Source of the DNA: Candidatus Brockarchaeota archaeon
Lineage (GTDB): Archaea > Thermoproteota > EX4484-205 > JAAOZP01
Length of the DNA: 64,000 bases
Direction: 5' to 3'
Assembly: GCA_017601245.1 (NCBI GenBank)
Contig: JAFNJB010000056.1
Coordinates: 4,002-68,001, forward strand
Shown here: one piece after another, positions 1 through 64,000 of the stretch
Numbering within the stretch: position 1 is the stretch's first letter
How the letters are laid out: each line of letters opens with the position of its first letter
The notes under the pieces: generated by a model
What the model was told of the DNA's origin: nothing
Databases searched by the model: none
The model's input: the letters and a program-made list of their open reading frames with translations, nothing else
Translations under genes and position numbers: made by a program

Positions 1-652
1 GGGCACTAATCCCCCCTGATATGAATTGGAGAAAGCCTGCTAGCGGGTTTGAAGGTTGGAATATAGCCATTACCCACACGTAGGCAAGCTGCGGGGTGAA
101 GCAGAAAGGTAATGCTGTTAGAAAACCCGTTTCAACCTTCCTATCTTTGAAAAAGATTTTCGGAGTAAGGTAAACGAGTAGTAGGCTTAACGCAACGCTT
201 CCAAGGGTTGAGGAGAAGCTTACGTTTACGACGGGTATTAGCAAAGCCAGCCCAATCCTGACGTAAAGGCTTGACGCGGAAAGGCTTAGAAGCAGGAGCG
301 CTGCCGCCGGAAGCATCATCCAATTGGGTATTTCGCTGAAAACCCTTACTGGCACCAGGGTTTCGAAAACCTTTGGTATTTCTCCAGAAGAGGAAGGCGG
401 TATTAAGCCTGATTTCAAAGCAAGGTAGACTTTCATACCCTGTTCGCTCAGCGCATACTTCTTATCACCCTTCTGCTCGACGAGTTCTCCTAGTGCGAGA
501 AGATTATGGTAGAGGCTGCCGGTGCTTAGGCCAAGGTCTCTTTTAAGCTCTTTAATACTCATCGGACCGGCTTCGCCAAGCCTGATTATCAGCGCCCTCC
601 TCTTACCGTATGAGAGCGCCGATATCACCTTTTCCAGACCCTCTTCGTCCAC
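1..652 (-). CDS. Membrane-anchored winged-HTH (ArsR-like) transcriptional regulator, C-terminal end beyond window; start GTG 652 or ATG 562
   Basis: Own minus-strand translation. Not in ORF track because it lacks ATG and runs off the edge. Sequence ...LEKVISALSYGKRRALIIRLGEAGPMSIKELKRDLGLSTGSLYHNLLALGELVEQKGDKKYALSEQG... has a wHTH pattern. It is followed by hydrophobic helices (MMLPAAALLLLSLSASSLYVRIGLALLIPVV...). There is no stop before nt 1. Confidence 0.5.
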   Translation of the reverse strand, partial: MDEEGLEKVISALSYGKRRALIIRLGEAGPMSIKELKRDLGLSTGSLYHNLLALGELVEQKGDKKYALSEQGMKVYLALKSGLIPPSSSGEIPKVFETLVPVRVFSEIPNWMMLPAAALLLLSLSASSLYVRIGLALLIPVVNVSFSSTLGSVALSLLLVYLTPKIFFKDRKVETGFLTALPFCFTPQLAYVWVMAIFQPSNPLAGFLQFISGGISA

Positions 653-735
653 GTTGACACCTATAAAGCTTAGAGGTATAAAAATAATGCTTCTGCTTTT
701 ACGCCCGGTTTACCCTCTGATTTATTTCCCCATCT

Positions 736-1815
736 TTAAACGCTGGCATGCTTATAGGAACCCAATACTTTCAGCTCAACGGTGTTTCGTTCAAGCTCCC
801 TTAAAGCACTGGAAACACTCTTACTCCATGTCGCACCTTCAAACTCAACCAGGAATCTGTACTCCCAAGGCTTTCCCTTAACCGGTCTGGATTCTATCCT
901 AGTCAGGTTTATACCGTTTTTCGCGAAGGCTCCCAGAGCCTTGTAGAGAGACCCAGGCTTATGCTCTAGTGTCATCATTATCATAGTCCTGGCTTCGCCC
1001 TTAAACTTCTCAACGGGCTTCTTAGACAGGATTAGGAAACGCGTATAGTTCTCCTGCTCGTCTTGAATATTCCTAGCCAGTATCCTAAGCCCGTATTCCC
1101 TAGCTGCCGCCTGAGAGCATATTGCAGCACTAAACTTTGTTCTAGCAGCCATGTAGGCTGCTTGAGAAGTGCTTGAAACCTCTCTTATCTTAGCCTCTGG
1201 CAAAACCTTATCTATGAACTTTCTAACCTGGGCGAGGGCATGGGGGTTTGAGAATATTGTCTTAACGTCTTCAATCCTCCTCTCTCTCGATGATAGGTGT
1301 AGCGATATTTTAATGACCTCCTCGCCCACTATGCTTAGGCTCGAGGAGGCAAGGCAGTCGAGAGTTTCGGAAACAGAGCCTTCAAGACTGTTTTCAACAG
1401 GGACTACTCCGTATTCTGCTTCACCTTCTTCAACGCTTTTGAATACGCTCCTTATCGTAGGATATGGTTGGAGGACGCACTGTTTCGTAGCAAAGTATTT
1501 TTCAGCAGCCTCCATTGTGAAAGAACCCCTTGGACCAAGGTAGCCGACTCTGAAAAAACCCTGCATCCTCCTATCGTAGTCTATTATCGCATCGTAAACC
1601 CTCTCTACAACAACCGGGTCGAGCCCTTTTTCAATAGCCCTTTTCGAAACGTGCTCGTATACTTTTCTCTCCCTATCCTCATCCACAACCGCTAACCCCC
1701 TGCTCTTTTTAACTCTATGTATTTCTTTGACGAGCCTTATTCTCTCAGCTATTGCATCAACGATCTTCTCGTCAACCCGGTCTACCATCTTCCTCAATTC
1801 CTCTATGTTATTCAA
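736..1815 (-). CDS. pheA: Bifunctional chorismate mutase / prephenate dehydratase with C-terminal ACT domain
   Basis: N-terminal AroQ-type CM helix (LRKMVDRVDEKIVDAIAERIRL), PDT core (VGYLGPRGSFTMEAA, TRF), C-terminal ACT (TMIMMTLEHKPGSLYKALGAFAKNGINLTRIESRP). Confidence 0.85.
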   Translation of the reverse strand: MNNIEELRKMVDRVDEKIVDAIAERIRLVKEIHRVKKSRGLAVVDEDRERKVYEHVSKRAIEKGLDPVVVERVYDAIIDYDRRMQGFFRVGYLGPRGSFTMEAAEKYFATKQCVLQPYPTIRSVFKSVEEGEAEYGVVPVENSLEGSVSETLDCLASSSLSIVGEEVIKISLHLSSRERRIEDVKTIFSNPHALAQVRKFIDKVLPEAKIREVSSTSQAAYMAARTKFSAAICSQAAAREYGLRILARNIQDEQENYTRFLILSKKPVEKFKGEARTMIMMTLEHKPGSLYKALGAFAKNGINLTRIESRPVKGKPWEYRFLVEFEGATWSKSVSSALRELERNTVELKVLGSYKHASV

Positions 1816-2903
1816 TCCTCGACCCTCCTTACTATGCCGGCTCTAACATAATGGTCGAGTAAAACCATTGCTGCAACAGCCTCCACAATAGGCACAGCCC
1901 TCGGAGCAATGCAGACATCGAACCTCCCGCCCTCGAGGCTAATGTCGACATTCCTCATTTCACCAAGGTCTACAGTACGCTGCCTGATTCTTATCGAAGG
2001 CGTGGGCTTGAAGACCATTCTGAATATTATCGTATTACCGTTTGAAACACCGCCTACTATCCCGCCGTCGTTATTGCTTAGAAGCTTGACTTCCCCATTT
2101 TCAATCGTTAGAACATCGTTGAAAACACTCCCCCTCATATTAGATGCTGCAAAACCCCTGCCGAATTCAACGCCTTTAACACCCGGGATTGCCATGGCGG
2201 CTCTAGCAAGGTCAACGTCAAGGCCTTCGAATAATGGGTCTCCTATTCCCGGAGGCACTCCGTAGATTCTGCATTCCACAATGCCGCCTACACTATCCCC
2301 GTGTCTCGAAGCATTGTCTATCTCGCTCATCATACTCTCAGAACACGCTGGGTCTACGCATCTAACAGGCGAATCGTAGACTTTTTTCAAGGATTCTTCA
2401 TCGGGCTCGCCCTCGTATTCCACGCTTCCTATCTTAGTAACGTGCGCATATATTCTAACATTCTTCTTCTCTAGGATTTGCATTGCTAAAGAGCCTGCTG
2501 CAACCCATCCCGCTGTAAACCTGCCTGAAGAAAAACCACCCCCCCTGTAATCGTTGAAACCGCCGTATCTGATCCTGTACGGGTAGTCTACGTGGCTGGG
2601 CCGTGGAGTCTCCCTTATCCTCTCGTAGAAGCCGGAGTCGGCTTCCCTATTCCAGATTACTATTAGGATCGGCGCCCCGGTTGTAAATCCTTGGAAGACC
2701 CCTGTGAGTATTTCGAAAGAATCCTCCTCAACCCTGGTTGTTGAACCGTATCCAGTCCTCCTCCTAGAAAGGTTAAGCCTGATCTTATCGTAGTCTACTT
2801 TAAGGCCTGCGGGGAAGCCCTGGATCAATGCTCCGACTAGCCTACCGTGGCTCTCGCCGAAGAAGCTGAATACCACCATTCTGCCGAAAGTGTTTAAGCC
2901 CAT
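1812..2903 (-). CDS. aroC: Chorismate synthase
   Basis: FGESHG...GLIQGFPAG, RRRTGYG and GGGFSSGR signatures. Length 363 aa. Confidence 0.9.
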   Translation of the reverse strand: MGLNTFGRMVVFSFFGESHGRLVGALIQGFPAGLKVDYDKIRLNLSRRRTGYGSTTRVEEDSFEILTGVFQGFTTGAPILIVIWNREADSGFYERIRETPRPSHVDYPYRIRYGGFNDYRGGGFSSGRFTAGWVAAGSLAMQILEKKNVRIYAHVTKIGSVEYEGEPDEESLKKVYDSPVRCVDPACSESMMSEIDNASRHGDSVGGIVECRIYGVPPGIGDPLFEGLDVDLARAAMAIPGVKGVEFGRGFAASNMRGSVFNDVLTIENGEVKLLSNNDGGIVGGVSNGNTIIFRMVFKPTPSIRIRQRTVDLGEMRNVDISLEGGRFDVCIAPRAVPIVEAVAAMVLLDHYVRAGIVRRVED

Positions 2904-4183
2904 TGCAATTCTACACCAGCCTTCTCAATCCAATCGTAGAAACCAGGATTAGATTTCGAAACGGAGCCAGCGTTAACTATGGTCGTCTCCCCCTCGGCAA
3001 AGGCTCCCGCCGCTATTAACATCATTTCAATCCTATGGTCTCTCCCAGCGTCTACCACAGTGCCCTTAAGCTTACAGGGCCCTTTCACAACGAGGTCTCC
3101 CCCCCTCAGAAAGGTTTCAACACCCATTTTTGAAAGGTTTTCAACTATGAGCGTTGCCCTCGCAGACTCCTTTATCTCAATCCTACTTATGTTCTTCAAT
3201 ACGGTCTCCCCCTCTGCGGCTGTTGCGGCAAGGGCTAATGCTGGAACAAGGTCTGGAGTATTTGAACAGTCTAACACGCATGCCCTTAATTTCCCAACAC
3301 GCTCCGCTATAAGCGTATTGCCCAACCAGGATATTTTAAGCCCCATTGCCCGGAGCATTTCGACTATCTCACTATCCGGCTGCGGCTCCTCCACTAACCC
3401 GTGTACCGTAGCCTTACAGCCTGAGACGGCCACCATTGCAAGCGGGATTGCAGCAAGAGAATAGTCTCCTGGCACGTAGTGGTTGAATGCCCTCGGCCTC
3501 CCGGGCTCAACCCTAAAAACACCCTCTTGAGCCTTCACCTCTACCCCATGCATACGTAGCATGCTGACGGTGAGGTCCACGTAGGGCTTTGAGACTAGAA
3601 TATTGTTCGCTAAGACTACGGTAAAACCCTCTCCAAGCCTTGTTCCAGCAATTAGAAAGCCGGAGACGTGTTGACTGGATTCCGAAGCGTTTACGACGAC
3701 GGTGTTGGAAGAGAAGCCTCTGCTCTTCACCGTCAGCGGCGGCCTCCCATGGTTGGAATGTGTTTCAACCCCCAGTGACCTCAATGCTTCTTCAAGCATT
3801 CCCACAGGCCTCCTCAATAGGCTCTCATTCCCCGTGTAAACAGCGTAGGATTCCCTGGCGGCTACAATCGGAGCTAGCATTCTCAGGGTTGAAGCCGAGC
3901 CACCGCAGTCAATAATGTCGCTCGGGCTCTTAAAATCTAAGCCTTCTACAAGAGCCTCATTTCCATGAAGCTCGACTTTTACACCCAGATTCTTCAAAGC
4001 CCCGAGTGTTGATTCCACGTCTTCACATTTTGAGAGGTTGATTATTCTCGAAGTGCCTTCTGAAATCGCTGAAATCAACAGGCTCCTGTGAGAGTAGGAT
4101 TTAGAAGGAGGGGCAACGTAATCCAAGTCCCCTCGCCAACCACCCTTTACTCTAAGCACTCTATTCAACTCTTGCATTCTCAT
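2894..4183 (-). CDS. aroA: 3-phosphoshikimate 1-carboxyvinyltransferase (EPSP synthase). Start moved to internal ATG 4183 (MRMQEL...); the ORF-track N-terminus is the out-of-frame overlap with aroK
   Basis: LRVKGGWRGDLDYVAPPSKSYSHRSLLISAI... two-domain EPSPS pattern. ATG verified at 4181-4183 (cat on plus strand). Confidence 0.85.
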   Translation of the reverse strand: MRMQELNRVLRVKGGWRGDLDYVAPPSKSYSHRSLLISAISEGTSRIINLSKCEDVESTLGALKNLGVKVELHGNEALVEGLDFKSPSDIIDCGGSASTLRMLAPIVAARESYAVYTGNESLLRRPVGMLEEALRSLGVETHSNHGRPPLTVKSRGFSSNTVVVNASESSQHVSGFLIAGTRLGEGFTVVLANNILVSKPYVDLTVSMLRMHGVEVKAQEGVFRVEPGRPRAFNHYVPGDYSLAAIPLAMVAVSGCKATVHGLVEEPQPDSEIVEMLRAMGLKISWLGNTLIAERVGKLRACVLDCSNTPDLVPALALAATAAEGETVLKNISRIEIKESARATLIVENLSKMGVETFLRGGDLVVKGPCKLKGTVVDAGRDHRIEMMLIAAGAFAEGETTIVNAGSVSKSNPGFYDWIEKAGVELQWA

Positions 4184-5009
4184 TACACACGCTTGTTTCA
4201 ATAACCCTGCCGAATCTTGAAAGCGCTTCTTTAACTCTGCCAGCAACCTCAGGCTTAGAAACAGCTGCGACCGCAGGACCCTTTCCGGATACTCCTGCTG
4301 CAATAGCTCCAGCCCTAATAGCTTCTAAAGCGGGTTCGCTGCTTATCCCTAAGGCTGCCGAGACAGCTAGGCCGTTGAGAGTCATTGCAGTCCACTCTTC
4401 GCCTTCGAGAGCAAGCTTGTGAGCAAGCCTCATCAGTGGTTCAACGGGTTTGAAGAGCGCTGTGTCGATACTGCCACTCAACACACCGCCGGGCGGGACT
4501 AGTATCAGAACCCTTAGGGAACCGTCAACGATCCTCCTGGCAATTAGCCTCTTCTCAAAGTTGTTCGTAATGGTTATTCCGCCCAGTAAGCATGCTGAAG
4601 CATCGTCGAAAGCGCCCGTTATTGAAACACCTGCTTGAATACTCGCCTCCGCGGAATACTCTGCAGCTTTTAACAGGTCTACTTCTCCACATATTTCCTT
4701 TAAACACGCTAGTGCAACAGCCGATGATACTGCACTGCTAGATTTCAATCCTTTCTTAGCAGGTATTTCCGAGGAAACGTTTATCGTACAACCATATTGG
4801 ACGCCGTGGTCTCTGAAAATCAGGCTACATACTTTTTCAAGAAGATTGCCAGGTTTTAATAGTTTCCCATTGGAGTATATTTTGAAAACCGGTTCGTTAA
4901 CAAGCTTAAATGATGCCTCTACCTTAAGCCCCACGCCCAATGCAGCCCCCAGCCCATTTGCCATAGCATTCACGATGCTTACTGCACCATGGACAACGGC
5001 CCTGCTCAA
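4161..5009 (-). CDS. aroK: Archaeal GHMP-family shikimate kinase
   Basis: GHMP kinase motif (PAKKGLKSSSAVSSAVALA), glycine-rich N-terminus, position between aroE and aroA. Confidence 0.8.
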   Translation of the reverse strand: MSRAVVHGAVSIVNAMANGLGAALGVGLKVEASFKLVNEPVFKIYSNGKLLKPGNLLEKVCSLIFRDHGVQYGCTINVSSEIPAKKGLKSSSAVSSAVALACLKEICGEVDLLKAAEYSAEASIQAGVSITGAFDDASACLLGGITITNNFEKRLIARRIVDGSLRVLILVPPGGVLSGSIDTALFKPVEPLMRLAHKLALEGEEWTAMTLNGLAVSAALGISSEPALEAIRAGAIAAGVSGKGPAVAAVSKPEVAGRVKEALSRFGRVIETSVCNENARVE

Positions 5010-5851
5010 CCCCTCAACCTCCTGAGGGCTTCATTCCTCATTTCATCCAACGGGGGCTTAATGCCAAACCATATTTCAAAGCTTTCAGCAGCCTGATGTA
5101 CGAGCATTTCTAAACCAGGTATTGAAATAACGCCTTTTTCAGAAGCTTCTTTAACGAGCCTAGTTGGATGAGGAGTGTAAACCATGTCGAGAAGCACTTG
5201 TCCCCTTTTCAAAAATTTGGTTGGAAACGGGGCCTCCCAACTGTTCATCCCCACTGGAGTAGCATTAACCACAACGTCGGCCCTGCTCAAAAATTCAGGG
5301 GCTTCATCCAAGCTTTTAACTTCTACAGTAAACCCCTTTCCCGCAAAGTGGTTTCTTAAAGAGATTGCTCTTTCAATACTCCTATTTAAGACGACTACTC
5401 TACAACCCATTGATAGAAGCGCTAGTGCGGCTGCTCTCGCCCCTCCTCCGGCACCTATTATGACGGCTATTCCACCACCTTGGAAGCCGGTTTGCTTCAA
5501 CGGTTCTTCAACACCTTTAACGTCAGTGTTAAAGCCCTCTAAAACACCGTTGCGTATCCTAACGGTGTTGACGCACCCCGTTAGTTCGGCGGACTTGTCA
5601 AGCTTGTCTAATAGATTTGCAACCGCAACCTTGTGTGGAATTGTTACGTTAAAACCCAAGACGTTGTTAAGCCTAACGAGAGATATGAAAGAATTAAGCA
5701 TATCGCTTGTTACTCTAAGAGCCAAGTATACTGCGTCTAAACCAAGGCTCCTTATCACCTTATTGTGCATTGGCGGGCTCAATGAGTGTGAGACAGGGTC
5801 GCCTATGACAAATAGAATCTTAGTGCTTGAGCTCGGCAGCCACTCTACCAT
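5006..5851 (-). CDS. aroE: Shikimate 5-dehydrogenase
   Basis: ILFVIGDPVSHSLSPPMHN substrate motif and Rossmann GAGGGARAAALAL. Confidence 0.85.
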   Translation of the reverse strand: MVEWLPSSSTKILFVIGDPVSHSLSPPMHNKVIRSLGLDAVYLALRVTSDMLNSFISLVRLNNVLGFNVTIPHKVAVANLLDKLDKSAELTGCVNTVRIRNGVLEGFNTDVKGVEEPLKQTGFQGGGIAVIIGAGGGARAAALALLSMGCRVVVLNRSIERAISLRNHFAGKGFTVEVKSLDEAPEFLSRADVVVNATPVGMNSWEAPFPTKFLKRGQVLLDMVYTPHPTRLVKEASEKGVISIPGLEMLVHQAAESFEIWFGIKPPLDEMRNEALRRLRG

Positions 5852-6525
5852 ATGCCCATCCTCCTGTATATTGAAACCATTTCCCCGAGGGTAACCTGGC
5901 CGGGTGCAAGGGCTTCATCGTATGAAGCATAAGTCATGAAGCCCCCGAGTAGGGGGGAGAGTATTCTAGTGGCGAAGCCCTTCTCACCCATTCCGAAGCA
6001 TATGAGCCTAAACCCCTTAGAACTCTCCAAGAAGAAAAGTAGCGTTGCCTCTTCCACTGGGTTGGTGACCGTAGTAACTATCTTGAAGACGTCAGCACCC
6101 CTCTCCTTCATTTTTGAGAGGATTCTCCTTAAGGTATTTAACCCCGGGGTCTTATTCCAATCGTGGTATGAGAGGATAACTCCTATATCCTTCTTACGGG
6201 CAAGCCTTATTACGCTACGCCATATCCTAGACTTGTATTCGACATCAACGTATTTGAAAGGGGTTTCCAGTGCTTTTTCGAAAAGCCTTAGCCTCTCCCC
6301 TTCACCACCCTTGTAAGCTCCACCATCGTAGAAGGGCCTGATCGTTGCTACTGCCCCTATTCTAGACTTCTCAACTATCCCCATTATTTTCTCGAAGTCT
6401 TCTTCTCTAGCATGGTCTAGCCTAAGCTCAACTAGGCTTGCACCGAGTTTTCGCGAAGAGTAAAACGCCCTCTGAATCCTGTTTAAATCATCTGCCTTAA
6501 CGGAGACGCATATTCTCGGTTTCAA
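5845..6525 (-). CDS. aroD: 3-dehydroquinate dehydratase, type I
   Basis: ICVSVKADDL...ASLVELRLDH TIM-barrel type I DHQase pattern. Confidence 0.8.
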   Translation of the reverse strand: MKPRICVSVKADDLNRIQRAFYSSRKLGASLVELRLDHAREEDFEKIMGIVEKSRIGAVATIRPFYDGGAYKGGEGERLRLFEKALETPFKYVDVEYKSRIWRSVIRLARKKDIGVILSYHDWNKTPGLNTLRRILSKMKERGADVFKIVTTVTNPVEEATLLFFLESSKGFRLICFGMGEKGFATRILSPLLGGFMTYASYDEALAPGQVTLGEMVSIYRRMGIW

Positions 6526-7511
6526 AACTCGAGCATCAGCTCTCCTTCAACAGGTGTCCCAAAGTGTCTACCAACCTTCTTAGGCGCATATGCGATAACC
6601 CTGTCTCCAGGCTTAAGGTCTCTAACGCTAATGGAGCCGTCGGGAGTTACTATCCTTATCGTCTCAGCATCCTGTAGGAAGACTTTTCCACTGTTTTCGT
6701 TTAAACGGACCTCGACCATTCTCAAAGGCCTCTTTTCAACCTTCATCCTGCAGATTGTCAACGGCCTAGCCTCCCCTGATTTCGACACTGCGAGAACGCT
6801 GTCGCCTGATCTCAAGTCGCTCAAATAGGGAGTGGCCCCGTTAATACCCATGATGTACTGCGAAATTGCTCCAGCGTTAACCCTGAAGGGCCTGGGCTTA
6901 GTAAAACCGGATTCAAGCACCTCGGCTTCGACGAGTGTGAAGAGGGATGAGAAAGAGCCTATTAGCATTCCTTCTCCCGGACTCATTACGTCGCAAGTGT
7001 CTATGCACGCCCTCAAGCCCATCCCCGCTTCCGAAACCTTCTCTACAACGGCTTCTCTAAGCTTCAAAACCGCCTCTATGGGTCTCAATGACTCCGCAGC
7101 CTTAGATGCTTCAGAAGGAGACATGTTTAGAGCAACCCCGTCAACGCCAAGCTCTAAGGCCCTGAGGGCCAGCTTAGCTTCTTCGATAGTGGAAACCTCT
7201 GCTATAATCATAGTCCTACCCTTCAGCTTTGCTACAAGGTTCTCCCATGGAATAACCTTCCAATCGGATGTTTTGACTAGTATTTTCCTAAAGCCCATTT
7301 CAACAGCCTTTATCGCAGTCTCCTCATCCTCAGCGCTCTTAACCTCAAGCTCTAAGACGGCTGAAGAAGCGTCAGACCCTACGAGAGAATCCCCCTTAAC
7401 GAGCCTTAGCCTCTCCCCCTTCCCCTCAACAACGCCCATACTCCTAGAAACAACCCTATCAACACCCGGGATGTTCTGAAGCGTATCGTTGAAAGCCCAG
7501 ATCTCCTTCAA
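6522..7511 (-). CDS. 3-dehydroquinate synthase II (archaeal ADH-pathway DHQ synthase)
   Basis: About 330 aa, family-level resemblance to archaeal DHQS-II. Sits between aroD and the DhnA-type aldolase exactly as in archaeal aro operons. Confidence 0.7.
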   Translation of the reverse strand: MKEIWAFNDTLQNIPGVDRVVSRSMGVVEGKGERLRLVKGDSLVGSDASSAVLELEVKSAEDEETAIKAVEMGFRKILVKTSDWKVIPWENLVAKLKGRTMIIAEVSTIEEAKLALRALELGVDGVALNMSPSEASKAAESLRPIEAVLKLREAVVEKVSEAGMGLRACIDTCDVMSPGEGMLIGSFSSLFTLVEAEVLESGFTKPRPFRVNAGAISQYIMGINGATPYLSDLRSGDSVLAVSKSGEARPLTICRMKVEKRPLRMVEVRLNENSGKVFLQDAETIRIVTPDGSISVRDLKPGDRVIAYAPKKVGRHFGTPVEGELMLEF

Positions 7512-8314
7512 CCCTCAACAACCTCCATGGCGTAGTCTACGGAAGCACCTTCATGGACTATTGCCTTCAGCGCCTCAGCCATTTTCCTGGGCTCCTCGTG
7601 TTGGAAAACGTTCCTACCAATGGAGACTCCTGCAGCACCTGCTGAAATAGCGTCTGAAACCATTTTCAGGAATTCTCTCGTCGAAGAAGTCTTCGGACCT
7701 CCGGCTATTACTACGGGTATGTGAGAGGATTCGACTACGAGTTTAAAGGACTCAGGCGAGCCGGTGTAATTCGTCTTTACAACGTCTGCACCAAGCTCTA
7801 CGCCTATTCTCGCAGCGTGGGAAACCTCTTTTGGGGAATGTTCATCCTGGATCTTAGCGCCCCGTGGATACATCATTGCTAAAAGTGGCAGTCCCAGCCT
7901 ACTGCAAGCTCTGGAAGACCTTGCTAGGAAAGATATCTGTTCGCAATCCGTTTCCGAACCAACGTTAACGTGGAGTGAGAAGCCATCTGCACCGAGCGCG
8001 AGGGCCTCTAGCGGTGTTGCGCATGCAGTCTTCCTAAGTCTATCTGGGCTCAAGTCCGTCCCAGCGGAGCCGTGTATTATGAGGCCCATGCTTGAAAAAT
8101 CGAGGAGCTTCGCCCAGCCCTTGTGTACGACAACGGCGTCAACACCACCCTTCGAAAGCTCCTCTACCAGTCTCTTCATATTTTCTAAGCCCTTTACCGG
8201 ACCTATTGAAACACCATGGTCCATTGGGATTATTACCGTCTTACCGTCTTCTCTGAATATCCTCCTAAGCCTCCTTCTCTTAGCAGGATCCGGGTAATCT
8301 AGGATATTCTTCAT
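7508..8314 (-). CDS. 2-amino-3,7-dideoxy-D-threo-hept-6-ulosonate (ADH) synthase, class I aldolase DhnA family
   Basis: DhnA-type aldolase pattern (IIPMDHGVSIGP...HKGW...). Operon context with DHQS-II, asd and ask. Confidence 0.7.
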   Translation of the reverse strand: MKNILDYPDPAKRRRLRRIFREDGKTVIIPMDHGVSIGPVKGLENMKRLVEELSKGGVDAVVVHKGWAKLLDFSSMGLIIHGSAGTDLSPDRLRKTACATPLEALALGADGFSLHVNVGSETDCEQISFLARSSRACSRLGLPLLAMMYPRGAKIQDEHSPKEVSHAARIGVELGADVVKTNYTGSPESFKLVVESSHIPVVIAGGPKTSSTREFLKMVSDAISAGAAGVSIGRNVFQHEEPRKMAEALKAIVHEGASVDYAMEVVEG

Positions 8315-9351
8315 AGAAGCCTCATCTCCCTTAAGAGCTCGGCTACCAGTATCGAGCCTCCTGCAGCACCCCTCACAGTATTATGCGTAAGCGAGACGAA
8401 TTTAACCGTTAAAACACTGCATTTCCTAACCCTGCCTACGACAACACCCATACCGTCCTTGTAATCCCTATCAAGCCTCGTCTGAGGCCTATCCTCTTCT
8501 TCCCTAACCTGTATTACTGGGTCGGGTGCGGATGGTAAGCCCATTCTCTGCGGGAGCGGTTTAAACTCCCTCATTACCTTCTTAACTTCTTCAACATCCG
8601 CATCCTTCTCGAGTTCGACGAAGACATGTAGCATATGGCCGTCTATGGTTGGAACCCTGTTAACACTGGCTGAAATCGGAATATTGAGCGGTTTACCCGG
8701 TTCACCCAATATCTTATTAGTCTCGGTCTGAAGCTTCTCCTCCTCACCCTTTATAAAAGGTATGACGTTATCTATTATGTCTAGAGACTGGACGCCGGGA
8801 TAGCCTGCTCCACTCAACGCTTGTAGAGAGACCACTACTACTTTCTTCAAGCCGAAAGAGTCTAAGAGCGGTTTCAAAGGTATTACCAGAGGCATCGTCG
8901 TGCAATTAGACTTTGTAACAAGGAATCCTTTCCAACGCTTCTCCTCTTGCTGCTTCTCGATCAAGCTAAGATGGTCTGGATTGACCTCAGGGATTATCAT
9001 CGGGACTAGCGGGTCCATCCTAAAGGCGCTCGTTGTGGAGACAACTTTAAAGCCCTCTTCAGCAAGTTTCGGTTCTATTTCGACAGCAACCTCACTGGGG
9101 AGGCTTGAGAAAACGAGGTCAACGTCTTTCAAAGACTCCAGCCTAGTCTCTTGAACCACCATATCCGATACCTGTTCCGGCGGACTACCTCCGAGCAGCC
9201 AGTGCGCAGCCTCCTTGTATTTCTTCCCGACGCTCCTTTCCGAAGCTGTCAAAACCTTTATTTCGAAGAAAGGATGGTTGGAAAGGATTTTAACGAACCT
9301 TTGGCCAACTAGCCCGGTTGCACCGAGTATTGCTACGTTAATCTTCCTCAA
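8311..9351 (-). CDS. asd: Aspartate-semialdehyde dehydrogenase
   Basis: INVAILGATGLVGQRF N-terminal NADP site. Length 346 aa. Confidence 0.85.
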   Translation of the reverse strand: MRKINVAILGATGLVGQRFVKILSNHPFFEIKVLTASERSVGKKYKEAAHWLLGGSPPEQVSDMVVQETRLESLKDVDLVFSSLPSEVAVEIEPKLAEEGFKVVSTTSAFRMDPLVPMIIPEVNPDHLSLIEKQQEEKRWKGFLVTKSNCTTMPLVIPLKPLLDSFGLKKVVVVSLQALSGAGYPGVQSLDIIDNVIPFIKGEEEKLQTETNKILGEPGKPLNIPISASVNRVPTIDGHMLHVFVELEKDADVEEVKKVMREFKPLPQRMGLPSAPDPVIQVREEEDRPQTRLDRDYKDGMGVVVGRVRKCSVLTVKFVSLTHNTVRGAAGGSILVAELLREMRLL

Positions 9352-10555
9352 TCTTAAACGCCTCCGTTAACAATTTGAAAGCCTTCTCAACATGCTCTTG
9401 TGGCAAAACTATTATGAAGTAGGATCCTAGTGTTATGATGCCATGTATGTTTACGCCCTCCTTAGCCAATGGGGCAGATATCCTGTATAATACGCCCGGT
9501 GTTTCATGCAGGTCTGTCCCACGTATTACAATACCTCTTAGGCCCTGTCTAACAGCTAGCCCCACAGAGTCCCCGTCAGCCATGAACACGTCATGCATCC
9601 TCTGAGCATATTCCTCGGGCATATCGCCTTCGAAATAGGCCAGTACCTCCTTATTGTTAGACAAAAAGCCTAGGAACCTACCGTTTTTATTAACCGATTT
9701 AATTATTTCTATTGCCCTCATTACCGAATTCGGACTCCTTCCGACAAAGACCACTGCCGACAATGGTTTTTCGACAATCTCCATGCTTAATGGTGGCATT
9801 GAAGACATTATGAGAGTGCCCTCATTCCTCAGAGTTTTAGAATCGTAACTTATCACCCTGACTTTAAAAGAAGGCGGTAGATAACGGAGCGACGCCTTAT
9901 GTATGAACTTGACGCCCACGTCAGCAAGCGCTGCGAGTTCCTCTGTAGTCAATTCATCAAGTTTCTTCGCCGATTTTATCAACTTTGGATCAGCGGACAT
10001 TATTCCAGATACGCTCGTGACAAGTATTGTATCAGCAGGGTTTAATGCAGATGCTAATATGAAAGCCGTGGAGTCGCTGCCTCCCCTCCCAAGGGTTGTG
10101 ATGTTATTATTCGAGTCCTTACCTATAAAACCTGGGAAAACGACCACATCGTATTCTTTTAAAAGATTCGATACTACCTGCCTTATTCTTCTACAGGACT
10201 CGTCTACAATTATTCTTGCATTACCGTAATTGCTATCCGTTATTATCGGCCACTCTTCGTAAGAGGGGTCTAGGAAAGTCGCCTTAACACCCTTAGCATT
10301 CAAAGTCGAAGAAAAGACTCTTGCACTCGTCCTCTCACCCATGGAAAGTATTTCATCTAACAGCTTTGCATCGTTAGCATCTTTGAAAAGCTGTATGAGA
10401 GTATCTGTTGTAGAACCCATTGCAGAAACTACTACGACAACTTTATTCCCATTCGAGACTTCTTGAGCAACGAGATCAGCAGCATGCTCAACCCTCTCTT
10501 TCGTCGAGAGGGCCGCACCACCGAACTTGACGACAAGAAGACGGTTGGAACTCAT
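9338..10555 (-). CDS. Aspartate kinase (canonical, with C-terminal ACT domains)
   Basis: LVVKFGGAALS, VVVVSAMGSTTD, TTLGRGGSDSTA and SADPKLI amino-acid-kinase motifs. GGAGG Shine-Dalgarno 10-14 nt upstream of ATG. Confidence 0.85.
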   Translation of the reverse strand: MSSNRLLVVKFGGAALSTKERVEHAADLVAQEVSNGNKVVVVVSAMGSTTDTLIQLFKDANDAKLLDEILSMGERTSARVFSSTLNAKGVKATFLDPSYEEWPIITDSNYGNARIIVDESCRRIRQVVSNLLKEYDVVVFPGFIGKDSNNNITTLGRGGSDSTAFILASALNPADTILVTSVSGIMSADPKLIKSAKKLDELTTEELAALADVGVKFIHKASLRYLPPSFKVRVISYDSKTLRNEGTLIMSSMPPLSMEIVEKPLSAVVFVGRSPNSVMRAIEIIKSVNKNGRFLGFLSNNKEVLAYFEGDMPEEYAQRMHDVFMADGDSVGLAVRQGLRGIVIRGTDLHETPGVLYRISAPLAKEGVNIHGIITLGSYFIIVLPQEHVEKAFKLLTEAFKIEED

Positions 10556-10745
10556 TACAACAACCTCCTAAAAAGCCGAGCCTAATAATAAGTCCAGAAG
10601 AAAGCCTTCCCAAGAGTCTTTAAAGAGGCTCCGGAAGGCTTCTCCACGTTGATTTCGAGATTGAGCATGGGGCACCCTTTCTAAGGTGCATTTAAAAAGT
10701 TTACTAGAGATTATTAAACGTATGATTACTGCCGTTTATAAATTC

Positions 10746-12320
10746 TTATGTATTCGAGAACTTAAGCAGGAAATACTTGTATCCTGCAACAAGAGCCTCT
10801 TCAGCCGCTTTCAGAATGTTTGTGGAAACGCCGATTGTCGTCCACCTGCTCCCATTAGATTCAAACTCTGCGAGTATCCTCACAGATGCTGCTGTCCCAG
10901 ACGGAGCATCTATTTCCCTAACCCTGAAACCTATTAGGGAAACGTATGCAATCTTAGGGTAGATTGGGCTCAACGCCTTTTTTAAAGCGTTGTCGAAAGC
11001 ATTAACCGGGCCGTTGCCTTCTGCTGAAGCTGTTACGCTTATTCCTCCGACTTTGACTTTAACGATGCATTCCACAACCTGCCTATCGCCCAGCCAGGTT
11101 ACTATAGAAGTCCAGTGTTCGAGTTCAAAGAGTTGAGGCAGACCATAGAGAGACTCGTATATTAAAAGGAAGAGGTTTCCGTCAGCATTCTCGAAAACGT
11201 AACCCTTTGCCTCCAGCTCCTTTACTTTTTTAAGAGCTTCGAAGATTCTAGGGTCTTTCTTATCGATTTCAAAACCCATTTCCTGAGCCTTAGCAGCAAG
11301 ACTGGCAGTACCGGATTGTGAAGAGACGACTATGGCCCTTGTATTGCCGAAGATGGCTGGGTCTGTAAATTCATAAGCCTCCCTGTTCTTTATAACAGCA
11401 TCGCCATGTACACCCCCCTTGTGGGAGAATGCGTATTTTCCAACGAAAGGTTGACGAGGATTTTCTTCGAGAGAAGCAATATCCCTCAAGTACTGCGAGA
11501 CTGTGGAAAGCATCCTTAGGTTAACGTTCATCTTACAATTGAACCTAGTGGCCAGCACTCCTATGACTTGTATAAGGTCGGCGTTTCCACATCTCTCACC
11601 TATACCGTTTATAGTCCCATGTACCATTACAGCCCCAGCTTTGACTGCAGCAATAGTGTTTGCAACAGCCATTCCAGTATCGTTGTGCGCATGAATACCT
11701 ACGGGGGTTTTGAAAAAGTCTACAACCTTCTTCGTTATTTCATAAACCTCCAATGGATCTGAAGCTCCGCGTGTATCAGCCAAGACTAAGAAGGATGCAC
11801 CGGCCTTCTCAGCGCTTTTTAAAACCTCCATGGCGTAGTCAGGATTATCCTTGTAACCGTCGAAGAAATGCTCTGCGTCGAATACTACTTCCTTCCCACA
11901 GTCCCTCAAGTATTTGACACTATCGTAAACCATATTTAGATTCTCTTCAAGCGTCGTGTTTAAAACATCCTTAACGTGAAGGACCCAGGCCTTTCCGAAG
12001 ATTGTTACGGTCGGTATTCCTGGTTGCACTAGGTATTTCAAATCAGCGTCTTCCTCAACCTTCACCATTGGTTTACGTGTCCTTCCGAAGGTTGAGATCC
12101 TAGCTCTAAGCCTATACTTTAAAATCCTTTGGAAAAAAGCGAGGTCTATCGGATTAGTTTCATTAGGCCAACCCCCCTCTATGTAATCCACTCCAAGGTC
12201 GTCGAGCTTAAGGGCTATCTTAATCTTATCTTCGAGCGAGAAGTTAACGCCTACGGCTTGGTTACCATCCCTAAGCGTAGTGTCGAAAACCAGTATTCTA
12301 TTCTCATCTTGACTAATCAT
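10746..12320 (-). CDS. leuA: 2-isopropylmalate synthase / (R)-citramalate synthase family
   Basis: [23 protein letters not shown] motifs, C-terminal LeuA dimerisation/regulatory domain. Length 524 aa. Confidence 0.8.
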
Positions 12321-12768
12321 CTTTGAGCCACCTAAACCTCGGATCCTTGAGTACAGCAGGATGATTAGGATCTACCATCACTACTTCGAACCACTTGTAA
12401 ACCCCATCCTCACCAACCCAATAGGAGCCGAGTACTCTCATATTGGGATACTTCTTGGCAGCTCTTTCTTCAGCCATCTTCTGCCTACTCTTCCCAGGCT
12501 TGAATAATACTACACCCATATGCTTTGGCCTTCTTCCAGACCTGGGCCTGGGCTTTCTCCTACCGCCCTTCCTAACCCTAGACCTTACGATTATGAACCC
12601 GGGCTTAGCCTTGTAACCGAGCCTCCTCGCAGCCTCTATATTAGTCGGCTTCTCAACCCTGACTACAGCCGGTTGACGCCTCCACTCTATCAGCTCTTTC
12701 CTACGAACTTCTTCAATAGCCTCCATTAGAAGCATTTTCGAATCTTTGGATAGTTTTACCCTCTTCAT
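12313..12768 (-). CDS. rpl15e: 50S ribosomal protein L15e
   Basis: Basic patch [17 protein letters not shown] and SYWV motif, 151 aa. Confidence 0.85.
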
Positions 12769-13727
12769 CTCCCTACACTCTTAATGCCGTTAAGCTGCGA
12801 TAGCATCCTTATAATCCTTCGTGCCAGCATCTTGGCTGTTTCCCTCTGGGCCTCAACTGTTTGAGCACCTATGTGCGGGGTAAAGACGACGTTAAGCCCT
12901 TCCGGTATCTTCGGCAATTTAGGCGGTTCACTACTGTATACGTCGAGCGCAACGCCCTTCAGCCTCCCACTTTTCAAAGCCTCTATCAGGGCTTCTTCAT
13001 CTACAACTTCACCCCTGGAGGTATTGACGAAGTATGCACCCGGCTTCATCATCGAGAATTCTCTAGCTCCGAACATCTTGCGAGTATTATCATTGAGAGA
13101 GACGTGTATCGTAAAGATATCGCATGTCCTGAGGGCTTCTTCAAGAGACATGTATAACAACCCCTTGGATAACACTTCGCTTTGGCTTACAAATGGGTCT
13201 ACGACAACTACTTCGCATCCGAATGCCTTTAGAAGCTTGGAGACTCTTTTTCCAACCCTCCCCCAACCGATTACTGCAACCTTCTTCCCCCAGAGCATTT
13301 CACCCTCGTGAGTACTCTTGCTCCAGACGCCGCATTTCATACATGCATCACAGAAAACAATCTTGCGTAGGAGGCAGAGTATTAGCCCGACTGTAAGCTC
13401 AGCCGTGGATTTAGCAACATAGTTTGGACAATTAACAACCTTTATTCCAAGCCTCTCAGCCTCTGCAACGTCGATATTGTCAAGTCCAGACCCAGCTCTA
13501 CCGACGAGAATAAGACGCCTACCTCTTGTTAAAACCTCTTTATCAACGCGTGTTCTACTCCTTACTATAAGCACGTGATAATCCCCTATAATTTTGAGGA
13601 GTTCCTCTCTATTTATGCCTGCCATGTTATCAACTCTAAGACCTGCATTCCGGAGTATGTTCAGCCCCTCTTCATGTATTTGATCGGCTATGAGCACTCT
13701 CATGTCATTAAGCATTGCTGAACGCAT
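12765..13727 (-). CDS. D-isomer-specific 2-hydroxyacid dehydrogenase (phosphoglycerate dehydrogenase / glyoxylate reductase-like)
   Basis: NAD-binding GWGRVGKRV and catalytic-domain pattern. TATA CTATATAAG (13755-13763) about 30 nt upstream. Confidence 0.7.
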
Positions 13728-13754
13728 TCCCAGGGGTATCCGCTAATACAACCC

Positions 13755-13763
13755 CTATATAAG
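13755..13763 (-). promoter_or_regulatory. TATA box for the dehydrogenase-rpl15e-leuA transcription unit
   Basis: CTATATAAG lies about 30 nt upstream of the ATG at 13727. Confidence 0.4.
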
Positions 13764-13869
13764 CTATTAAGAGGGGTTATGCAGATAGTACTACATGGAC
13801 TCGCCTCATGCCTCTTAATTACACGTGATTTATGCATGGAGATGTGAAAAAATACTGCGTGGAACATTG

Positions 13870-13876
13870 TTTAAAT
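13870..13876 (+). promoter_or_regulatory. TATA box for the GTPase gene (leaderless)
   Basis: TTTAAAT lies 25-31 nt upstream of the ATG at 13901. Confidence 0.4.
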
Positions 13877-13900
13877 CCCGGCAATGTTTAGATTAACTTA

Positions 13901-15109
13901 ATGGTTACAAGGCTAGTTGGCCTGACTGGTAAACCCAATGTTGGGAAAAGCACGCTCTACTCTGCCTTAACATTGAATATCGTTAAAATTGCTGACTACC
14001 CCTTCACCACATTAACTCCCAACAGGGGCGTCGGCTATTTAAGGAAGAAGTGCGTTTGCAAAAGCCTTAACGTTACTGACAATCCTGTAAATTCCAAATG
14101 TATCAACGGCTTTAGGTTCATACCCGTTGAGCTCGTTGACCTCCCGGGAATCGTCCCAGGTGCCCATGAGGGCAGGGGTCTTGGAAACCAGTTCTTATCT
14201 GAAATAAGCATTGCTGATGCTCTAATACATGTTGTCGATGCTTCCGGCAGTTTAGATGCTGAAGGCAGGCCTGTTGATCCGGACCCAGAGAACACTATAA
14301 GGGACATAAGGTTTCTTGAGGAAGAGTATGATCATTGGCTTGCTGGGATAATAGAGAGGGGGCTCCAGAAAGTGCCGAGGACTAAGCCGAGTAGGGCGAG
14401 TGTTGAAGAATCGCTCAGCCATGTCTTAAGCGGTTTAGCAATAAGTAGGAGACACGTTGAAGAAGCAATCGAGAAAGTCAATCCTCCGGATAACATTTAC
14501 CAATGGAGTAAGAATACTATACTCGAGTTGGCGAAGAATATCAGAATGATAGCTAAGCCCATGGTTATAGCTGCAAACAAGATCGATAAGAAAGGCGCTG
14601 AGGAGGGGGTTAGGAAAATGAGGGAAGCAGGTTACGATCCGATCCCGATAAGCGCCGAGGCCGAATTGGTCTTAAGAAAAGCCACTGAAGCAGGTCTAGT
14701 GGAGTACTTGCCTGGAGATAGCGATTTTAGAATAGTCAACCCAAATGCGCTCAGTAAGAAACAGCTTGAAGCCCTTGAAATGGTTAGGGACAGGGTTTTA
14801 AAGCCCTGGGGTTCAACAGGTGTGCAAGAATTGCTGAACAGAGTGTACTTCAATGTTTTAAATATGATAACCGTGTACCCCGTGGAAGATGCGAATAAGC
14901 TTACGGATAAAAAGGGGAATGTTCTGCCAGATGTCTACCTTGTGCCAAGGGGGATGAGCGTTAGAGAGTTTGCAGGTCTAATACATACGGAACTCATGGA
15001 GAATTTTCTGTACGCTATAGATGCTAAGAGTAAGATAAGGCTGGGTGAGGACTATGTTTTGAAGGATGACGATGTGGTTAGCATAATCGCAGTTGGTAGG
15101 AGAGGCTAG
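13901..15109 (+). CDS. Obg-family GTPase (DRG/YchF-like) with C-terminal TGS domain
   Basis: G1 GKPNVGKST, G2 YPFTT, G3 DLPG, G4 NKID, plus C-terminal TGS-like domain. TATA TTTAAAT at 13870-13876, leaderless. Confidence 0.7.
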   Translation: MVTRLVGLTGKPNVGKSTLYSALTLNIVKIADYPFTTLTPNRGVGYLRKKCVCKSLNVTDNPVNSKCINGFRFIPVELVDLPGIVPGAHEGRGLGNQFLSEISIADALIHVVDASGSLDAEGRPVDPDPENTIRDIRFLEEEYDHWLAGIIERGLQKVPRTKPSRASVEESLSHVLSGLAISRRHVEEAIEKVNPPDNIYQWSKNTILELAKNIRMIAKPMVIAANKIDKKGAEEGVRKMREAGYDPIPISAEAELVLRKATEAGLVEYLPGDSDFRIVNPNALSKKQLEALEMVRDRVLKPWGSTGVQELLNRVYFNVLNMITVYPVEDANKLTDKKGNVLPDVYLVPRGMSVREFAGLIHTELMENFLYAIDAKSKIRLGEDYVLKDDDVVSIIAVGRRG

Positions 15110-15441
15110 TCTTCTTCCACCATGTATTTTTCAACGTAGTAGCCAACTTCTTTTTTCGGACCGTAGAACCTGAGGCCTTTCTCAATTATCGTATTCTTAA
15201 TTACTTGAGCAACTCTCTCCGAGAGCTCGCCACGTGAAACCAGGAAGTCGATTATTTGAAACGCCTCATCAACATTCTCGCATCTCCTTATGTAGTCGAA
15301 TACGTTTGGAACATATCCTTTAAGAGACTTGGGCTCAATCTTCTCAGAATACCCTTTTAAAGCGATTTCCATTAGTTCTTCTTCACTAAGGTTCCCAGAC
15401 AATTTAAGTAGCCTCAGCCAGGCTTGCCTTAACCTCCTCAA
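15106..15441 (-). CDS. Conserved hypothetical small protein (alternative start ATG 15372 would avoid overlap with S3Ae)
   Basis: 111-aa ORF in coding-dense context. No recognised motif. Confidence 0.35.
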   Translation of the reverse strand: MRRLRQAWLRLLKLSGNLSEEELMEIALKGYSEKIEPKSLKGYVPNVFDYIRRCENVDEAFQIIDFLVSRGELSERVAQVIKNTIIEKGLRFYGPKKEVGYYVEKYMVEED

Positions 15442-16006
15442 GTCTTATTGGAGCCTCGAGCATTTTCATCTTCTTAACGCCAGCAAGCTTTATCCTATGG
15501 AATTTCTTAGCCTCATTATAGAGGTCTGATTCTATTTTTCCGAAAACCAATTCTTGCACGAATTGAGCGTAATTGAGCTTACTGCATTTGTTAAGTATTA
15601 TTTCCATCATCGCCCTCCTCATCTTCTTCTTCTGAGTCTGAGAAGCCTTGTAACGTGTTATTGCAAGCACTGTAATCCGCATCTTGTAACCGTCTTTAGT
15701 AATCGCTTCAAAAACCCTATCTACCCTAGAAGAGCCCTTTCTCAACAGGCTTCTGATGAAATCCCTATCGAGCTCATATCCCCAGAAATCGGTTAAAGCA
15801 GTCTCGCCCCTAACACCTATCACCTTGAACTTTATCTTTACAGTCGTGTGAGAAGGATCGTCAGTAAGCTCGCTTAAAAGCAGGCTGATAGTCCTACCTA
15901 TTAAGTCGCTAGCATTATGAGTAACCAATTGGCAAATGGGCTTACCCCCCAGGTAGTCTGGGGCCGTCACCGTAAGCCACTTTTTAACTCCCTTCTGCTT
16001 TACCAA
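15404..16006 (-). CDS. rps3ae: 30S ribosomal protein S3Ae (S1e). Probable leaderless TTG start at 16006 rather than the track TTG at 16030
   Basis: KKWLTVTAPDYLGG, typical S3Ae. TATA AATATATTTAAA (16029-16041) lies 29 nt upstream of TTG 16006. Confidence 0.8.
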   Translation of the reverse strand: MVKQKGVKKWLTVTAPDYLGGKPICQLVTHNASDLIGRTISLLLSELTDDPSHTTVKIKFKVIGVRGETALTDFWGYELDRDFIRSLLRKGSSRVDRVFEAITKDGYKMRITVLAITRYKASQTQKKKMRRAMMEIILNKCSKLNYAQFVQELVFGKIESDLYNEAKKFHRIKLAGVKKMKMLEAPIRLEEVKASLAEAT

Positions 16007-16008
16007 GC

Positions 16009-17628
16009 TTGGGAGAACATCCGGAGACAATATATTTAAACTATGCTCCTCAGGCTCTACGAGTGTTGGAAGGTAGAAAAGGGCATATTAGGGATATTAG
16101 GCTGAGGGTTTCGGCGGAGCTTATCCTTAGCAGGGAGCTTATCGGTGACGAGGTTGAAAGGGTTGCCGACTACGCTTTAACAAGCTTCCCCAAGATATTC
16201 TCAAAGGGCGCACCCAGCGGAGAGGCTCCTCAAATAGAGGAGTTGACGGTGAAGGGTAATGTGATAAGCATAACCGTAGCCTCTGGAAGGAGAGTAAGGG
16301 CTCATGAAGCCATTAAAAGGGCTAGAAAGGCTATGGGTGAAGAACTTGGTCCAAGAATGGGGCTTGGAGTAAGGAGCATAAACATAAAGTCTTTCGAAGT
16401 CTCGTTTATAGGCGACAATCTTAGGGAGGTTAAACTACCTCTCGTAAAGAAGGTTGATGTATTCAGGGATTGTTTAAAATACTGGTTTGAACTTAGTGAA
16501 GCAGACCTCTACAACCAAGTGCCGGATAGGATAATAACCCTGTTTATTGAGAAACAGGAGGCCCTCCGAGAAGCTAGGGAAGTGCATAAGATAGTTTGGA
16601 GAAGCATTGAGAAGCCCGTGAAATACAACGGGGACCCTGGGCCGGTTATGGAGGAGGAGGGTTGGGTTAAAAGATTCCACCCAGGGATATGGTATTATCT
16701 TCAACCGTATACAAGCCTCTTGAGGATTTTCGAAAACCTGATCGTTGAGAAGGTACTAGAACCCCTAGGCTTCCAAGAAGTCGTCTTACCAAAGTTAATA
16801 CCACTCGAGGTTATGAAGAAAAAAGGCCAGCTTACCGGTATACCGCATGAAATGCTGTATGTCTGTGAGCCGGGTTTGAGAGAACTAGGCTTTTTCGAAG
16901 AATACGTTGATTCGGTCAAGGTTTTCAATAACACACTGCCTGAACTATTAAAGCCCTTGTTGAAAGAGCCTTCTTTCTGCTTACCCTATGCTCAATGCGA
17001 GCCTTTCTACGAGCTTTTCTCCGGAGAGATCGTCAACCTTGATAACCCACCGGTTAAGCTATACGACAGGTCTGGATTCAGCTTCAGGCATGAAGCCGGG
17101 GGGCTTAGGAGCCTTGAAAGGCTTACTGCATTCACCAGGATAGAAATAGTTTACTTGGGTAGGCCTGAAGAAGTCAGCGAGATAAGAGATCGGCTGATAG
17201 ACAATTACGTCAACTTATTGGACAAGATGCTAGATTTGGAAGTGAGGACTGCTGAAGTAACGCCCGTCTGGATGGCCCATGCCGGCGTAGTCAGCGATGT
17301 GGAGAGGAAGGTCCCGGCGACCCTTGACATAGAAGCCTACTTGCCCTTCAGGGGGGATAGGGAGTCTGCGGAATGGCTTGAAATAGCGAACGCATCCGTA
17401 CACTACGACAAGTACGTGGAATGGTATAACATCAAGGAGAGGAAGAACAGAGAGGTTTGGACGGGTTGTTCCGGAAACGGGCTTGAAAGGTGGATATACG
17501 CATTCCTGGCTAGACACGGTTTTAACGTTGAGGACTGGCCTACTGAAATTAAGAGGCTGTGGAAGTCTCCAAGCACGATATTCATGGACACGTGGCCGCC
17601 TCGAGTGTTAAAACAGCCTCCTCGATAA
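16009..17628 (+). CDS. Class II aminoacyl-tRNA synthetase resembling the atypical methanogen-type seryl-tRNA synthetase. Probable start GTG 16063
   Basis: Motif 2 SGFSFRHEAGGLRSLERLTAFTRIEI, motif 3 TGCSGNGLERWIYAFL. Cys about 40 aa before the motif-2 Glu and Cys in motif 3 match the Cys/Glu/Cys zinc-site spacing of mSerRS. About 170-aa N-terminal extra domain. Confidence 0.55.
   Translation: MGEHPETIYLNYAPQALRVLEGRKGHIRDIRLRVSAELILSRELIGDEVERVADYALTSFPKIFSKGAPSGEAPQIEELTVKGNVISITVASGRRVRAHEAIKRARKAMGEELGPRMGLGVRSINIKSFEVSFIGDNLREVKLPLVKKVDVFRDCLKYWFELSEADLYNQVPDRIITLFIEKQEALREAREVHKIVWRSIEKPVKYNGDPGPVMEEEGWVKRFHPGIWYYLQPYTSLLRIFENLIVEKVLEPLGFQEVVLPKLIPLEVMKKKGQLTGIPHEMLYVCEPGLRELGFFEEYVDSVKVFNNTLPELLKPLLKEPSFCLPYAQCEPFYELFSGEIVNLDNPPVKLYDRSGFSFRHEAGGLRSLERLTAFTRIEIVYLGRPEEVSEIRDRLIDNYVNLLDKMLDLEVRTAEVTPVWMAHAGVVSDVERKVPATLDIEAYLPFRGDRESAEWLEIANASVHYDKYVEWYNIKERKNREVWTGCSGNGLERWIYAFLARHGFNVEDWPTEIKRLWKSPSTIFMDTWPPRVLKQPPR
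16029..16041. promoter_or_regulatory. Shared bidirectional TATA element for divergent leaderless rps3ae (TTG 16006) and the aaRS gene (GTG 16063)
   Basis: AATATATTTAAAC is centred about 28-29 nt from each start codon. Confidence 0.45.
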
Positions 17629-17866
17629 GCTTCAAGTTTTGCAAGTATTCGTAGAGAGTGTATGCAAGCGACATTACCCCTCTCCTACATATTACTCTAA
17701 AGACGATCTTGCTATCCTTAATCTCTGAAAACGCTTTAACACCCTTGGCTTCAACCAATTCATCAGGCTTAGTAGACAAGTACACCAGTTTTGCTAAAGA
17801 CGGTTCTCTAAATTCTACTTCAAGTATTGCGAAGCCTACTGAACTGTTCTTCCGCAATTTTTTCAA
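17582..17866 (-). CDS. pcc1: KEOPS complex subunit Pcc1
   Basis: AILEVEFREPSLAKLVYLS...MSLAYTLYEYLQNLKLIEEAV follows the Pcc1 pattern (A.IEMEFPSEDVAKVVYEA...ALRGTVNSYLRWIKAAIDV). Confidence 0.5.
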   Translation of the reverse strand: MKKLRKNSSVGFAILEVEFREPSLAKLVYLSTKPDELVEAKGVKAFSEIKDSKIVFRVICRRGVMSLAYTLYEYLQNLKLIEEAVLTLEAATCP

Positions 17867-19256
17867 CGGCCTCCATGAAGCTTTGAAACCTTCTTTTGGG
17901 TATTACCGCACCGGAGGCGACATCATGGCCGCCACCCATGCCCCCAACTCTCCTCGCCGCTGAAGAAGCCAATAATCCACCGTCAAAACCCCTTTGCACA
18001 AGGCTCTTTGGAACCCTTATAGAAACCTTTAAAACATCATTTTCAGAGGCTGTGACCACGAGTATTTTCTCGAAATCCTTCGGTAGGCTTGCGGAGATTA
18101 TTGATGCTACTGGGCTTAAGACTCGAGGATCCACGATACCATCTCCGTTGTATAGCAATACCCTCTTAGACTCAACCCTGGCTCCGGGAATGCTCAAGAT
18201 ATTGGAGAGAGATTTCGACACCACCGTCCTATACTCCTTGCTTATCTGCTGGGCTTCTTCAAACAACCTGCCCCTTTCACCCATGGCTACGGCTAACCCT
18301 ATGTTTGAAAAGCCCATTCTGGCACAGGAGTTCAACAGCGCTGAAAACTCCCTCCCGTCTCTTAGAACAGTCCCCTTGGGTTCGGGTGTGAAAACGTAGA
18401 TAGTGCCAAACATGTTTTGAACACTCTCCGGAGAGAGGCCGAGGTCAGCCATATATTGCATCAGCCCCGTTAAAAGCTTGGACTTTTCAACTTCTGAGAG
18501 GTCGTTGAAAGTCCTCCAGGTATCGTCCTCCCTAACCTCTATGCCTAAGCTCTTCAGGAAGTTTAGAGCAACATTCTCGTCTCCAGTCAAACCCGGTATG
18601 ATAAAGTTTGAAGAGGATGCGATTGAAACATGCAGGGGGAGGGTCTCCCTGCCGAAGAAGACGAAATCCTCCTCTACTGAAACATAGCCATTCTCCTCCC
18701 CCTCAAGTACTATTGTAGAATTTAGACCTGAAAGAGATCTGTTCGGACCTACATCTTGCATATCTGCCAAGGCACCTACTATCGCCAGCTCATTCATCCT
18801 GCTGAAGTCTTCAACAAGATTCTTGAAAACAAGATATGAAACCCCCGATCCCGAGATATCTGAACCTCCATTTAAACCATGTTCATTAGGGTTTAGCATG
18901 AGAATCCCTCCGCGGTCGCCTTCCGGTTCATGATGATCCAATATGACGACTCTAGAAGGGTCGAGAACACTCTTTATCTCGTCCAAATATCCTGAGCCGA
19001 TGTCTAAGAATATAACGGGCTTTGAAAAACTGGCGATTTTTTCTAACGTTTCTTTATCGATTTGCTTAATCGACATCGCGCAGAACGAAGACCCAGTGTC
19101 CCTCAATGCTATACATGCTATTGCCGCAGCCGCAGTACCATCGGCATCAGCATGGAAAACTATGAGCACATCATCCCAGTCTAATGAGCTAAGCCTACCA
19201 GCCAGCTCTCTTGCTTTTGAAATAAAACCCCTCTGCGCATCCGACTGGTTAATCAT
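17820..19256 (-). CDS. DHH-family phosphoesterase, archaeal RecJ/Cdc45-like (GAN)
   Basis: DHH motif I FHADADGTAAAAI and DHHA1-like C-terminus (GGGH). 478 aa. Confidence 0.75.
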   Translation of the reverse strand: MINQSDAQRGFISKARELAGRLSSLDWDDVLIVFHADADGTAAAAIACIALRDTGSSFCAMSIKQIDKETLEKIASFSKPVIFLDIGSGYLDEIKSVLDPSRVVILDHHEPEGDRGGILMLNPNEHGLNGGSDISGSGVSYLVFKNLVEDFSRMNELAIVGALADMQDVGPNRSLSGLNSTIVLEGEENGYVSVEEDFVFFGRETLPLHVSIASSSNFIIPGLTGDENVALNFLKSLGIEVREDDTWRTFNDLSEVEKSKLLTGLMQYMADLGLSPESVQNMFGTIYVFTPEPKGTVLRDGREFSALLNSCARMGFSNIGLAVAMGERGRLFEEAQQISKEYRTVVSKSLSNILSIPGARVESKRVLLYNGDGIVDPRVLSPVASIISASLPKDFEKILVVTASENDVLKVSIRVPKSLVQRGFDGGLLASSAARRVGGMGGGHDVASGAVIPKRRFQSFMEAVEKIAEEQFSRLRNT

Positions 19257-19693
19257 ACCTTTGCTTCAAGAACCTTGAGATCTGGCAGTGGCACTTTCTT
19301 CCTAGCGTAATATCTGGCAAGCCTCCTTATCTTAGATTCCACGAGCTGCAGGTTATGGACGTTGAAACGGTCAGATTTATGTTTAGATAAATGGGCAACC
19401 ATTCTCTCAGCCTTTGCAATAAGCCTGTCAAGGTCCTCCGTCCTAGAGAATTTCACGCCCCTTTCCAGAAGTATCTTAGATATCTTCTTGCCTGTAATAC
19501 TCTTTACAAGTGGTATTCCATAGGAGTCTCTAAGTATCCGGCCTATCTCAGAGGGCCCGTGTCCTTCTTGGGCTAGCTTGACGACTAGTTCTTCAACCTC
19601 CTCAGGCTTGTAAGGCAACCATGGAGGGGGCCCGCTGTAAGCCGGCCTGTGAGAGCCCGACTTCCCCTTTTTATGACTATGCATCCTTGCCAA
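19253..19693 (-). CDS. rps15: 30S ribosomal protein S15 (S13e)
   Basis: MARMHSHKKGKSGS...KIRRLARYYARK signature. Confidence 0.85.
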   Translation of the reverse strand: MARMHSHKKGKSGSHRPAYSGPPPWLPYKPEEVEELVVKLAQEGHGPSEIGRILRDSYGIPLVKSITGKKISKILLERGVKFSRTEDLDRLIAKAERMVAHLSKHKSDRFNVHNLQLVESKIRRLARYYARKKVPLPDLKVLEAKV

Positions 19694-19829
19694 CTCTAAA
19701 CCCGGTCACAAGATTGAGACCCCCTATTTAAGCCTTGAAAACGCTGGCATTGGAGAACCTAGCTTACACTTTATTAAAAACCCTCATTATGCCGCTTCCA
19801 GAAGGGGATTATTACTCTTCCTCCCATTC

Positions 19830-20396
19830 CTACTTGCCTACATGTTCTAGAAACCATGATGCAAACTCTCTCAGGGCTTTAGCCCTATGAGAGAAAAGAT
19901 TTTTCTCTTCAATACTCATTTCCGCAAAAGTAAGGTTTGAGCCGAGGGGTATGAAGATCGGATCATAACCAAATCCACCCGCTCCTCTTTTCTCAACCGC
20001 TATTTCTCCGTCGATTCTACCCGTGAATATTTTGATTTCTCCATTGGGCTCGCCGTATGCTAATGCAGTCATGAAGTATGCCGACCTGTCTCTTACGTCA
20101 GATAGCAATTTCAAAATACCTTCGCAACCTATTTTCTCATATACGTAAGAAGAGTAGACTCCTGGAAAACCGTTTAAAGCCTTTATGAATAATCCGGAAT
20201 CCTCGATAATAAAACTTTTCTCCAACATTTTCAACGCTTCCTTAGCGCATTTTTCTACAACTTCCTCTAGAGTTTCCGCTTGCGGCTCTACAATATCCAA
20301 GTCGGCCTGTTCAACCATTATGCCGAAGCCCTGGAGCAGACGTTGGGCTTCGAGGAACTTCCCCCTGTTACCGGTTATGAAGAGTATTGTATGCAT
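19830..20396 (-). CDS. Non-canonical purine NTP pyrophosphatase (Ham1/RdgB ITPase)
   Basis: ILFITGNRGKFLEA...FGYDPIF...EKNLFSHRAKAL. Confidence 0.85.
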   Translation of the reverse strand: MHTILFITGNRGKFLEAQRLLQGFGIMVEQADLDIVEPQAETLEEVVEKCAKEALKMLEKSFIIEDSGLFIKALNGFPGVYSSYVYEKIGCEGILKLLSDVRDRSAYFMTALAYGEPNGEIKIFTGRIDGEIAVEKRGAGGFGYDPIFIPLGSNLTFAEMSIEEKNLFSHRAKALREFASWFLEHVGK

Positions 20397-20461
20397 CGTT
20401 CGAAACCGGTTTGGGGAGTATTAAAACCTTAAAACTGCTAGATAGACGAATAGGCGGGTAA

Positions 20462-21667
20462 ATGGATGTTGAAGGCGAAGCCCTGGTATGCATAGACTGT
20501 GGTAGAGTGCATAAGCCGGGTCCGGGTGTATTGGTTTGCGAGAAGTGTAATGGCCTGCTTGAAGTATCCTATCCTAAAAGTGTTTTCGGGAATGTTTCAT
20601 TCAATGGGACGGGGGTTTGGAGGTATAGTAGCCTACTGCCTAAGGTAGATAGGATTATCACCTTGAACGAGGGTAATACCCCTCTCGTTAAGGCTGAGAA
20701 CCTGGGTAGGAAAATAGGCTTAAGAAACCTGTATGTCAAGTTTGAAGGAGCTAATCCAACAGGCTCTTTCAAAGACAGAGGCATGACTGTGGGAGTAAGC
20801 ATTGCTTTAAAATTCGGCCAAAAGAGCGTTGCATGCGCTTCAACGGGCAACACTTCCGCTTCCATGGCTGCTTATGCTGCGAGAGCAGGGTTGAAGAGCT
20901 TCGTATTCCTCCCGGACGGTTACGTTGCTGCCGGCAAGCTCCTCCAGGCAATAGCGCACGGAGCGACAATAGTTAAGGTGAGGGGAAATTTCGATGATGC
21001 CTTAAGAATCCTACTCTCACACTCTGCGGAATTGGGAGTATACGTCCTCAACTCAGTAAACCCATATAGGATAGAGGGTCAGAAGACTACTGCTTTCGAG
21101 ATATGGGAGGGGTTGGGAAAGACTCCCGAGTTTGTAGTATACCCCGTTGGAAACGCCGCTAATATTTCCTCTGGCTGGAAGGGTTTTATCGAGCTTAAGG
21201 AAGCAGGACTCGCAAATTCCCTCCCTAAGATGGTTGGTGTTCAAGCCGAAGGAGCTGCTCCAATAGTTAAGGCTTTCTTAGAGGGTAGGGGTGAGATAGA
21301 ACCTGTTGAGAAACCCGAGACCGTTGCGACGGCTATAAGGATAGGAAGGCCATTGTCCTGGAAAAAAGCACTGAGGGCAATAAGGGATTCGAAAGGAACC
21401 GCGGTGACTGTGAGCGATGAGGAGATACTCAGAGCCCAAGTCGAATTGGCGAGGACAGAGGGGATTTTTGCAGAGCCCGCTGGGGCAGCATCCATAGCCG
21501 GAGTATTAAAGCTGTCTAGAGAAGGATATTTCAAAGGCGATGACACTGTTGTTGCTGTGGTTACTGGACACGGTTTGAAAGACCCGGAGGTCAAGATAAT
21601 GCCGTATGCCGAGCTAGTGATACAGCCGGATGAAAATCCTGTGGAAGCGTTGAGGAAACTATTATGA
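20462..21667 (+). CDS. thrC: Threonine synthase (N-terminal zinc ribbon)
   Basis: PLP-site SFKDRGM, N-terminal CxxC...CxxC. 401 aa. Confidence 0.85.
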   Translation: MDVEGEALVCIDCGRVHKPGPGVLVCEKCNGLLEVSYPKSVFGNVSFNGTGVWRYSSLLPKVDRIITLNEGNTPLVKAENLGRKIGLRNLYVKFEGANPTGSFKDRGMTVGVSIALKFGQKSVACASTGNTSASMAAYAARAGLKSFVFLPDGYVAAGKLLQAIAHGATIVKVRGNFDDALRILLSHSAELGVYVLNSVNPYRIEGQKTTAFEIWEGLGKTPEFVVYPVGNAANISSGWKGFIELKEAGLANSLPKMVGVQAEGAAPIVKAFLEGRGEIEPVEKPETVATAIRIGRPLSWKKALRAIRDSKGTAVTVSDEEILRAQVELARTEGIFAEPAGAASIAGVLKLSREGYFKGDDTVVAVVTGHGLKDPEVKIMPYAELVIQPDENPVEALRKLL

Positions 21668-22674
21668 GGATACTTCTCATAGGCTTTGGAAACGTCGGCA
21701 GGGCTTTCCTACAGCTCTTAGAAGAGGAGAGGCGCAGATTCAGGAAGATCGGTGTCGACCCCAAGGTTGTTGGTGTAGTAGACAGGGGCGGTGCAGCAAT
21801 ATTCAAAGAAGGTGTTAAAACCAGTAGAATACTGGAGGTCAAGGCTGAGAAGGGTAGCGTAGCATATTCTGAAGAAGGAGGCTTCCCCCAGATGGATGCT
21901 CTAGAGGCAATTAGCATCGTTCAACCAGATTTAACGATTGAAGCAACATCTACGAGTAGAGGGGGATCCGGGCCTGCCTTGAAACATATTGTCAAAGCCC
22001 TTGAGAACGGTTCGCATGTCGTCTCAGCCAATAAGGCTCCCTTCGCATACGATTACGACACTGTTATGAGGGTAGCGCTATCCAGAGGCAGGCTTGTAAA
22101 ATACAGTGCTACAGTCGGAGGGGGGCTTCCCGTTTTGAAAACGCTCAGGACGCTTACGATCGGCGATGTTGTAGAGAGTTGTAGAGGAGTCTTGAATGCA
22201 ACCTCTAATTATATACTAACATTGATGGAGGAGGGCCGGAGTTATAGTGAAGCTTTGAAACTGGCGCAGGAAATAGGTATTGCCGAAACAGACCCGACTA
22301 TGGACGTTTCAGGAATGGATACTGCCTACAAGATAACTATAATAGCCAATACGATAGAGGGGGGACATAGTGTAAACGAGGTTGAAATAACCGGTATTGA
22401 AAACATCAGATTTGAAGACTTGCGAGAAGCCGCTTCAAGCGGGTATTCAATAAGGCTTCTGGGAGAGTTTACTGAAGAGGGTAAGCTTAGAGTAGGGCCT
22501 TCAAAGCTTAAGAGGGGGAGTACGCTCGATGTAAGCGGGACGCTGAACGCGGTGGAGTTCAAGATGAGGAGAGCTGGACCAGTATGCTTAACCGGAAAGG
22601 GCGCTGGACCCTTTGAAACCGCTGCAGCAATAATAAGAGACATATTCGAAATAGTGGAGGAGGCTATGCGTTGA
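21664..22674 (+). CDS. hom: Homoserine dehydrogenase
   Basis: ILLIGFGNVGRAF Rossmann N-terminus. Operon context with thrC. Confidence 0.8.
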   Translation: MRILLIGFGNVGRAFLQLLEEERRRFRKIGVDPKVVGVVDRGGAAIFKEGVKTSRILEVKAEKGSVAYSEEGGFPQMDALEAISIVQPDLTIEATSTSRGGSGPALKHIVKALENGSHVVSANKAPFAYDYDTVMRVALSRGRLVKYSATVGGGLPVLKTLRTLTIGDVVESCRGVLNATSNYILTLMEEGRSYSEALKLAQEIGIAETDPTMDVSGMDTAYKITIIANTIEGGHSVNEVEITGIENIRFEDLREAASSGYSIRLLGEFTEEGKLRVGPSKLKRGSTLDVSGTLNAVEFKMRRAGPVCLTGKGAGPFETAAAIIRDIFEIVEEAMR

Positions 22675-24026
22675 AAATAGTCAGTTTAAACCTTGAGAAT
22701 ACCGGTCTTGAAATAAAAGACCTTTGCAAGAAGCTTGTTGAAGAAGCTGATGAAGAGCTTATTTTAATCGTAGAGCCACGTGAAGATGCTGTTAAAATAT
22801 TGTCCGATGCAGCATTGTCCCGAATAAGTGAAGAAGAAGCCATTGAGAAACTGGCGGCTGAATTAAACAATCTTTCAAGAGGAATCGCGGAAGAAAATAA
22901 AAGAATTGTTGAAGCAGAAATCGTAGAGAGCCTTAATAAAATATCAGAGTACTTACGTGCTGAGAAGAAAGCTGGCGGGGCAACGCCTAAGGGCATATCA
23001 CTAATGTTAAACACTTTATGCAATACGATTACAATAATTGTTTCAAACCATTTTAAGTCCCTTGGGAAGGATGCTAAGTGGCTTACCGCGGGGCAGGCAG
23101 GATTCACGCTAATTGAAGACTATGAGCTCCCGTGGAGCCATTACGTAAGCCTCAGCAAGCCTGAGGAATTGAGAAAAGCCTTAACTGGAATACTCGTTTT
23201 ATCCGGTAGGGTCTGCTTCGACAAACAGGGTAATGAGACAAACCTTAGGAAAGGGATGGGCAGCGTCATCGCAATACTAGTAGCCAACGAAATCGGGGTA
23301 AAGGAGGTTTACGTGCCTAAGGCGAATGGCGGGGTCTACACCGCCGATCCGAACATTGTGGAGAATGCGAGAGTAATACCGAGCCTGTCGTATGCTGAAG
23401 CCCTTGAGCTCTCTAGGCTTGGAGAATGGTTTGTAAGCCCGCAAGCTGTTGAACTTGCTGAAGAGCTTGGAGTGAGAATACTCGTTACGAATATTAAGAG
23501 CCCCTTCAAGGAGTCTACAATAATAGGTTTTGAGAAAGCTGTTGAAAAACAGATAGTTAAGGCTGTAGCAATGATACCTGACATGAGCATCTTAACTGTT
23601 GAAGGCGCTGCCATGGCCGGTACGCCTGGAGTAGCATCGGCAATACTCGGAGAAGTTGCTAAAAGAGGAGTAAGCATATGTATGATAAGCCAAGATGCTT
23701 CAGAAGTAGGAATAACACTCGTAGTCAGAGATGCCGACTTAGAAAGGGCTTTGAAGGGGTTAAGAGAAGGGTTCAGCAGGGAGAGGATTGTTAAGAGAAT
23801 AAGGATTCAGAGAAACGTGGCAGTAATCTCAGCAGTCGGAGAAGGAATGAGAGGGACCAGAGGCGTAGCGGCGAGGATATTCTCAGCCGTTGCTGAAGCA
23901 GGCGTTAACGTCTTGGCAATAGCCCAGGGCTCCTCAGAGACAAGCATATCCTTCGTAGTACTAATGGAAGATGCTAAGAAGGCTGTTAAAGCGGTTCACG
24001 ACAAGGTTATCCTAGGTATCCAATAA
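22671..24026 (+). CDS. Aspartokinase-like paralog with two C-terminal ACT domains but degenerate catalytic motifs
   Basis: VYTADPNIV and tandem ACT domains are conserved. KFGG is replaced by SLNLEN and LGRGGSD by LRKGMGS. Confidence 0.6.
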   Translation: MKIVSLNLENTGLEIKDLCKKLVEEADEELILIVEPREDAVKILSDAALSRISEEEAIEKLAAELNNLSRGIAEENKRIVEAEIVESLNKISEYLRAEKKAGGATPKGISLMLNTLCNTITIIVSNHFKSLGKDAKWLTAGQAGFTLIEDYELPWSHYVSLSKPEELRKALTGILVLSGRVCFDKQGNETNLRKGMGSVIAILVANEIGVKEVYVPKANGGVYTADPNIVENARVIPSLSYAEALELSRLGEWFVSPQAVELAEELGVRILVTNIKSPFKESTIIGFEKAVEKQIVKAVAMIPDMSILTVEGAAMAGTPGVASAILGEVAKRGVSICMISQDASEVGITLVVRDADLERALKGLREGFSRERIVKRIRIQRNVAVISAVGEGMRGTRGVAARIFSAVAEAGVNVLAIAQGSSETSISFVVLMEDAKKAVKAVHDKVILGIQ

Positions 24027-24411
24027 GACTAAGACTAAGTATTGTCGGAATCCTTCGATTTTATTCATCAAACTCGAATAAGTATAATGTATCGATGGGT
24101 TCTGACACTTCAATATCTTATTTTAAACTCATTGAGAGAACCAAAGAAATACGTTAATGCATTGCTAACTTAGGTCTTTTAAAAGAGTAAACAGATTCAG
24201 AAGCAAGGAAAAGCATTGTCGAATAAAATAGATGGAGACCTTAAACCTAAGGATTGGACTATTGAGCCTGCTGTTCAAATATCTTTAAAGAACTACATCA
24301 ACTGGATCATTGCAAACATCAAAGCATTATTCTAAAAACCGTAATTCCTATTTTTTGTATTTTTATAATTCAATTAAAGCTAAGGGTGAGCTAGAAGTAA
24401 AAAATCTTTAT

Positions 24412-24705
24412 ATGAGAATTGGTGATATTCTATCTTCCATGGTGACCGGTGGGGAGATATATGATACTGCTGGTGGACCCACTAGGGTTTACAGAATACC
24501 CTCCTGTGCTGAAGTAAGCGTTTTGACCGAAGAAGGAGAGAGAGGAAGAGTTTTGTCAGACGTAGTAATATCACATATCGAGGTCGAGGCCCTTATTAGC
24601 GATAAACTAGCAGAAGAGTTAATGCTGTCGATAGAGAAACCAGGGGAGGGATTATGGAGGTTTAGAGGAGAGAAAATCAATTACGGCCTCTGTCTCAACG
24701 CCTAA
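24412..24705 (+). CDS. Hypothetical protein (97 aa from internal ATG; the track ORF starts in AT-rich upstream DNA)
   Basis: Open frame with protein-like composition. No recognised family. Confidence 0.3.
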   Translation: MRIGDILSSMVTGGEIYDTAGGPTRVYRIPSCAEVSVLTEEGERGRVLSDVVISHIEVEALISDKLAEELMLSIEKPGEGLWRFRGEKINYGLCLNA

Positions 24706-25351
24706 GCTCTTTCTCCACGTATCTCCCCCTCTTACTGATCTCTTTAACCCTCTCCTCGATTTTGATAGCGGATTCCCCGGTTGAGGATCTGTAACCCTCT
24801 AGGAAAAGCTTTACAAGAGTATCGTAGTTTGAGAGCGGTGCTAGGCTTGATATCAATGTGTATATGTCTTCGGCTTTTTTCTCAACTTCGTTAGAATACT
24901 CCCCCAGACCGAAGTCTATTAGGATAAGCCTATCATCAGATAAGATCACGTTTGCTGGAGTCAAGTCTCCGTGTACTATGCCGGCTGAATGAAGCCTTCC
25001 CACGATTATTCCGAGCCTATTTATGAGATTGGGGAAGATGCTTGAGTATTGCAGTCTCCTAAGGCTCTCGCCCTCGACATAGCTCATTATTATCCATCCC
25101 TCAACCGGGTTCACATGGTATATGAAGGGCGTTTCAACACCAGCCTTCTTAGCTGAGTTTAGGAGGGAGGCCTCCCTAAGCGTTCTAGACTTTCTTATAG
25201 AATCATCTAGTTCTCTGACCCTATACCCCTTCCTAATCCTCGTCTTAACTACTACCCTAGTACCCATCCATTCGCAGAGGTCTACGATTGCCTCAGCACC
25301 CTGATAGAGGTTTCTAATTCTCGTACAGCCTTGCGGGAGGGGGTTTAACAT
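24695..25351 (-). CDS. bud32: KEOPS Bud32/PRPK atypical protein kinase
   Basis: Kinase subdomains HGDLTPANVIL and IDFG. Directly downstream of kae1. Confidence 0.8.
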   Translation of the reverse strand: MLNPLPQGCTRIRNLYQGAEAIVDLCEWMGTRVVVKTRIRKGYRVRELDDSIRKSRTLREASLLNSAKKAGVETPFIYHVNPVEGWIIMSYVEGESLRRLQYSSIFPNLINRLGIIVGRLHSAGIVHGDLTPANVILSDDRLILIDFGLGEYSNEVEKKAEDIYTLISSLAPLSNYDTLVKLFLEGYRSSTGESAIKIEERVKEISKRGRYVEKELRR

Positions 25352-26315
25352 CCGTTATCCTCCACCTCGGCTTAACAATAGAATCTTCTATGCTCAGTCT
25401 TTCACCAAGCAGGTATTGCACCACTCCTTCCCAAGCTATCATAACGCCGTTGTCAGCATAATACTCCGGAGGATAGTCTTTGAAGACAGCATTCCGCTCT
25501 CTACACATTTCACCAGCCATTTGCCTCAGTCTCATATTTGCACCGACTCCCCCCGCTATAATGAATTCGTTAACGCCCAGCATCGCCATAGCCCTTTCCG
25601 AGACTTCTATCAACATGGAGAAAGCAGTCTCCTGCAATGAGAAGCAGAGATCTTCAACAGATTCCCTGCCTATGAGCCTTTCAAGCATTGTCAACATTCC
25701 CGAGAAAGAAACGTTCATGCCCTTTATGCTGTAGGGTAGTTTCACTAGCCTGTTGGATTTTGAAGCGAGTTCCATTACCCTTGGTCCACCTGGAAAGCCC
25801 AATCCCGCTTTCCTGGCGAAAACATCGATGAGATTCCCCACTGCAATATCCTCGGTTTCTCCTAGAATCACGTACTTATCACCAGATACATGCAATACTT
25901 GCGTATTACCACCTGAAACATATAGTATAACGGGGTTGATTGCCTTTGTCAACACCCTGGCTATGTTTATGTGAGATGCTGCATGGTTAACGCCGACTAG
26001 TGGTTTCTCAAGCTTCAAGGAGAGCATCCTCGCCAGCGCTGCACCCACTCTAAGACACGGCCCCAATCCAGGGCCTCTCGCAAAAGCCACTATGTCGATC
26101 TTCCTAAAGTCGACCCTAGAAGCTGCTTCCCGAAGAGCATCGACTGCTTTCTCCATATGGTGCTTAGCGGCTTCGCTTGGATGTATCCCGCCTGAGACAG
26201 GCCTGTATACTCTCCTAACGTCGCACAGTATTTGGAAGGGAGGGTATTTGACAATACCTATTCCAAAGGTATGGGCAGTTGACTCTATGCCAACGCATGT
26301 CAATTGCTCACCCAC
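25314..26315 (-). CDS. kae1: tRNA N6-adenosine threonylcarbamoyltransferase Kae1 (KEOPS)
   Basis: GIESTAHTFGIGIV...HHMEKA, ASKH/HSP70-like fold pattern. 333 aa. Confidence 0.85.
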   Translation of the reverse strand: MGEQLTCVGIESTAHTFGIGIVKYPPFQILCDVRRVYRPVSGGIHPSEAAKHHMEKAVDALREAASRVDFRKIDIVAFARGPGLGPCLRVGAALARMLSLKLEKPLVGVNHAASHINIARVLTKAINPVILYVSGGNTQVLHVSGDKYVILGETEDIAVGNLIDVFARKAGLGFPGGPRVMELASKSNRLVKLPYSIKGMNVSFSGMLTMLERLIGRESVEDLCFSLQETAFSMLIEVSERAMAMLGVNEFIIAGGVGANMRLRQMAGEMCRERNAVFKDYPPEYYADNGVMIAWEGVVQYLLGERLSIEDSIVKPRWRITDVKPPPARLYEN

Positions 26316-26322
26316 AGAGGAT

Positions 26323-26490
26323 TCACCTTACAAATTCTGTGTAATTGCAAGAGCCACAATGCCACCTTGGCTTAACCTCCTTGTGAAAAGCCATTATCTT
26401 GCCGCATCTCGGACACTTCCTATTCTTCAGTTTTACAGTGCCCTTGCTGGCATCAACTTCGTAATACCTTATCAAGTCCAAGTCTTTCAT
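26323..26490 (-). CDS. rps27ae: 30S ribosomal protein S27ae (zinc ribbon)
   Basis: Own translation (under 60 aa, absent from track): [59 protein letters not shown] overlap with rps24e stop. Confidence 0.75.
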
Positions 26491-26846
26491 TTCTTACCAC
26501 CAACAGCCTTGGCTTTCATCTCCATCCTCTTCTTCTTAATCTCCTCTTTTGCCTTCTTCTTCTCTTCCGGAGGAAGATTCGCAACCTTGACGTGTGTCGG
26601 CTCTATTTTAGCGTATTCAGGAGAGTAGTAAACGTGTGCCTCGCCTCGCGAAGACTGTCTCCCGGCCATGCTTTTTAAGACTACTACGTATACAGAGTCT
26701 AGTGGAGCCCCTTTCATAGCTGAAATCATTTGCCTGACTTCGGCAATGCTTGGAGTAGGCTTCTCCGGATGCGGTACTTCGAACAGTATTTCCCTCCTCT
26801 TCAACAGGGGGTTGTCCGATTCCTTCACTATCCTTACCTCCACCAC
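26487..26846 (-). CDS. rps24e: 30S ribosomal protein S24e
   Basis: [13 protein letters not shown]...[18 protein letters not shown]. Confidence 0.85.
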
Positions 26847-26871
26847 GGACTCAAGGCGTTTACGTCAGGCT

Positions 26872-27375
26872 TTAAACATTACTAGTCATCGTCCCAAGTA
26901 TCTCTGAAACCATTTTACGAGAGGATTCGTCCACTCTTATGGCTACGACACCCTCCCCAGGCTGGCCGTATAAGACCAGGGATCCCTCTGGAGCAGACTG
27001 GACAGCGACAAGCGTTAGCAAGTCCTCCTCACCGTCGACAATAATCGTAGAGTTAGGTGATGAAACAGCCTCCTTTACCACATTCCAAGAGTCTTTGGAA
27101 ATTGTCCCAGGAGGATTCGTCAGTAAGAATATCCTACGTCCACTTTTCAAGCATTCAGCAACAATTATCGGTTTTCTCATCGTCTTACCGTCAACTATAC
27201 AGAGGCGTGGTTCAAAACCCATTTGAACAAGGCTCTCTGAAACTATATCTCCAACAGTTATCAAGGGTCCATTGAACCCTTTCAAGAAGCTTCTTATCTC
27301 AGATTCTCCTCTAAGCAGGATCCCCAAGGGCTTCTTAACTATTCTCCTGGTTTCTTCCGTTGCTTTTAAAGACAC
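26872..27375 (-). CDS. GTP-dependent dephospho-CoA kinase (DUF359 family)
   Basis: ITVGDIV...GEEDLLTLVAV...YGQPGEGVV. Conserved position beside rps24e. Confidence 0.6.
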   Translation of the reverse strand: MSLKATEETRRIVKKPLGILLRGESEIRSFLKGFNGPLITVGDIVSESLVQMGFEPRLCIVDGKTMRKPIIVAECLKSGRRIFLLTNPPGTISKDSWNVVKEAVSSPNSTIIVDGEEDLLTLVAVQSAPEGSLVLYGQPGEGVVAIRVDESSRKMVSEILGTMTSNV

Positions 27376-27560
27376 TACTTAAGCCTCACCGCATACCTCC
27401 CCGGAACCTTAGCCCCTATGAGCTTGGCTATGGAAGATGCCTCCGGGTTGAATATCAATACTTCCCCAACCCATTCCTGCGTGAACTCCTCGCTTCCGCA
27501 ATTCGGACACTTAGAAGATTCACTTATCAACCTACAGTTTAAACATGCTCGCAGTGGCAT
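27375..27560 (-). CDS. spt4: Transcription elongation factor Spt4 / RNAP subunit E''
   Basis: ACLNCRLI...CPNCGS...W.GEVLIFNPEASSIAK zinc ribbon. Confidence 0.8.
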   Translation of the reverse strand: MPLRACLNCRLISESSKCPNCGSEEFTQEWVGEVLIFNPEASSIAKLIGAKVPGRYAVRLK

Positions 27561-28114
27561 TAGGCCTTAGCCTCCTGCTTAGGCCTCTCGCCGGCAAGTT
27601 TCTTAATATCCTCTTCGATCCATTCAGGCTTCCCTAGGAAGGGTTGTCTAGCTGTCAGGCCTATCTTATCTGTCATTGCCCCCTTGCCTATCGAGACCGC
27701 TGCTATCCTCGCCCTAATCCAATCGTTCTTCTGCACTATACGCTTAGTCTGCCTTCCGATGAGAATCCCCTGAGAACTATTATAATCCATATAGTCGTCC
27801 GTTATCTGGGAGACGTGCATCAACGCATCCGTCGTCACCAGCCTGACGAAAACCCCGAATTCCTCAACTTCTACAACCCTACCTTCAACAACCTCGTTAA
27901 CCTCTGGACAGTAAGTCAACACCTTAGCCCTAACCCTGTGGTAACTATGCCCATCTCCGGGAGAGATTTGGCCTACGGGGTCGAAGGAATAGTCTACGAG
28001 TAGGATGATATAGCCAATTCCCTCCATAACCATGCCTTCATACCTGTCTTTCAAAACGCTTTTGAAAACCTCCCTAACAGGGTCACCTAACCTAGATGGC
28101 GGGATCTTAACCAC
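27560..28114 (-). CDS. rpoE: DNA-directed RNA polymerase subunit E' (Rpo7)
   Basis: N-terminal RNP-like domain plus S1 domain (GRVVEVEEFGVFVRL). Confidence 0.85.
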   Translation of the reverse strand: MVKIPPSRLGDPVREVFKSVLKDRYEGMVMEGIGYIILLVDYSFDPVGQISPGDGHSYHRVRAKVLTYCPEVNEVVEGRVVEVEEFGVFVRLVTTDALMHVSQITDDYMDYNSSQGILIGRQTKRIVQKNDWIRARIAAVSIGKGAMTDKIGLTARQPFLGKPEWIEEDIKKLAGERPKQEAKA

Positions 28115-28133
28115 GTCTTCAATCTCTATTATC

Positions 28134-28532
28134 TTAAATAATTCTCATCACCTCCCCGAATCCTGCTTCCATAATCCTACCCTCCCCCGCAGGGTAAAAA
28201 ACAGGTATTCCAAGAGCCCTAAGCCTCCTACGCAACACGCTGTCGGCTGTCGCAACAGCCGCTTTATAAGTTTTTGCGAGGAAAACCAGGGAATCGTCGC
28301 AATCCATCCCGGTTGGGGGAAGCACCCTAATGTCTTTAACGGTCTCTAACGCTAACCTAGCCATGCCAGCAACTTTATGCCTGCTCGCACTAAGTCTCCT
28401 AAGCTCAACGATTGTTTCAAAGGGCAGTAGCAGTTTCACATTGCCCCCGGTCAGTTCGAAAATCCCCCTCACGAAGTCAATACCCATTTCAAAGGGGGCG
28501 AGGAGAGCACTAGAATCCAGGAGGACAATCAA
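28134..28532 (-). CDS. PIN-domain protein (conserved neighbour of aIF2gamma)
   Basis: VLLDSSALLAP...D...D acidic PIN pattern, 132 aa. Confidence 0.55.
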   Translation of the reverse strand: MIVLLDSSALLAPFEMGIDFVRGIFELTGGNVKLLLPFETIVELRRLSASRHKVAGMARLALETVKDIRVLPPTGMDCDDSLVFLAKTYKAAVATADSVLRRRLRALGIPVFYPAGEGRIMEAGFGEVMRII

Positions 28533-29797
28533 TCTATGATTACACCGTGTCCGATTAGCCTCCAGCGTCTTTCAAAAAGCCTGCTTACCGCAACCCTTTG
28601 ACCCTTCTCTGCGCACACTGGTATTTTAAGGTCAAGCCTAACCCTGTTTTCGCGCACATCCTTAACAGTTGCCTGAGTAAGGGCTGAGCCTACGTTCACG
28701 TTTAAAACCTCCCCTACTCTAAGAGGTTCGTTCTTCACCATGTCTCTTACACCAACAACTCTTTCAAACATGCTATACTCTAGAGTTATGCTTCTGGTAA
28801 CTGGCGGCAAAGTTCCGGGTTTACCGGCAATATTGCCGACTAGCATATCGTTCTTAGTTAGAGAAGGATCTAGCGTTGTACCTATCCCAACTAACCCGCC
28901 GCTCCTAACCTTTTCTACGAAGACATTGTCAAACCCCACTGAGACAACCTCGGCTGTTAACGGGATTGTTTCAACAGTATCATCCTTCTTAACCCTTAAA
29001 CCTGGAAGTATTTCCAACTCATCGCCTACTTTTATCTCACCCCTCACAACGGAGCCGCCTATGACCCCACCGCGCATTTCCGTAGCTTTAGTTCCAGGCC
29101 TATTAACGTCGAAAGACCTTATTACTATCATCCTAGCTGGAGAACTCAAATCGAAGGTTGGCGTTGGAACCTCTTTCTGAATGACATAGAGCAGGATATC
29201 TATGTTAACCTTGTGTTGTGCAGACACAGGCACTATAGTAGCATCAGCATAGCTCGTCTTTGAAAGAAACTGTTTTATTTCCTCCAAGTTTTTTAAAGCC
29301 CTTTCTCTAGAAACAATATCTATCTTATTCTGTACTACAATCAGTTTCTTAATACCCATTATCTCAGCGGCTAGGAGGTGTTCGTATGTTTGAGGCTGAG
29401 GACAGATCTCATCTGCACCTATTACAAGTATCGCAGCATCCATTACAGCTGCTCCGCTCAGCATAGTCGTCATTAGAATCTCGTGGCCAGGAGAATCGAC
29501 GAAGCTTATCTTCCTCTGGAAAACGGCTTCAGAACCACATGAGCATTTTGGAGCCGTAGTATAGTTATACGGCGGTGGGCACTTAGGGCATTGGAAAACA
29601 CTGAAGTTAGCATAGCCAAGTTTTATCGTTATTCCTCTCTTCAACTCATCACTGTGCTTAGCAGTCCAAACTCCAGTAATAGCCTGGACGAGCGTTGTTT
29701 TACCGTGATCTACATGACCAAGCGTTCCAAGATTTAGACAAGGCTGTATATATTTATAGTCCTCGATTTTTAAACCCCCTCCGTAACTATCTTCATA
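28529..29797 (-). CDS. eif2g: Translation initiation factor 2 subunit gamma. True N-terminus (P-loop GHVDHGKTT) lies upstream of the track TTG start; no canonical start codon in frame
   Basis: Own translation upstream of 29644: ...GLKIEDYKYIQPCLNLGTLGHVDHGKTTLVQAITGVWTAKHSDELKRGITIKLGYA..., then zinc ribbon and EF-Tu-like domains. Confidence 0.8.
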   Translation of the reverse strand, partial: YEDSYGGGLKIEDYKYIQPCLNLGTLGHVDHGKTTLVQAITGVWTAKHSDELKRGITIKLGYANFSVFQCPKCPPPYNYTTAPKCSCGSEAVFQRKISFVDSPGHEILMTTMLSGAAVMDAAILVIGADEICPQPQTYEHLLAAEIMGIKKLIVVQNKIDIVSRERALKNLEEIKQFLSKTSYADATIVPVSAQHKVNIDILLYVIQKEVPTPTFDLSSPARMIVIRSFDVNRPGTKATEMRGGVIGGSVVRGEIKVGDELEILPGLRVKKDDTVETIPLTAEVVSVGFDNVFVEKVRSGGLVGIGTTLDPSLTKNDMLVGNIAGKPGTLPPVTRSITLEYSMFERVVGVRDMVKNEPLRVGEVLNVNVGSALTQATVKDVRENRVRLDLKIPVCAEKGQRVAVSRLFERRWRLIGHGVIID

Positions 29798-30114
29798 TTA
29801 ACCTGGTATATGTCTTCAGATATCTGATTGCCCCTTACGAGCATCTTCACCCTTGTCTTACCGGCGTGCGTCTTCTTATTCACCAGTATATACTTCTTAA
29901 CCCCACCCTGTACTGAGGGGACCATCGGTGTCCCAGACCTATCCGAGCCTCCCGTTATCATCAGCTTAACCCCGGGCTTGCCCACTATGGAACCGTCTAT
30001 AATGCTTCCTATTTTCAAGCCTAGGAGGGGGATTGCATTACTCCCCTCAAGCTTTACAGACTCTGTCTTACCGGTTCTCGGATCTGCAATGCACAGCTTA
30101 AACTCAGGCGGCAT
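29770..30114 (-). CDS. rps6e: 30S ribosomal protein S6e
   Basis: RTGKTESVKLEG...GGSDRSGTPM pattern. Confidence 0.85.
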   Translation of the reverse strand: MPPEFKLCIADPRTGKTESVKLEGSNAIPLLGLKIGSIIDGSIVGKPGVKLMITGGSDRSGTPMVPSVQGGVKKYILVNKKTHAGKTRVKMLVRGNQISEDIYQVNMKIVTEGV

Positions 30115-30156
30115 GCTGAGTATTCTTCATAGCCCCCGTATTAAAACATTAAGTTG

Positions 30157-31926
30157 CTACAACCCGTAGAATGGATTCTCCTTCCTCTTAAGGCCTGAAA
30201 TCTCTTCAAGAGCCTCTAAGTAATGGGGGGCAAGCTGGTTTTTGAAAACCTTGTTTATCAGAGAGGCATCCTTGGCTGGGACGTCGACTAGAAGCACATC
30301 ATCCTCCTTTAGGCTCCTGCCGACGACTGCTTCGGGTATTGATATTGCAACCTCCTCCCCGGCCTCAGCCTTTGGAACTGGTTTCCCCTCTTTCTGTATC
30401 TGCTGTATTACGCCTATTTTCTCACCCTTTAAGTTCATCAGTGGAAAGCCTGGCTTTATCCCGCCGGACTCAACCCTGACCCCGACTATTGCAGGCTTGC
30501 TCCTCCTAAAGATGTAATTCGGTAAGACCCTTATCTTCCCAGGTAGGACGAGTTGTTCAAGCTGTGTTTGAATCTCTCTCTGCTTTTCCCTCTTACGCCA
30601 TTCTGCGAATTCTTCGACAAGCTGGTAGATTATCCTGTTTTCGAAAATCGGCACCCCCCTCTTCCTAGCCTCCTCCATGGCTTCAGGCATTATCTTAACG
30701 TTGAATACGAGGAGAGCTCTGAGAGTAGGGTCCTTTGAGGAGATGGATGCTTCTATTACGTCGCGCTCTGAAACTGGACCTATGTCTCCAATCCTTACCG
30801 GAATACCCTTCTTCTCAAGCTCGCTTACTATAGCTTCAAGAGAGCCCAACGTATCTGCCTTAACCACTATACCATCTTCGCCACTCCTAATCCTTATAGA
30901 CTCGACCTCAGCCATGATTTTCTGAATAGCATCTTCAACATTCCCCGTAGCCACAAGTATCGGTGAACCGGGCAATGCACCCTCTAAATCTGGTGCGACT
31001 ATCTTAACCCCTGCCGAGGGCCTTACTTCATCAACATGGTTAAACCTGTCTCTAGGGTCCCTCATCTCATCCAATGGCTTAGGCATCAACAGTGCCCTAA
31101 TCTTCGTGACGATAGGCTTGTTGAACCCCATTAAAACTATAGTATCATCCTTCCTCAATACTCCGTCGAAAATTACCGCGTTGACCGTAGTGCCCATTCC
31201 GGTTTCCTCAACAACTTCCAACACGACCCCTCTACCCGGACCTTCGCTGTATTCGAGCGAGGTTATGAGGAATTGTTGGATAAGGCCTATTAATACTGCT
31301 ATGACTTCTGAAACGCCCTCGCCAGTTACCGCACTCACTGGGACTATGGCGACATTCCTCCTAAAATCGGTTATACGATCAAACCTGTCGGATCTGAATC
31401 CCAGCATTGAAAGGTCTCCTATTATCTTGTAGAGATGATCATCCAATACTCGCTTAACTCTCTCCTCCTGTTTCGCAAAAGATTGCATAAAACTCAACGT
31501 CTTCTGTGGTTTCCAACCGGGTATGAGGTCAAGCTTATTCGCTGCAACTATGAAAGGCGTTTTCCTAACCCTCAATATTTCAAGAGACTCGACAGTCTGC
31601 GGCTCGACGCTCCTCAGAATATCTATTACGAGTATTGCAAAATCAGCAATCGACCCTCCCCTCTTCCTCAGGTTTACGAAAGCCTCGTGGCCAGGGGTAT
31701 CTATGAAAAGTATCCCAGGAACCTTGAGCTTCTCCTCCAGCCTTATGTTAAGAGTCTTAGCCACATCCACTATCACTTGAGAAGGGATGAGGCTGGCGCC
31801 CACGTGTTGAGTAATACCTCCGGCTTCCCTCATTGCTACGAATGTTCCACGTATCTTATCTAATAGAGAAGTTTTGCCACTATCCACATGTCCCAATACT
31901 ACCACTATGGGTTCCCTAACGCCCAT
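30157..31926 (-). CDS. infB: Translation initiation factor aIF5B (IF2 homologue)
   Basis: G1 GHVDSGKTSLLD, DTPGHEAF, NKLD. 589 aa, no intein. Confidence 0.9.
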   Translation of the reverse strand: MGVREPIVVVLGHVDSGKTSLLDKIRGTFVAMREAGGITQHVGASLIPSQVIVDVAKTLNIRLEEKLKVPGILFIDTPGHEAFVNLRKRGGSIADFAILVIDILRSVEPQTVESLEILRVRKTPFIVAANKLDLIPGWKPQKTLSFMQSFAKQEERVKRVLDDHLYKIIGDLSMLGFRSDRFDRITDFRRNVAIVPVSAVTGEGVSEVIAVLIGLIQQFLITSLEYSEGPGRGVVLEVVEETGMGTTVNAVIFDGVLRKDDTIVLMGFNKPIVTKIRALLMPKPLDEMRDPRDRFNHVDEVRPSAGVKIVAPDLEGALPGSPILVATGNVEDAIQKIMAEVESIRIRSGEDGIVVKADTLGSLEAIVSELEKKGIPVRIGDIGPVSERDVIEASISSKDPTLRALLVFNVKIMPEAMEEARKRGVPIFENRIIYQLVEEFAEWRKREKQREIQTQLEQLVLPGKIRVLPNYIFRRSKPAIVGVRVESGGIKPGFPLMNLKGEKIGVIQQIQKEGKPVPKAEAGEEVAISIPEAVVGRSLKEDDVLLVDVPAKDASLINKVFKNQLAPHYLEALEEISGLKRKENPFYGL

Positions 31927-32118
31927 TATCCCACAGAGACCTCCGAGTTTACTGTCCTGTAGCGATATTAATCTCTATCTCATAAAACCAAACCGATTCA
32001 CCACCTGATGGAGAGGATGTTAAAAAGACGTTAAGACGAGTTTTATCCCATGTCATAATTAATAAATGCGACATCAGCCCACCCCCTTATAAAACCGTAG
32101 GTTTCGAAAAATCAGTAG

Positions 32119-32778
32119 TCAATTAGAGAATTCTTTTAATGCTTCAATTATCATCTCTACAGCCTTATCCGGCGAAATATCCTCCCCAGATTTGCTGGAT
32201 TCATAGAAGAAGTCTAGGACAATCCCCTTCTTACGATAATATTCCAATAGTGGTGCAACCTCCTTCTTGTATATCCCTATCCTCTCTCTGATTATCTCGG
32301 GCCTATCATCTTCTCTCTGATAGAGTTCTCCACCGCATTTGTCGCATACACCATCAACCTTCGGTGGAAGTGTAATCCTATTGTATATTGCGCCACAATT
32401 CCTGCAAATCAGCCTTGACGATAATCTTCTAACTATTACTTCATCTGGCACGTTCAGGTTTATTACGACGTCGATTTTTGAAATCCTATCCAAGAATTCT
32501 GCCTGATTCACCGTCCTGGGATACCCGTCCAGTATGAAGCCATTCTTACAGTCTTCCTTGGAAAGCCTCTTCTCCATCACCGCGTTCACAACATCGTCTG
32601 GAACGAGTTTACCGCTTGAAACATAGCTGGAAATACTGTTTCCAAGTTCACTACCGCTTTTAATCTCTTCTCTAAATATGTCTCCTGTAGAGATGTGTGG
32701 TATCCCTAGCCTCGATGCCAGCCTAGATGAGTATGTCCCCTTCCCAGAACCCGGTGGACCGAGTATAACGATCTTCAT
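32119..32778 (-). CDS. adk: Adenylate kinase, long bacterial/eukaryal type with zinc LID (CRNCG...CDKCG)
   Basis: P-loop ILGPPGSGKGT, LID Cys4. Confidence 0.85.
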   Translation of the reverse strand: MKIVILGPPGSGKGTYSSRLASRLGIPHISTGDIFREEIKSGSELGNSISSYVSSGKLVPDDVVNAVMEKRLSKEDCKNGFILDGYPRTVNQAEFLDRISKIDVVINLNVPDEVIVRRLSSRLICRNCGAIYNRITLPPKVDGVCDKCGGELYQREDDRPEIIRERIGIYKKEVAPLLEYYRKKGIVLDFFYESSKSGEDISPDKAVEMIIEALKEFSN

Positions 32779-32966
32779 TTTCCAGACTCCTGCTTAGCTT
32801 TAATCACCCACTTTACCTTCCTCGGATTCCTGCCTAGCTTAAAGTTCTTGAAGCATTTCGAGCTACAGAACCTGAATATGCTCCCGTCTTTCTTAACGTA
32901 TATTATGCCCTCTCCGCTGGGGAAGGTCTCGTTGCAGAAGCTACATTGGAAGAATGTTGGCGTGGC
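32775..32966 (-). CDS. rpl24e: 50S ribosomal protein L24e (no canonical start codon in frame)
   Basis: Own translation: (ATPTFFQ)CSFCNETFPSGEGIIYVKKDGSIFRFCSSKCFKNFKLGRNPRKVKWV... TGA overlaps the adk ATG (ATGA). Confidence 0.65.
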   Translation of the reverse strand, partial: ATPTFFQCSFCNETFPSGEGIIYVKKDGSIFRFCSSKCFKNFKLGRNPRKVKWVIKAKQESGK

Positions 32967-32969
32967 TCA

Positions 32970-33176
32970 TCACCCTGAGAATCTTCTAGCTTCTCTTTCA
33001 GTCTCCCTTAGCATGAGTATGTCTCCAACTCTAACGGGACCACGAACGTTCCTAAGTATCACTCTACCCCTGTCTCTGCCTGCCAGTATCCTTACTCTAA
33101 CCTGGGTAACCTCACCAGAAGCCCCTGACCTAGCCACTAGTTCGACGACTTCCGCTGGAGTAGCTTCTTCGCTCAA
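32970..33176 (-). CDS. rps28e: 30S ribosomal protein S28e
   Basis: [47 protein letters not shown]. Confidence 0.85.
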
Positions 33177-33565
33177 GATGAGCCTCCACCCGATGATCGC
33201 AGAGCCTCTATCTTCTTAACAACGCTTTCAAGCATTGAGGAGGCTTCACCAGGGTCGATTATCGCTACCGCTGCGGCAGATACATTCGCCAACCCAGCGG
33301 CTTCGCCCAATTGCTTCTTATCCGGTACGACAATATAGGGGATCTTCCTATCCCTACTTAGTAAAGGTATGTGCAAGACTATCTCTACCGGATCCGTATT
33401 GTCAGCTATATAGGCAAGTTTCGCAATACCTCTTTCAAGAGCTTTCGTGGTTTCATTGGTGCCCCTTTTCACCTTACCCGTCTTGGCTGCCAGCCTAAGG
33501 AGCTCTAGAGCCTCTTCCACCAGCTCCTTAGTAGGCTCGTAATCGGCCGTTGTAATCCTAGCCAT
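33173..33565 (-). CDS. rpl7ae: 50S ribosomal protein L7Ae (K-turn binding)
   Basis: [14 protein letters not shown]...IADN..P.EIV.HIPLL. Confidence 0.9.
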
Positions 33566-33631
33566 TTTCGTTTAAGCACCTCTACCCGCTCCAAACCGGT
33601 AGAGAGGGGGTATAAAAACTTACTTGGGAGG

Positions 33632-35377
33632 CTAAGGGTGGGAGAAAATCAGCTCAACCGCGTCTGTAGATGTTTTCTCCACCATGCAGAAACCGAATCT
33701 TACTAGCTGGATCATCTTCCCTGGGGAGAGCCTTGTCAAGTGGGATTCTCCAAAGCCCTCGACGTAGCTTGCATCAGGCATTAACACGCGTGTTTTAACA
33801 GCATCATTCAGCATGACCCATTGTATTAATTTCACGCCAGCCGATTTTTCAGGAACCTCCACACCTTTGAAGAATGCTGTTAACGATTTTGCTTCAGGAT
33901 CGACTTTTTCAATCTCTACGTTGAATAGCGAGATTAGTCTAATTCTCGAACCTGGTTTAAGGCTTATTACGTCTTCCGCTGGGACGAGTAACTCAACTCT
34001 TCCCTGGGTAGGGTCGATAACGATTGTTCTGAAACCAAGCTCAGGCCTACTCGGGTGACGGTATAGTCTTGCTTCAATCCTTCCAGGGGTATTTTCAACA
34101 ACAAGCCTGAAAGGATCTTTAACGAAGTAGTAGCGCTCCGAATCGTAGTCTACAACCTCCCTATTGTAAGCGTAGAGGTTTTCCCATTTGACCATTGCCT
34201 CGGTTATGTTAAGCCCCATGTCGAGTATTACCCTTCTTATAACCTCCGGCCTGAAGCCTCTCCTCCTTAAGGACCTTAATGTGCCGAGCCTGGGATCGTC
34301 TAAGCTCTTGTAAAGACCCTGCATCCAGCCTTTCATTATCTTAGACTTGCTCAAGACGCTCTTCTCTAAGCCTACTCTCCCTATGTGTATTGAAACTGGT
34401 TGTGGAGCATTCAAATACTGGAAGACATATGACTGGCGGACCTCGTTAGTCATGTGTTCTTTCCCCCTTATTACGTGTGAGACCTGCATTTCATAATCGT
34501 CTATTGCGCAAGACCAGTTGTAGAGAGGCCAGACTCTAAACCCCTTTACCCTAGGGTGCTCGGCCAAGTCTATTCTTAAAGCAGGCCAGTCCCTTACTGC
34601 GGGATTGGGATGCTGCATATCCGTCTTAACTCTTACAACAGCCTCACCTGGATTAAGACCTCCGTTCAACATCTTGTCCCAGAGGCTTAGGCTTACGGAA
34701 GGATCCTGTTCTCTATGTGGACATGGCTTGCCCTCACGTTCGAAAACTCTGAATTCTTCAGGCTTGCAGAGACATACGTATGCAAAGCCTTTCTCCAAAA
34801 AACTTTCAGCATGCTCGTAGTATATGGGGAGTCTGTCAGATTGGTAATGTATCTCATCCGGCTCTATTCCCAGCCATTTCAAATCCTCAACTACCCATTC
34901 GTAAGCATCCTTCAATGGTGGTTTGACAGACGGAGAAGTATCTTCAAACCTCAGTATGAATTTTCCATTCATCTTCTTAGCGTAATAGTCGCAGAGTACA
35001 GCTGGCCTAGCGTTCCCAAGGGTCAAAGGCCCGTCTGGATTTGGCGCGAACCTCAAAACAACCTTAGCAAACCCTTCTGCTCTAGGAAGAGGAGGAAGTT
35101 CTTGTTTAACAACTTTTTCAACTCTTTGAATGCCGCCGAGTTTCTTTAGCAAATCGGTCTGTTCGCTCAGAGACATCTTGTTAACCCTCTCAGTTATCTC
35201 TCGAACTATTGGAATAATTTCTTTAACACGAGTCCTCAAGCCAGGATTTGTGCCGAGTAGTTTTCCAAGAACTGCCTCAGGCTTAGCAACTCCGTTGAAG
35301 GAGACTGCGTTTTCTAAAGCAATCCTCTCTATAAGGCTCTTAACATCATCAAGACTCATGGGAAAGCCTCCTTCCAT
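33632..35377 (-). CDS. gltX: Glutamyl-tRNA synthetase (archaeal type) with HIGH motif variant TLGN
   Basis: LRFAPNPDGPLTLGNARPA...LRFEDT...YVCLC, KMSKS-like VLSKSK, archaeal-type N-terminal helical domain. Confidence 0.8.
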   Translation of the reverse strand: MEGGFPMSLDDVKSLIERIALENAVSFNGVAKPEAVLGKLLGTNPGLRTRVKEIIPIVREITERVNKMSLSEQTDLLKKLGGIQRVEKVVKQELPPLPRAEGFAKVVLRFAPNPDGPLTLGNARPAVLCDYYAKKMNGKFILRFEDTSPSVKPPLKDAYEWVVEDLKWLGIEPDEIHYQSDRLPIYYEHAESFLEKGFAYVCLCKPEEFRVFEREGKPCPHREQDPSVSLSLWDKMLNGGLNPGEAVVRVKTDMQHPNPAVRDWPALRIDLAEHPRVKGFRVWPLYNWSCAIDDYEMQVSHVIRGKEHMTNEVRQSYVFQYLNAPQPVSIHIGRVGLEKSVLSKSKIMKGWMQGLYKSLDDPRLGTLRSLRRRGFRPEVIRRVILDMGLNITEAMVKWENLYAYNREVVDYDSERYYFVKDPFRLVVENTPGRIEARLYRHPSRPELGFRTIVIDPTQGRVELLVPAEDVISLKPGSRIRLISLFNVEIEKVDPEAKSLTAFFKGVEVPEKSAGVKLIQWVMLNDAVKTRVLMPDASYVEGFGESHLTRLSPGKMIQLVRFGFCMVEKTSTDAVELIFSHP

Positions 35378-36452
35378 CGAGAAGCTTATTGAGCAACCCC
35401 CTCTGCTCCAACCATTCCATGGTCTTACCCCTCACTACAATGGGCACTTTACTAAGTTCATCCAGGTTCCTTGCACCCGTGAGGAACATAGCGAACTTGA
35501 GTGCGAGTTCGAATGATTTTACTAGCCTACGAGCCTCCTCAACACCGCCTTTTGAAAAAGCTTTCAAGAAGGGCAGGGCCATGCCAGTACAGTCAGCACC
35601 TAATGCAATTGCTTTCGCAGCATCGATCCCAGTCCTTATTCCGCCACTAGCAATTACCCTGAGCCCCGTACATGTTTTAGCTTCAACTATGCTTACAGCC
35701 GTTGGAACACCCCAATCCCAAAAGGCTTCGCCCAGTAATCTCGCCTTATCAGCACCCTTCTTTTTAGCACGGTAATATTCAACGGCATACCAACTTGTAC
35801 CGCCCACGCCAGCAGTATCTATCCATTTAACACCCCACGATTCTATGATTCTAGCCGCTTCTCCGCTGAAGCCTGCTCCAGTCTCCTTTAAGCATAGTTT
35901 TTCCCCAAGCCTTTTAGAGAGTTCAGCAATATATTTCCCGTATCCCTTAAAACAAGTCTCCCCCTCTGGCATGACAAGTTCTTGAAGCTTATTGAAATGT
36001 ATGGCCAAAGAATCTGCATCAACAACTTGCATAGCCCTTAAAGCATAGTCTAAACCATGTCTAGCAACCTGGACTGCACCGATGTTGGAAATCACAAGGG
36101 TATTTGGAGCCCTCTCTCTAACTATAGAGTAGGTATCGATTAATCTTGGATTTTCCAAGGCTGCTCTAACGCTTCCGACACCTATTCCTATGCCTTCTGA
36201 TTCAGCTACTTCTGCAAGACCCATGTTTATTCTCTTGGCTTCTGGAGTACCCCCGGTGAGGGCCTCTATTATCAGGGGTAGTCTAAGCCTCTTACCCATT
36301 ACTACGGCACTAGTATCCACCTCCTCTAGATCTATCTCGCATACAGCATTGTGAATAAGCTCTACATCTTCAAGCCCCGTGCTAATTCTTGAAGAGACTT
36401 TTTCAGTAAGAGCTATGCGAATATGCTCCGCCTTCCTATCTTCTATAGTCAC
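35349..36452 (-). CDS. fni: Isopentenyl-diphosphate delta-isomerase type 2 (FMN-dependent)
   Basis: TIM-barrel IDI-2 pattern (ASGGIRTG, GAD..G). Confidence 0.85.
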   Translation of the reverse strand: MTIEDRKAEHIRIALTEKVSSRISTGLEDVELIHNAVCEIDLEEVDTSAVVMGKRLRLPLIIEALTGGTPEAKRINMGLAEVAESEGIGIGVGSVRAALENPRLIDTYSIVRERAPNTLVISNIGAVQVARHGLDYALRAMQVVDADSLAIHFNKLQELVMPEGETCFKGYGKYIAELSKRLGEKLCLKETGAGFSGEAARIIESWGVKWIDTAGVGGTSWYAVEYYRAKKKGADKARLLGEAFWDWGVPTAVSIVEAKTCTGLRVIASGGIRTGIDAAKAIALGADCTGMALPFLKAFSKGGVEEARRLVKSFELALKFAMFLTGARNLDELSKVPIVVRGKTMEWLEQRGLLNKLLDGRRLSHES

Positions 36453-36526
36453 AACTCATATTCCGTCACTAGCGTTTTTAAACTCTTGTTAACTTTCAAC
36501 GAGTCTGAGAACATGTTTCAGCGTTT

Positions 36527-37483
36527 TCAGTCCAGCTCTTCCAGGCGGACCCCAGTCTCAACAGTTTTAAGAACCCTCGATTTAACGTTAATACTCTTCA
36601 GGGCCTCTTCAACTTGGCTAAGGGACTTCTCATCAACCAAGATTAAAACGCATCCTCCTCCACCGGCGCCCGTGAGCTTCGCGCCGTAGGCTCCTGAAGA
36701 TATGCTTGTCCAAACTATCGAATCAAGCCTACTATTAGAAACGCCTAGTAGTGAAAGCAGGAGATGGTTGAGGGTCATAAGCTTTCCTGCTTCAATCATG
36801 TCGCTCTGCAATACTCTGCTAATCTTCACCGTAATATCGCTTATAGACCTCATCGTTATATTGAACAAGTCGGGTTCTTTCTCCTTAAGGGAAGCAACTT
36901 TTAACACCATTTCCCTAGTATTACGCTCCATACCAGAATCGGCGAGTAGGAATATGCCACTCCCGGCCTCAAGTTTTTCAAAACCCTTGTCCTTAACGAA
37001 GAGTATTAAGCCTCCTTTAATTGCCGCAATCACGTCGACTCCACTGGGGTTAGCATGAGCAACCCTTTCCCCCTCCATCGCAAGCTTGAAAACCTTTTCT
37101 TCGGGGGGGTCATCATACACTATTTTCAATAGGGCATATGCGAGAGCTACCGATATCGAAGCTGATGAACCCATGCCGGATGCTGGGGGTATGTCAGAAC
37201 TCACACGGACCTTAAGCTTCCCCCTGAAAGATTCAGACTCATTGAAGACGTTGATTATTTTAGCGAGAGGTTTCAATGCCGATGGGCCGGATAATGCTCC
37301 ACCAATCACCTTGCCGATTCCGTATTTTTCAGAGCATATTTCGTGAGGACCGAATTCATCAATCGTCTCCACGATAACCCTAGAGTAAACGTCTACAGCA
37401 GCGACTAGTGCTGGATAACCGTATACAACTGAGTGCTCCCCTGAGATGATAACTTTCGCAGGGGCTTTGCAAGATATTCGCAA
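36527..37483 (-). CDS. mvk: Mevalonate kinase (GHMP family)
   Basis: KAPAKVIISGEHSVVYGYPAL, GMGSSAS GHMP motif. Confidence 0.75.
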   Translation of the reverse strand: MRISCKAPAKVIISGEHSVVYGYPALVAAVDVYSRVIVETIDEFGPHEICSEKYGIGKVIGGALSGPSALKPLAKIINVFNESESFRGKLKVRVSSDIPPASGMGSSASISVALAYALLKIVYDDPPEEKVFKLAMEGERVAHANPSGVDVIAAIKGGLILFVKDKGFEKLEAGSGIFLLADSGMERNTREMVLKVASLKEKEPDLFNITMRSISDITVKISRVLQSDMIEAGKLMTLNHLLLSLLGVSNSRLDSIVWTSISSGAYGAKLTGAGGGGCVLILVDEKSLSQVEEALKSINVKSRVLKTVETGVRLEELD

Positions 37484-37489
37484 GTCCCG

Positions 37490-38335
37490 TCACTTGTAAA
37501 ATGCTATGGACGCGTATCCGACTACCCCGCCGTAATCCCCCGATATTTCCCCACTATGATAGTATTTCAATAGGGATGCTTTTGAACAACCCATTTCCTT
37601 CATGCATGAAACCAATGCAACCACTGGTCCAAGGCCGCAGAGCGATTCGTAAGACGAGGCTATTGAATGCACTCGCTTCTCGTCAAGCGATTCTATAGCC
37701 CTTATTGTCGCCATATCTTTCTCTTCAGCCTCGCTTGCAGGGACATAATGGCTCATATCCGAGCTTGCAATGACTAAGGATTTCCTATTCTCCAATGCTT
37801 TTGCTAGGGCCTTGCCAAGTTCCACGTTCCTCTTCAATTCGAAGTCGTGTATTATTATTGGAACCAGCTTGAATGAGCCTCCGTATATCAACTGTAAGAA
37901 TGGAAGCTGCAGTTCAATAGAGTGTTCAAAAGAATGTGCGTAGGGGTTGTCCTCGACGAAAGGCGCATAGCTGAGGAGTAGGCTCGCCACCTGCTTATCA
38001 ATCTCAACATCGCCTAGTGGAGTCCTCCAGGACCCCTCGCTCATCGTAGCAAATCCTATTGAAGCCATGTGGTGGTCAGGCCCCATGATAACTACTATAT
38101 CTCTCGGGCCGTGCTTTGCAGCTTCACCATAAGCCCAGGTTGCAGCCATACCGGAGTACACGTAGCCAGCGTGTGGGACCATGAGCCCTATGAGGCTCGG
38201 GTTGTACTCGCCTAATTCGGGTTTCTTCCCGAATCCAAGCCTACCTTTGAAAAGAGATTCGAGTTGCTCTAACAAGCCCTCTTTAGTGCCTTCATACCAG
38301 CTTCCCGCGTAGGCTGGCTTCCTAACTCTGACCAT
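37490..38335 (-). CDS. MEMO1-family protein
   Basis: PHAGYVYSG and GPDHH motifs. Confidence 0.7.
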   Translation of the reverse strand: MVRVRKPAYAGSWYEGTKEGLLEQLESLFKGRLGFGKKPELGEYNPSLIGLMVPHAGYVYSGMAATWAYGEAAKHGPRDIVVIMGPDHHMASIGFATMSEGSWRTPLGDVEIDKQVASLLLSYAPFVEDNPYAHSFEHSIELQLPFLQLIYGGSFKLVPIIIHDFELKRNVELGKALAKALENRKSLVIASSDMSHYVPASEAEEKDMATIRAIESLDEKRVHSIASSYESLCGLGPVVALVSCMKEMGCSKASLLKYYHSGEISGDYGGVVGYASIAFYK

Positions 38336-38338
38336 TCT

Positions 38339-38977
38339 CTAAACCGTCTCCTCAATCTCCTCAAGCTTTGTTTCAAAAGCATGAAAGTTCTCGCTAAGGC
38401 TTTCAGTAGGTGAGATTACTCCTCTATTCCTAAGTACTTCCCTCGTCAAAAGCCAGTATACTAGGGCTAGGGAGCTACGTCCCTTGTTATTAGCAGGTAT
38501 TATGAGGTCTATGAAGGAGCATGAGTCATCGGTATCGCATATTCCTATTACTGGTATTCCTATTAGAGTCGCTTCCCTAATTGCCTTTTCATCAACCTTA
38601 GGGTCTGAGATTATCAGTATCTTAGGAGAAATATAGCCGTCATACTTCGGATTCGAGAATATCCCCGGCGGGAACCTTTCGACAATCGGTTTAAAGCCTG
38701 TGTATTCACACATTTTCAAAACAGGGGTCTTACCGTAGTCCTTACCAGATACTGCAACTACTTCGCCCGGCTCGTATCTCGCCAGGGCCTTGCCTGCGAC
38801 CCTTATCTTCTCATCAGTCTGGGATATTTCGATGAGGTTAAGGCCGTCTGGTCTTGTAAACCTGACGAAGCGTCTCATACAGGTAGTGCAGACTTTAGTG
38901 CCTATGTGAACACCCGCAGCAATATACTCCGTCCTAAGGACGAGCAGTCCTTCTCCACTTTTTCCAGCTGTACTCAT
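38339..38977 (-). CDS. rps2: 30S ribosomal protein S2
   Basis: uS2 pattern. Confidence 0.85.
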   Translation of the reverse strand: MSTAGKSGEGLLVLRTEYIAAGVHIGTKVCTTCMRRFVRFTRPDGLNLIEISQTDEKIRVAGKALARYEPGEVVAVSGKDYGKTPVLKMCEYTGFKPIVERFPPGIFSNPKYDGYISPKILIISDPKVDEKAIREATLIGIPVIGICDTDDSCSFIDLIIPANNKGRSSLALVYWLLTREVLRNRGVISPTESLSENFHAFETKLEEIEETV

Positions 38978-39198
38978 CTTCTATACTCCTCCCCAAGCGA
39001 TACTCCTCCGGAGTAAGACAGGAGTTCGTCGATATAGTCAACGTGGGAGATAAATATTCTCCTACAGCATATTCTAGTAATATTCATGGAATCCAATACT
39101 TTCTTTGGATCCTCTCCTGAAGAAACCCTCCTACGATACTCCTCCCAGAGATGCCCTATAACCTTGCCGCACGTGAAACATCTTATTGGAAACATCAT
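38974..39198 (-). CDS. rpoN: DNA-directed RNA polymerase subunit N (Rpo10)
   Basis: PIRCFTCGKVIG...ITRICCRRIF zinc motif. Confidence 0.85.
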   Translation of the reverse strand: MMFPIRCFTCGKVIGHLWEEYRRRVSSGEDPKKVLDSMNITRICCRRIFISHVDYIDELLSYSGGVSLGEEYRR

Positions 39199-39209
39199 AT
39201 CCTAACCAC

Positions 39210-39623
39210 CTACCTGTAGCTCTTTTGGAATCTTCTCCTGGCACCTATTCCGCCGAATTTCTTAGGCTCCTTCCTACGCGGGTCTCCCGATAGCAAGTGT
39301 CTGTCGAATTCTTTGAAAAGGTTCCTAATGCTGGCACTCCTAGTCCAGCTTGTTATCGCCCTCGCCAGAGCCTGCATAACTGCCCTAGCTTGAGAAGCAT
39401 GACCCCCACCCTTTACATTAATTTCGATATCAACATCTTTAAACTGCTCCGGCGCCAGCGTGACCGGTGTTAGGGCGAGCATTCTGTAAGGGTTGTAAAG
39501 CCAGTTCTCAGCTGGGAAGCCGTTTATCGTTATCCTACCCGATCCGGGTTTTACCACAGCTCTTGCGACAGACGTCTTTACGGAACCGGTTATTATAAGT
39601 GGCATCTTCCTAGGAGCAGGCAT
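39210..39623 (-). CDS. rps9: 30S ribosomal protein S9
   Basis: uS9 C-terminal signature GGGHASQA...KKFGGIGARRRFQKSYR. Confidence 0.9.
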   Translation of the reverse strand: MPAPRKMPLIITGSVKTSVARAVVKPGSGRITINGFPAENWLYNPYRMLALTPVTLAPEQFKDVDIEINVKGGGHASQARAVMQALARAITSWTRSASIRNLFKEFDRHLLSGDPRRKEPKKFGGIGARRRFQKSYR

Positions 39624-39625
39624 TT

Positions 39626-40066
39626 CTAACCAGCCTCCGGAACCTTGAAAATATCTTTAAGCTCTGAGAGCATGAAAGACCTTCTCCCGAGCCTACTGGC
39701 ATCCGCCTCTTCGAATCTCACCGGCTGACCTTTCAGATTACCGGGGTTTCCGATGTAAACCCTCAGCCTCCTGAAAGCATCCATACCCTTCTTCTTATCC
39801 ATTGGAAGCATCCCCCTTATGACCCTCCTAACGTACGTAGCTGGATTCCTCGGGTGGATTGGAGTATGCTTAGGGTTCCTCACGCTTTTTATTTCTAAGA
39901 ATTTAACATACTCCCTGATGAAACTATGCTTATCCCCAGATATTCTCACCTTTTCAACATTAACCACATGAACCCTATAACCCTCCAGTAGCTTCTTAGC
40001 TATGATAGAGCACATTCTGCCGAGTATTTGGTTTGTTGCGTCAACTACTAGAGTCTTCTCAGACAA
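39626..40066 (-). CDS. rpl13: 50S ribosomal protein L13
   Basis: uL13 pattern (GRMCSIIAKKLLEG). Confidence 0.9.
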   Translation of the reverse strand: MSEKTLVVDATNQILGRMCSIIAKKLLEGYRVHVVNVEKVRISGDKHSFIREYVKFLEIKSVRNPKHTPIHPRNPATYVRRVIRGMLPMDKKKGMDAFRRLRVYIGNPGNLKGQPVRFEEADASRLGRRSFMLSELKDIFKVPEAG

Positions 40067-40400
40067 TTATCTTCACCCCAGAGCCCTTCGGCTCAATCTT
40101 TGTGAACTCGTCTATCCTCATTATGGTGCACCCCGCAGCTTTAAGCTTGTTCAAGGCTGCGGAGGAGAACGAGAGGGCAGCGATAGTCACATTATGCTTT
40201 ATGTTCCCCCCGCCCAAGACCTTCCCGGGCACGACTACCCTATCACCCGGTTTCGTTAAACGAGCTATCTTGCCAATGTTTACCTCAACCCTCCTACTCC
40301 TAGGCCTTGAAAGTATCTCTTCCACTCTCTTCCAGAACCTGGATTCTTTAGCTGAGTTCTCCACCGCCAGCAACACCCTTCTCGCCACCTTGCTCCTCAA
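40059..40400 (-). CDS. rpl18e: 50S ribosomal protein L18e
   Basis: L18e pattern. 113 aa. Confidence 0.8.
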   Translation of the reverse strand: MRSKVARRVLLAVENSAKESRFWKRVEEILSRPRSRRVEVNIGKIARLTKPGDRVVVPGKVLGGGNIKHNVTIAALSFSSAALNKLKAAGCTIMRIDEFTKIEPKGSGVKIIV

Positions 40401-41028
40401 CTCCAGGGAGCGTGACAGAATCCATAAGCGTTTTAAACTTATCTCTCAGTATTCTAACGGCCTGTTTAAGGATCTCCAGGGCGGGTAGGGAGCCTGTAGA
40501 TTCTAGTTTGAAAATGAAGACATCCGGCTGATCTGTAAAGCTGTAGGTCGCAAGTGACGCAGGCTGCCACTTGGCATGCATCCTCCCCCTCCCCATTCTT
40601 GCTATAGCCTCTAATCTAAGCCTGCTCTTCGGGGGGATCTTGGTTATGGGGATGTTACCGTATACGGGGTATACTTCAGAATCCTTACAGACAAGGTCCT
40701 TAGAATAGACTGTAAGAGGCTCTTCCCCGGCTGAAACATCTAGGCTAAGCGTTGTGAAACATCTTTCCCCAGAGCCCCCGGCGCATTCCGGGGAATCCAT
40801 TGGGAGGTACTTGCCTATTGGAGTCTTCAAGGGTATTAGGCCGAGCCTGTGAGAAAGTATCTCATCGAACATCGGACCAGGGTTCTCAAATATGAATACT
40901 TCATGTATCGCGAGTATAGGAACTTCCTCCAGTATTGCTCTCCTTATCGCATTAACCATAGCCTCTGAACATCCGCTTATCTTAGCTTCCAGGTACTCTT
41001 CGCTCAGCTTCAGTATCTCAACTTTCAA
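40348..41028 (-). CDS. rpoD: DNA-directed RNA polymerase subunit D (Rpo3)
   Basis: Rpo3 fold pattern. TATA (minus) CTTAAATAC at 41053-41061, 29 nt upstream. Confidence 0.85.
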   Translation of the reverse strand: MKVEILKLSEEYLEAKISGCSEAMVNAIRRAILEEVPILAIHEVFIFENPGPMFDEILSHRLGLIPLKTPIGKYLPMDSPECAGGSGERCFTTLSLDVSAGEEPLTVYSKDLVCKDSEVYPVYGNIPITKIPPKSRLRLEAIARMGRGRMHAKWQPASLATYSFTDQPDVFIFKLESTGSLPALEILKQAVRILRDKFKTLMDSVTLPGVEEQGGEKGVAGGGELS

Positions 41029-41112
41029 CTTAGCTGAGAATCCTCCGGTAAAGTATTTAAGGGTTAGCGAGGTGGAGAACGCTTATTAACCTCCCCGATA
41101 ATAGAGCTATGC
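41029..41112. promoter_or_regulatory. Divergent promoter region between rpoD (minus) and inverted rps11 (plus). TATA-like boxes at 41053-41061 and 41083-41090
   Basis: GTATTTAAG is about 29 nt from the rpoD ATG. TTATTAAC is about 27 nt from the rps11 ATG. Confidence 0.4.
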
Positions 41113-41508
41113 GTGAGCACAGAGCCCGAGAAATACGCTGTTGTAAGAATATACTCCTCCAGTAACAATACTATAGTCCACGCTACTGATCCAAGTGGAG
41201 CCTATACCTTAGCGGTCTCCGCGGCGGGTCAACATGTTAAAGCAGATAGGCTAGGTGGCAGTCCATACGGCGCCATGATGGCAGCAACTGCAGTAGCAGA
41301 GGCTTTGAAAAAACAAGGTATTGAAATCATTAAGATAAGAGTTAGGGCTCCAGGCGGGATCAAGTCAAGGACACCGGGGCAAGGTGCTCAGGCGGCAATA
41401 AGGGCATTGACCAGGGCCAAGCTTAGGATAATATCTATCGAAGATGTGACTCCCATTCCAACCGATGGAACCAGGAAGCCCGGCGGTAGGAGAGGAAGAA
41501 GATTCTAA
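41113..41508 (+). CDS. rps11: 30S ribosomal protein S11 (inverted relative to the rest of the operon)
   Basis: SPYGAMMAA...[27 protein letters not shown]...[19 protein letters not shown]. Confidence 0.85.
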
Positions 41509-41996
41509 GCCGCTTTTGTTTCTTCAACAGTGCGTAGTCTTATCAGGGGTTCCTCATCTTTCTTAACGAAGTAACCAGGAGACCTCACAACTTGGTCGCC
41601 GATCATTATTTTCCCATGGACTATCGCTTGCCTAGCTGCATGGATCGATTTAGCCAAACCCTTCCTGTAAACGATTGTTTGAAGCCTCCTTTCTAAAATG
41701 TTGGAAAGGTTTAGGGAGAGAACATCATCCAACTTCGCGTCTTTTTCAACAAGGCCAAGCCTATGGAGCCTTGCTATGAGTTCAGACTCTCTCTTAATCC
41801 TCTCCTCACCAGTTAGGCTCAGGTACGAGCGTGCAGATGCTCTTATACCCCTCAGGAATGATGCAGCTCTCCAAAGCTCCCTCTTGTTTCTCAAACCGTA
41901 TTCTCCAACCAGTATTAACTCCTCAGCCAGCCTCTCCCTAACCCAGGGATGCTTAGGGTGGAGGATTTTACTCCTTATCCTACGCGGGTCCCCCAT
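41505..41996 (-). CDS. rps4: 30S ribosomal protein S4
   Basis: uS4 pattern with C-terminal S4 RNA-binding domain. Confidence 0.85.
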
Positions 41997-42003
41997 TTCT
42001 CAA

Positions 42004-42471
42004 TCACTTGCCTCCAGTTTTAGCAGCACTCCTCGTAAAGCCAACCGGCGGGCCCGTCCTACCGGTCGTCCTAGTCTTCTGACCTCTTACTTTCAAACCT
42101 AGCGAATGCCTAACACCCTTCCAGCACTTCATCTTAATCATCCTTTCGATATCCATTTTCTGAGTTAACTCGAGCTCTGAAGTTATCAAGTGTTTATCCT
42201 CACCCGTTACGAGGTCTTTCCTCCTATTGAACATCCATACCGGGATATTCAAAGACTTCGGATTGTTTAAAGCAGCCTCTATCTTGGCAACCTCCTCCTC
42301 AGTCAAGTACCCCAGCCTAGTATCCATCGGTATGTTAAGGGCTATGCACAACGCCCTAGCAAAAGACCATCCTACTCCTTTAATCATTGATAGACCGTCC
42401 AATACCTTCCTCTTACCATCGCAGTCCGTACCTGCTATCCTAACTATCTCCCTGAACTCCCTGCTGCTCAT
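42004..42471 (-). CDS. rps13: 30S ribosomal protein S13
   Basis: uS13 pattern (IAGTD..G.KKV..L..I.G.G). Confidence 0.85.
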   Translation of the reverse strand: MSSREFREIVRIAGTDCDGKRKVLDGLSMIKGVGWSFARALCIALNIPMDTRLGYLTEEEVAKIEAALNNPKSLNIPVWMFNRRKDLVTGEDKHLITSELELTQKMDIERMIKMKCWKGVRHSLGLKVRGQKTRTTGRTGPPVGFTRSAAKTGGK

Positions 42472-42570
42472 CCGGTAGGCCTCAGAAACCTAAGAGGAGA
42501 GGTTATAAATATTATTATCCCTAGCTTGAACCCCTACCGTTAAAAAGCGTATACAATTATTTTTCCAACA

Positions 42571-42672
42571 CGCTGGGGAGGGGATTTGAACCCCTACGGC
42601 GCGTAAGCGCCACAAGCTTACTGAAAACAGGTTCTCCAGGCTTGCGCCTTAGCCAGGTTCGGCCACCCCAGC
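42571..42672 (-). tRNA. tRNA-Ser (anticodon GGA) with long variable arm and about 15-nt intron in the anticodon loop; no encoded CCA
   Basis: Hand-folded: acceptor GCUGGGG/CCCCAGC, G73, T-arm AGGGG-UUCAAAU-CCCCU, variable hairpin GGCGC-UUAC-GCGCC, anticodon stem CAAGC/GCUUG enclosing 22 nt (7-nt loop CUGGA.. plus intron). Confidence 0.6.
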
Positions 42673-43021
42673 CCGGTTTATTTTCAATTACCTAATGTTC
42701 TTAAAAGTTTTTTCCCATGCTCATTATTGAACCGACTGCAACATTAGCGCTATCTTCGGGCAATATCTATCTCCGTCAAACCAATTTTAAGTTTCAAATA
42801 AACACGTTTCAACAGCATGTTCTTACGCTTTTTAAAACTTTTAAAGAAAAACGGCAGGTTTGCTGAAAATGCAAATTATTCATGATCCTCTGAGGATGAA
42901 GTCATGCCGCAAATACGACTGTCTTAAACTCTTAAACTCGGATTTATACGCCGGGTGTCACCTTCCCAAGAGAGAGTATCGTCTTAAAAGTTTTAAAAAC
43001 GAGACTATAATAAAGCCTTTC

Positions 43022-44018
43022 TCAACCCCAAGTTTTTGGATATAGATTCCTGTCCATGACGACTCTTTCAACCGTTGCAACTATTCCGCTTTTAGCATGA
43101 ATGACCTCATCAGAATCCATTGTTAAAACTCCGAAGCCTACACACTCTCCCTTCAGAGTCTTTATACATACAGTGTCGCCCTTGGCAAGAGGATGATCTA
43201 TTTTAGAAACACCTTTTGCTGCAAGTGGTGCACCGTGCGCCACTGCAGCCACAGCACTATCCTTGATGTATATCGAGGGAAAGCCTTTTAGGGCCTCTTC
43301 TACAGGCCTGACCACCCTTCTTAGAAGCTTGTCGTCACCTTCCCTAGAGTATAAATACCACGCAGCGTACAGCTCGAGTAGTGTAGATGAAGAATCTTCA
43401 TTAAGGAATCCATCTCTCGTCCTTCTCAATTCAACCATGTGAGCACCCACACCCACTAAGAGCCCCAGGTCGTGGAGAAGCTTTCTTATGTAAGTACCCG
43501 GCTCCGTAACTACTCTGAATACGAATCTCCTTTCGACAATGTCCTCTATCGTAAACCTGAGTATAGTCCTCCTTCTTAAAGCCCTCTTTACAGAAGATTT
43601 AACCGGAGGCCTTTGATATATTACTCCGGTTAGTTTCTCAACCCATTTTCTCAAATCCTTCTCTTCGAACTCGCCATGCATCTCGCAGACTCCCACGTAC
43701 TCCTTGCTCATCATATGCAAATACTCAACAGCCTTCGTAGCGTCGTTAAGGCAAATAGGTAACACACCGGAAACGCCGGGATCTCCCCATTTCTTCAAGG
43801 GTCCCGGCGTGGCCGGCCTTCTCTACTCCAAGTATCTTCTTCACAGTCGACGATACGTCATGGCTCGACGGCCCAGGAGGCTTATCAAGATTTATAATGC
43901 CTAGTTTGAGAAGCCTTTCTACACTCCTCTTCTCAGGATACTCTCCGTAATTCGGGTCTGTCTCATACTCCTCCTTTACAATGGTCCTGAATTTAAGAAC
44001 GTCAACGAGGTTTCTCAA
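43022..44018 (-). CDS. cbf5: tRNA pseudouridine synthase Cbf5 (H/ACA RNP), split into two overlapping frames (43746-44018 and 43022-43798) by an apparent frameshift inside TruB motif II
   Basis: N-terminal frame ends ...ILGVEKAGHAGTL|EEMGRSRRF. Second frame begins KKWG|DPGVSGVLPICLNDATKAV and carries the PUA domain. Confidence 0.6.
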
Positions 44019-44295
44019 TCCTAACCAGCTCCACCATAAACTCTTTCAAGCCGCTTTTCTCTATAGCTGATAGCACAGTCTCGTCTTTAGCGTTTGCCCT
44101 TATCCTAATAGTCTCGTTAAGCGGGTAAAGGTGTATGATGTTCTTCTTACCCCTCTTGACCCCGTTCAGCTCCTTTGGGCCTGTTATAAGCACGTTAGAA
44201 TCGTCGACAAGCCCTACTATTACGCATTTCTTACCCTTATCTCTACCCCTCGTTATCACGCATATTCTCCCTGGACGTAAAACGTCCCTAGGCAT
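44002..44295 (-). CDS. rpl14e: 50S ribosomal protein L14e
   Basis: RPGRICVITRGRDKGKKCVIV KOW-like motif. Confidence 0.85.
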   Translation of the reverse strand: MPRDVLRPGRICVITRGRDKGKKCVIVGLVDDSNVLITGPKELNGVKRGKKNIIHLYPLNETIRIRANAKDETVLSAIEKSGLKEFMVELVRIEKPR

Positions 44296-44866
44296 TCTTC
44301 ACCACCCACTTCTCTTCCAGATAAGCTGAGACAGCTGTCTTAAGTATTCTACTCACGGAATCCTGGGATAAAAACCCTGTGTCTAAAACCATATCGTAGA
44401 AGCCTAAATCCTCTATGTTAAACCCGTAATATTCCATGAATCTCTTTTTCTCAGAATTCTCCCTGGCTATCGTCTCGGAGATAACCTCTTCTAAAGGCCT
44501 GTTTTCCCTGGAGGCGATTCTCTTACACCTGATTTCAAAAGGAGCTTTTAAGAATATTTTGAACGATTCAACATCCCTGGCGAACCATCCTGCCAGTAGG
44601 CTATCTAAAACGACGCCGCCTGATTCAAGCAGTGAGAGAGTCAAGCTATCTATCTCCCTGTCGAACTCGGGAGTCTTCATACATATTTCCGACAATTGGG
44701 CAATGGTAAGACCTCTCTCGCTGGCTATCTTCCTGAAGAGCATACCCGTCGAAACATATTCCAAGTTGAATTCCTCGGCTAGGGGTTTGGCATAGGTAGA
44801 CTTGCCTACGCCGTGCATACCTGTCAGAATTATTATTGGCCTATTCGGACGTTTCAACCTCGACAT
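44288..44866 (-). CDS. cmk: Cytidylate kinase, archaeal type (start at ATG 44866; the track N-terminus overlaps the upstream gene)
   Basis: P-loop IIILTGMHGVGKST. ATGA overlap with DUF106 gene. Confidence 0.8.
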   Translation of the reverse strand: MSRLKRPNRPIIILTGMHGVGKSTYAKPLAEEFNLEYVSTGMLFRKIASERGLTIAQLSEICMKTPEFDREIDSLTLSLLESGGVVLDSLLAGWFARDVESFKIFLKAPFEIRCKRIASRENRPLEEVISETIARENSEKKRFMEYYGFNIEDLGFYDMVLDTGFLSQDSVSRILKTAVSAYLEEKWVVKNA

Positions 44867-45321
44867 TATAGAGAAACCCCCAAAATCTTTCTGAAAAGCA
44901 GCATGAAGAAAAACATGCATATCCAGCACCATGCTGCCAGCGGTACTGGAATTGCCCCTCCCTCTCGAGAAATAGACGCTGAAAAGTAGCCTGCTATTTC
45001 GCCAAGAGGTATGAAATAGCTCATAGCTGAAAAGACTATGAAAGGCAGCATGTTAAGCATCATCATTTTCCATTGGAATGAAGAGATTTCCCTTTCAATT
45101 TGAGACATGTAGAGCTTCTGCTTATCCAGCTTCTTAAGAAGCTTATGGTCTTTAAGCCTTTGCGCGGCCTCGCGCTGCATTCTAAACGCCTTTAAAGCTG
45201 CCGATTTCTCTTTAACCTTCTCCGGGTGGAGTAAGAGCTTTATGGCTAAGACGGTTGTTAACGAGGAGAGTAGGGAAATAGCGGTTACAATCATCATGTT
45301 AGATAGTGACATACTATCCAT
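44866..45321 (-). CDS. DUF106-family membrane protein (archaeal YidC/Oxa1/EMC3-like insertase homologue)
   Basis: Three hydrophobic helices plus coiled coil. Conserved position after secY. Confidence 0.6.
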   Translation of the reverse strand: MDSMSLSNMMIVTAISLLSSLTTVLAIKLLLHPEKVKEKSAALKAFRMQREAAQRLKDHKLLKKLDKQKLYMSQIEREISSFQWKMMMLNMLPFIVFSAMSYFIPLGEIAGYFSASISREGGAIPVPLAAWCWICMFFFMLLFRKILGVSL

Positions 45322-45358
45322 CCGTTTTAGAAAGGGTGGATAAAATGTTTTCCAGAGG

Positions 45359-46771
45359 TTAGCCTCCTAAGAACTTAGCCAATTCTGGATGAGTCTCCAG
45401 AGTCTCCGTAAGGATGAGCTGGTAGTATTGCTGCACTATGTCCACTGCCAACAACACCCCCATGCCGCCACCTATCACCCCCAAGACGTCCCCTATGCCA
45501 GCAATCAAGCCTATTAACATGCCGCCGATAAAGGCCACCGTGTTTATGTATGGAGCTATCCTGCTTTCTATAACGCTCGGTGTAGACCTAAAGCCCCTTA
45601 GGAAAACATCCGACTCCACTAGCTGCGTTGAGATAGAACGGGCATCCATGCCAGAGACTGAAAGCCAGACCATGGAGAGCCCCAGGCTGAACAGTGTGAG
45701 TATTAATACGTATCCTATTGCGTGCAACGGCTCTTCTGCAGCACGTATAATACCCCTAGGTGCCGAAACAAGTTTAGCCAGGCCTGAAACAGGGACATAG
45801 GTATTGTTAACAACCTGCACCCTCCCTATTATGTCTCCTAAGGGTGTTTCAGCAAGCGGCGTATTGCTTAGGAAAGTCGCGATCATTACTATGTTGGTGA
45901 ATATTGCCGCAGTAAGTATCACGGGAATGTTTGAAACATAAAGCAGCTTGATTGGAAGGCCTCTGGTAAAGCCTCTGAAACGCCCATGAGAAATCGGGAT
46001 ATTTATGCTAACGCTCTCCAAGTATACCAATGCCAATATGAAGATTATAGTGAGAATAAGCTGGAAAAGCGTTGGGACAGTGGGCGCGCCACGGTAGAAG
46101 AAGCCGGTGAGAGGATTGCTCAACGTGAATATTTTTTGGAATAGGAATATTATCACGCCCCACATATAGCCGTCTGGCGCGTGCGCCAACGGGCTTAAAC
46201 ATTCCAACCATATCTCTTTAGCAACCCCTGCCAGTATGAATAGGCTTATTCCGCTCCCGAGGCCCCAACCCTTCTGGAGGATCTCATCCATCATTAGCAG
46301 TAACAGGGAAGATAGGAAGAGCTGTATCGTCGCTATCAACCTAGCCTTCAAGTTTTCCTCTATCAGTGCTCCACTGAAAACAGTTGAAACGGCTGAGAAG
46401 AGGATAATAGCTATAGTGAACAGTTTCGTCGCAACTTGCAACATCCTCCTATCATACTCTGAGCCCGGGTCGAACCTTATCAGCCCGGAGCCTGCAAGAA
46501 GCTGCACAAGCAGGCTACCGGTGACTATTGGGCCTATGCCGAGGTGGAGGAGAGAACCCTGTTGCCCCCCTATTATTATCCTCATCGCAGCCCAGGGGTC
46601 AGCACCCTGCTCCCTGGCTATTCCGTATAGGGGAATATAGCCCATGATTAAGTATAGCACTAATACAAGGCCAGTCCAAACCAGCCTAGTTGTAAAACCG
46701 ACTTTTCTAGTAGGCGCCTCTATCTGGAATACGTAGGGCTCGATCTTCTCCATCGCCTCGAGGAAGCCCAT
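45359..46771 (-). CDS. secY: Preprotein translocase subunit SecY
   Basis: 10-TM SecY pattern. 470 aa. Confidence 0.9.
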   Translation of the reverse strand: MGFLEAMEKIEPYVFQIEAPTRKVGFTTRLVWTGLVLVLYLIMGYIPLYGIAREQGADPWAAMRIIIGGQQGSLLHLGIGPIVTGSLLVQLLAGSGLIRFDPGSEYDRRMLQVATKLFTIAIILFSAVSTVFSGALIEENLKARLIATIQLFLSSLLLLMMDEILQKGWGLGSGISLFILAGVAKEIWLECLSPLAHAPDGYMWGVIIFLFQKIFTLSNPLTGFFYRGAPTVPTLFQLILTIIFILALVYLESVSINIPISHGRFRGFTRGLPIKLLYVSNIPVILTAAIFTNIVMIATFLSNTPLAETPLGDIIGRVQVVNNTYVPVSGLAKLVSAPRGIIRAAEEPLHAIGYVLILTLFSLGLSMVWLSVSGMDARSISTQLVESDVFLRGFRSTPSVIESRIAPYINTVAFIGGMLIGLIAGIGDVLGVIGGGMGVLLAVDIVQQYYQLILTETLETHPELAKFLGG

Positions 46772-47190
46772 TAAGCTTCACCCGGCTTAACTATCCTTCC
46801 TCCAGCAGCCTCAATCTTCAAACGTGCTTTCTCACTACACTGTGCAACTTTGACGACGTAGGGTGATGAAACCTCACCCGAGCCCAGGAGCTTAGAATAT
46901 CCATATGCATTAAGGTCTATGAGCATATCTCCCTCCGGTGTTCTAACGCCTATTTTACTATAAAGCTCATCTAATTCGCCGACGTTTACCTCCTTACCCA
47001 CGACCATGGGGACTTTTCTGACAAAGCCCTTATCCTTCTCCTCCTTGTAGAAGCTTAGAAACTTGTGGCCCATGCTCCCCGCCCTTCCAACGCCTCCCCT
47101 AGAACCGGACTTCCTGTGTTGTCCAACCTGTCCCCAACCGTGAGTCCGGCTTCCACGTAGCTTCCTTGTTTTCCTCAGCCTAGTTGGCAA
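46771..47190 (-). CDS. rpl15: 50S ribosomal protein L15
   Basis: uL15 glycine/basic N-terminus. Confidence 0.9.
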   Translation of the reverse strand: MPTRLRKTRKLRGSRTHGWGQVGQHRKSGSRGGVGRAGSMGHKFLSFYKEEKDKGFVRKVPMVVGKEVNVGELDELYSKIGVRTPEGDMLIDLNAYGYSKLLGSGEVSSPYVVKVAQCSEKARLKIEAAGGRIVKPGEA

Positions 47191-47237
47191 TTCTCGACAC
47201 CTGGAGAAAACGGAGTTTTTAAACGTTCTGTATTATT

Positions 47238-47690
47238 TCAGATCATCCTCTTCAATATTGTGTTTATCCTCTCACCCCAGTCTCCGAGGATACCTCCTTT
47301 CTTAACAGGCTTCTTAACGCTCCTTTTGAACCCTCCCTTTGGAGGAGTTAGCCTAAAAACAGGCTTAACCGGCTTGAGTGCTTGGCTTGGAGAATCGCTC
47401 ATCCACACCGCCTCCACAAGCTCGTCTAACGACTTGTAACGTGTGAATTTTGCAATGTTTTCATCGCTTAAACGCCTGTTCCCAGGTAGCCTACCTCTTT
47501 TCAACAAGAGTAGTCGAAGAGTATTCTTATCTATCCTGCCCCACATCAAGTAGTCCTTAGCCTTCTTCAACATCCCCTCTATTGACGGGGTTAGTCTAAC
47601 AAGCGTCGACGAGTTGACTCTCAATAGCCTCAGCTTACTGAGAGTAGTTGCCACTTCCCTGGTTACATTTACCGTACCCCTCACTCTCAC
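47238..47690 (-). CDS. rpl30: 50S ribosomal protein L30
   Basis: uL30 pattern. Confidence 0.85.
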   Translation of the reverse strand: MRVRGTVNVTREVATTLSKLRLLRVNSSTLVRLTPSIEGMLKKAKDYLMWGRIDKNTLRLLLLKRGRLPGNRRLSDENIAKFTRYKSLDELVEAVWMSDSPSQALKPVKPVFRLTPPKGGFKRSVKKPVKKGGILGDWGERINTILKRMI

Positions 47691-47715
47691 TACGGCGATT
47701 AGTGGAGAATTTTCC

Positions 47716-48378
47716 TTAGAATCCAGCTTTACTCGCCTCCGTCATCAAGAAGTTTGTTATAAACAGCCTTTTCAATGCAAAGTATGTAGCTGCGATGAAG
47801 GAATGGCTTGTAGAAGTTGAACCCTTTGTCTTAGACCAAACATCCCGGATGCCGGCGAGTCTTAAGAGCGGTTTAATAGCATCACCGACTACGAGGCCGA
47901 GGCCCTTGGGACCCGGATAGAGCATGACAGTTACGCTCCCCGTCTTCCCGATAGTTTTTGCTGGAATAGAATGCGGCTCTCCACATTTACACTCCCAGGA
48001 TCCGCATCCCCGTGGCACTGGAATCATGTTGAGCCTGGCTCTTCTAGCAGCTTTTTCTATCGCATCCCTAACCTGTTTGGCTTTTGCAGAGCCTATTCCA
48101 ACATGCCCGTCTTCATCGCCGACTACGACGAGTGCTCTGAAACGTGTTTTCTCCCCGGCATCGCTCTGCTTTTGGACTGGACTCACTGAAATGACTTCCT
48201 CCCTTATTTTCCGGAGCAAAAGGTCGACTGCCTCTGGCTCTCTTATCTTAAGACCCATGTTGAAAACTTCTTCTAGCGTAGAAACCCTGCCTTCTTTTAT
48301 CATTCGAATAAGCGGAGTTTCTACGATAGCTTCTTGAATTACTTCAGATTCTTCAGAATCGTCTTCAGCCATGTTCAA
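47716..48378 (-). CDS. rps5: 30S ribosomal protein S5
   Basis: uS5 dsRBD-like plus C-terminal domain. Confidence 0.9.
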   Translation of the reverse strand: MNMAEDDSEESEVIQEAIVETPLIRMIKEGRVSTLEEVFNMGLKIREPEAVDLLLRKIREEVISVSPVQKQSDAGEKTRFRALVVVGDEDGHVGIGSAKAKQVRDAIEKAARRARLNMIPVPRGCGSWECKCGEPHSIPAKTIGKTGSVTVMLYPGPKGLGLVVGDAIKPLLRLAGIRDVWSKTKGSTSTSHSFIAATYFALKRLFITNFLMTEASKAGF

Positions 48379-48940
48379 CAGCCTCCCTTATTCTATTCTT
48401 AACTTCTTCGAATATCCTAGGCATATCCTCAACCTTCAAGCCTTCTTTCACGTATCTAGAGAAGCCCCTACCTCCGGAAGCCTTAAAATAGTTAACTATA
48501 TGCTCGCCGAGTATCCTACTCTTATCCGGGAGCATTTCCTCGCTAACTCTCACTTTGAAACCTGCATCTAATAGACCACTGCAGGCAGCGTATATCCTAC
48601 CCCCCCTAACAGGCTTATGCAAGCCGACATCTAGAATACCCTCTGAAACACCATTCTTCAAACACCTTAAGCCGGCTAGGTAAGCCGTCAGGTATGTGGC
48701 AGGGGTATTGTTAAAACTGAAAGGCCAGCCGAATTTTCTCAGTTCTTGCGAGAAGGCTGAAGCCAGAGTCATGTCTCCAATGGGCTTGCTAGAAACTATC
48801 AATACTCTAACATGCTTGTTTGAAATCCTCACAACCACTCTCGGCAAGCCTGATTTGAGCAGTTTAGTCCTAAGGTAATAGTCTGTAAGGCCCTCCCGCC
48901 GTCTTCTGAACTTGACCTTGTAAGACGCGGTTTTTGCCAT
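48365..48940 (-). CDS. rpl18: 50S ribosomal protein L18
   Basis: uL18 pattern. Confidence 0.85.
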   Translation of the reverse strand: MAKTASYKVKFRRRREGLTDYYLRTKLLKSGLPRVVVRISNKHVRVLIVSSKPIGDMTLASAFSQELRKFGWPFSFNNTPATYLTAYLAGLRCLKNGVSEGILDVGLHKPVRGGRIYAACSGLLDAGFKVRVSEEMLPDKSRILGEHIVNYFKASGGRGFSRYVKEGLKVEDMPRIFEEVKNRIREAVEHG

Positions 48941-49371
48941 TAAGCAGCCTCACCCCTTTCTTTTAATGATAGAACGTAGTTCATCAAGGCCCTTTTACTT
49001 GCGAATGCGCCTCCCTTAACCATTAGGTATAGCCGCCTGTATACTCTCCTGGATATAATCTTCTTGTCACGTAGCTCCCTCAGAAGCTTCCTCTGCGCCC
49101 TAACCTTTTCAACCCATGTGACAGATATTCTAGCGCCCTTCGCCCCCTTCTTGCTTCCCGGACCCCTCCTACCGCTCTTAGCCCTGACCCTACCCCTACT
49201 CGGCGTAGAAGCCGGTCTTTTCCTAATCACGCCACTTTTAATTAGCCTCCTTACGTCAGCCCTTGTTACAGCATTCTCAACCTCTTCAAGCCTCTCTGGA
49301 TCTATCCATATTCTCGACTCTCCTACTTTGAGAATGTCGGCGGCAAGCCTCCTGACTGTTTTCACACCCAA
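48940..49371 (-). CDS. rpl19e: 50S ribosomal protein L19e
   Basis: L19e pattern. Confidence 0.85.
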   Translation of the reverse strand: MGVKTVRRLAADILKVGESRIWIDPERLEEVENAVTRADVRRLIKSGVIRKRPASTPSRGRVRAKSGRRGPGSKKGAKGARISVTWVEKVRAQRKLLRELRDKKIISRRVYRRLYLMVKGGAFASKRALMNYVLSLKERGEAA

Positions 49372-49375
49372 TTCG

Positions 49376-49801
49376 CTAAGCCTCCTCCGTCTTAACAGTC
49401 TTAGCCTCGTAATTAGCTATAACGAATCCTTTTGCCAATGCTTCTTTCGCAAGAGCCTCCCTCAGCCTCCTACCTAGTCTTGAAGAAAAGATCAGAATCT
49501 TCCCCTCTGGCGAGCCTGCTTCCTCAAGGTCTCGTCTACAGGAAATTAAGACAGGCTTCAAGCCGGAAGAATGGAGCCCCCTAGTCCTCTTCGGAGAGCC
49601 GTATCCTACTTTAACCACCTTAGGCCACCCCTTGACTCTGAGTCGCATCTTACTGTCCTTACCCCTCGGCCTACGCCAGCTCTCATCCAGCCTCACGTAT
49701 CTCCAACTCTCCTGCCTTACGAATTCAGGCTTATTCTCTTTGTGCCTCCTCCTCAATGCAAGTAGCTTTTTAGCCTCAGTGCTCAACCCTACCGCCTCCA
49801 T
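49376..49801 (-). CDS. rpl32e: 50S ribosomal protein L32e
   Basis: L32e pattern. Confidence 0.85.
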   Translation of the reverse strand: MEAVGLSTEAKKLLALRRRHKENKPEFVRQESWRYVRLDESWRRPRGKDSKMRLRVKGWPKVVKVGYGSPKRTRGLHSSGLKPVLISCRRDLEEAGSPEGKILIFSSRLGRRLREALAKEALAKGFVIANYEAKTVKTEEA

Positions 49802-50355
49802 AACCCTTTCTCAACAACGTATATCCCATCTATGTAAATCCTTGGATCCTTATCCTTAATCTTCGTCGCTAATTCAAACATTGCAGCCACTTGAGTAACC
49901 TCATTCTTATCTAAGCCAGTGACGATTATGTCTTGTCCAGAAACGTTAATGTCAACGTTTTTAAAAGGAACCTTAAAGCATCTAGGCGATTTCTCACCCA
50001 TAAAGTTGTGTATAGAAACCATGTTATGAGACTTATCGTATTTAACGGTCACTGGGAAATGGGAATAGACTATCTTCAGCTTAACCATGTAGCCATGAAC
50101 GACTCCTTCCATCATGTTTCTGACAAGCTTGGCGACTGTTCCAACCAGGGCTTTAAACTTCTTGCCCTTCTTGGTTGAGATTATTCTAAGCGTATTACCT
50201 TCGAGTGTCAGTTTTAAACCAGTATGTGAGAAGTCTTTAGATAATTTCCCAAGGGGGCCTTCGACGATAACGGTAGAACCGTTTAAGCCAATGTTCACTC
50301 CCTCAAGCGCTTCAACGTTTTCACTATAGACAACTTCCATCATGCTAATAGACAT
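49789..50355 (-). CDS. rpl6: 50S ribosomal protein L6
   Basis: uL6 two-domain pattern. Confidence 0.85.
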
Positions 50356-50746
50356 ATGCGATCAACCTCCCCCCGATTTTCTTATTCTTAGCTTCCACAT
50401 GCGTCATTAATCCCTGTGGAGTAGATATAATCAGTAGCCCGATATTGTAAGCGGGGAGAAACATCTTCTCAAATTTCTCAATATCTCGATATGATGTTGG
50501 AAACCTTGGTTTAATTGCTCTACATTTGTTTATCCTTCCTATTAATTGTACTCTAAAAAAGCCTGATTTACCGTCGTCAACGAATTCGAATTCACCAATA
50601 TAGCCGTGTTGTTGCAGTATTTTAAGAACATGTCCTATAAGGTTTGAGGCTGGTGAAATTATACACTCTTTCTTCCTCCTAAGATCGCAGTTTTGAAGCG
50701 TCGTCAACGCATTTGCAAGAGGGTCGTTGAGAGTCAAAGTTAACAC
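50345..50746 (-). CDS. rps8: 30S ribosomal protein S8
   Basis: uS8 pattern. Confidence 0.85.
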
Positions 50747-50747
50747 C

Positions 50748-50930
50748 TCAGCTATACTTCCTGAATCCGAGTAGTGGGGCGACTTCTCTAAAACAGTGCC
50801 TACAATAGTTCAAGCCATACTGTCTTATTATCGGACCGTAAGAGCCGCATCTAATACAGGGTCTAGAACCCTTTCCGAATGTCCTCTTCTTTGGCATTTG
50901 GCGAGCCATGTTAAACAACCTCCACTCCAA
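50748..50930 (-). CDS. rps14: 30S ribosomal protein S14 (zinc type)
   Basis: [25 protein letters not shown]. Confidence 0.8.
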
Positions 50931-51453
50931 ACTTTCCCCTTATGAAGTTTATTGCCTCTTCCTTCGTAATTCTGTGAGATGGACCAACCTTGTTTCTACG
51001 ACGCCTCCTGTACATGATGCGAAAACCGGGTCTGTAGAGTTTTACACAAATATCCATTCCGAAAACACCTATCTTAGGATCGTATTTAACACCGGGGAAT
51101 TGAATATGCTCCTTAATACCGAAGCTGAATACTCCATCTTGGAAGCTTGAAGCCTTTATTTTCCTCCCTATGGCGCTGAAGGCCCTGGATAAGAATTCCT
51201 CTGCATTCTTGCCCCTAAGCGTCACTATGGCAGCGATTGCCTCACGTTTCCTGATTCCGAATTCCTTTATAGTCTTCTTAGCCCTCCTCTCAGCGGGTTT
51301 CATACCAGTTAATAGTGTTAAAACCTGCTTAGCCCTCTCCAAAGGGTCCCCAGGCTTACCTGGACAAATGTTTACAACAACCTTCTCTATTCTTATTTCT
51401 CTCATAGGATTTTCATGTTTCTGCTCTCTCCTTTCTAAAACAGCTTCAGCCAA
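50911..51453 (-). CDS. rpl5: 50S ribosomal protein L5
   Basis: uL5 pattern. Confidence 0.85.
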
Positions 51454-52154
51454 GGCCTATCCCTCCCAATAGCCATGACATAATCCCTTATCGTACTAAC
51501 CTCATCTTCGTTGGTTTTTAGTGTAACAATACTGTCGCGAAGCATGCTTGAACTCGAAATCGATTTCACAATCCCTGTGCTACCGGCATGCTTACCCATG
51601 AACACGTATGCGACGCAACCCTCTGAAAGCGGAGTTTTATCTATTATAGTGCATTCCGGAATCTTCACGAGAAGGGAACCACCCACGTTAAGAGAATAAT
51701 CATCTGTTTCAAAGGTCCTACCGTCCTCAGTTGCAAGCATCAATTTCCCGCGGTAAAGATATTTCTTATTAATCCTACATATCTTCATAGAAGATTCTTC
51801 AGGGGGGATTTCAACTGGTATTAACCTACTCTTATTGTCAACGAGCATTCGATAATGTTTGTTAAGCTCCTTAATGCTTATGACATCCATTAAACCCACT
51901 GGGAATTTATGGGATGTCCTAACAACACCATCTACGAGAATCAATGAGCGTTTTATAATATTCCTCGCCTCCTTACCAGTCTCTGCTAATTTTAAAACAT
52001 CCCTTACAACAACCTGAAGCGGTAGCGAGAGTTTAAGCCGATGGGGTCCGGGTTCAGGTCTTGTGATAAACTTCTTCTCCTTAACGCTAACAACCTGCAT
52101 TGAGACGGGGGCAGCGTATCTCTTTAGGCTCTTAGATCCGCCTTTACGCGCCAC
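51435..52154 (-). CDS. rps4e: 30S ribosomal protein S4e
   Basis: S4e pattern. Confidence 0.85.
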   Translation of the reverse strand: MARKGGSKSLKRYAAPVSMQVVSVKEKKFITRPEPGPHRLKLSLPLQVVVRDVLKLAETGKEARNIIKRSLILVDGVVRTSHKFPVGLMDVISIKELNKHYRMLVDNKSRLIPVEIPPEESSMKICRINKKYLYRGKLMLATEDGRTFETDDYSLNVGGSLLVKIPECTIIDKTPLSEGCVAYVFMGKHAGSTGIVKSISSSSMLRDSIVTLKTNEDEVSTIRDYVMAIGRDRPWLKLF

Positions 52155-52491
52155 CTTCAGAAACCTCCTTGACAGTCTTACGTTTCCTCTCTATGATGCG
52201 TTGCCTCCACTTATCCTTCTCATCGATTTTGATTAGTATAACCGAGTTTATGGGTATTGGAACCAGCCTCTGCTCTCCGCGTGCATTCTCCCTGTAAACA
52301 CCTGAAATGTAAATACGGCCCCTGTTTCTATCTACTCTACTCACATCCCCCTCAATGCCCTTGTAGTCCCCCCTTATTATAAGAACCCTGTCCCCAGTCC
52401 TCACTGGCAGACTTCTAAAACCGTACTTAGCCCTCAACTCGCGACTAAGATGGACAGAAGAAGCCTTGTAGGCTAAGTGTCTCTCATTCAT
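52144..52491 (-). CDS. rpl24: 50S ribosomal protein L24
   Basis: uL24 KOW domain. Confidence 0.8.
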   Translation of the reverse strand: MNERHLAYKASSVHLSRELRAKYGFRSLPVRTGDRVLIIRGDYKGIEGDVSRVDRNRGRIYISGVYRENARGEQRLVPIPINSVILIKIDEKDKWRQRIIERKRKTVKEVSEGGA

Positions 52492-52496
52492 ATTTA

Positions 52497-52934
52497 TTAC
52501 ACCACCATTGAGGCAAGTGCTGAGAGCTTAGGCCAGAGGTCAACAGCCTCCTTCGCCACAGGCCCTTTTATCTCAGTGCCCTTGATATCACCCTCTGGAG
52601 TTACTAGTACTGCAGCATTGTCTTCGAAAACAACCCTCAGCCCATCCCTCCTTCTAACGGGGTATCGTTGCCTTATTATTATCGCCTTCATCATCTTATT
52701 CTTAAGGTCTGGCGTACCCTTCTTAACAGCAACCGTCACCAAGTCGCCTACTTTCGCAGATGGTCTTCGCCTCAGCCTGCTACCAGTCCTATAGACCTGT
52801 ATTATTCTCAAAACCTTCGCTCCAGAATTGTCCGCACACACCAGATTAGCGCCAACCGGAAGGCCACGGGAACCATGCAGCCTATACTCTAATATTCCCT
52901 TTGCGGATACTGCCCTAGACTTCTTCATCGCCAT
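52497..52934 (-). CDS. rpl14: 50S ribosomal protein L14
   Basis: uL14 pattern. Confidence 0.9.
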   Translation of the reverse strand: MAMKKSRAVSAKGILEYRLHGSRGLPVGANLVCADNSGAKVLRIIQVYRTGSRLRRRPSAKVGDLVTVAVKKGTPDLKNKMMKAIIIRQRYPVRRRDGLRVVFEDNAAVLVTPEGDIKGTEIKGPVAKEAVDLWPKLSALASMVV

Positions 52935-52937
52935 TTT

Positions 52938-53261
52938 TTAGCTCACCTTCCCCAACACTACGAAATGAACAGTCTTGCTCAATGGTCTTGTTTCCCCTAT
53001 TATAACTCTATCCCCGGTTCTAGCGGCGATACAGGGAGGGTTATGAGATGGGATTCTACTCCTCTTCCTCATGTAACGCTTATACTTCGGGACGTAATGC
53101 AAGTATTCCCTCATTACTATCACGGTGTTCTTCATCTTATCGGAGACTACAATACCCTCGAATACGCTTCCCCTTACCCTAACGTTCCCGTGGAAGGGAC
53201 ACTTCTTGTCGTCACACTTGTTCTCTGGAGGCTTTAGCCCGAGGTCTTTAAGGAAGCTCAT
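52938..53261 (-). CDS. rps17: 30S ribosomal protein S17
   Basis: uS17 OB fold. Confidence 0.85.
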   Translation of the reverse strand: MSFLKDLGLKPPENKCDDKKCPFHGNVRVRGSVFEGIVVSDKMKNTVIVMREYLHYVPKYKRYMRKRSRIPSHNPPCIAARTGDRVIIGETRPLSKTVHFVVLGKVS

Positions 53262-53527
53262 GGGTCAATCCTCCCAGTCCTATCCTCTGGCCTAAACGCT
53301 ATCGACTCTCCTTTTAAAACAACCTCTTTATCTCCGAGTTTGAATACGAAAACCCTGTGGTGCTTTGGGATGGTAAGGCGCCGTCCTTTCTCAGAGATTA
53401 TGATTAGAGTATTCTTCGTTTCCCAAACCACTTTCCCGGAAAAGACCGTAGTGTTGTCTTTAGGGTCGATAACCCTGACGGGAAGCCCTATCAGCTCGTG
53501 GTAAGCAAGGTTACTGGGCGTCCTCAT
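53258..53527 (-). CDS. rnp1: Ribonuclease P protein component 1 (Rpp29/Pop4)
   Basis: Sm-like 89-aa protein at the conserved L29-S17 position. Confidence 0.7.
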   Translation of the reverse strand: MRTPSNLAYHELIGLPVRVIDPKDNTTVFSGKVVWETKNTLIIISEKGRRLTIPKHHRVFVFKLGDKEVVLKGESIAFRPEDRTGRIDP

Positions 53528-53724
53528 TTCAGTGCCTCCTCCCTTTCTACGGTTAGTATCCTAGCTATAGCTCGTTTCAACTCTCTAACAGCCTTAGTAT
53601 TCTCCTCAAGGCCGGAGGCTGCTCTCATCCTCGCTATCATCAACTCGTTGCGAAGCTCTTGGAGCTTCTTAAGCCTCTCCTCCTTACTCATTTTCCTTAT
53701 CTCACTGGCCTTCAGCCTTGCCAA
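53524..53724 (-). CDS. rpl29: 50S ribosomal protein L29
   Basis: uL29 helical pattern. Confidence 0.8.
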   Translation of the reverse strand: MARLKASEIRKMSKEERLKKLQELRNELMIARMRAASGLEENTKAVRELKRAIARILTVEREEALK

Positions 53725-54352
53725 CTTCCACAGCCTCCTGCGGCGCCTCTACTAACTGCACTTCATCCGGAGGAACAGCCTCTTTCAATATTTTGACCTT
53801 GACACCCATGACTCCCTGCGGCAGTAGTACACTTGCCTTACCTACTTTGACATACTTCATCGCAGGGTCTCCGGCTGCAGGCATATAGCCGAAGCTAAAC
53901 TTCTCAAACCTGGCCCTATCCGTGGTAAGCTTACCAGCTATCCTTATCTCGCAGCCTATCGCACCCGCGGCAGCTACCCTACGTAGAGCAACCCTAGCAG
54001 CCCTACGGTATTTAACACCTTTCTCAAGAGCCCTACATATCATTTGAGCAACAAGCTGGGGCTCTAAATCGGGATTCTCAACCTCCGCCACGTTTACCTG
54101 CGGGTTCTCAAGATTGAACTTCTCCTTGAGGATGTCTTGAATCTCCCTAATCCTCCTACCATCCGGGCCTATGACGAACCCAGGTTTGCTCGTGTATATT
54201 GTTACTACAAGACCCATTGGGACATTAAGAACCTTACAGCCAACATACCCCCCGTCTTTCAAATATTCTTTCAAGAAATCGTCGATCTGCTGATGGAGCT
54301 TACACAGGTTGAGAACTCTCTTGTAAAATATTAGCTTCTTCTTACTCGACAA
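53702..54352 (-). CDS. rps3: 30S ribosomal protein S3
   Basis: KH domain plus uS3 C-terminus. Confidence 0.9.
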   Translation of the reverse strand: MSSKKKLIFYKRVLNLCKLHQQIDDFLKEYLKDGGYVGCKVLNVPMGLVVTIYTSKPGFVIGPDGRRIREIQDILKEKFNLENPQVNVAEVENPDLEPQLVAQMICRALEKGVKYRRAARVALRRVAAAGAIGCEIRIAGKLTTDRARFEKFSFGYMPAAGDPAMKYVKVGKASVLLPQGVMGVKVKILKEAVPPDEVQLVEAPQEAVEVGKAEGQ

Positions 54353-54353
54353 T

Positions 54354-54869
54354 TCAACCAGCCTCCTCTACAGCCAGGACCTCTACGTGCGTGAGCGTTT
54401 CAAACCTGGGCGTGGCTCTCCCAAAAGCCCTGGGCATGTATCTTTTCAACTTCCTACCCCTGTGGACAACAACTCCCTTTATCCTCATCCTATCCGGGGA
54501 GAGGCCCTTGTACTCAGCATTAGCCTCAAGCTGGGATATTAGCCTAAGGAAGAAACGGGCCGTTTTAACAGGATATCTCCCCGAGTCGAATCCTTCAATC
54601 CCCCTCCTATGTGGAACCTTCTTCCTATACCTCCGGAAGGGGACGGGGGTCTCCATTCTCACCACGGCCTCAAGCCTCCTCCTAGCCTCTGGAATCTTAA
54701 GACCCTTGATGAACCTAGCCACTTCTACGGCATGCTTAGGGGATATCCTAACCTCTCTGAGACTAGCCTTAGCCGAACGCGACTTATCCACTTCCACCAA
54801 ACTATACTTGAAACTCGGCAAACCCAACACCGGTTTAGCTCGCGGAGGCGAGACAGAAATAGACACCAA
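54354..54869 (-). CDS. rpl22: 50S ribosomal protein L22
   Basis: uL22 pattern. Confidence 0.85.
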   Translation of the reverse strand: MVSISVSPPRAKPVLGLPSFKYSLVEVDKSRSAKASLREVRISPKHAVEVARFIKGLKIPEARRRLEAVVRMETPVPFRRYRKKVPHRRGIEGFDSGRYPVKTARFFLRLISQLEANAEYKGLSPDRMRIKGVVVHRGRKLKRYMPRAFGRATPRFETLTHVEVLAVEEAG

Positions 54870-54938
54870 TTATTAAATATTTTGTCATCCTATAAGGAAG
54901 GCTTAAATCCCCATATGTAGCCATTTGAACGATGAAAA

Positions 54939-55160
54939 ATGAGTAAGGAAGCTGAGGCTGAGCCCAGCATACGTAGAGCTGTTAACGTCGACAAGCTTGA
55001 GAAAACCCCGGACGGTTATGTTGCACATGTAAAGTCGCTCGAAGGGTTGAGGAAGATCGCCACCATACTGAAGAAGCCCATGGTCTCCGTTAAGGAGAGT
55101 GGGGAATACCTAGTCATCGACGATAGGATAACCTACATCTGGAAGGAAACCAGCAAGTAA
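54939..55160 (+). CDS. Hypothetical 73-aa protein encoded antisense within the S19-L22 spacer
   Basis: Clean ORF with balanced composition. AT-rich upstream, T-rich tract downstream (55170-55190). Confidence 0.35.
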   Translation: MSKEAEAEPSIRRAVNVDKLEKTPDGYVAHVKSLEGLRKIATILKKPMVSVKESGEYLVIDDRITYIWKETSK

Positions 55161-55188
55161 TACGTTTTAGAACCCTTTCTATTTTTTC

Positions 55189-55599
55189 TTATTTCAAAGG
55201 CACATAAGTAGACGACTTGCTAGCGCCAACACCCGGCTTACCGTGAACAACCCTCTTGTTCGTTATCGCAAACTCGCCAAGGTAGTGCCCAACCTTGTCT
55301 AGGGTTATCTCAACCGGTATGAAGTCCTTACCGTTATGAACCTCTATCGTTAAGCCAACCATCTCAGGTAGAATAGGCATATCCCTCCTATGAGTCCTTA
55401 TCCTCTTCGTCTGAGTACCCGTCTTAGCCATCTCCGCCTTAATCTTCCTAATCTTCTCCAGAAGCTTCCTGTTCTCAGGATGCAAACCCCTCCTCAGAGT
55501 CCTCCTAATACGGGCTGGGAGGAGCCTCATCAACTCGTTCATCGAAAGACTATTCAGCTCCTCGAGCGTCTTACCCCTATACGTTGGAATGAGAGACAT
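55189..55599 (-). CDS. rps19: 30S ribosomal protein S19
   Basis: uS19 signature ...[34 protein letters not shown]. Confidence 0.85.
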
Positions 55600-55774
55600 C
55601 CACTACTTTTCCTAACCTCGGGGTATAATAACCTTTCCCTTGAATAAGCCGGTTATTTAGCAATATTAGGACAAGGACTTAGTATATAGCGAGTATTACT
55701 ATCAATGGTACAAAGCACTTTTACATAAGCATAATACGGTCGATTGCCTTAGACACTTGTGTATTAAGACTTAA

Positions 55775-56488
55775 ATGTTAGGCTTCTTCAGGGAGGAGAA
55801 GCAGATGCCTCATAAAAATGCAGTTGCATATGGCACAGCATCGTGTATAATGGGAATCATGATACTTTTTGCAAGCATCTTTTTGTTTTCACAATACATT
55901 TCTAAAACGGCGAATCAGTACTTAGCAATAACAGTAATAATAATAATGCTAACAGCATCTTCTTTAGTGATTCTATCTGGAGCATATTTAAGGCACTTAG
56001 GCAAGACTTGGCCAGTTACAGTCCCTATAAAGACAGCAGGAGGAACTAGTCCGAAAAAGCAGTTTCAAAAAACCCCTTCTTTGCAAAATGTGACATATCA
56101 TGAGACAGTATCTAAAAGCCAAGAGGCTACTAAGATTTGTCCTAAATGTGGGACTGCAAACGATGCAAAATACAAGTTCTGCTTTAGATGCGGAACAATT
56201 TTATTTGAAATTCCTATGGAAACACTGCCAAGTACTGAGATTGAAGTTGAAGAATTTGTTTTCTGTCAAGTCTGTGGTAAAAAGCTAGCAAAGAATTCGA
56301 AATACTGCAGTTCTTGTGGAGCACCACTATCTGGGGCCGAAACGCTTCCTCCACCACCCCCACCACCAGACATAGAGAAAAGATTAGAAGAATTAGAAGA
56401 AAAGATTAGGAGTTTAGAGGAATCGTTAAAGAAAATCACGGAATCGAAGAGTTTTGAAAACAAAAATGAAACAAGCATATTTGAATAG
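55775..56488 (+). CDS. Membrane protein with two zinc-ribbons, poly-Pro linker and C-terminal coiled coil
   Basis: Two TM helices. CPKCG..(14)..CFRCG and CQVCG..(11)..CSSCG. PPPPPPP. EELEEKIRSLEESLKK. Confidence 0.5.
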   Translation: MLGFFREEKQMPHKNAVAYGTASCIMGIMILFASIFLFSQYISKTANQYLAITVIIIMLTASSLVILSGAYLRHLGKTWPVTVPIKTAGGTSPKKQFQKTPSLQNVTYHETVSKSQEATKICPKCGTANDAKYKFCFRCGTILFEIPMETLPSTEIEVEEFVFCQVCGKKLAKNSKYCSSCGAPLSGAETLPPPPPPPDIEKRLEELEEKIRSLEESLKKITESKSFENKNETSIFE

Positions 56489-56556
56489 AAGGATACAAAG
56501 AATACAATCATGAAAAATTGTTAAACCTGCAAGTTGGAAATAGTAGATAAGAAAGC

Positions 56557-57263
56557 TTAACATGGTAAAGAAAAACTCTCGCCTGTTAATCGAAAACAGC
56601 TTCTCAGCTTACCCGTTAATATAGGTAGCGAAAACCACAACCCTATGATGTGAAACCACATTTTAACGTTATACTGCTTATGAATATCATATGCTTTTTT
56701 AAAGAATTCACCCCATGCTTTCATAAAACTATTCATAGAATCAATGCGAGAGTTAATAAGTTGTTTAGGCTCCATCTGTTCCTCCCCAATGGCTAGACCA
56801 GTTCTTCTGATATCTTCTTCCGCTATCAGTCTATCTTCAGGATTATCCTTTGAGAACAGATTTTTAGTAAGCAATATCTCCGGCTCACTTCCTATCCCAT
56901 AAATCTCTAGGACTTCAACAGGCCGGAAAATCTTTAAGCCCAGGTCCTAAGGTCCTATGATCAACCATTATGTTGTCTCGACACTTCCTAATCATAACTT
57001 TTACCCTATTCATTAAGTAGGAGACAATTGGATTCTTCTTAGCCTCCTCAACCTCTTCTTCCCCAAGCGTAAGCAGAATCGATAATTGCAGGAATATACT
57101 TCAATCCCTTACTTTTCATGTACCGAGATCCTATTACCCTCATCCACATCTTCACTTTTTCTACTATATTCCTCGGAGTGTTAGGTGCAGGCTTAATCAC
57201 CATCCAGTATTCAATCATTCTTTCCTGCTCTCCATATTTCTCTCCACTTATAAAAACCTCCAC
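56557..57263 (-). pseudogene. Decayed paralog (two frame fragments) of the 196-aa gene at 59180-59770
   Basis: 57048-57263 matches N-terminus MIEYWMVIKPAP... and 56557-56874 matches C-terminus ...DSMNSFMKAWGEFFKKAYDIHKQYNVKMWFHIIGL. The middle is out of frame. The last 104 nt are identical to the intact copy. Confidence 0.5.
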
Positions 57264-57432
57264 TATGTCTGGTTATTGTCTCATAAGCTCAACCAGGTAG
57301 TTAAGTAATTCCTTGGTTTCGGAAGTCTGGGGAGCCTGGAGGAAGCTGTAGACCAGCATCCAGCCATTTCTTATAAAAAATGAACCATAGCCAGTAACAT
57401 TTTTAAGCAAAAATGAACAATATAACATTATA

Positions 57433-58764
57433 ATGGAGCCACTTTCCAAAAGGTTTGTGGAGGACAGGTTGAAGGTTCAGAATCCCTGGTGGGAATTGAA
57501 AACTATTCCCGCGGAACTCGCAGGCAGGAGGAGAGATGTGGATTTTGAAGAGATGTCTGAGGGAAAGGAGATTAGAATCCTGTTCGGAGTCAGGAGATGT
57601 GGGAAGTCAACCCTGCTTTTTCAAATCATGAGTCACCTGGTTGAGCAGGGTGTAGACCCGTTAAACCTGCTGATGTTAAACTTCGATTTTGAAAGGTTTA
57701 GAAAAATTCCTCTCGATGAGGTTTTCAAAGCGTATTTGGAGTTATCGGGAGCCTCGCCGAGAAACGTCAACCTGTTTCTTGATGAAGTTCATTTCCGGGA
57801 GGATTGGCCACGTTTTACGAGAAGATTGTACGACATGAAAGAGGTTAACAGGATTTTCATCACGGATTCTTCCTCAAAGCTCCTGAAAGGCGAGTATGCA
57901 AGGATTCTAACTGGAAGAACGATTAAACACGAGGTTTTTCCGCTCTCATTCAGAGAGTTCTTGAGTTTCCGCGGGATCTCAGCGGAGGTTAAGCCTCTTT
58001 CCTACAAGACTGAAGCTAAGGTTAAAAACCTGTTGCGAGAATACTTAGAGTTCGGCGGGTTCCCGGAGGTTGTTCTTAAGAATGAAGTCCTCAGGTACAG
58101 GATTCTCCAAGAGTATTTCAGCGACATAATCTACAAAGATGTGACGGAGAGGTTTAACCTTGATGCAAGCATTACGTATGAAGTTGCAAAGTTCCTAATT
58201 ACAAACGTGTCTAAATACGTTACTCTAAGGTCGTTGAGAAAAGGTTTTGGAATAGGCCTGGAGACAGCGTCTAGGATTCTGCAGGCCTTAGAGGAGGTTA
58301 GGCTGATAAATCTCTTAAGACCATTCTCGCTTTCCCTAAAATCTCAAGTTAAGGGGATAAAGAAAGCATACGTTATAGACACCGGACTGTCGAACGCAGC
58401 CGGGTTCAGGTTTAGCGAGAACTTTGGGAAACTGGTTGAAAACACAGTCTTCCTGCACTTGAGGAGAATGCAGTCTAAAAATCCTCTGCTCGAGATTTTC
58501 TACTGGAGGGACTACCAGCAGAACGAGGTTGACTTCGTTGTTAAGAACGGGGTTGAAGTTAAACGATTGATCCAAGTAACTTATGCCTCTGGCAGGGATG
58601 AGATTGAGAAAAGAGAGATAAGAGCTTTAACTAAGGCAAGCGACGAACTAGGATGCAATGAACTCTCAATAATAACCTGGGATTATGAGGATGAAATCAA
58701 AACCAACGATAAAACGATAGAATGTATCCCGTTATGGAAATGGCTGCTTTCCAAGCCTCAGTGA
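57433..58764 (+). CDS. AAA+ ATPase of the DUF4143/COG1373 family
   Basis: Walker A GVRRCGKST, Walker B LFLDEVH, C-terminal DUF4143-like module. Confidence 0.7.
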   Translation: MEPLSKRFVEDRLKVQNPWWELKTIPAELAGRRRDVDFEEMSEGKEIRILFGVRRCGKSTLLFQIMSHLVEQGVDPLNLLMLNFDFERFRKIPLDEVFKAYLELSGASPRNVNLFLDEVHFREDWPRFTRRLYDMKEVNRIFITDSSSKLLKGEYARILTGRTIKHEVFPLSFREFLSFRGISAEVKPLSYKTEAKVKNLLREYLEFGGFPEVVLKNEVLRYRILQEYFSDIIYKDVTERFNLDASITYEVAKFLITNVSKYVTLRSLRKGFGIGLETASRILQALEEVRLINLLRPFSLSLKSQVKGIKKAYVIDTGLSNAAGFRFSENFGKLVENTVFLHLRRMQSKNPLLEIFYWRDYQQNEVDFVVKNGVEVKRLIQVTYASGRDEIEKREIRALTKASDELGCNELSIITWDYEDEIKTNDKTIECIPLWKWLLSKPQ

Positions 58765-59004
58765 CAGCATGAAACAGTCCCTGTCTCTACCACGAGTTTA
58801 TTATACAGTTCTCTTACCGTCTTCTCTATTCTTTTTCCATCATTCTTAACAACGTGTGAAAACTTGTTAATAAGAGCATACGGAAAGGGGAAAAATTGGA
58901 AGGGGTTACATTATTCAGCGTAGAGCACAAACAGTTTTAAAATGATCTAAATGGATACAACAAACCGTAGGAATCGTAGAATTAAGAAAAAGTATAGAAA
59001 TATT

Positions 59005-59130
59005 TATCCAGATGCTTGTCTAACCTTCTTCCTACCAGTCTTCCTGGGAGCAATCAAACCAACCTTAGCACCAGGCGGAGCATTACGGCTAACAGAAGTA
59101 GAACCCCCTACGTGGTAGTGATAATATTCT
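59005..59130 (-). pseudogene. rpl2: Relic of the 3' end of ribosomal protein L2 (about 40 codons)
   Basis: Own translation: EYYHYHVGGSTSVSRNAPPGAKVGLIAPRKTGRKKVRQASG*. Matches the universal uL2 C-terminus (H.HGGG...STVSRNAPPG.KVG.IAARRTGR). Bounded by stop codons. Confidence 0.5.
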
Positions 59131-59179
59131 TACGAGAAAGTATGTGCTCGCATCCAAATCGCATGCTTACTTCACTCAG

Positions 59180-59770
59180 CTATAATCCTATGATGTGAAA
59201 CCACATTTTAACGTTATACTGCTTATGAATATCATATGCTTTTTTAAAGAATTCACCCCATGCTTTCATAAAACTATTCATAGAATCAATATGATGGTCG
59301 ATACGTTGATCAGAAGTCATCTGCTTCTCTTGACAAGGTATTCCGAATCTCCTAATATCCTCTTCAGCTATCATTCTGTCCTCTAGATTATCTTTAGAGA
59401 AGAAAACCTTCGTTAGCAGCATCTTTAATTCATCATCTACTTCTTTAACCTCTAAGACTTCGATTGGCCAGAAAATCTTTAAACCAGGACCATTAGTTTT
59501 TGGATCAACTCTAATATTGTCTGGGCATTTCCTGATAATAACCTTAACTTTATTCATCAAGTAAGAAACATAAGGATCCTTCTTAACTTCCTCGACTTCT
59601 TTCTCTCCATAAGCATAAGCCGAGCGAATAATAGCAGGAACATATTTCAATCTCTTTCTCTCCATAAGCCAAGAAGAACCCGTTGCAGGCATCCATATTT
59701 TCTCTAACTCCTCTTTTATTTTCCCTCGTATTTTAGGCGCAGGCTTAATCACCATCCAGTATTCGGTCAT
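59180..59770 (-). CDS. Hypothetical 196-aa protein, co-transcribed downstream partner of the giant gene
   Basis: 6-nt spacing from giant ORF stop. Has a decayed paralog 2.5 kb away. Confidence 0.5.
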   Translation of the reverse strand: MTEYWMVIKPAPKIRGKIKEELEKIWMPATGSSWLMERKRLKYVPAIIRSAYAYGEKEVEEVKKDPYVSYLMNKVKVIIRKCPDNIRVDPKTNGPGLKIFWPIEVLEVKEVDDELKMLLTKVFFSKDNLEDRMIAEEDIRRFGIPCQEKQMTSDQRIDHHIDSMNSFMKAWGEFFKKAYDIHKQYNVKMWFHIIGL

Positions 59771-59776
59771 TTTACT

Positions 59777-62700
59777 CTATCCTTCATATTTCACGCCACC
59801 TATAAAAACCTCTATAACGTCTGGATATCTCCTCATGAGCTCAACTAAATATTCAAATAGCCTCTCAGCTTCTGGCTCTTGGGGAGCGTGCAGAAAGCTG
59901 TAAATCAGCTTCCAATTATTTTCATCAGCAATTTCAAGATATTTATCAGCTTGGCCTATAAGGTTTCCTGATTCTTCATCTCCGTGTTTACATTCTACTA
60001 TTGCTATCCTTTTGTCTGGTGTTTCCGTTTTAAAATCGAAGTATACATATCTCCTATTACCTAAGTCATATAGACTCTCCTCCTCCAGAATGATATACCC
60101 TAATTTTTCTAAGAGTTCTTTTGTAAACAGCTTTGCAGCAACATGTTGAGACTCGCTTAACACTTTATCTGGAAGAGGCTTGCTTAAGCTTATTACCTTC
60201 CTATGAATCCCCTTGTTATCCTTATATTCAACAACTATTGTATCTTTAAATGCGTACTCGAAAACTTGATTATTTTCACTCAACTTAATCTTAAGCTCCC
60301 CATAGTATTTGATCGGGTTTATTTCCGGTGCTCGTGTTCTTATCGCTAAAGCCAGCTTTGAGGATACTGATTTACCGTCCCTGCCTACATCAATACGAAA
60401 CAGGATTTTTTCACTACTATGCAGAGTTACCTCGAGAATTGGACCATACCCGCTGAGCTCTCTGAAACGGGCTTCGCTTACCTTGAAACCGTTACCGTCG
60501 CTCATACCCTCGACACCGTAGAACTTCAAGTATTCCCCGGAGAGTTCTGCTCTAACACTTCCATCAGAGCTTACTGCGCTAAGCCCGTTCTTCCTTACGA
60601 TTAGTATTCCGAGAACCTCTTCAGCCTCTTTAATCTTGAACTCTGCGTCCGCGCTCTGAGTCCACGCTGAATCTACTCCACCGTCAACCCTACGGTATAC
60701 TATTCCAAGTACCGCGTCCCTATTGCTCAGCTCTTCTCCAAGCCTACGATACTCTTCGCCTATAATTCTCTTCATCATCCCGCTTACGTCAAGGTACTTC
60801 TGGCCACTCCTTATCTCTATGACGTGCTCATCATTGCTTAAGAACACTATTGGTTCTTGAGGGATCCTCCTGTTTAGAGTTATGATTCCACCATACCTGT
60901 CTGAGCCCTCCTCCCTGAGGAATAGGAGCCTTGCCACCTCGCCTCCAGCACCATCTCTCACGGTTTTCAGCTCAACCTCGCCTATCATCGTTCTCCCCCC
61001 ACCGGAGACCAGCATCAGCCTTCCTCCCTCAGTTACTCTGAGCTCGAGCTGCTCCCCGTCTGCATTCGTAACCATGAACCTGATTAGGGCTGAGCCTGCG
61101 TACTCATCCAGTCTCCCCGCGAGCCCCTCAATAATCCTGCCGGTTCTAGTATCAACTAAGTATGCATTGAAGCCGTCTGCCTTCACGAATTTCGACGGGT
61201 ATCTGGCAAGGAAATCATCTATGGTCGCCGGCTTCAAGACTGTTAAGTATGTGCAGCCACTTCTTATCCTGCCGGTTGTTTCCACGGAGGAGAAGCGCAG
61301 GCTCTCCTGCCCATTCACAATCCTCCTTATCTTGTCTACGATAATGCTGCCATCATCAGGATCGTGGACTAAAACAAGGTAAACACCCTCGGGGATATTC
61401 TTAGGAAGCAACAGCCTATCCGAATCGTGGGAGGTTGCAATGAATATTATTGCTCCGCTTTCAAGACTTGCATGCCACGTGTTGAGAAGCCCAGGATCCT
61501 TAACTATAGTATTCAAGAAGGCTTTTGCAACAGTTTCTCCGTAGCTCTCTTTGACTACCAGGTAGGTGTTTAATAGCCTAAGCCTGTTTTCAAAGCTTTC
61601 CCCAACCTTAGCCAGGGCTCTCCCAATGTTTTCAAGCTCTTCCGGGTTTAGCTCAACTGTTCTGGAGAGGAGCCTAGTAGCCTTAGGCAGAGACCACTGG
61701 TCTCCGAGCCCCAGCCAGTTTAGAAGTTCTTCTCCAAACATTCTCGACTTCCGAAATACTCTGCCTATGTCTTCGACAGCCTCGTCTCCGCAACCCGCCC
61801 AAACCGAGACGATTACTCTAACAACCCTACCGCCTTCGACTCTCAGCTCCTCCAGAGAGTATTCTTCAAAGACCAGCCCGATGACGTCCAGTATCTTCCT
61901 CGCGCTCTCCCTTCTCGGAACATTCTCTAGCACTTGCTTCGAAAGCCTTGAGGAAGCGTCAATGGTTTCCTCGAGAATGGAGGGGTCTTCTCCCACCTTC
62001 TCCAGCAGGCTTCCAATGGCTTCGCCGAACCCCCTGCTATACTTGTTTCCCAGAAGGAGGTCTACGATCCTTCCTGCGGAGCCCCTTATCCTCCCCCAGG
62101 TGAGAGTAATAGCATCCCATACGGCTGGTGTTACCCAGTTGTAGACCCCCCTTGCTATTGTTCTCAGTATCTGGCTTGTTGTTAATCTTTGACCTATTCT
62201 CTCAGCCTTCACTCTGTTAACCATTACGAAAAGCGTGACGTAGAGCATACAGGAGACTACTGCGCCTGTGACTCTTCCCCTCGCGTATCCTATCTTATAC
62301 TGCTTCTCAAGCTCGTTCTCAGCTATTGGTTCCTTTAGACCCAGTGCTATTCTTATCTCATCCAGGCTGACGCCGAAGGCGAGGTTTGAGAAGACGTTAA
62401 GCCCTATGTTGCTCATAGTTTCATTTGCTTCTCTCCTCGACGCTACTGCAAGCTCCATGCATTCGGCAGCATGCTCAACCTCGCCTCTGGCCAGGAATTC
62501 TCCAGCTCGTTTTTCAAAGGCCTCAGCGAAGGCGAGCATTTCCTCCCTAGCTTTGTAGGCTTCTTCAACATCTGAAGCCACTTCCATGAGGTTCGACAAT
62601 ACGTCAATACCCAGCATGAGATAGTAAGCATATCTCACGTATGCCTTTGGGATCAGGAAGCTTACTGCAATCATCATACCAGCGGTAATAGCTATCCCCG

Positions 62701-64000
62701 GCAGCTTTGTTAGCAGGCCATCCCAGAAGCCCTTCCAAAACACCGCCGTCTTAAGGGCGAGGGAAACCTTTACTGCCGCAACTACTCTACCATCTTTAAC
62801 GAGTTCGAAAACAGCCTCTCCAACCGCGGGCTCCCGCTGGATTAGTAAAACGGAGCCCGTAGAAGTTTTGTTTAGAGTAATGCTCCCGCTGCTCTCTCTG
62901 GTCTGAGTAAAGAAGAGGAAGTGGTTTGTAGCCGTCTTAAGCCTAAGCGAGTAGCTTACGTTAGTGTTTGCATAATTCCTCAGGGCTATGCCGTGTAGTA
63001 ACTCCCCCCTGTTAATTTTCAGAGGACTGTAGAATAGTTTGATGGATTTGCATTCGCCGATTGTCCTACTCGTTACAGTGTATCCCCAATCCACCTCGCC
63101 CGAGTCGATGAAAATGCTGTTCCCCCTCTTCCACCCGAGCCTAGCCAACTGCTCATACTCTTCGCTTGAAACCCATACCGTCTCATTGCTTACTTTTTCT
63201 CCGACGAACCTTACACTCCAACCCATAGCTCCGCTCTGGTTAAGCTTCCCGTAGAAGGGATGTTGGGAAAGAACCTTCAACTCGTCTTCGCTCAAAACCC
63301 TGCTTAGGATCGTTTTCTCAATGCCCGTGGTCTTATTGAAACACAGCAGAAACGTGTTCTTGAAGTCGTCTACGATTAATTCCACCGTTAAGCTTCCACC
63401 ATTAGTCCACTTTATCCAATGCTCCGAGACATACTCGCCCTCCCTCAAGACAAGCCAGGGTAGAACTATCCATCCGCCACCGTGCCCTATAACCAGCTTA
63501 ACCCGCTCAGTATCCTTCGTAACCTTCAGGTTCTTACGCATATGGAGCCAATAGTAGTCAACCTCCCTCCCGTTGAAATTAATCCTGTAAGCCTTATGCT
63601 CTAGAATCTCCAAGCTTAACACAATGCCGTAGAGGGGCATGTTGAAGAATAACCGTGAGGAAACAGGACTACCCAGGTCCGGGAGGTAAGCATTGATCAC
63701 ATTACCTTTAAAATCGCCATCTACGCTTAACACTGCCTTCGATAAACCACCTGTCTCGCCAGCGTAAGTTACGTTGTAGAGCTTGCGGGCATTTAGCGAA
63801 ATATTATAGTACCTTATGCAGGTCACGTTGTAAAGCTTGACTCTCTTCTTAACACCCTTAACCTCGTAGTAAGCAGAGGGTAGAGGGAAATTACAGACTA
63901 ACGGGATTTCAACAGAAACCTCCCCGTCGTCAAGATTACGTGAAACACGAAGATTGGAGTAGTCGACTAAAACACGATTGTCATTGATTTGAAGCTCCCT
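59777..64000 (-). CDS. Giant membrane protein (longer than 1400 aa, N-terminus beyond window) with sequon-rich extracellular N-domain, TM helices and cytoplasmic C-terminal PD-(D/E)xK nuclease-like domain
   Basis: Frame stays open from 63826 to 64000, so the track GTG start is internal. Hydrophobic helices GIAITAGMMIAVSFLIP, YYLMLGIDVLSNL and VTGAVVSCMLYVTLFVMV. C-terminus YVYFDF..PDKRIAIVECKHG..QADKY. Confidence 0.7.
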   Translation of the reverse strand, partial: RELQINDNRVLVDYSNLRVSRNLDDGEVSVEIPLVCNFPLPSAYYEVKGVKKRVKLYNVTCIRYYNISLNARKLYNVTYAGETGGLSKAVLSVDGDFKGNVINAYLPDLGSPVSSRLFFNMPLYGIVLSLEILEHKAYRINFNGREVDYYWLHMRKNLKVTKDTERVKLVIGHGGGWIVLPWLVLREGEYVSEHWIKWTNGGSLTVELIVDDFKNTFLLCFNKTTGIEKTILSRVLSEDELKVLSQHPFYGKLNQSGAMGWSVRFVGEKVSNETVWVSSEEYEQLARLGWKRGNSIFIDSGEVDWGYTVTSRTIGECKSIKLFYSPLKINRGELLHGIALRNYANTNVSYSLRLKTATNHFLFFTQTRESSGSITLNKTSTGSVLLIQREPAVGEAVFELVKDGRVVAAVKVSLALKTAVFWKGFWDGLLTKLPGIAITAGMMIAVSFLIPKAYVRYAYYLMLGIDVLSNLMEVASDVEEAYKAREEMLAFAEAFEKRAGEFLARGEVEHAAECMELAVASRREANETMSNIGLNVFSNLAFGVSLDEIRIALGLKEPIAENELEKQYKIGYARGRVTGAVVSCMLYVTLFVMVNRVKAERIGQRLTTSQILRTIARGVYNWVTPAVWDAITLTWGRIRGSAGRIVDLLLGNKYSRGFGEAIGSLLEKVGEDPSILEETIDASSRLSKQVLENVPRRESARKILDVIGLVFEEYSLEELRVEGGRVVRVIVSVWAGCGDEAVEDIGRVFRKSRMFGEELLNWLGLGDQWSLPKATRLLSRTVELNPEELENIGRALAKVGESFENRLRLLNTYLVVKESYGETVAKAFLNTIVKDPGLLNTWHASLESGAIIFIATSHDSDRLLLPKNIPEGVYLVLVHDPDDGSIIVDKIRRIVNGQESLRFSSVETTGRIRSGCTYLTVLKPATIDDFLARYPSKFVKADGFNAYLVDTRTGRIIEGLAGRLDEYAGSALIRFMVTNADGEQLELRVTEGGRLMLVSGGGRTMIGEVELKTVRDGAGGEVARLLFLREEGSDRYGGIITLNRRIPQEPIVFLSNDEHVIEIRSGQKYLDVSGMMKRIIGEEYRRLGEELSNRDAVLGIVYRRVDGGVDSAWTQSADAEFKIKEAEEVLGILIVRKNGLSAVSSDGSVRAELSGEYLKFYGVEGMSDGNGFKVSEARFRELSGYGPILEVTLHSSEKILFRIDVGRDGKSVSSKLALAIRTRAPEINPIKYYGELKIKLSENNQVFEYAFKDTIVVEYKDNKGIHRKVISLSKPLPDKVLSESQHVAAKLFTKELLEKLGYIILEEESLYDLGNRRYVYFDFKTETPDKRIAIVECKHGDEESGNLIGQADKYLEIADENNWKLIYSFLHAPQEPEAERLFEYLVELMRRYPDVIEVFIGGVKYEG

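Follow-up and report, generated by a model that had tools for sequence, protein, structure and literature searches.

The question raised by this locus is whether a ribosomal protein gene cluster was cut off upstream of rps19 or whether its remaining genes are still present on the far side of other genes. The window, that is, the whole stretch of DNA analyzed, consists of 64000 nt, of which the last 10 kb (54001–64000) were compared with other genomes. The host is a hot-spring archaeon of the Brockarchaeota. The initial annotation proposed that the superoperon was truncated after S19 and that L2-L23-L4-L3 were replaced by a low-GC accessory island. Our results showed that the sequence features behind this proposal were real and that its headline was wrong. 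The minus-strand run ended with rps19 at 55599, as had been stated. Within the 64-kb window, no match to L3, L4 or L23 was found by tblastn and the only L2-like sequence covered aa 206–243, so the four genes were rightly said to be absent from the window. The accessory content was also recovered as named, including a Zn-ribbon membrane protein, a pseudogene (a frameshifted copy of the duplicated 196-aa gene), a DUF4143 ATPase, an L2 relic and a giant protein. The features are as follows.

54939–55160, plus strand: p73, 73 aa, between S19 and L22 on the opposite strand
55189–55599, minus strand: rps19, 136 aa (Pfam Ribosomal_S19, E 5.6e-30)
55624–55639, minus strand: BRE/TATA-like element GGGAAAGGTTATTATA (GGGAAAGG TTATTATA read on the minus strand), ending 24 nt before the rps19 ATG
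55775–56488, plus strand: Zn-ribbon membrane protein, 237 aa (Pfam Zn_Ribbon_1 and DZR)
56497–56556, minus strand: short segment common to L008 and L010 (78% identity, blastn)
56638–57218, minus strand: p196 pseudogene, older "type 2" copy, split over three frames (tblastn)
57234–57368, minus strand: giant-gene remnant, last 45 aa (62% identity to giant aa 1464–1508, tblastn)
57433–58764, plus strand: AAA_14 and DUF4143 ATPase, intact, 443 aa (Pfam)
59007–59120, minus strand: L2 relic, encoding L2 residues 206–243 (translation and tblastn); duplicated rpl2 3′ end placed at 58981–59114 (translation, blastn, alignment and tblastn)
59180–59770, minus strand: p196, intact, 196 aa, partner gene of the giant protein
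59777–64000, minus strand: giant protein gene, ORF open to base 64000, aa 104–1510 in the window

The compared part of the window was 100% identical to a Brockarchaeota MAG contig, L001 (blastn), which together with three further assemblies (L002–L004) formed the conspecific comparison set. On L001 and the conspecific contigs, L4-L23-L2 immediately preceded the giant gene on the same strand, and an intact rpl2 (243 aa, both Pfam L2 domains) was found ~0.5 kb past the window edge. Read along the operon strand, L001 and L002 contained L4-L23-L2, the giant gene, p196, the L2 relic, the DUF4143 ATPase gene (reverse) and then the pseudo-copies. The decayed giant-end/p196 copy was followed by the Zn-ribbon gene (reverse), S19, p73 (reverse) and L22 onward. 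L003 and L004 began ~30 nt upstream of the repeat described below, within the rpl2 3′ end, and had the same order thereafter. L3 was not found on the fetched part of this genome's own contig and was seen in relatives only (L008, L009, L011, L094, L095, L102, L104, L105, and L107). The giant ORF crosses the window end, and rpl2, rpl23 and rpl4 therefore seemed missing. Given that L4-L23-L2 lie across the island from S19, the cluster is interrupted rather than truncated. Thus, L3-L4-L23-L2 and S19-L22-S3 through SecY are probably intact in content and order, with an 8.9-kb accessory island between rpl2 and rps19. To this reading, taken together with the history proposed below, we assign a probability of roughly 75%.

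It is highly improbable that the cluster was cut off upstream of rps19, with L2-L23-L4-L3 lost or moved and an accessory island in their place. The content of the window, with L2 as a 38-aa fragment only, would agree with such a loss, and in more distant Brockarchaeota S19 was >10 kb from any L2. However, intact L4-L23-L2 upstream of the giant gene on the identical and conspecific contigs contradict it, and the giant ORF merely runs past the window end. Truncation was rejected, barring a chimera at one place in all four assemblies. All sequences are metagenome assemblies. The order of the genes, the duplicated rpl2 end, the differences between relatives, the composition and the conservation of the motif were read directly from them. 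The rpl2-giant junction may conceivably reflect a heterogeneous population or contigs wrongly joined through the 112-nt repeat: in L001, a gap of 277 N follows exactly on the rpl2 3′ end, and several contigs are broken at the repeat (L003, L004, and L005; L099 starts inside the giant gene). Against this, L002 spans both junctions, and L003 and L004 have unique rpl2 sequence running through the repeat to the giant side.

The L2-S19 gap of close relatives ranged from 0.2 to 8.9 kb, and its content varied. L011 was an empty site, with only 200 bp between L2 and S19. The gap of L009 contained a 630-bp cassette fragment, and that of L008 contained, from L2 to S19, a truncated DUF4143 gene, p196, a relic and a NucS_C-like gene (weak match). 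In L095, a restriction-modification system was between L2 and a giant-C-terminus/p196 pair. A giant gene or giant C-terminus with p196 was also beside L2 in L094, L101, L104, L105, and L107, with no S19 within 8–10 kb. URO-D-like and PAC2 genes were upstream of S19 in L012–L018, with no L2 in the available upstream flank (1.8–10 kb; 10 kb for L013–L015, L017, and L018). In more distant Brockarchaeota, the operon halves were >8–10 kb apart. Judged from these loci, the split between L2 and S19 is old and extends across the Brockarchaeota lineage. Finding L2 intact in this arrangement came close to what the initial annotation had taken as a sign that the relic was misread; the relic was nonetheless correctly read.

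Similar to the archaeal S10/spc-type cluster (L3-L4-L23-L2-S19-L22-S3-L29-...-L15-SecY), the gene content and order here were standard; L2 and S19 were 56–87 nt apart in outgroup loci L019–L022 and a Sulfolobaceae locus. L2-S19 breaks were common in other Thermoproteota too. In many loci of Pyrobaculum and Desulfurococcales, L2 was either 2.9–7.3 kb upstream or missing from the upstream flank available, of up to 10 kb, and the gap of a Desulfurococcales MAG contained an AAA_5 ATPase and a VWA_CoxE protein. Different from these breaks, the gap here contains conflict-type genes and a duplicated rpl2 3′ end, changes in length between close relatives and is accompanied by the p73 interruption.

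The relic contained 112 nt identical to the last 112 nt of live rpl2, stop codon included. Its left boundary was sharp, while alignment of its right edge revealed an 8-nt deletion, then ~16 matching nt and then decay. By blastn, the relic was 100% identical to L001 over 95 nt and 92.4% identical to L002–L004 over 145 nt. The relic and the live rpl2 end bracket a 5.5-kb cassette of giant and p196 genes. The left junction, between ATATTATCACTAC and CACGTAGG, was common to the window lineage and species L008, whose relic was cut to 66 nt with 5 differences from its own rpl2. The same junction with a diverged relic fits one old event, followed in the window lineage by gene conversion. The p196 pseudogene was recovered as three fragments with 57–72% aa identity (tblastn), and the direct repeats were 77 and 71% identical at the nucleotide level. 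Of the second giant gene, all but the 45-aa remnant is lost where the DUF4143 gene sits. The DUF4143 ATPase matched PADLOC PDC-S01 (E 4e-100), and by this match it is a candidate defence gene. Its unit (57233–58782) shared 93% nucleotide identity with a segment in the L092 lineage, whose housekeeping genes were only 72–77% identical (blastn), which indicates horizontal movement of the unit.

We propose that the island is a recombination-prone hot spot ancestral to Brockarchaeota, of which the core would be the giant and p196 cassette directly after rpl2. An older cassette would form one layer, in which most of the giant gene is gone at the DUF4143 ATPase site and the p196 copy has decayed. A younger full-length cassette would form the other, and its insertion would have duplicated the last 112 nt of rpl2 plus ~33 nt downstream, so that a complete rpl2 and the relic now flank it. 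As the most likely route for this younger insertion, a donor that already had the cassette beside rpl2 would have recombined through its conserved ribosomal genes, either by homology-facilitated illegitimate recombination or by unequal exchange. The relic would then have become identical to rpl2 by recent gene conversion.

Archaeal integrated elements targeting tRNA or protein genes duplicate the 3′ end of the target gene. Similarly, a perfect, sharp-left-edged 112-nt direct repeat covers the 3′ end of rpl2 here, with the intact gene and a displaced fragment at opposite ends of the cassette. The cassette might thus be a site-specific integrative element with the rpl2 3′ end as att site and the 112-nt copies as attL and attR, carrying a replacement rpl2 end, although we regard this as unlikely. 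Contigs break at the repeat, and rpl2 of L008 directly abuts the window's post-relic sequence, as expected without the cassette. Moreover, the gene for P0013 of L090, a distant giant homologue, belongs to a three-gene segment of 8.2 kb, around which the 3′ end of an aldehyde dehydrogenase gene is duplicated over 78 nt (95% identity). Different from integrative elements, however, giant, p196 and the L090 neighbours gave no signature of an integrase, transposase or other recombinase (Pfam, NCBIfam, and PHROGs), the cargo is two genes only, terminal inverted repeats are absent and the repeat is diffuse at its right edge. Viral contigs yielded no relatives, the paralogous cassettes of L087 and L089 had no flanking repeats, and the phylum-wide position of the cassette beside rpl2 looks like vertical descent. 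Less probable still is one local tandem duplication of the rpl2 3′ end, giant and p196 that gave the relic and a second copy, with DUF4143 inserted later into the second giant gene. The operon-strand order (L2 end, giant, p196, L2 end, DUF4143, giant end, p196) is as expected from it. However, the two cassette copies were ~73% identical, whereas the L2 repeat was 100% identical here and 92% in L008, and p196 of L002 and L008 was 95% identical, a species split of only ~5%. The cassette copies therefore do not derive from one recent tandem duplication. The L009 fragment was nearer to the older copy (75%) than to the younger (69%), which suggests two separate lineages of the cassette and not a single duplication.

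The full-length giant protein of L002 has 1510 aa, an N-terminal signal/anchor and strong hydrophobic segments at aa 536–554 and 680–698. Thirteen giant homologues were found, and a search of 1.8 billion proteins returned 43 representatives. Its C-terminal domain contained a conserved D1425...E1439-x-K1441 motif and was modelled, at low confidence, in the order alpha-beta-beta-beta-alpha-beta-alpha; the C-terminal ~110 aa look like a PD-(D/E)xK nuclease, which would be their putative function. No match to p196 was found in Pfam, NCBIfam or PADLOC, and its 15 homologues were all from Brockarchaeota or Thermoproteota metagenomes. The fold of p196 was predicted confidently (AF2 pLDDT 91.9), and a Foldseek search of the model against the PDB returned nothing at E<0.001. 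Giant/p196 thus form an uncharacterised family in which the N-terminal part of the giant protein is conserved and its nuclease-like C-terminal module is swappable together with the partner.

By analogy, giant/p196 resembles polymorphic toxin-immunity systems (Rhs, CdiA/CdiI and related; Zhang et al.). Similar to polymorphic toxins, the giant proteins are large with an N-terminal signal/anchor, and their N-terminal ~900 aa were 57–70% identical, whereas their C-terminal ~450 aa were ~30% identical or unalignable. The small gene directly downstream co-varied with the giant C-terminus: between P0010 and P0013, identities were 32% for the N-terminal part, 48% for the C-terminal part and 52% for the partner. 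Truncated giant C-terminus and partner copies were downstream or in tandem arrays, and GC content fell from 0.50 in the N-terminal two thirds of the giant gene to 0.42 in its C-terminal 1 kb and 0.36 in p196. Different from polymorphic toxins, most inspected full-length giant C-termini shared one D...E/Q-x-K motif type instead of many folds, and orphan truncation points varied (aa 1245, 1341, 1402, 1450, and 1464) with no one conserved recombination motif. No known toxin, pre-toxin, secretion or immunity domain was found in the giant/p196 system, and with its mid-protein hydrophobic segments the giant C-terminus would only possibly be extracellular. Defence islands are a second comparison. The horizontally moving PDC-S01 match, the restriction-modification system or NucS_C-like gene at the same site in relatives and one paralogous giant cassette among ParE and HicAB toxin-antitoxin genes are all similar to such islands. 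Different from them, PDC-S01 is a candidate system only, no validated defence system was found in the window, and a ribosomal protein cluster is an unusual setting for a hot spot of this kind. Finally, a hypervariable module of Thermococcales, read as a conflict or self-nonself system, has a large Ig-domain protein at its centre, with variable genes downstream of it (PMC8416519). The large upstream protein with variable downstream genes is shared with giant/p196, but neither homology to that module nor Ig domains were detected in giant/p196.

An identical S19 protein was found on 22 contigs. The motif GGRAAAGRKTWTWATA was kept at the same distance from rps19 in 13/13 Brockarchaeota loci examined by alignment, and the BRE/TATA-like element is predicted to drive transcription of an rps19 mRNA with a short leader or none. 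rps19 would thus have its own promoter, as the initial annotation suggested. That annotation also tied the promoter to the island, which did not hold: given that the motif is common to all 13 loci, including the empty site with L2 only 200 bp away, the promoter does not result from the island. Downstream of rps19, L22, S3 and onward to SecY were on the minus strand as described, but the run was not continuous, as it was broken by p73 on the plus strand. p73 had a weak DUF5305-like match below the Pfam cut-off and was kept at 86–100% aa identity in all Brockarchaeota loci L007–L018. The S19-L22 gap was 331–372 nt in Brockarchaeota and ≤76 nt in nearly all other archaeal loci with L22 detected (exceptions, 178 and 1120 nt). 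By position and conservation, p73 is a second, phylum-specific interruption of the cluster that separates rps19 from rpl22. With a predicted promoter upstream and a convergent gene downstream, rps19 would effectively be a single-gene unit in this lineage.

The composition was not uniform across the boundary, and the accessory island immediately before rps19 was confirmed to differ in composition. GC content was 0.396 at 55600–59776, >6 SD below that of 4.2-kb windows in the rest of the window (0.467 ± 0.011, minimum 0.446). The reported drop from ~55600 on was limited to 55.6–59.8 kb; the giant gene, at 0.475, was not low. The Zn-ribbon protein (GC 0.378, GC3 0.32) combined double zinc ribbons with two hydrophobic segments at its N-terminus, and a 40%-identical version was at the equivalent place in L007. 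Next to it, the short segment shared with L008 and L010 (L002 9047–9106 vs. L008 8663–8725 and L010 21–83, blastn) is possibly a remnant of older spacer sequence.

The ribosomal protein cluster of this genome is interrupted by 8.9 kb and is not truncated, given that L4, L23 and L2 were located beyond the giant gene. A scan that used a single genome for each species placed the window in Candidatus Brockarchaeota (Thermoproteota), from hot springs. All comparisons were made with metagenome assemblies. The last 10 kb of the window were, over those 10 kb, 100% identical to L001 (GCA_038853335.1), an assembly of the same species. In L001 and L002, a second assembly of this species, the order on the operon strand was L4, L23 and L2, followed by the giant gene (1510 amino acid residues), p196 (its 196-residue partner), a relic of L2 and a DUF4143 gene on the reverse strand, and then by pseudo-copies, a Zn-ribbon gene on the reverse strand, S19, p73 (a 73-residue gene) on the reverse strand, and L22 and S3 onward. 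L2 of L001 and L002 had 243 amino acid residues and both Pfam L2 domains. The conspecific contigs L003 and L004 begin within the 3' end of rpl2 and showed the same gene order thereafter. The ribosomal gene order was canonical and on one strand (L4-L23-L2 ... S19 ... L22-S3-L29-Rpp29-S17-L14-L24-S4e-L5-S14-S8-L6-L32e-L19e-L18-S5-L30-L15-SecY), and the rps19 protein was unchanged on 22 public contigs. L3 was found upstream of L4 in L008, L009 and L011, which are close relatives, as well as in L094, L095, L102, L104, L105 and L107, and we infer the same position in this genome. On L002, rpl2 and rps19 are not contiguous: the stop codon of L2 is separated from the start of S19 by 8.9 kb with two opposite-strand genes.

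The features at this locus are as follows.

Features of the window around the interruption (positions, strand, description, basis)
54354-54869, minus strand: rpl22 (ORF listing and Pfam)
54939-55160, plus strand: p73, 73 amino acid residues, between rps19 and rpl22
55189-55599, minus strand: rps19 (ORF listing and Pfam)
55775-56488, plus strand: double-zinc-ribbon membrane protein (ORF listing and Pfam)
56638-57368: degraded copy with frameshifts, covering the final 45 residues of the giant protein and p196, ~73% nucleotide identity (repeat analysis and tblastn)
57433-58764, plus strand: intact AAA_14 and DUF4143 ATPase (ORF listing and Pfam)
59007-59120, minus strand: L2 relic (translation and tblastn)
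59180-59770, minus strand: p196, unannotated 196-residue gene (ORF listing)
59777 upward, minus strand: giant gene, a very long ORF (ORF listing)

The gene inventory of the initial annotation was mostly borne out by the ORF listing and Pfam, and its observation was largely correct. Its reading of a superoperon truncated after S19 and replaced by an accessory island, however, is an artefact of the window edge. Given that the giant ORF stays open to base 64000, with residues 104-1510 covered, the live rpl2 lies about 0.5 kb past the window. The reported absence of L2-L23-L4-L3 holds for the window, in which no L3, L4, L23 or further L2 sequence was found besides the relic, but not for the genome, in which L4-L23-L2 are present on L001 and L002. 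The locus is an old and still-changing accessory island that splits the ribosomal protein cluster without deleting it. When sequences are scanned, a cluster that seemingly ends where an island begins close to the edge of a window may resume beyond the island. The most interesting elements of the locus are the unannotated giant/p196 pair and, as the mark of its insertion, the duplicated end of rpl2.

The fall in GC content noted in the initial annotation was found over 55600-59776, where GC was 0.396, as compared with 0.467 +/- 0.011 (minimum 0.446) in windows of equal size elsewhere in the sequence. The description as a low-GC island did not extend to the long giant ORF, whose GC of 0.475 was host-like. 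The DUF4143 ATPase matched a profile of the PADLOC candidate system PDC-S01 over its full length (PDLC04787, E 4.1e-100) as well as Pfam AAA_14 and DUF4143, and by the PDC-S01 profile it is a candidate defence gene. A 1.55-kb unit with this gene (57233-58782) was 93% identical at the nucleotide level to a segment of L092 (GCA_038885155.1), whereas the flanking housekeeping genes there were only 72-77% identical, which is evidence of horizontal movement of the unit. In L092, positions 9600-12310 contain a partial p196, p196, DUF4143 in reverse, a remnant of the giant end and a p196 fragment, directly upstream of the S13-S4 operon; thus, in that lineage the module sits beside another ribosomal operon. 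Scans of the island for tRNAs and Rfam families gave no matches, so there is no tRNA target in it. The only match, at 42571-42672 on the minus strand (102 nt, Rfam 45.8 bits, not reported by ARAGORN), lies outside the island, just upstream of the S13 gene region, and is probably an archaeal tRNA with an intron.

The content between rpl2 and rps19 varied substantially among Brockarchaeota.

Sequence between L2 and S19 in related loci
L011: 200 bp only
L009: 630 bp, including a fragment of the older cassette copy
L008: truncated DUF4143, p196, relic and a gene that weakly matches NucS_C
L007: contig beginning within DUF4143; as far as it extends it resembles the window except for the Zn-ribbon gene, which is 40% identical

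The last gene listed for L008 (8669-9652, minus strand) encodes a 325-residue protein at the position of the Zn-ribbon gene, with a NucS_C-like match below the cut-off (E 2.5e-4) and a D...E-V-K...QxxxY motif; it is a third nuclease-like gene type at this site. In distant Brockarchaeota, rpl2 is followed by the full-length giant gene (L101) or by only its C-terminal 60-266 residues, plus p196, and in one of these loci, L095, a restriction-modification system lies between rpl2 and the giant C-terminus/p196. S19 was not found within 8-10 kb of rpl2 in those distant loci. In the matching distant S19 loci (L012-L018), URO-D-like and PAC2 genes precede S19, and chaining L094 and L095 to these loci for the rpl2-rps19 distance gave no overlap. 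The L2-S19 spacing of the outgroups was 18-190 nt. Adjacent L2 was also missing at many rps19 loci of Pyrobaculum and Desulfurococcales, so a break at this junction is not exceptional in Thermoproteota. The split arrangement is already known there, and the present locus stands out by its variable content of conflict-type genes. Among close relatives the rpl2|rps19 spacer ranges from an empty 200 bp to a 9-kb island, and across a whole archaeal phylum this junction acts as a hot spot. In the Desulfurococcales metagenome-assembled genome L049, an AAA_5 (MoxR-like) ATPase and a VWA_CoxE protein lie between rpl2 and rps19 (6587-9922) and would be another lineage-specific occupant of this junction. 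The gaps of L048, L053-L055 and L062 were similar in size to that of L049 (3.4-3.8 kb), the content being inspected in L049 only.

The L2 relic noted in the initial annotation is real, as its minus-strand translation (59007-59120), YHVGGSTSVSRNAPPGAKVGLIAPRKTGRKKVRQASG*, is the C-terminus of L2. The 3' end of rpl2 and the relic were identical over 112 nt, from CACGTAGGGGG through the stop codon. The left boundary of the identity was sharp, and to its right were an 8-nt indel, about 16 further matching nucleotides and then decay. In total, the repeat copies span about 145 nt (L002 1003-1147 and 6489-6622, the latter being the relic, window 58981-59114) and enclose 5.5 kb with only giant and p196. 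L008 belongs to a related species (S19 95% and L2 92% identical at the amino acid level), has the same left junction as the window, ATATTATCACTAC|CACGTAGG, and carries a relic of only 66 nt with five differences from its own rpl2. Given that the left junction is common to both, the duplication is older than the species split, and recent gene conversion would best account for the perfect identity of relic and rpl2 in the window. The two cassette copies in the window, the younger of which is the full-length giant gene with p196, were 73% identical at the nucleotide level, as compared with 95% for p196 between the window species and L008. Moreover, the fragment in L009 was closer to the older copy. 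Together these values argue that the two copies are separate layers. A single recent tandem duplication as the source of both copies was also considered and was rejected, as 73% identity in the cassette contrasts with 92-100% in the L2 repeat.

We favour the view that the younger cassette was inserted by recombination for which the conserved ribosomal genes provided the anchor. Under this view, a donor fragment containing rpl2, giant and p196 would have undergone a homologous crossover at its left end, and its right end would have been joined illegitimately 112 nt before the stop codon of the recipient's rpl2. Given that the cassette adjoins rpl2 throughout the phylum, such donors are plausible. 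Site-specific integration of an att-flanked element at the 3' end of rpl2 is a live rival, as direct repeats with 112 identical nt flank the cassette and one of them completes the target gene. Similarly, P0013, a distant homolog of the giant protein, is encoded in an 8.2-kb segment of L090 that has on either side a copy of 78 nt from the 3' end of an aldehyde dehydrogenase gene (1866-1943 and 10152-10229, 95% identical), a signature like that of the rpl2 relic. This segment consists of three unannotated genes, for 394 residues, P0013 (1565 residues) and 444 residues. Giant and p196, however, had no integrase or recombinase match in Pfam, NCBIfam, PHROGs and PADLOC. No terminal inverted repeats were found at the cassette ends, where 136 of 500 shuffles scored as high, and flanking direct repeats were absent from the paralogous cassettes in L087 and L089. 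In addition, viral contigs scanned with the giant and p196 profiles contained no relatives.

Other assemblies bear on the cassette junctions. In L008, rpl2 is joined straight to the sequence that in the window follows the relic. L002 spans both junctions. Both L003 and L004 open in unique rpl2 sequence, about 30 nt ahead of the repeat, and run into the giant gene; the sequences of these three assemblies support the rpl2-giant join. L001 contains a scaffold gap of 277 N (992-1268) directly after the rpl2 3' end, the contigs L003, L004 and L005 break at the 112-nt repeat or about 30 nt before it, and the contig L099 begins inside the giant gene. The N gap and the contig starts could reflect assembly breaks caused by the repeat or a mixture of variants with and without the cassette; they hint that such variants may coexist. 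A scan of metagenome contigs with a junction pattern designed to count joins of L2 to giant against joins of L2 to DUF4143 gave no matches and also missed a known JGI contig. The pattern does match L002-L004 and L008, so the contigs scanned evidently do not include these records.

Giant and p196 matched no family in Pfam, NCBIfam, PADLOC or PHROGs. A word-indexed search found 13 relatives of giant and 15 of p196, and an exhaustive search of 1.8 billion proteins with the conserved core yielded 43 representatives, a very small family, of which the six distant members checked had no significant Pfam domains. At all six full-length loci examined, a co-oriented gene for 196-444 residues lies within 50 nt of the giant stop or overlaps it. 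In pairwise comparisons, the N-terminal 900 residues were 57-70% identical, whereas the C-terminal 450 residues were ~30% identical or unalignable, and the similarity of the partners tracked that of the C-termini. Between P0010, another giant-family protein, and P0013 the pattern was reversed, with identities of 32% for the N-terminal part, 48% for the C-terminal part and 52% for the partner. GC fell along the giant gene from 0.50 to 0.42 and was 0.36 in p196. Truncated C-terminus/p196 pairs persist beside rpl2 in many lineages, and some contigs contain tandem arrays. The giant protein has hydrophobic segments at residues 10-28 (an N-terminal signal or anchor) and at least two more (536-554 and 680-698), so that its C-terminus may lie on either side of the membrane.

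In one class of giant C-termini, D1425, E1439 and K1441 were invariant in five sequences, and in a second class D/E-x-K was invariant in seven; many distant members also end in similar D...E-x-K-type motifs. In the structural model, the motif lies on predicted strands of an alpha-beta-beta-beta-alpha-beta-alpha unit with a pLDDT of only ~50-60 there. By motif and this low-confidence model, the C-terminal domain is a candidate PD-(D/E)xK nuclease. Alignment of the two classes with hhalign gave an E value of 0.0017 and a probability of 15%, and profile searches of the C-terminus against PDB sequences and Pfam returned nothing significant and no known nuclease family. The giant model (pLDDT 50) was too poor for a fold search. 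The p196 model was confident (pLDDT 92), and a Foldseek search of PDB with it returned no structure at E<0.001.

The modularity of giant and p196 has the look of polymorphic toxin-immunity systems (PMC3482391). Similar to such systems, the N-terminal part of the giant protein is conserved and its C-terminal module is variable and exchanged through recombination, and the small gene directly downstream co-varies with this module. Different from them, neither protein has a recognised toxin or delivery domain, the giant C-termini show a single motif type and the truncation points vary. An addictive nuclease-inhibitor pair would give a similar pattern. It is possible, at a probability of roughly 0.3, that giant and p196 are an undescribed archaeal conflict system, toxin-immunity or addiction-like, in which a membrane-anchored giant protein would carry a swappable C-terminal PD-(D/E)xK nuclease module neutralised by its cognate partner. 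It would have resided at the end of the L3-L4-L23-L2 operon ever since Brockarchaeota arose, and its turnover, with module swaps, arrays of orphan nuclease ends and partners, and rpl2 3'-end duplications, would have broken in this phylum an rpl2-rps19 linkage that is conserved elsewhere. To our knowledge, toxin-immunity systems are barely explored in archaea. If confirmed, the pair would serve as a tractable case of genes for conflict between cells in hot-spring archaea that are uncultured, and would show how conflict genes can erode a near-universal operon. A single 120-kb contig (GCA_038870495.1) contains two paralogous giant/partner cassettes of different C-terminal classes (L087 and L089), one of which sits among ParE and HicA/HicB toxin-antitoxin genes.

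The interruption left rps19 isolated, with a separate predicted promoter. In 13 of 13 Brockarchaeota loci, including the empty site of L011, a BRE/TATA-like motif precedes the ATG of rps19 by about 24 nt (consensus GGGAAAAGGGTTATATAGCC; window version GGGAAAGGTTATTATA, 55624-55639, minus strand). The TATA box of archaeal promoters lies ~25 nt upstream of the start, and the position of the motif predicts a leaderless or short-leader rps19 mRNA. The suggestion that rps19 relies on a promoter region of its own was thus supported by a promoter-like motif, but not its dependence on the island, as the motif is also present at the empty site. The run from secY to rps19, previously described as continuous on the minus strand, is broken by p73 on the opposite strand (54939-55160), within the 319-nt gap that separates rps19 from rpl22. 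The identities of p73 were 86-100% at the amino acid level in all Brockarchaeota loci; it was absent from the other archaea examined and had only a weak DUF5305-like Pfam match below the cut-off. Given that p73 converges on the 3' end of rps19, rps19 looks monocistronic. The position of p73 between rps19 and rpl22 isolates rps19 as a unit of one gene and implies that rpl22 has a promoter of its own.

Follow-up and report, generated by a model that had tools for sequence, protein, structure and literature searches.

Our analysis showed that the locus is a variable island between the ribosomal-protein genes rpl2 and rps19 of a Brockarchaeota-like Thermoproteota genome, and that the window (the whole 64,000-nt stretch analysed) carries within it two copies, A and B, of a gene for a 196-aa protein (p196) that share a perfect direct repeat of 104 nt (56642-56745 = 59187-59290, offset 2545). 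Taken as a whole, the locus is probably best explained as an island of two cassettes in which copy B has recently converted part of copy A and in which cassettes are moved by recombination. Copy B is the live cassette, made up of a gene for a giant membrane protein and an intact p196 gene, and copy A an orphan, consisting of the last ~45 codons of the C-terminal tip of such a giant gene followed by a p196 pseudogene (Table 1). Also present in the island are restriction-modification (R-M) systems, PIN/MazE pairs and an ATPase of a PADLOC candidate defence family; the rpl2-rps19 gap is a hotspot of defence and conflict genes in this clade. Its rpl2 boundary lies past the end of the window and was seen in the 98%-identical genome L020, from which the sequence beyond that point was read.

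Table 1. Features of the island in the window, with strand (a full stop where none applies).
Feature	Position	Strand	Remarks
rps19	55189..55599	-	Conserved island boundary
p196-A pseudogene	56635..57222	-	Two frameshifts, two 3-nt deletions, TAG to TGG
Tract in copy A	56642..56745	-	Within pseudogene; conversion recipient
26-nt identity partner, 5' end of copy A	57187..57212	-	
Giant C-terminus remnant (A-type tail, last ~45 codons) plus spacer	57223..57369	-	
Exchanged block	57233..58782	.	93% identical to L002 10669-12215
AAA_14/DUF4143 ATPase	57433..58764	+	Pfam match; cargo between the copies
Orphan uL2 fragment, last 38 codons	59007..59120	-	84% identity by tblastn
p196-B, intact 196-aa gene	59180..59770	-	Open reading frame; putative partner of the giant's nuclease tip
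Tract in copy B	59187..59290	-	Within intact p196, about codons 161-195; donor
26-nt identity, 5' end of p196-B	59739..59764	-	Putative crossover site
Giant membrane protein gene	59777..64000	-	Runs off the window; protein at least 1486 aa
PD-(D/E)xK nuclease-like domain, giant C-terminus	59780..60169	-	Predicted from AF2 model and invariant columns

An exact tract shared by two diverged copies

The tract occurs just twice in the window, both strands having been searched. The 104-nt identity had already been reported in the first-pass annotation, with a first copy at 56643-56746 and an offset of 2544 that each prove to be off by one. Perfect identity was also said to run exactly to the stop codon; it stops 4 nt short of it, and the ends of the two copies (GGATTATAG versus GGGTTGTGG) show two silent changes, then the change from TAG to TGG. 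A gapped alignment reveals homology well beyond the repeat, from about 56635-57369 against 59180-59921, and this homology terminates at the p196 stop codon. The remainder of the copies, previously put at 60-70% identity, is indeed 68.7% identical over 630 columns, the second-longest identical run being 26 nt. When the mismatch positions were shuffled 200,000 times no run reached 104 nt (the longest was 54), and the analytic expectation for such a run is about 1e-14; a chance origin of the tract is excluded.

The repeat unit is not the 196-aa gene alone, as first described; it also takes in the final ~45 codons of the giant gene, which had been overlooked, and a short spacer, in addition to the whole of p196. 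Copy A is broken, as noted before, and reads in three frame segments rather than two (frameshifts of -2 near 57065 and +1 near 56958); it has two in-frame 3-nt deletions and lacks a stop codon. Its giant-tail remnant contains an in-frame TAA, lies downstream of where the catalytic D...ExK residues would be, and sits inside a block that is 93% identical to L002/L021.

The locus had been read as a duplicated gene; comparison with related genomes shows instead two old cassette lineages spread across species, which accounts for the ~69% identity of the copies. Copy A (W_A) groups with L014, L027, L002_up and the second copy of L008, and copy B (W_B) with L002_full, L012 and L019; the sequences nearest to copy A are the second copy of L008 (75%), L027 (70-81% across the gene body) and L002_up (72% for its 5' part, blastn giving 79%). 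That the gene was tandemly duplicated not long ago and then diverged fast is ruled out by the occurrence of A and B types across species, and an unusually fast-evolving p196 was rejected, its 72-74% identity to L002 being that of core-genome divergence. What is anomalous relative to L002 is the 93%-identical ATPase block, not p196.

The B-type p196 of L019 is 98% identical to copy B, differing at 8 of 480 sites in the body and 3 of 104 in the tract, and A-type genes are 71-80% identical to the tract. With so few differences from L019, the tract is native to copy B, and it was B that converted A. The earlier proposal of a recent gene conversion or recombination thus stands as the best reading: the tract is B-like, the copies belong to separate lineages, and the same stretch in other members of the p196 family is only 64-76% identical to it. 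On this sequence comparison, the 104 nt represent a recent B to A transfer, most likely by homologous recombination. It would have been non-reciprocal, either an ectopic gene conversion or the repair of a recombination heteroduplex, and would have begun at the edge of homology, i.e. at the stop codon. A non-crossover conversion and a crossover with heteroduplex repair have the same expected footprint here.

Perfect or nearly perfect patches are found at other positions in related genomes: L002/L003 have a perfect 80-nt tract at codons ~108-135, L021 has perfect tracts of 77 nt and 57 nt, L008 shows near-identity that covers the final 35 nt of the gene and continues for ~300 nt past it, and L022 has an inverted pair that is patched both at the tail and at the 3' end. 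This recurrence argues against an att site, a sequence constraint or an assembly artefact. The least probable explanation is that the 104 nt are kept identical by selection at the DNA or RNA level, as an att site, an antisense RNA or a regulatory element. Paired p196 copies do have raised 3'-end identity in several genomes (L008, L022), and fragments of only the last ~48 codons adjoin PIN/MazE cassettes in L014 and L008; however, across the family the stretch has just the modest identity given above, and the perfect tracts of L002/L003 and L021 sit elsewhere in the gene. No constant identical core of an att duplication emerges from these differing positions (L002/L003, L021, L008, L022). No Rfam family or tRNA was found at the tract, nor anywhere over 55600-60000 and 50000-64000. 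As to a site-specific integrative element, there is no integrase among the called genes of related islands and no integrase-like gene in or beside the cassette, where the ATPase is the sole intact gene.

It is also very unlikely that strain variants or two separate loci were joined through the shared 104 nt during metagenome assembly. The window is indeed a metagenome contig, the tract is shorter than a read, and the contig of the 98%-identical L020 ends within it, which marks a hard spot for assemblers; a break there is nevertheless also the outcome of a genuine repeat. The order p196, ATPase, tip remnant, p196 fragment recurs in L002, L003 and L021, both flanks of each tract copy continue as the diverged homologue with no switch of context, and copy A is a decayed A-type gene rather than a strain variant of B.

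Cassette exchange and the rpl2 fragment

The ATPase between the copies matches the PADLOC candidate defence family PDC-S01 (E 4e-100) and shares 93% nucleotide identity with its counterparts in L002 and L019, whose core genes reach merely 72-80%. The block common to the window and L002 extends over the ATPase with its upstream region and includes the A-type tail; it marks a horizontally exchanged cassette. Likewise, the p196-B block is 95.5% identical between genomes with ribosomal-protein genes at 72-80%. Also within the cassette, and overlooked previously, is a piece of the gene for ribosomal protein uL2, which we aligned to the ends of the genuine L2 genes in L019 and L020. It lies 60 nt downstream of p196-B and, together with ~100 nt of native downstream spacer, is a repeat of the real rpl2 3' end.

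In L019 the unit is integrated at the rpl2 3' end, in the order L2, spacer, ATPase, A-type tail, B-type p196, 60 nt, L2 fragment, and the block is circularly permuted relative to the window, with an A-type upstream and B-type downstream junction. Informative sites upstream of 59729 are A-type (28 of 38) and those downstream of the breakpoint B-type (about 140 of 143), the switch falling between 59729 and 59727; the 26-nt identity at the 5' end of p196-B adjoins this breakpoint. Since such a junction is the product expected from an A x B crossover, it supports excision of the cassette. Of the two rearrangements suggested in the first-pass annotation, excision therefore gains comparative evidence, whereas inversion falls away, direct repeats allowing deletion or excision only.

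A crossover near the 5' ends of both p196 copies would release or capture a unit of ~2.5 kb, which would consist of p196, 60 nt, the rpl2 3' fragment, spacer, ATPase and tip remnant, and by way of its rpl2 fragment this unit could enter a second genome by recombination at the 3' end of rpl2. A window-like genome may have lost the unit by excision, or a resident A-type gene may have taken up an L019-like unit; in comparisons between genomes, the structures are mosaic and circularly permuted.

These observations also bear on the possibility that the ATPase cassette entered p196 by Campbell-type integration and that the tract is itself the crossover junction left by this event, rather than a separate conversion. 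The cassette is clearly mobile between species and exists in circular permutation, and the tract lies directly at the limit of homology, as if strand exchange had begun there. We nevertheless consider this explanation unlikely: the boundaries of shared blocks fall at 57233, 58782 or 59114, and ~59727, none of them at the tract, and the sole documented A/B breakpoint, that of L019, is at the p196 5' end. Moreover, a crossover at 69% identity cannot by itself equalise the two copies, and heteroduplex repair, which amounts to conversion, would still be required.

The giant membrane protein, its nuclease-like tip and p196

The giant gene encodes a protein to which P0016 (1486 aa) is 100% identical. 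It has a conserved N-terminal region of ~800 aa and a polymorphic C-terminal region of ~650 aa, identity to homologues being 45-80% to about residue 800 and 10-25% thereafter. With its closest relative, which carries an A-type p196, the giant gene of the window is 82-90% identical in nucleotides until ~60400 and 66-74% over the last ~620 nt. The C-terminus is predicted to end in a PD-(D/E)xK nuclease fold, to judge from an AF2 model of the tip (pLDDT 91.2) and three invariant residues of the 273-aa C-terminal segment, D188, E202 and K204 (codons at about 60035-60037, 59993-59995 and 59987-59989). The best PDB matches of the model are SfsA, NucS/EndoMS, the Cas4-like ACE1 and Bax1; Foldseek E-values are modest (~1e-3), and the two-domain nature of the model gives low global TM-scores. 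With SfsA and NucS (EndoMS) the predicted tip shares a beta-rich domain at the N-terminal side of an alpha-beta-beta-beta-alpha-beta core, with D in strand 2 and ExK in strand 3; it has no detectable sequence similarity to them and, unlike them, forms the end of a 1500-aa membrane protein and has p196 as its partner. It matches none of the Tox-REase families of Pfam.

The p196 family is restricted to Thermoproteota/Brockarchaeota MAGs and amounts, as a superfamily, to 56 representative clusters among 1.8 billion proteins. The protein has no match in Pfam, NCBIfam or PADLOC, and the AF2 model of p196-B (pLDDT 90.5) has no fold match in PDB or BFVD. The question whether p196 always pairs with the giant, raised with the first description of the locus, can be answered positively: a giant gene or a remnant of its C-terminus always precedes p196. 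Giant and partner are separated by a gap of 5-6 nt or joined by a short stop/start overlap. Within the p196 type, A and B partners track the tip, and where the C-terminus of the giant is unrelated, so is the gene behind it, which encodes 215-238 aa; these type II downstream genes were considered as p196 homologues and rejected (about 1 bit in the profile search). Intact p196 genes also adjoin truncated tips in many genomes, where they follow giant fragments cut off at residues 953, 1084, 1141, 1175, 1261 and 1289. We considered whether the truncated upstream ORFs could be standalone nuclease genes, a candidate rejected on their inconsistent start points, several of which cut through domains. 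Most of them are remnants, less surely so the 248-aa and 393-aa versions.

By analogy with known toxin loci, the tip of the giant may be a toxic nuclease that p196 neutralises as an immunity protein or antitoxin. Searches of Pfam, NCBIfam and PADLOC gave no match to known Tox or Imm families or to secretion or delivery domains, nor any significant match for the giant, which also has none in PDB by sequence. No secretion, delivery or release module (T5/T6/T7SS, RHS, PrsW, HINT) was found in it by Pfam, NCBIfam or PDB sequence searches, the features detected being only an N-terminal signal or anchor and transmembrane segments. Hydropathy indicates about four hydrophobic segments; N-x-S/T sequons show an enrichment of about 3-fold across the N-terminal ectodomain, are above expectation in the TM3-TM4 loop as well, and are absent from the C-terminal region. 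From these hydropathy and sequon patterns, the C-terminal region may be cytoplasmic, a location that would suit an in-cell effector and its antitoxin no less well than an exported toxin.

It is possible, rather than probable, that the giant and p196 form an in-cell defence, abortive-infection or self/non-self module and not an intercellular toxin-immunity pair, with a surface sensor coupled to a cytoplasmic nuclease that p196 would restrain. In agreement with such a module, R-M systems, PIN/MazE pairs and the candidate defence ATPase lie in the same island, the sequons and the hydrophobic segments would place the nuclease inside the cell, and no delivery domain was detected. However, this topology comes from hydropathy alone, the giant and p196 both lack a PADLOC match, and arrays of orphan truncated tips with intact partners, together with the swapping of whole tips, are a hallmark of polymorphic toxins (PMC3482391, PMC5361080).

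More broadly, and tentatively, we propose that the island houses an undescribed conflict system specific to archaea. In such a system, a sequon-rich giant membrane protein would bear a swappable C-terminal nuclease resembling SfsA/NucS, and its partner would have a fold not seen in PDB. Cassettes would be kept as orphans within the ribosomal-protein supercluster, between rpl2 and rps19, would circularise via their own repeated ends and re-enter through the rpl2 fragment they carry, and would thereby move between species without any recombinase. The tract in any case exposes an unannotated two-gene family of hot-spring Thermoproteota/Brockarchaeota, organised like a polymorphic toxin-immunity locus, a kind of system considered rare in archaea. 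If the proposed function is true, it would add a new nuclease tip and a new partner fold, as well as a simple recombinase-free transfer of cassettes between species that uses a conserved ribosomal-protein gene as landing pad.

Relation to known systems

The tract itself is the ordinary, textbook footprint of ectopic gene conversion with a pseudogene or paralogue, from which it shows no essential difference: a short perfect tract within diverged direct repeats, a direction from functional to decayed copy, and one tract end at the boundary of homology.

For the locus as a whole, we compared the giant and p196 with polymorphic toxin loci (CDI cdiA-CT/cdiI, Rhs), taking the criteria from Zhang et al. 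2012 (PMC3482391), and with the anti-phage defence profiles of PADLOC-DB 2.0, which are matched only by the intervening ATPase (candidate family PDC-S01). Features shared with the toxin loci are an N-terminal body that stays constant while the C-terminal tip is swapped, the restriction-endonuclease fold of that tip (a common toxin type, here predicted), a partner directly downstream that changes with the tip (here a putative immunity gene), downstream 5'-truncated tip fragments with partner genes, and homologous recombination at the main gene's 3' end as the means of replacement. In contrast to such loci, there is no RHS, filamentous haemagglutinin, T5/T6/T7 secretion or PrsW component, the body is a membrane protein in which glycosylation sequons abound and about four segments are hydrophobic, and the orphans retain no piece of the constant region. 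Polymorphic toxin systems have hardly been reported from the archaeal lineage of the host (PMC3482391).

The orphan immunity arrays of the Vibrio cholerae T6SS (Kirchberger et al. 2017, PMC5361080) resemble the island in that modules arrive by horizontal transfer and homologous recombination, the old effector is displaced while its partner gene is kept downstream, and the structure is mosaic with no specific integration site. The window differs from them in that its displaced partner, copy A, has already become a pseudogene, in that the modules are separated by an rpl2 fragment and an unrelated ATPase cassette, and in that no T6SS is present. In archaea, a parallel can be drawn with VARTIG of the Thermococcales (Makarova et al. 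2021, PMC8416519), which are likewise large surface proteins with a hypervariable C-terminus driven by recombination between species, variable downstream genes and an organisation like that of polymorphic toxins. Unlike VARTIG, the giant has no Ig domains by Pfam, its variable tip being a predicted nuclease fold instead of Ig; it belongs to a different phylum, and it is accompanied by a single, tightly coupled partner gene.

Two lineages and one perfect tract

Our analysis showed that the 104 nt shared exactly by two copies of a 196-aa gene (p196) are a real direct repeat with an offset of 2545, although the first-pass annotation had placed the first copy, and hence the offset, one base out; the repeat has no further occurrence on either strand of the window. 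By gapped alignment, the unit common to the decayed copy (copy A) and the intact copy (copy B) is larger than first described, and consists of the last ~45 codons (the tail) of the gene for a giant membrane protein (59777 onward, minus strand), a short spacer and the whole 196-aa gene. Homology stops at the stop codon, the sequences further downstream being unrelated, and perfect identity ends 4 nt before it, not exactly at it as had been proposed. Identity between the copies is 68.7% outside the tract, where the longest unbroken match is 26 nt. When the A/B mismatch positions were shuffled 200,000 times, no run reached 104 nt (longest 54), and scans found no Rfam families or tRNAs in the repeat region. 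Copy A is a pseudogene by alignment to copy B, with two frameshifts that yield three frame segments, where two had been counted, and its giant remnant starts past the catalytic residues.

A nucleotide alignment of 16 sequences of the p196 family, fragments included, puts identity to the tract at only 55-76% outside copies A and B (64-76% among full-length genes), no different from that over the rest of the gene, and the tract reflects an event inside this genome, not sequence conservation. Among related loci in other genomes, the body of copy A is nearest to L008 copy 2 (75%), L002_up (72-79%), L014 and the L027 p196 (70-81% over the gene body), and copy B to L002_full, L012 and L019. Since the A-type and B-type lineages are each present in several species, they represent old cassette types, not a recent duplication of one gene. 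The B-type p196 of L019, 98% identical to copy B in protein, has 8 nucleotide differences from it over 480 nt of the body and 3 over the 104 nt of the tract, which makes the tract native to B and copy A the recipient; sequence comparison thus shows transfer from B to A. The first-pass reading of gene conversion or a recombination junction was essentially right, the tract being native B sequence within an old A-type copy. By itself it is an ordinary gene-conversion footprint.

Probable recombination and cassette movement in the rpl2-rps19 island

Homogenised patches are also found in other genomes. In L002 and L003, two separate assemblies, an 80-nt stretch at codons ~108-135 of a full p196 is repeated perfectly in a decayed fragment that sits past the same AAA_14/DUF4143 ATPase gene that separates copies A and B. 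L021 has perfect tracts of 77 nt and 57 nt, one within p196 and one within the giant tail. The two p196 copies of L008 are ~70% identical within the gene and 92-100% identical from its last 35 nt to ~300 nt downstream, and in L022 an inverted pair that is 68% identical overall becomes nearly identical in patches, one set in the tail and one at the 3' end. Such patches fit recurrent recombination between cassettes, and because their positions vary between genomes, neither an att core at a fixed place, nor a functional RNA, nor a single assembly error accounts for them well.

The contig of L020, a locus 98% identical to the window, stops within the tract (L020 10529 = window 59242), the expected effect of a genuine repeat on an assembler if L020 also has it. 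Isolated p196 fragments of only the last ~48 codons adjoin PIN/MazE toxin-antitoxin cassettes in L014 and L008, a hint that the p196 3' end is repeatedly a recombination endpoint.

Coordinates of features in the window and related loci
Feature	Locus	Position	Strand	Remark
Direct repeat, copy A	window	56642-56745		exact, 104 nt
Direct repeat, copy B	window	59187-59290		exact, 104 nt
Homologous unit, copy A	window	~57369-56635
Homologous unit, copy B	window	59921-59180
26-nt identity	window	57187-57212 = 59739-59764
Copy A lesion	window	near 57065		-2 frameshift
Copy A lesion	window	near 56958		+1 frameshift
Copy A lesion	window			two in-frame deletions, 3 nt each
Copy A lesion	window			TAA within tail remnant
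Copy A lesion	window			TAG stop to TGG
Giant gene	window	59777-64000	-
uL2 gene orphan fragment	window	59007-59120	-	last 38 codons; 60 nt downstream of copy B
Block shared with L002	window	57233-58782		93% identical
Block shared with L019	window	59114-57756		93% identical
Block shared with L019	window	59845-59049		95.5% identical
25-nt direct repeats	window	57365-57389, 57398-57422		33 nt apart
Zinc-ribbon gene	window	55775-56488	+	237 aa
~73-aa ORF	window	54939-55160	+
~73-aa ORF	L019	12173-12394
~73-aa ORF	L014	7915-8142
325-aa gene	L019	10400-11377	-
p196 fragment	L014	6057-6209
p196 fragment	L008	7864-8007
Island	window	55600-64000
Island	L006	7050-8967
Island	L014	5331-6001
Island	L020	3111-5323

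In this clade the ribosomal-protein supercluster has a variable island between rpl2 and rps19, with restriction-modification (R-M) systems, PIN/MazE pairs, giant/p196 cassettes and the DUF4143 ATPase, which matches the PADLOC candidate family PDC-S01. The ribosomal-protein genes of the window have 72-77% nucleotide identity to L002 and 80% to L019, below the 93% and 95.5% of the shared blocks in the table; the block shared with L002 takes in the A-type tail as well as the ATPase with the region upstream of it. The cassette between copies A and B has thus moved between species. The orphan uL2 fragment, together with ~100 nt of native rpl2 downstream spacer, repeats the true rpl2 3' end, and is nearer to the rpl2 end of L019 (93%) than to that of L020 (87%), which is from the window's own species. 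The order in L020 is L4 - L23 - L2 - three R-M genes - giant - p196, and the window continues onward with L2 fragment - spacer - ATPase (opposite strand) - A-type tail - p196-A pseudogene - Zn-ribbon gene - S19. That of L019, L2 - spacer - ATPase (truncated) - A-type tail - p196 - 60 nt - L2 fragment - 325-aa gene - S19, shows the window's block in circularly permuted form. Of the sites that distinguish copies A and B, L019 is A-type at 28 of 38 upstream of 59729 and B-type at ~140 of 143 downstream, and the switch adjoins the 26-nt identity.

A crossover between A and B as direct repeats would produce a circle with an A-upstream/B-downstream junction, which would also arise in a reciprocal tandem duplication, and integration of the circle via its own L2 fragment would leave L2 sequence on both sides, as in L019. 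The permutation and the A/B junction support the cassette excision suggested in the first-pass annotation; the inversion suggested with it is impossible because the repeats are direct. In the reverse history, which is equally possible, the window's ancestor already had an A-type p196 and an L019-like unit integrated into that gene; the pairing of the closest giant relative with an A-type p196 mildly favours this history. Either history requires recombination at p196 repeats and transfer between species. We infer that homologous recombination is the common cause, and would lie behind both the reciprocal exchanges and the short non-reciprocal patch, the latter through gene conversion or heteroduplex repair starting at the homology edge.

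Two 25-nt direct repeats (CATTTCTTATAAAAAATGAACCATA / CATTTTTAAGCAAAAATGAACAATA) shortly before the start codon of the ATPase, within the horizontally shared block, may serve as promoter or operator. In several genomes rps19 and rpl22 are separated by a conserved ~73-aa ORF on the opposite strand. Between rps19 and copy A lies a gene whose product combines a membrane segment at its N-terminus with a double zinc ribbon and a poly-proline stretch; locus L015 has a similar zinc-ribbon gene at its edge, which is ~10 kb upstream of another giant paralogue. The L019 gene between the L2 fragment and rps19 has no match in PADLOC; it has an EVK-type motif and possibly encodes another PD-(D/E)xK protein.

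The giant protein and its partner

The p196 family is small and lineage-restricted: the 15 proteins recovered at 90% clustering all come from Thermoproteota, Brockarchaeota or 'Nitrososphaerota' MAGs, and a profile search yielded 56 representative clusters in 1.84 billion proteins. It has no match in Pfam, NCBIfam or PADLOC, and a search of PDB and BFVD with its confident AF2 model (pLDDT 90.5) gave no fold match. The question of whether the family always pairs with the giant can be answered for every related locus, where the giant gene or a remnant of its C-terminus precedes p196 with a gap of 5-6 nt. The truncation points of these remnants are residues 953, 1084, 1141, 1175, 1261 and 1289, and the p196 that follows is usually intact.

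The giant gene extends beyond the window, a 100%-identical database copy being at least 1486 aa long. Its homologues are 45-80% identical over the first ~800 residues and then fall abruptly to 10-25%. Compared with its closest full-length relative (P0017, in L027), the window giant has 82-90% nucleotide identity from the window end to ~60400 and 66-74% over the last ~620 nt, and P0017 is followed by an A-type p196, not a B-type. Where the C-terminus of the giant is unrelated (P0021, P0024), so is the gene downstream, which encodes 215-238 aa, and P0018, whose C-terminus is distantly related, precedes a p196 homologue of 30% identity; the C-terminal tip and the downstream gene thus change together.

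The last 273 residues of the giant are modelled with confidence (AF2 pLDDT 91.2) as a beta-rich domain plus an alpha-beta-beta-beta-alpha-beta core, and D188, E202 and K204 are invariant. The best PDB matches, SfsA, NucS/EndoMS, the Cas4-like ACE1 and Bax1, are all PD-(D/E)xK nucleases (Foldseek E-values modest, ~1e-3; probabilities 0.99-1.0), and the tip is accordingly a predicted nuclease. Hydropathy reveals an N-terminal signal or anchor and three more hydrophobic segments. In a comparison taking in the window giant, P0017, P0018, P0021, P0024, P0025 and P0027, N-x-S/T sequons are ~3-fold enriched in the ~500-aa N-terminal domain and above expectation in the loop preceding the last TM segment, and number zero in the 700-800-aa C-terminal region of 6/6 homologues (2-4 expected each). 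This absence may reflect topology or glycosylation avoidance and, together with the hydropathy, suggests that the tip may be cytoplasmic. More tentatively, the tip could be a toxic nuclease that p196 neutralises. Since the tip is possibly cytoplasmic, a module for defence/abortive infection or recognition, its effector acting inside the cell under restraint by p196, has to be weighed seriously against an exported toxin; the island's R-M systems, its PIN/MazE pairs and its PDC-S01-matching ATPase are also in favour of such a module.

Relation to known systems

The context is what is gained here: an unannotated system of giant-nuclease/partner cassettes in a little-studied archaeal lineage, held within a ribosomal-protein supercluster, at a locus that provides evidence for cassette exchange between species without a recombinase. 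Four features of polymorphic toxins are present, namely a tip that varies on a constant body, a predicted nuclease fold in that tip, a co-varying adjacent partner and orphan cassettes. A recognisable delivery module and a known Tox or Imm family are absent, and we therefore liken the giant/p196 pair, which may work like a polymorphic toxin system, to such systems without classing it as a member. In organisation its loci match those polymorphic toxin loci that have orphan tip-immunity cassettes, the bacterial CDI/Rhs-type loci being among the closest known (PMC3482391). The others are the orphan immunity arrays of V. cholerae, with a displacement model that the giant/p196 orphans also match (PMC5361080), and, as the closest archaeal system, the VARTIG module of Thermococcales (PMC8416519).
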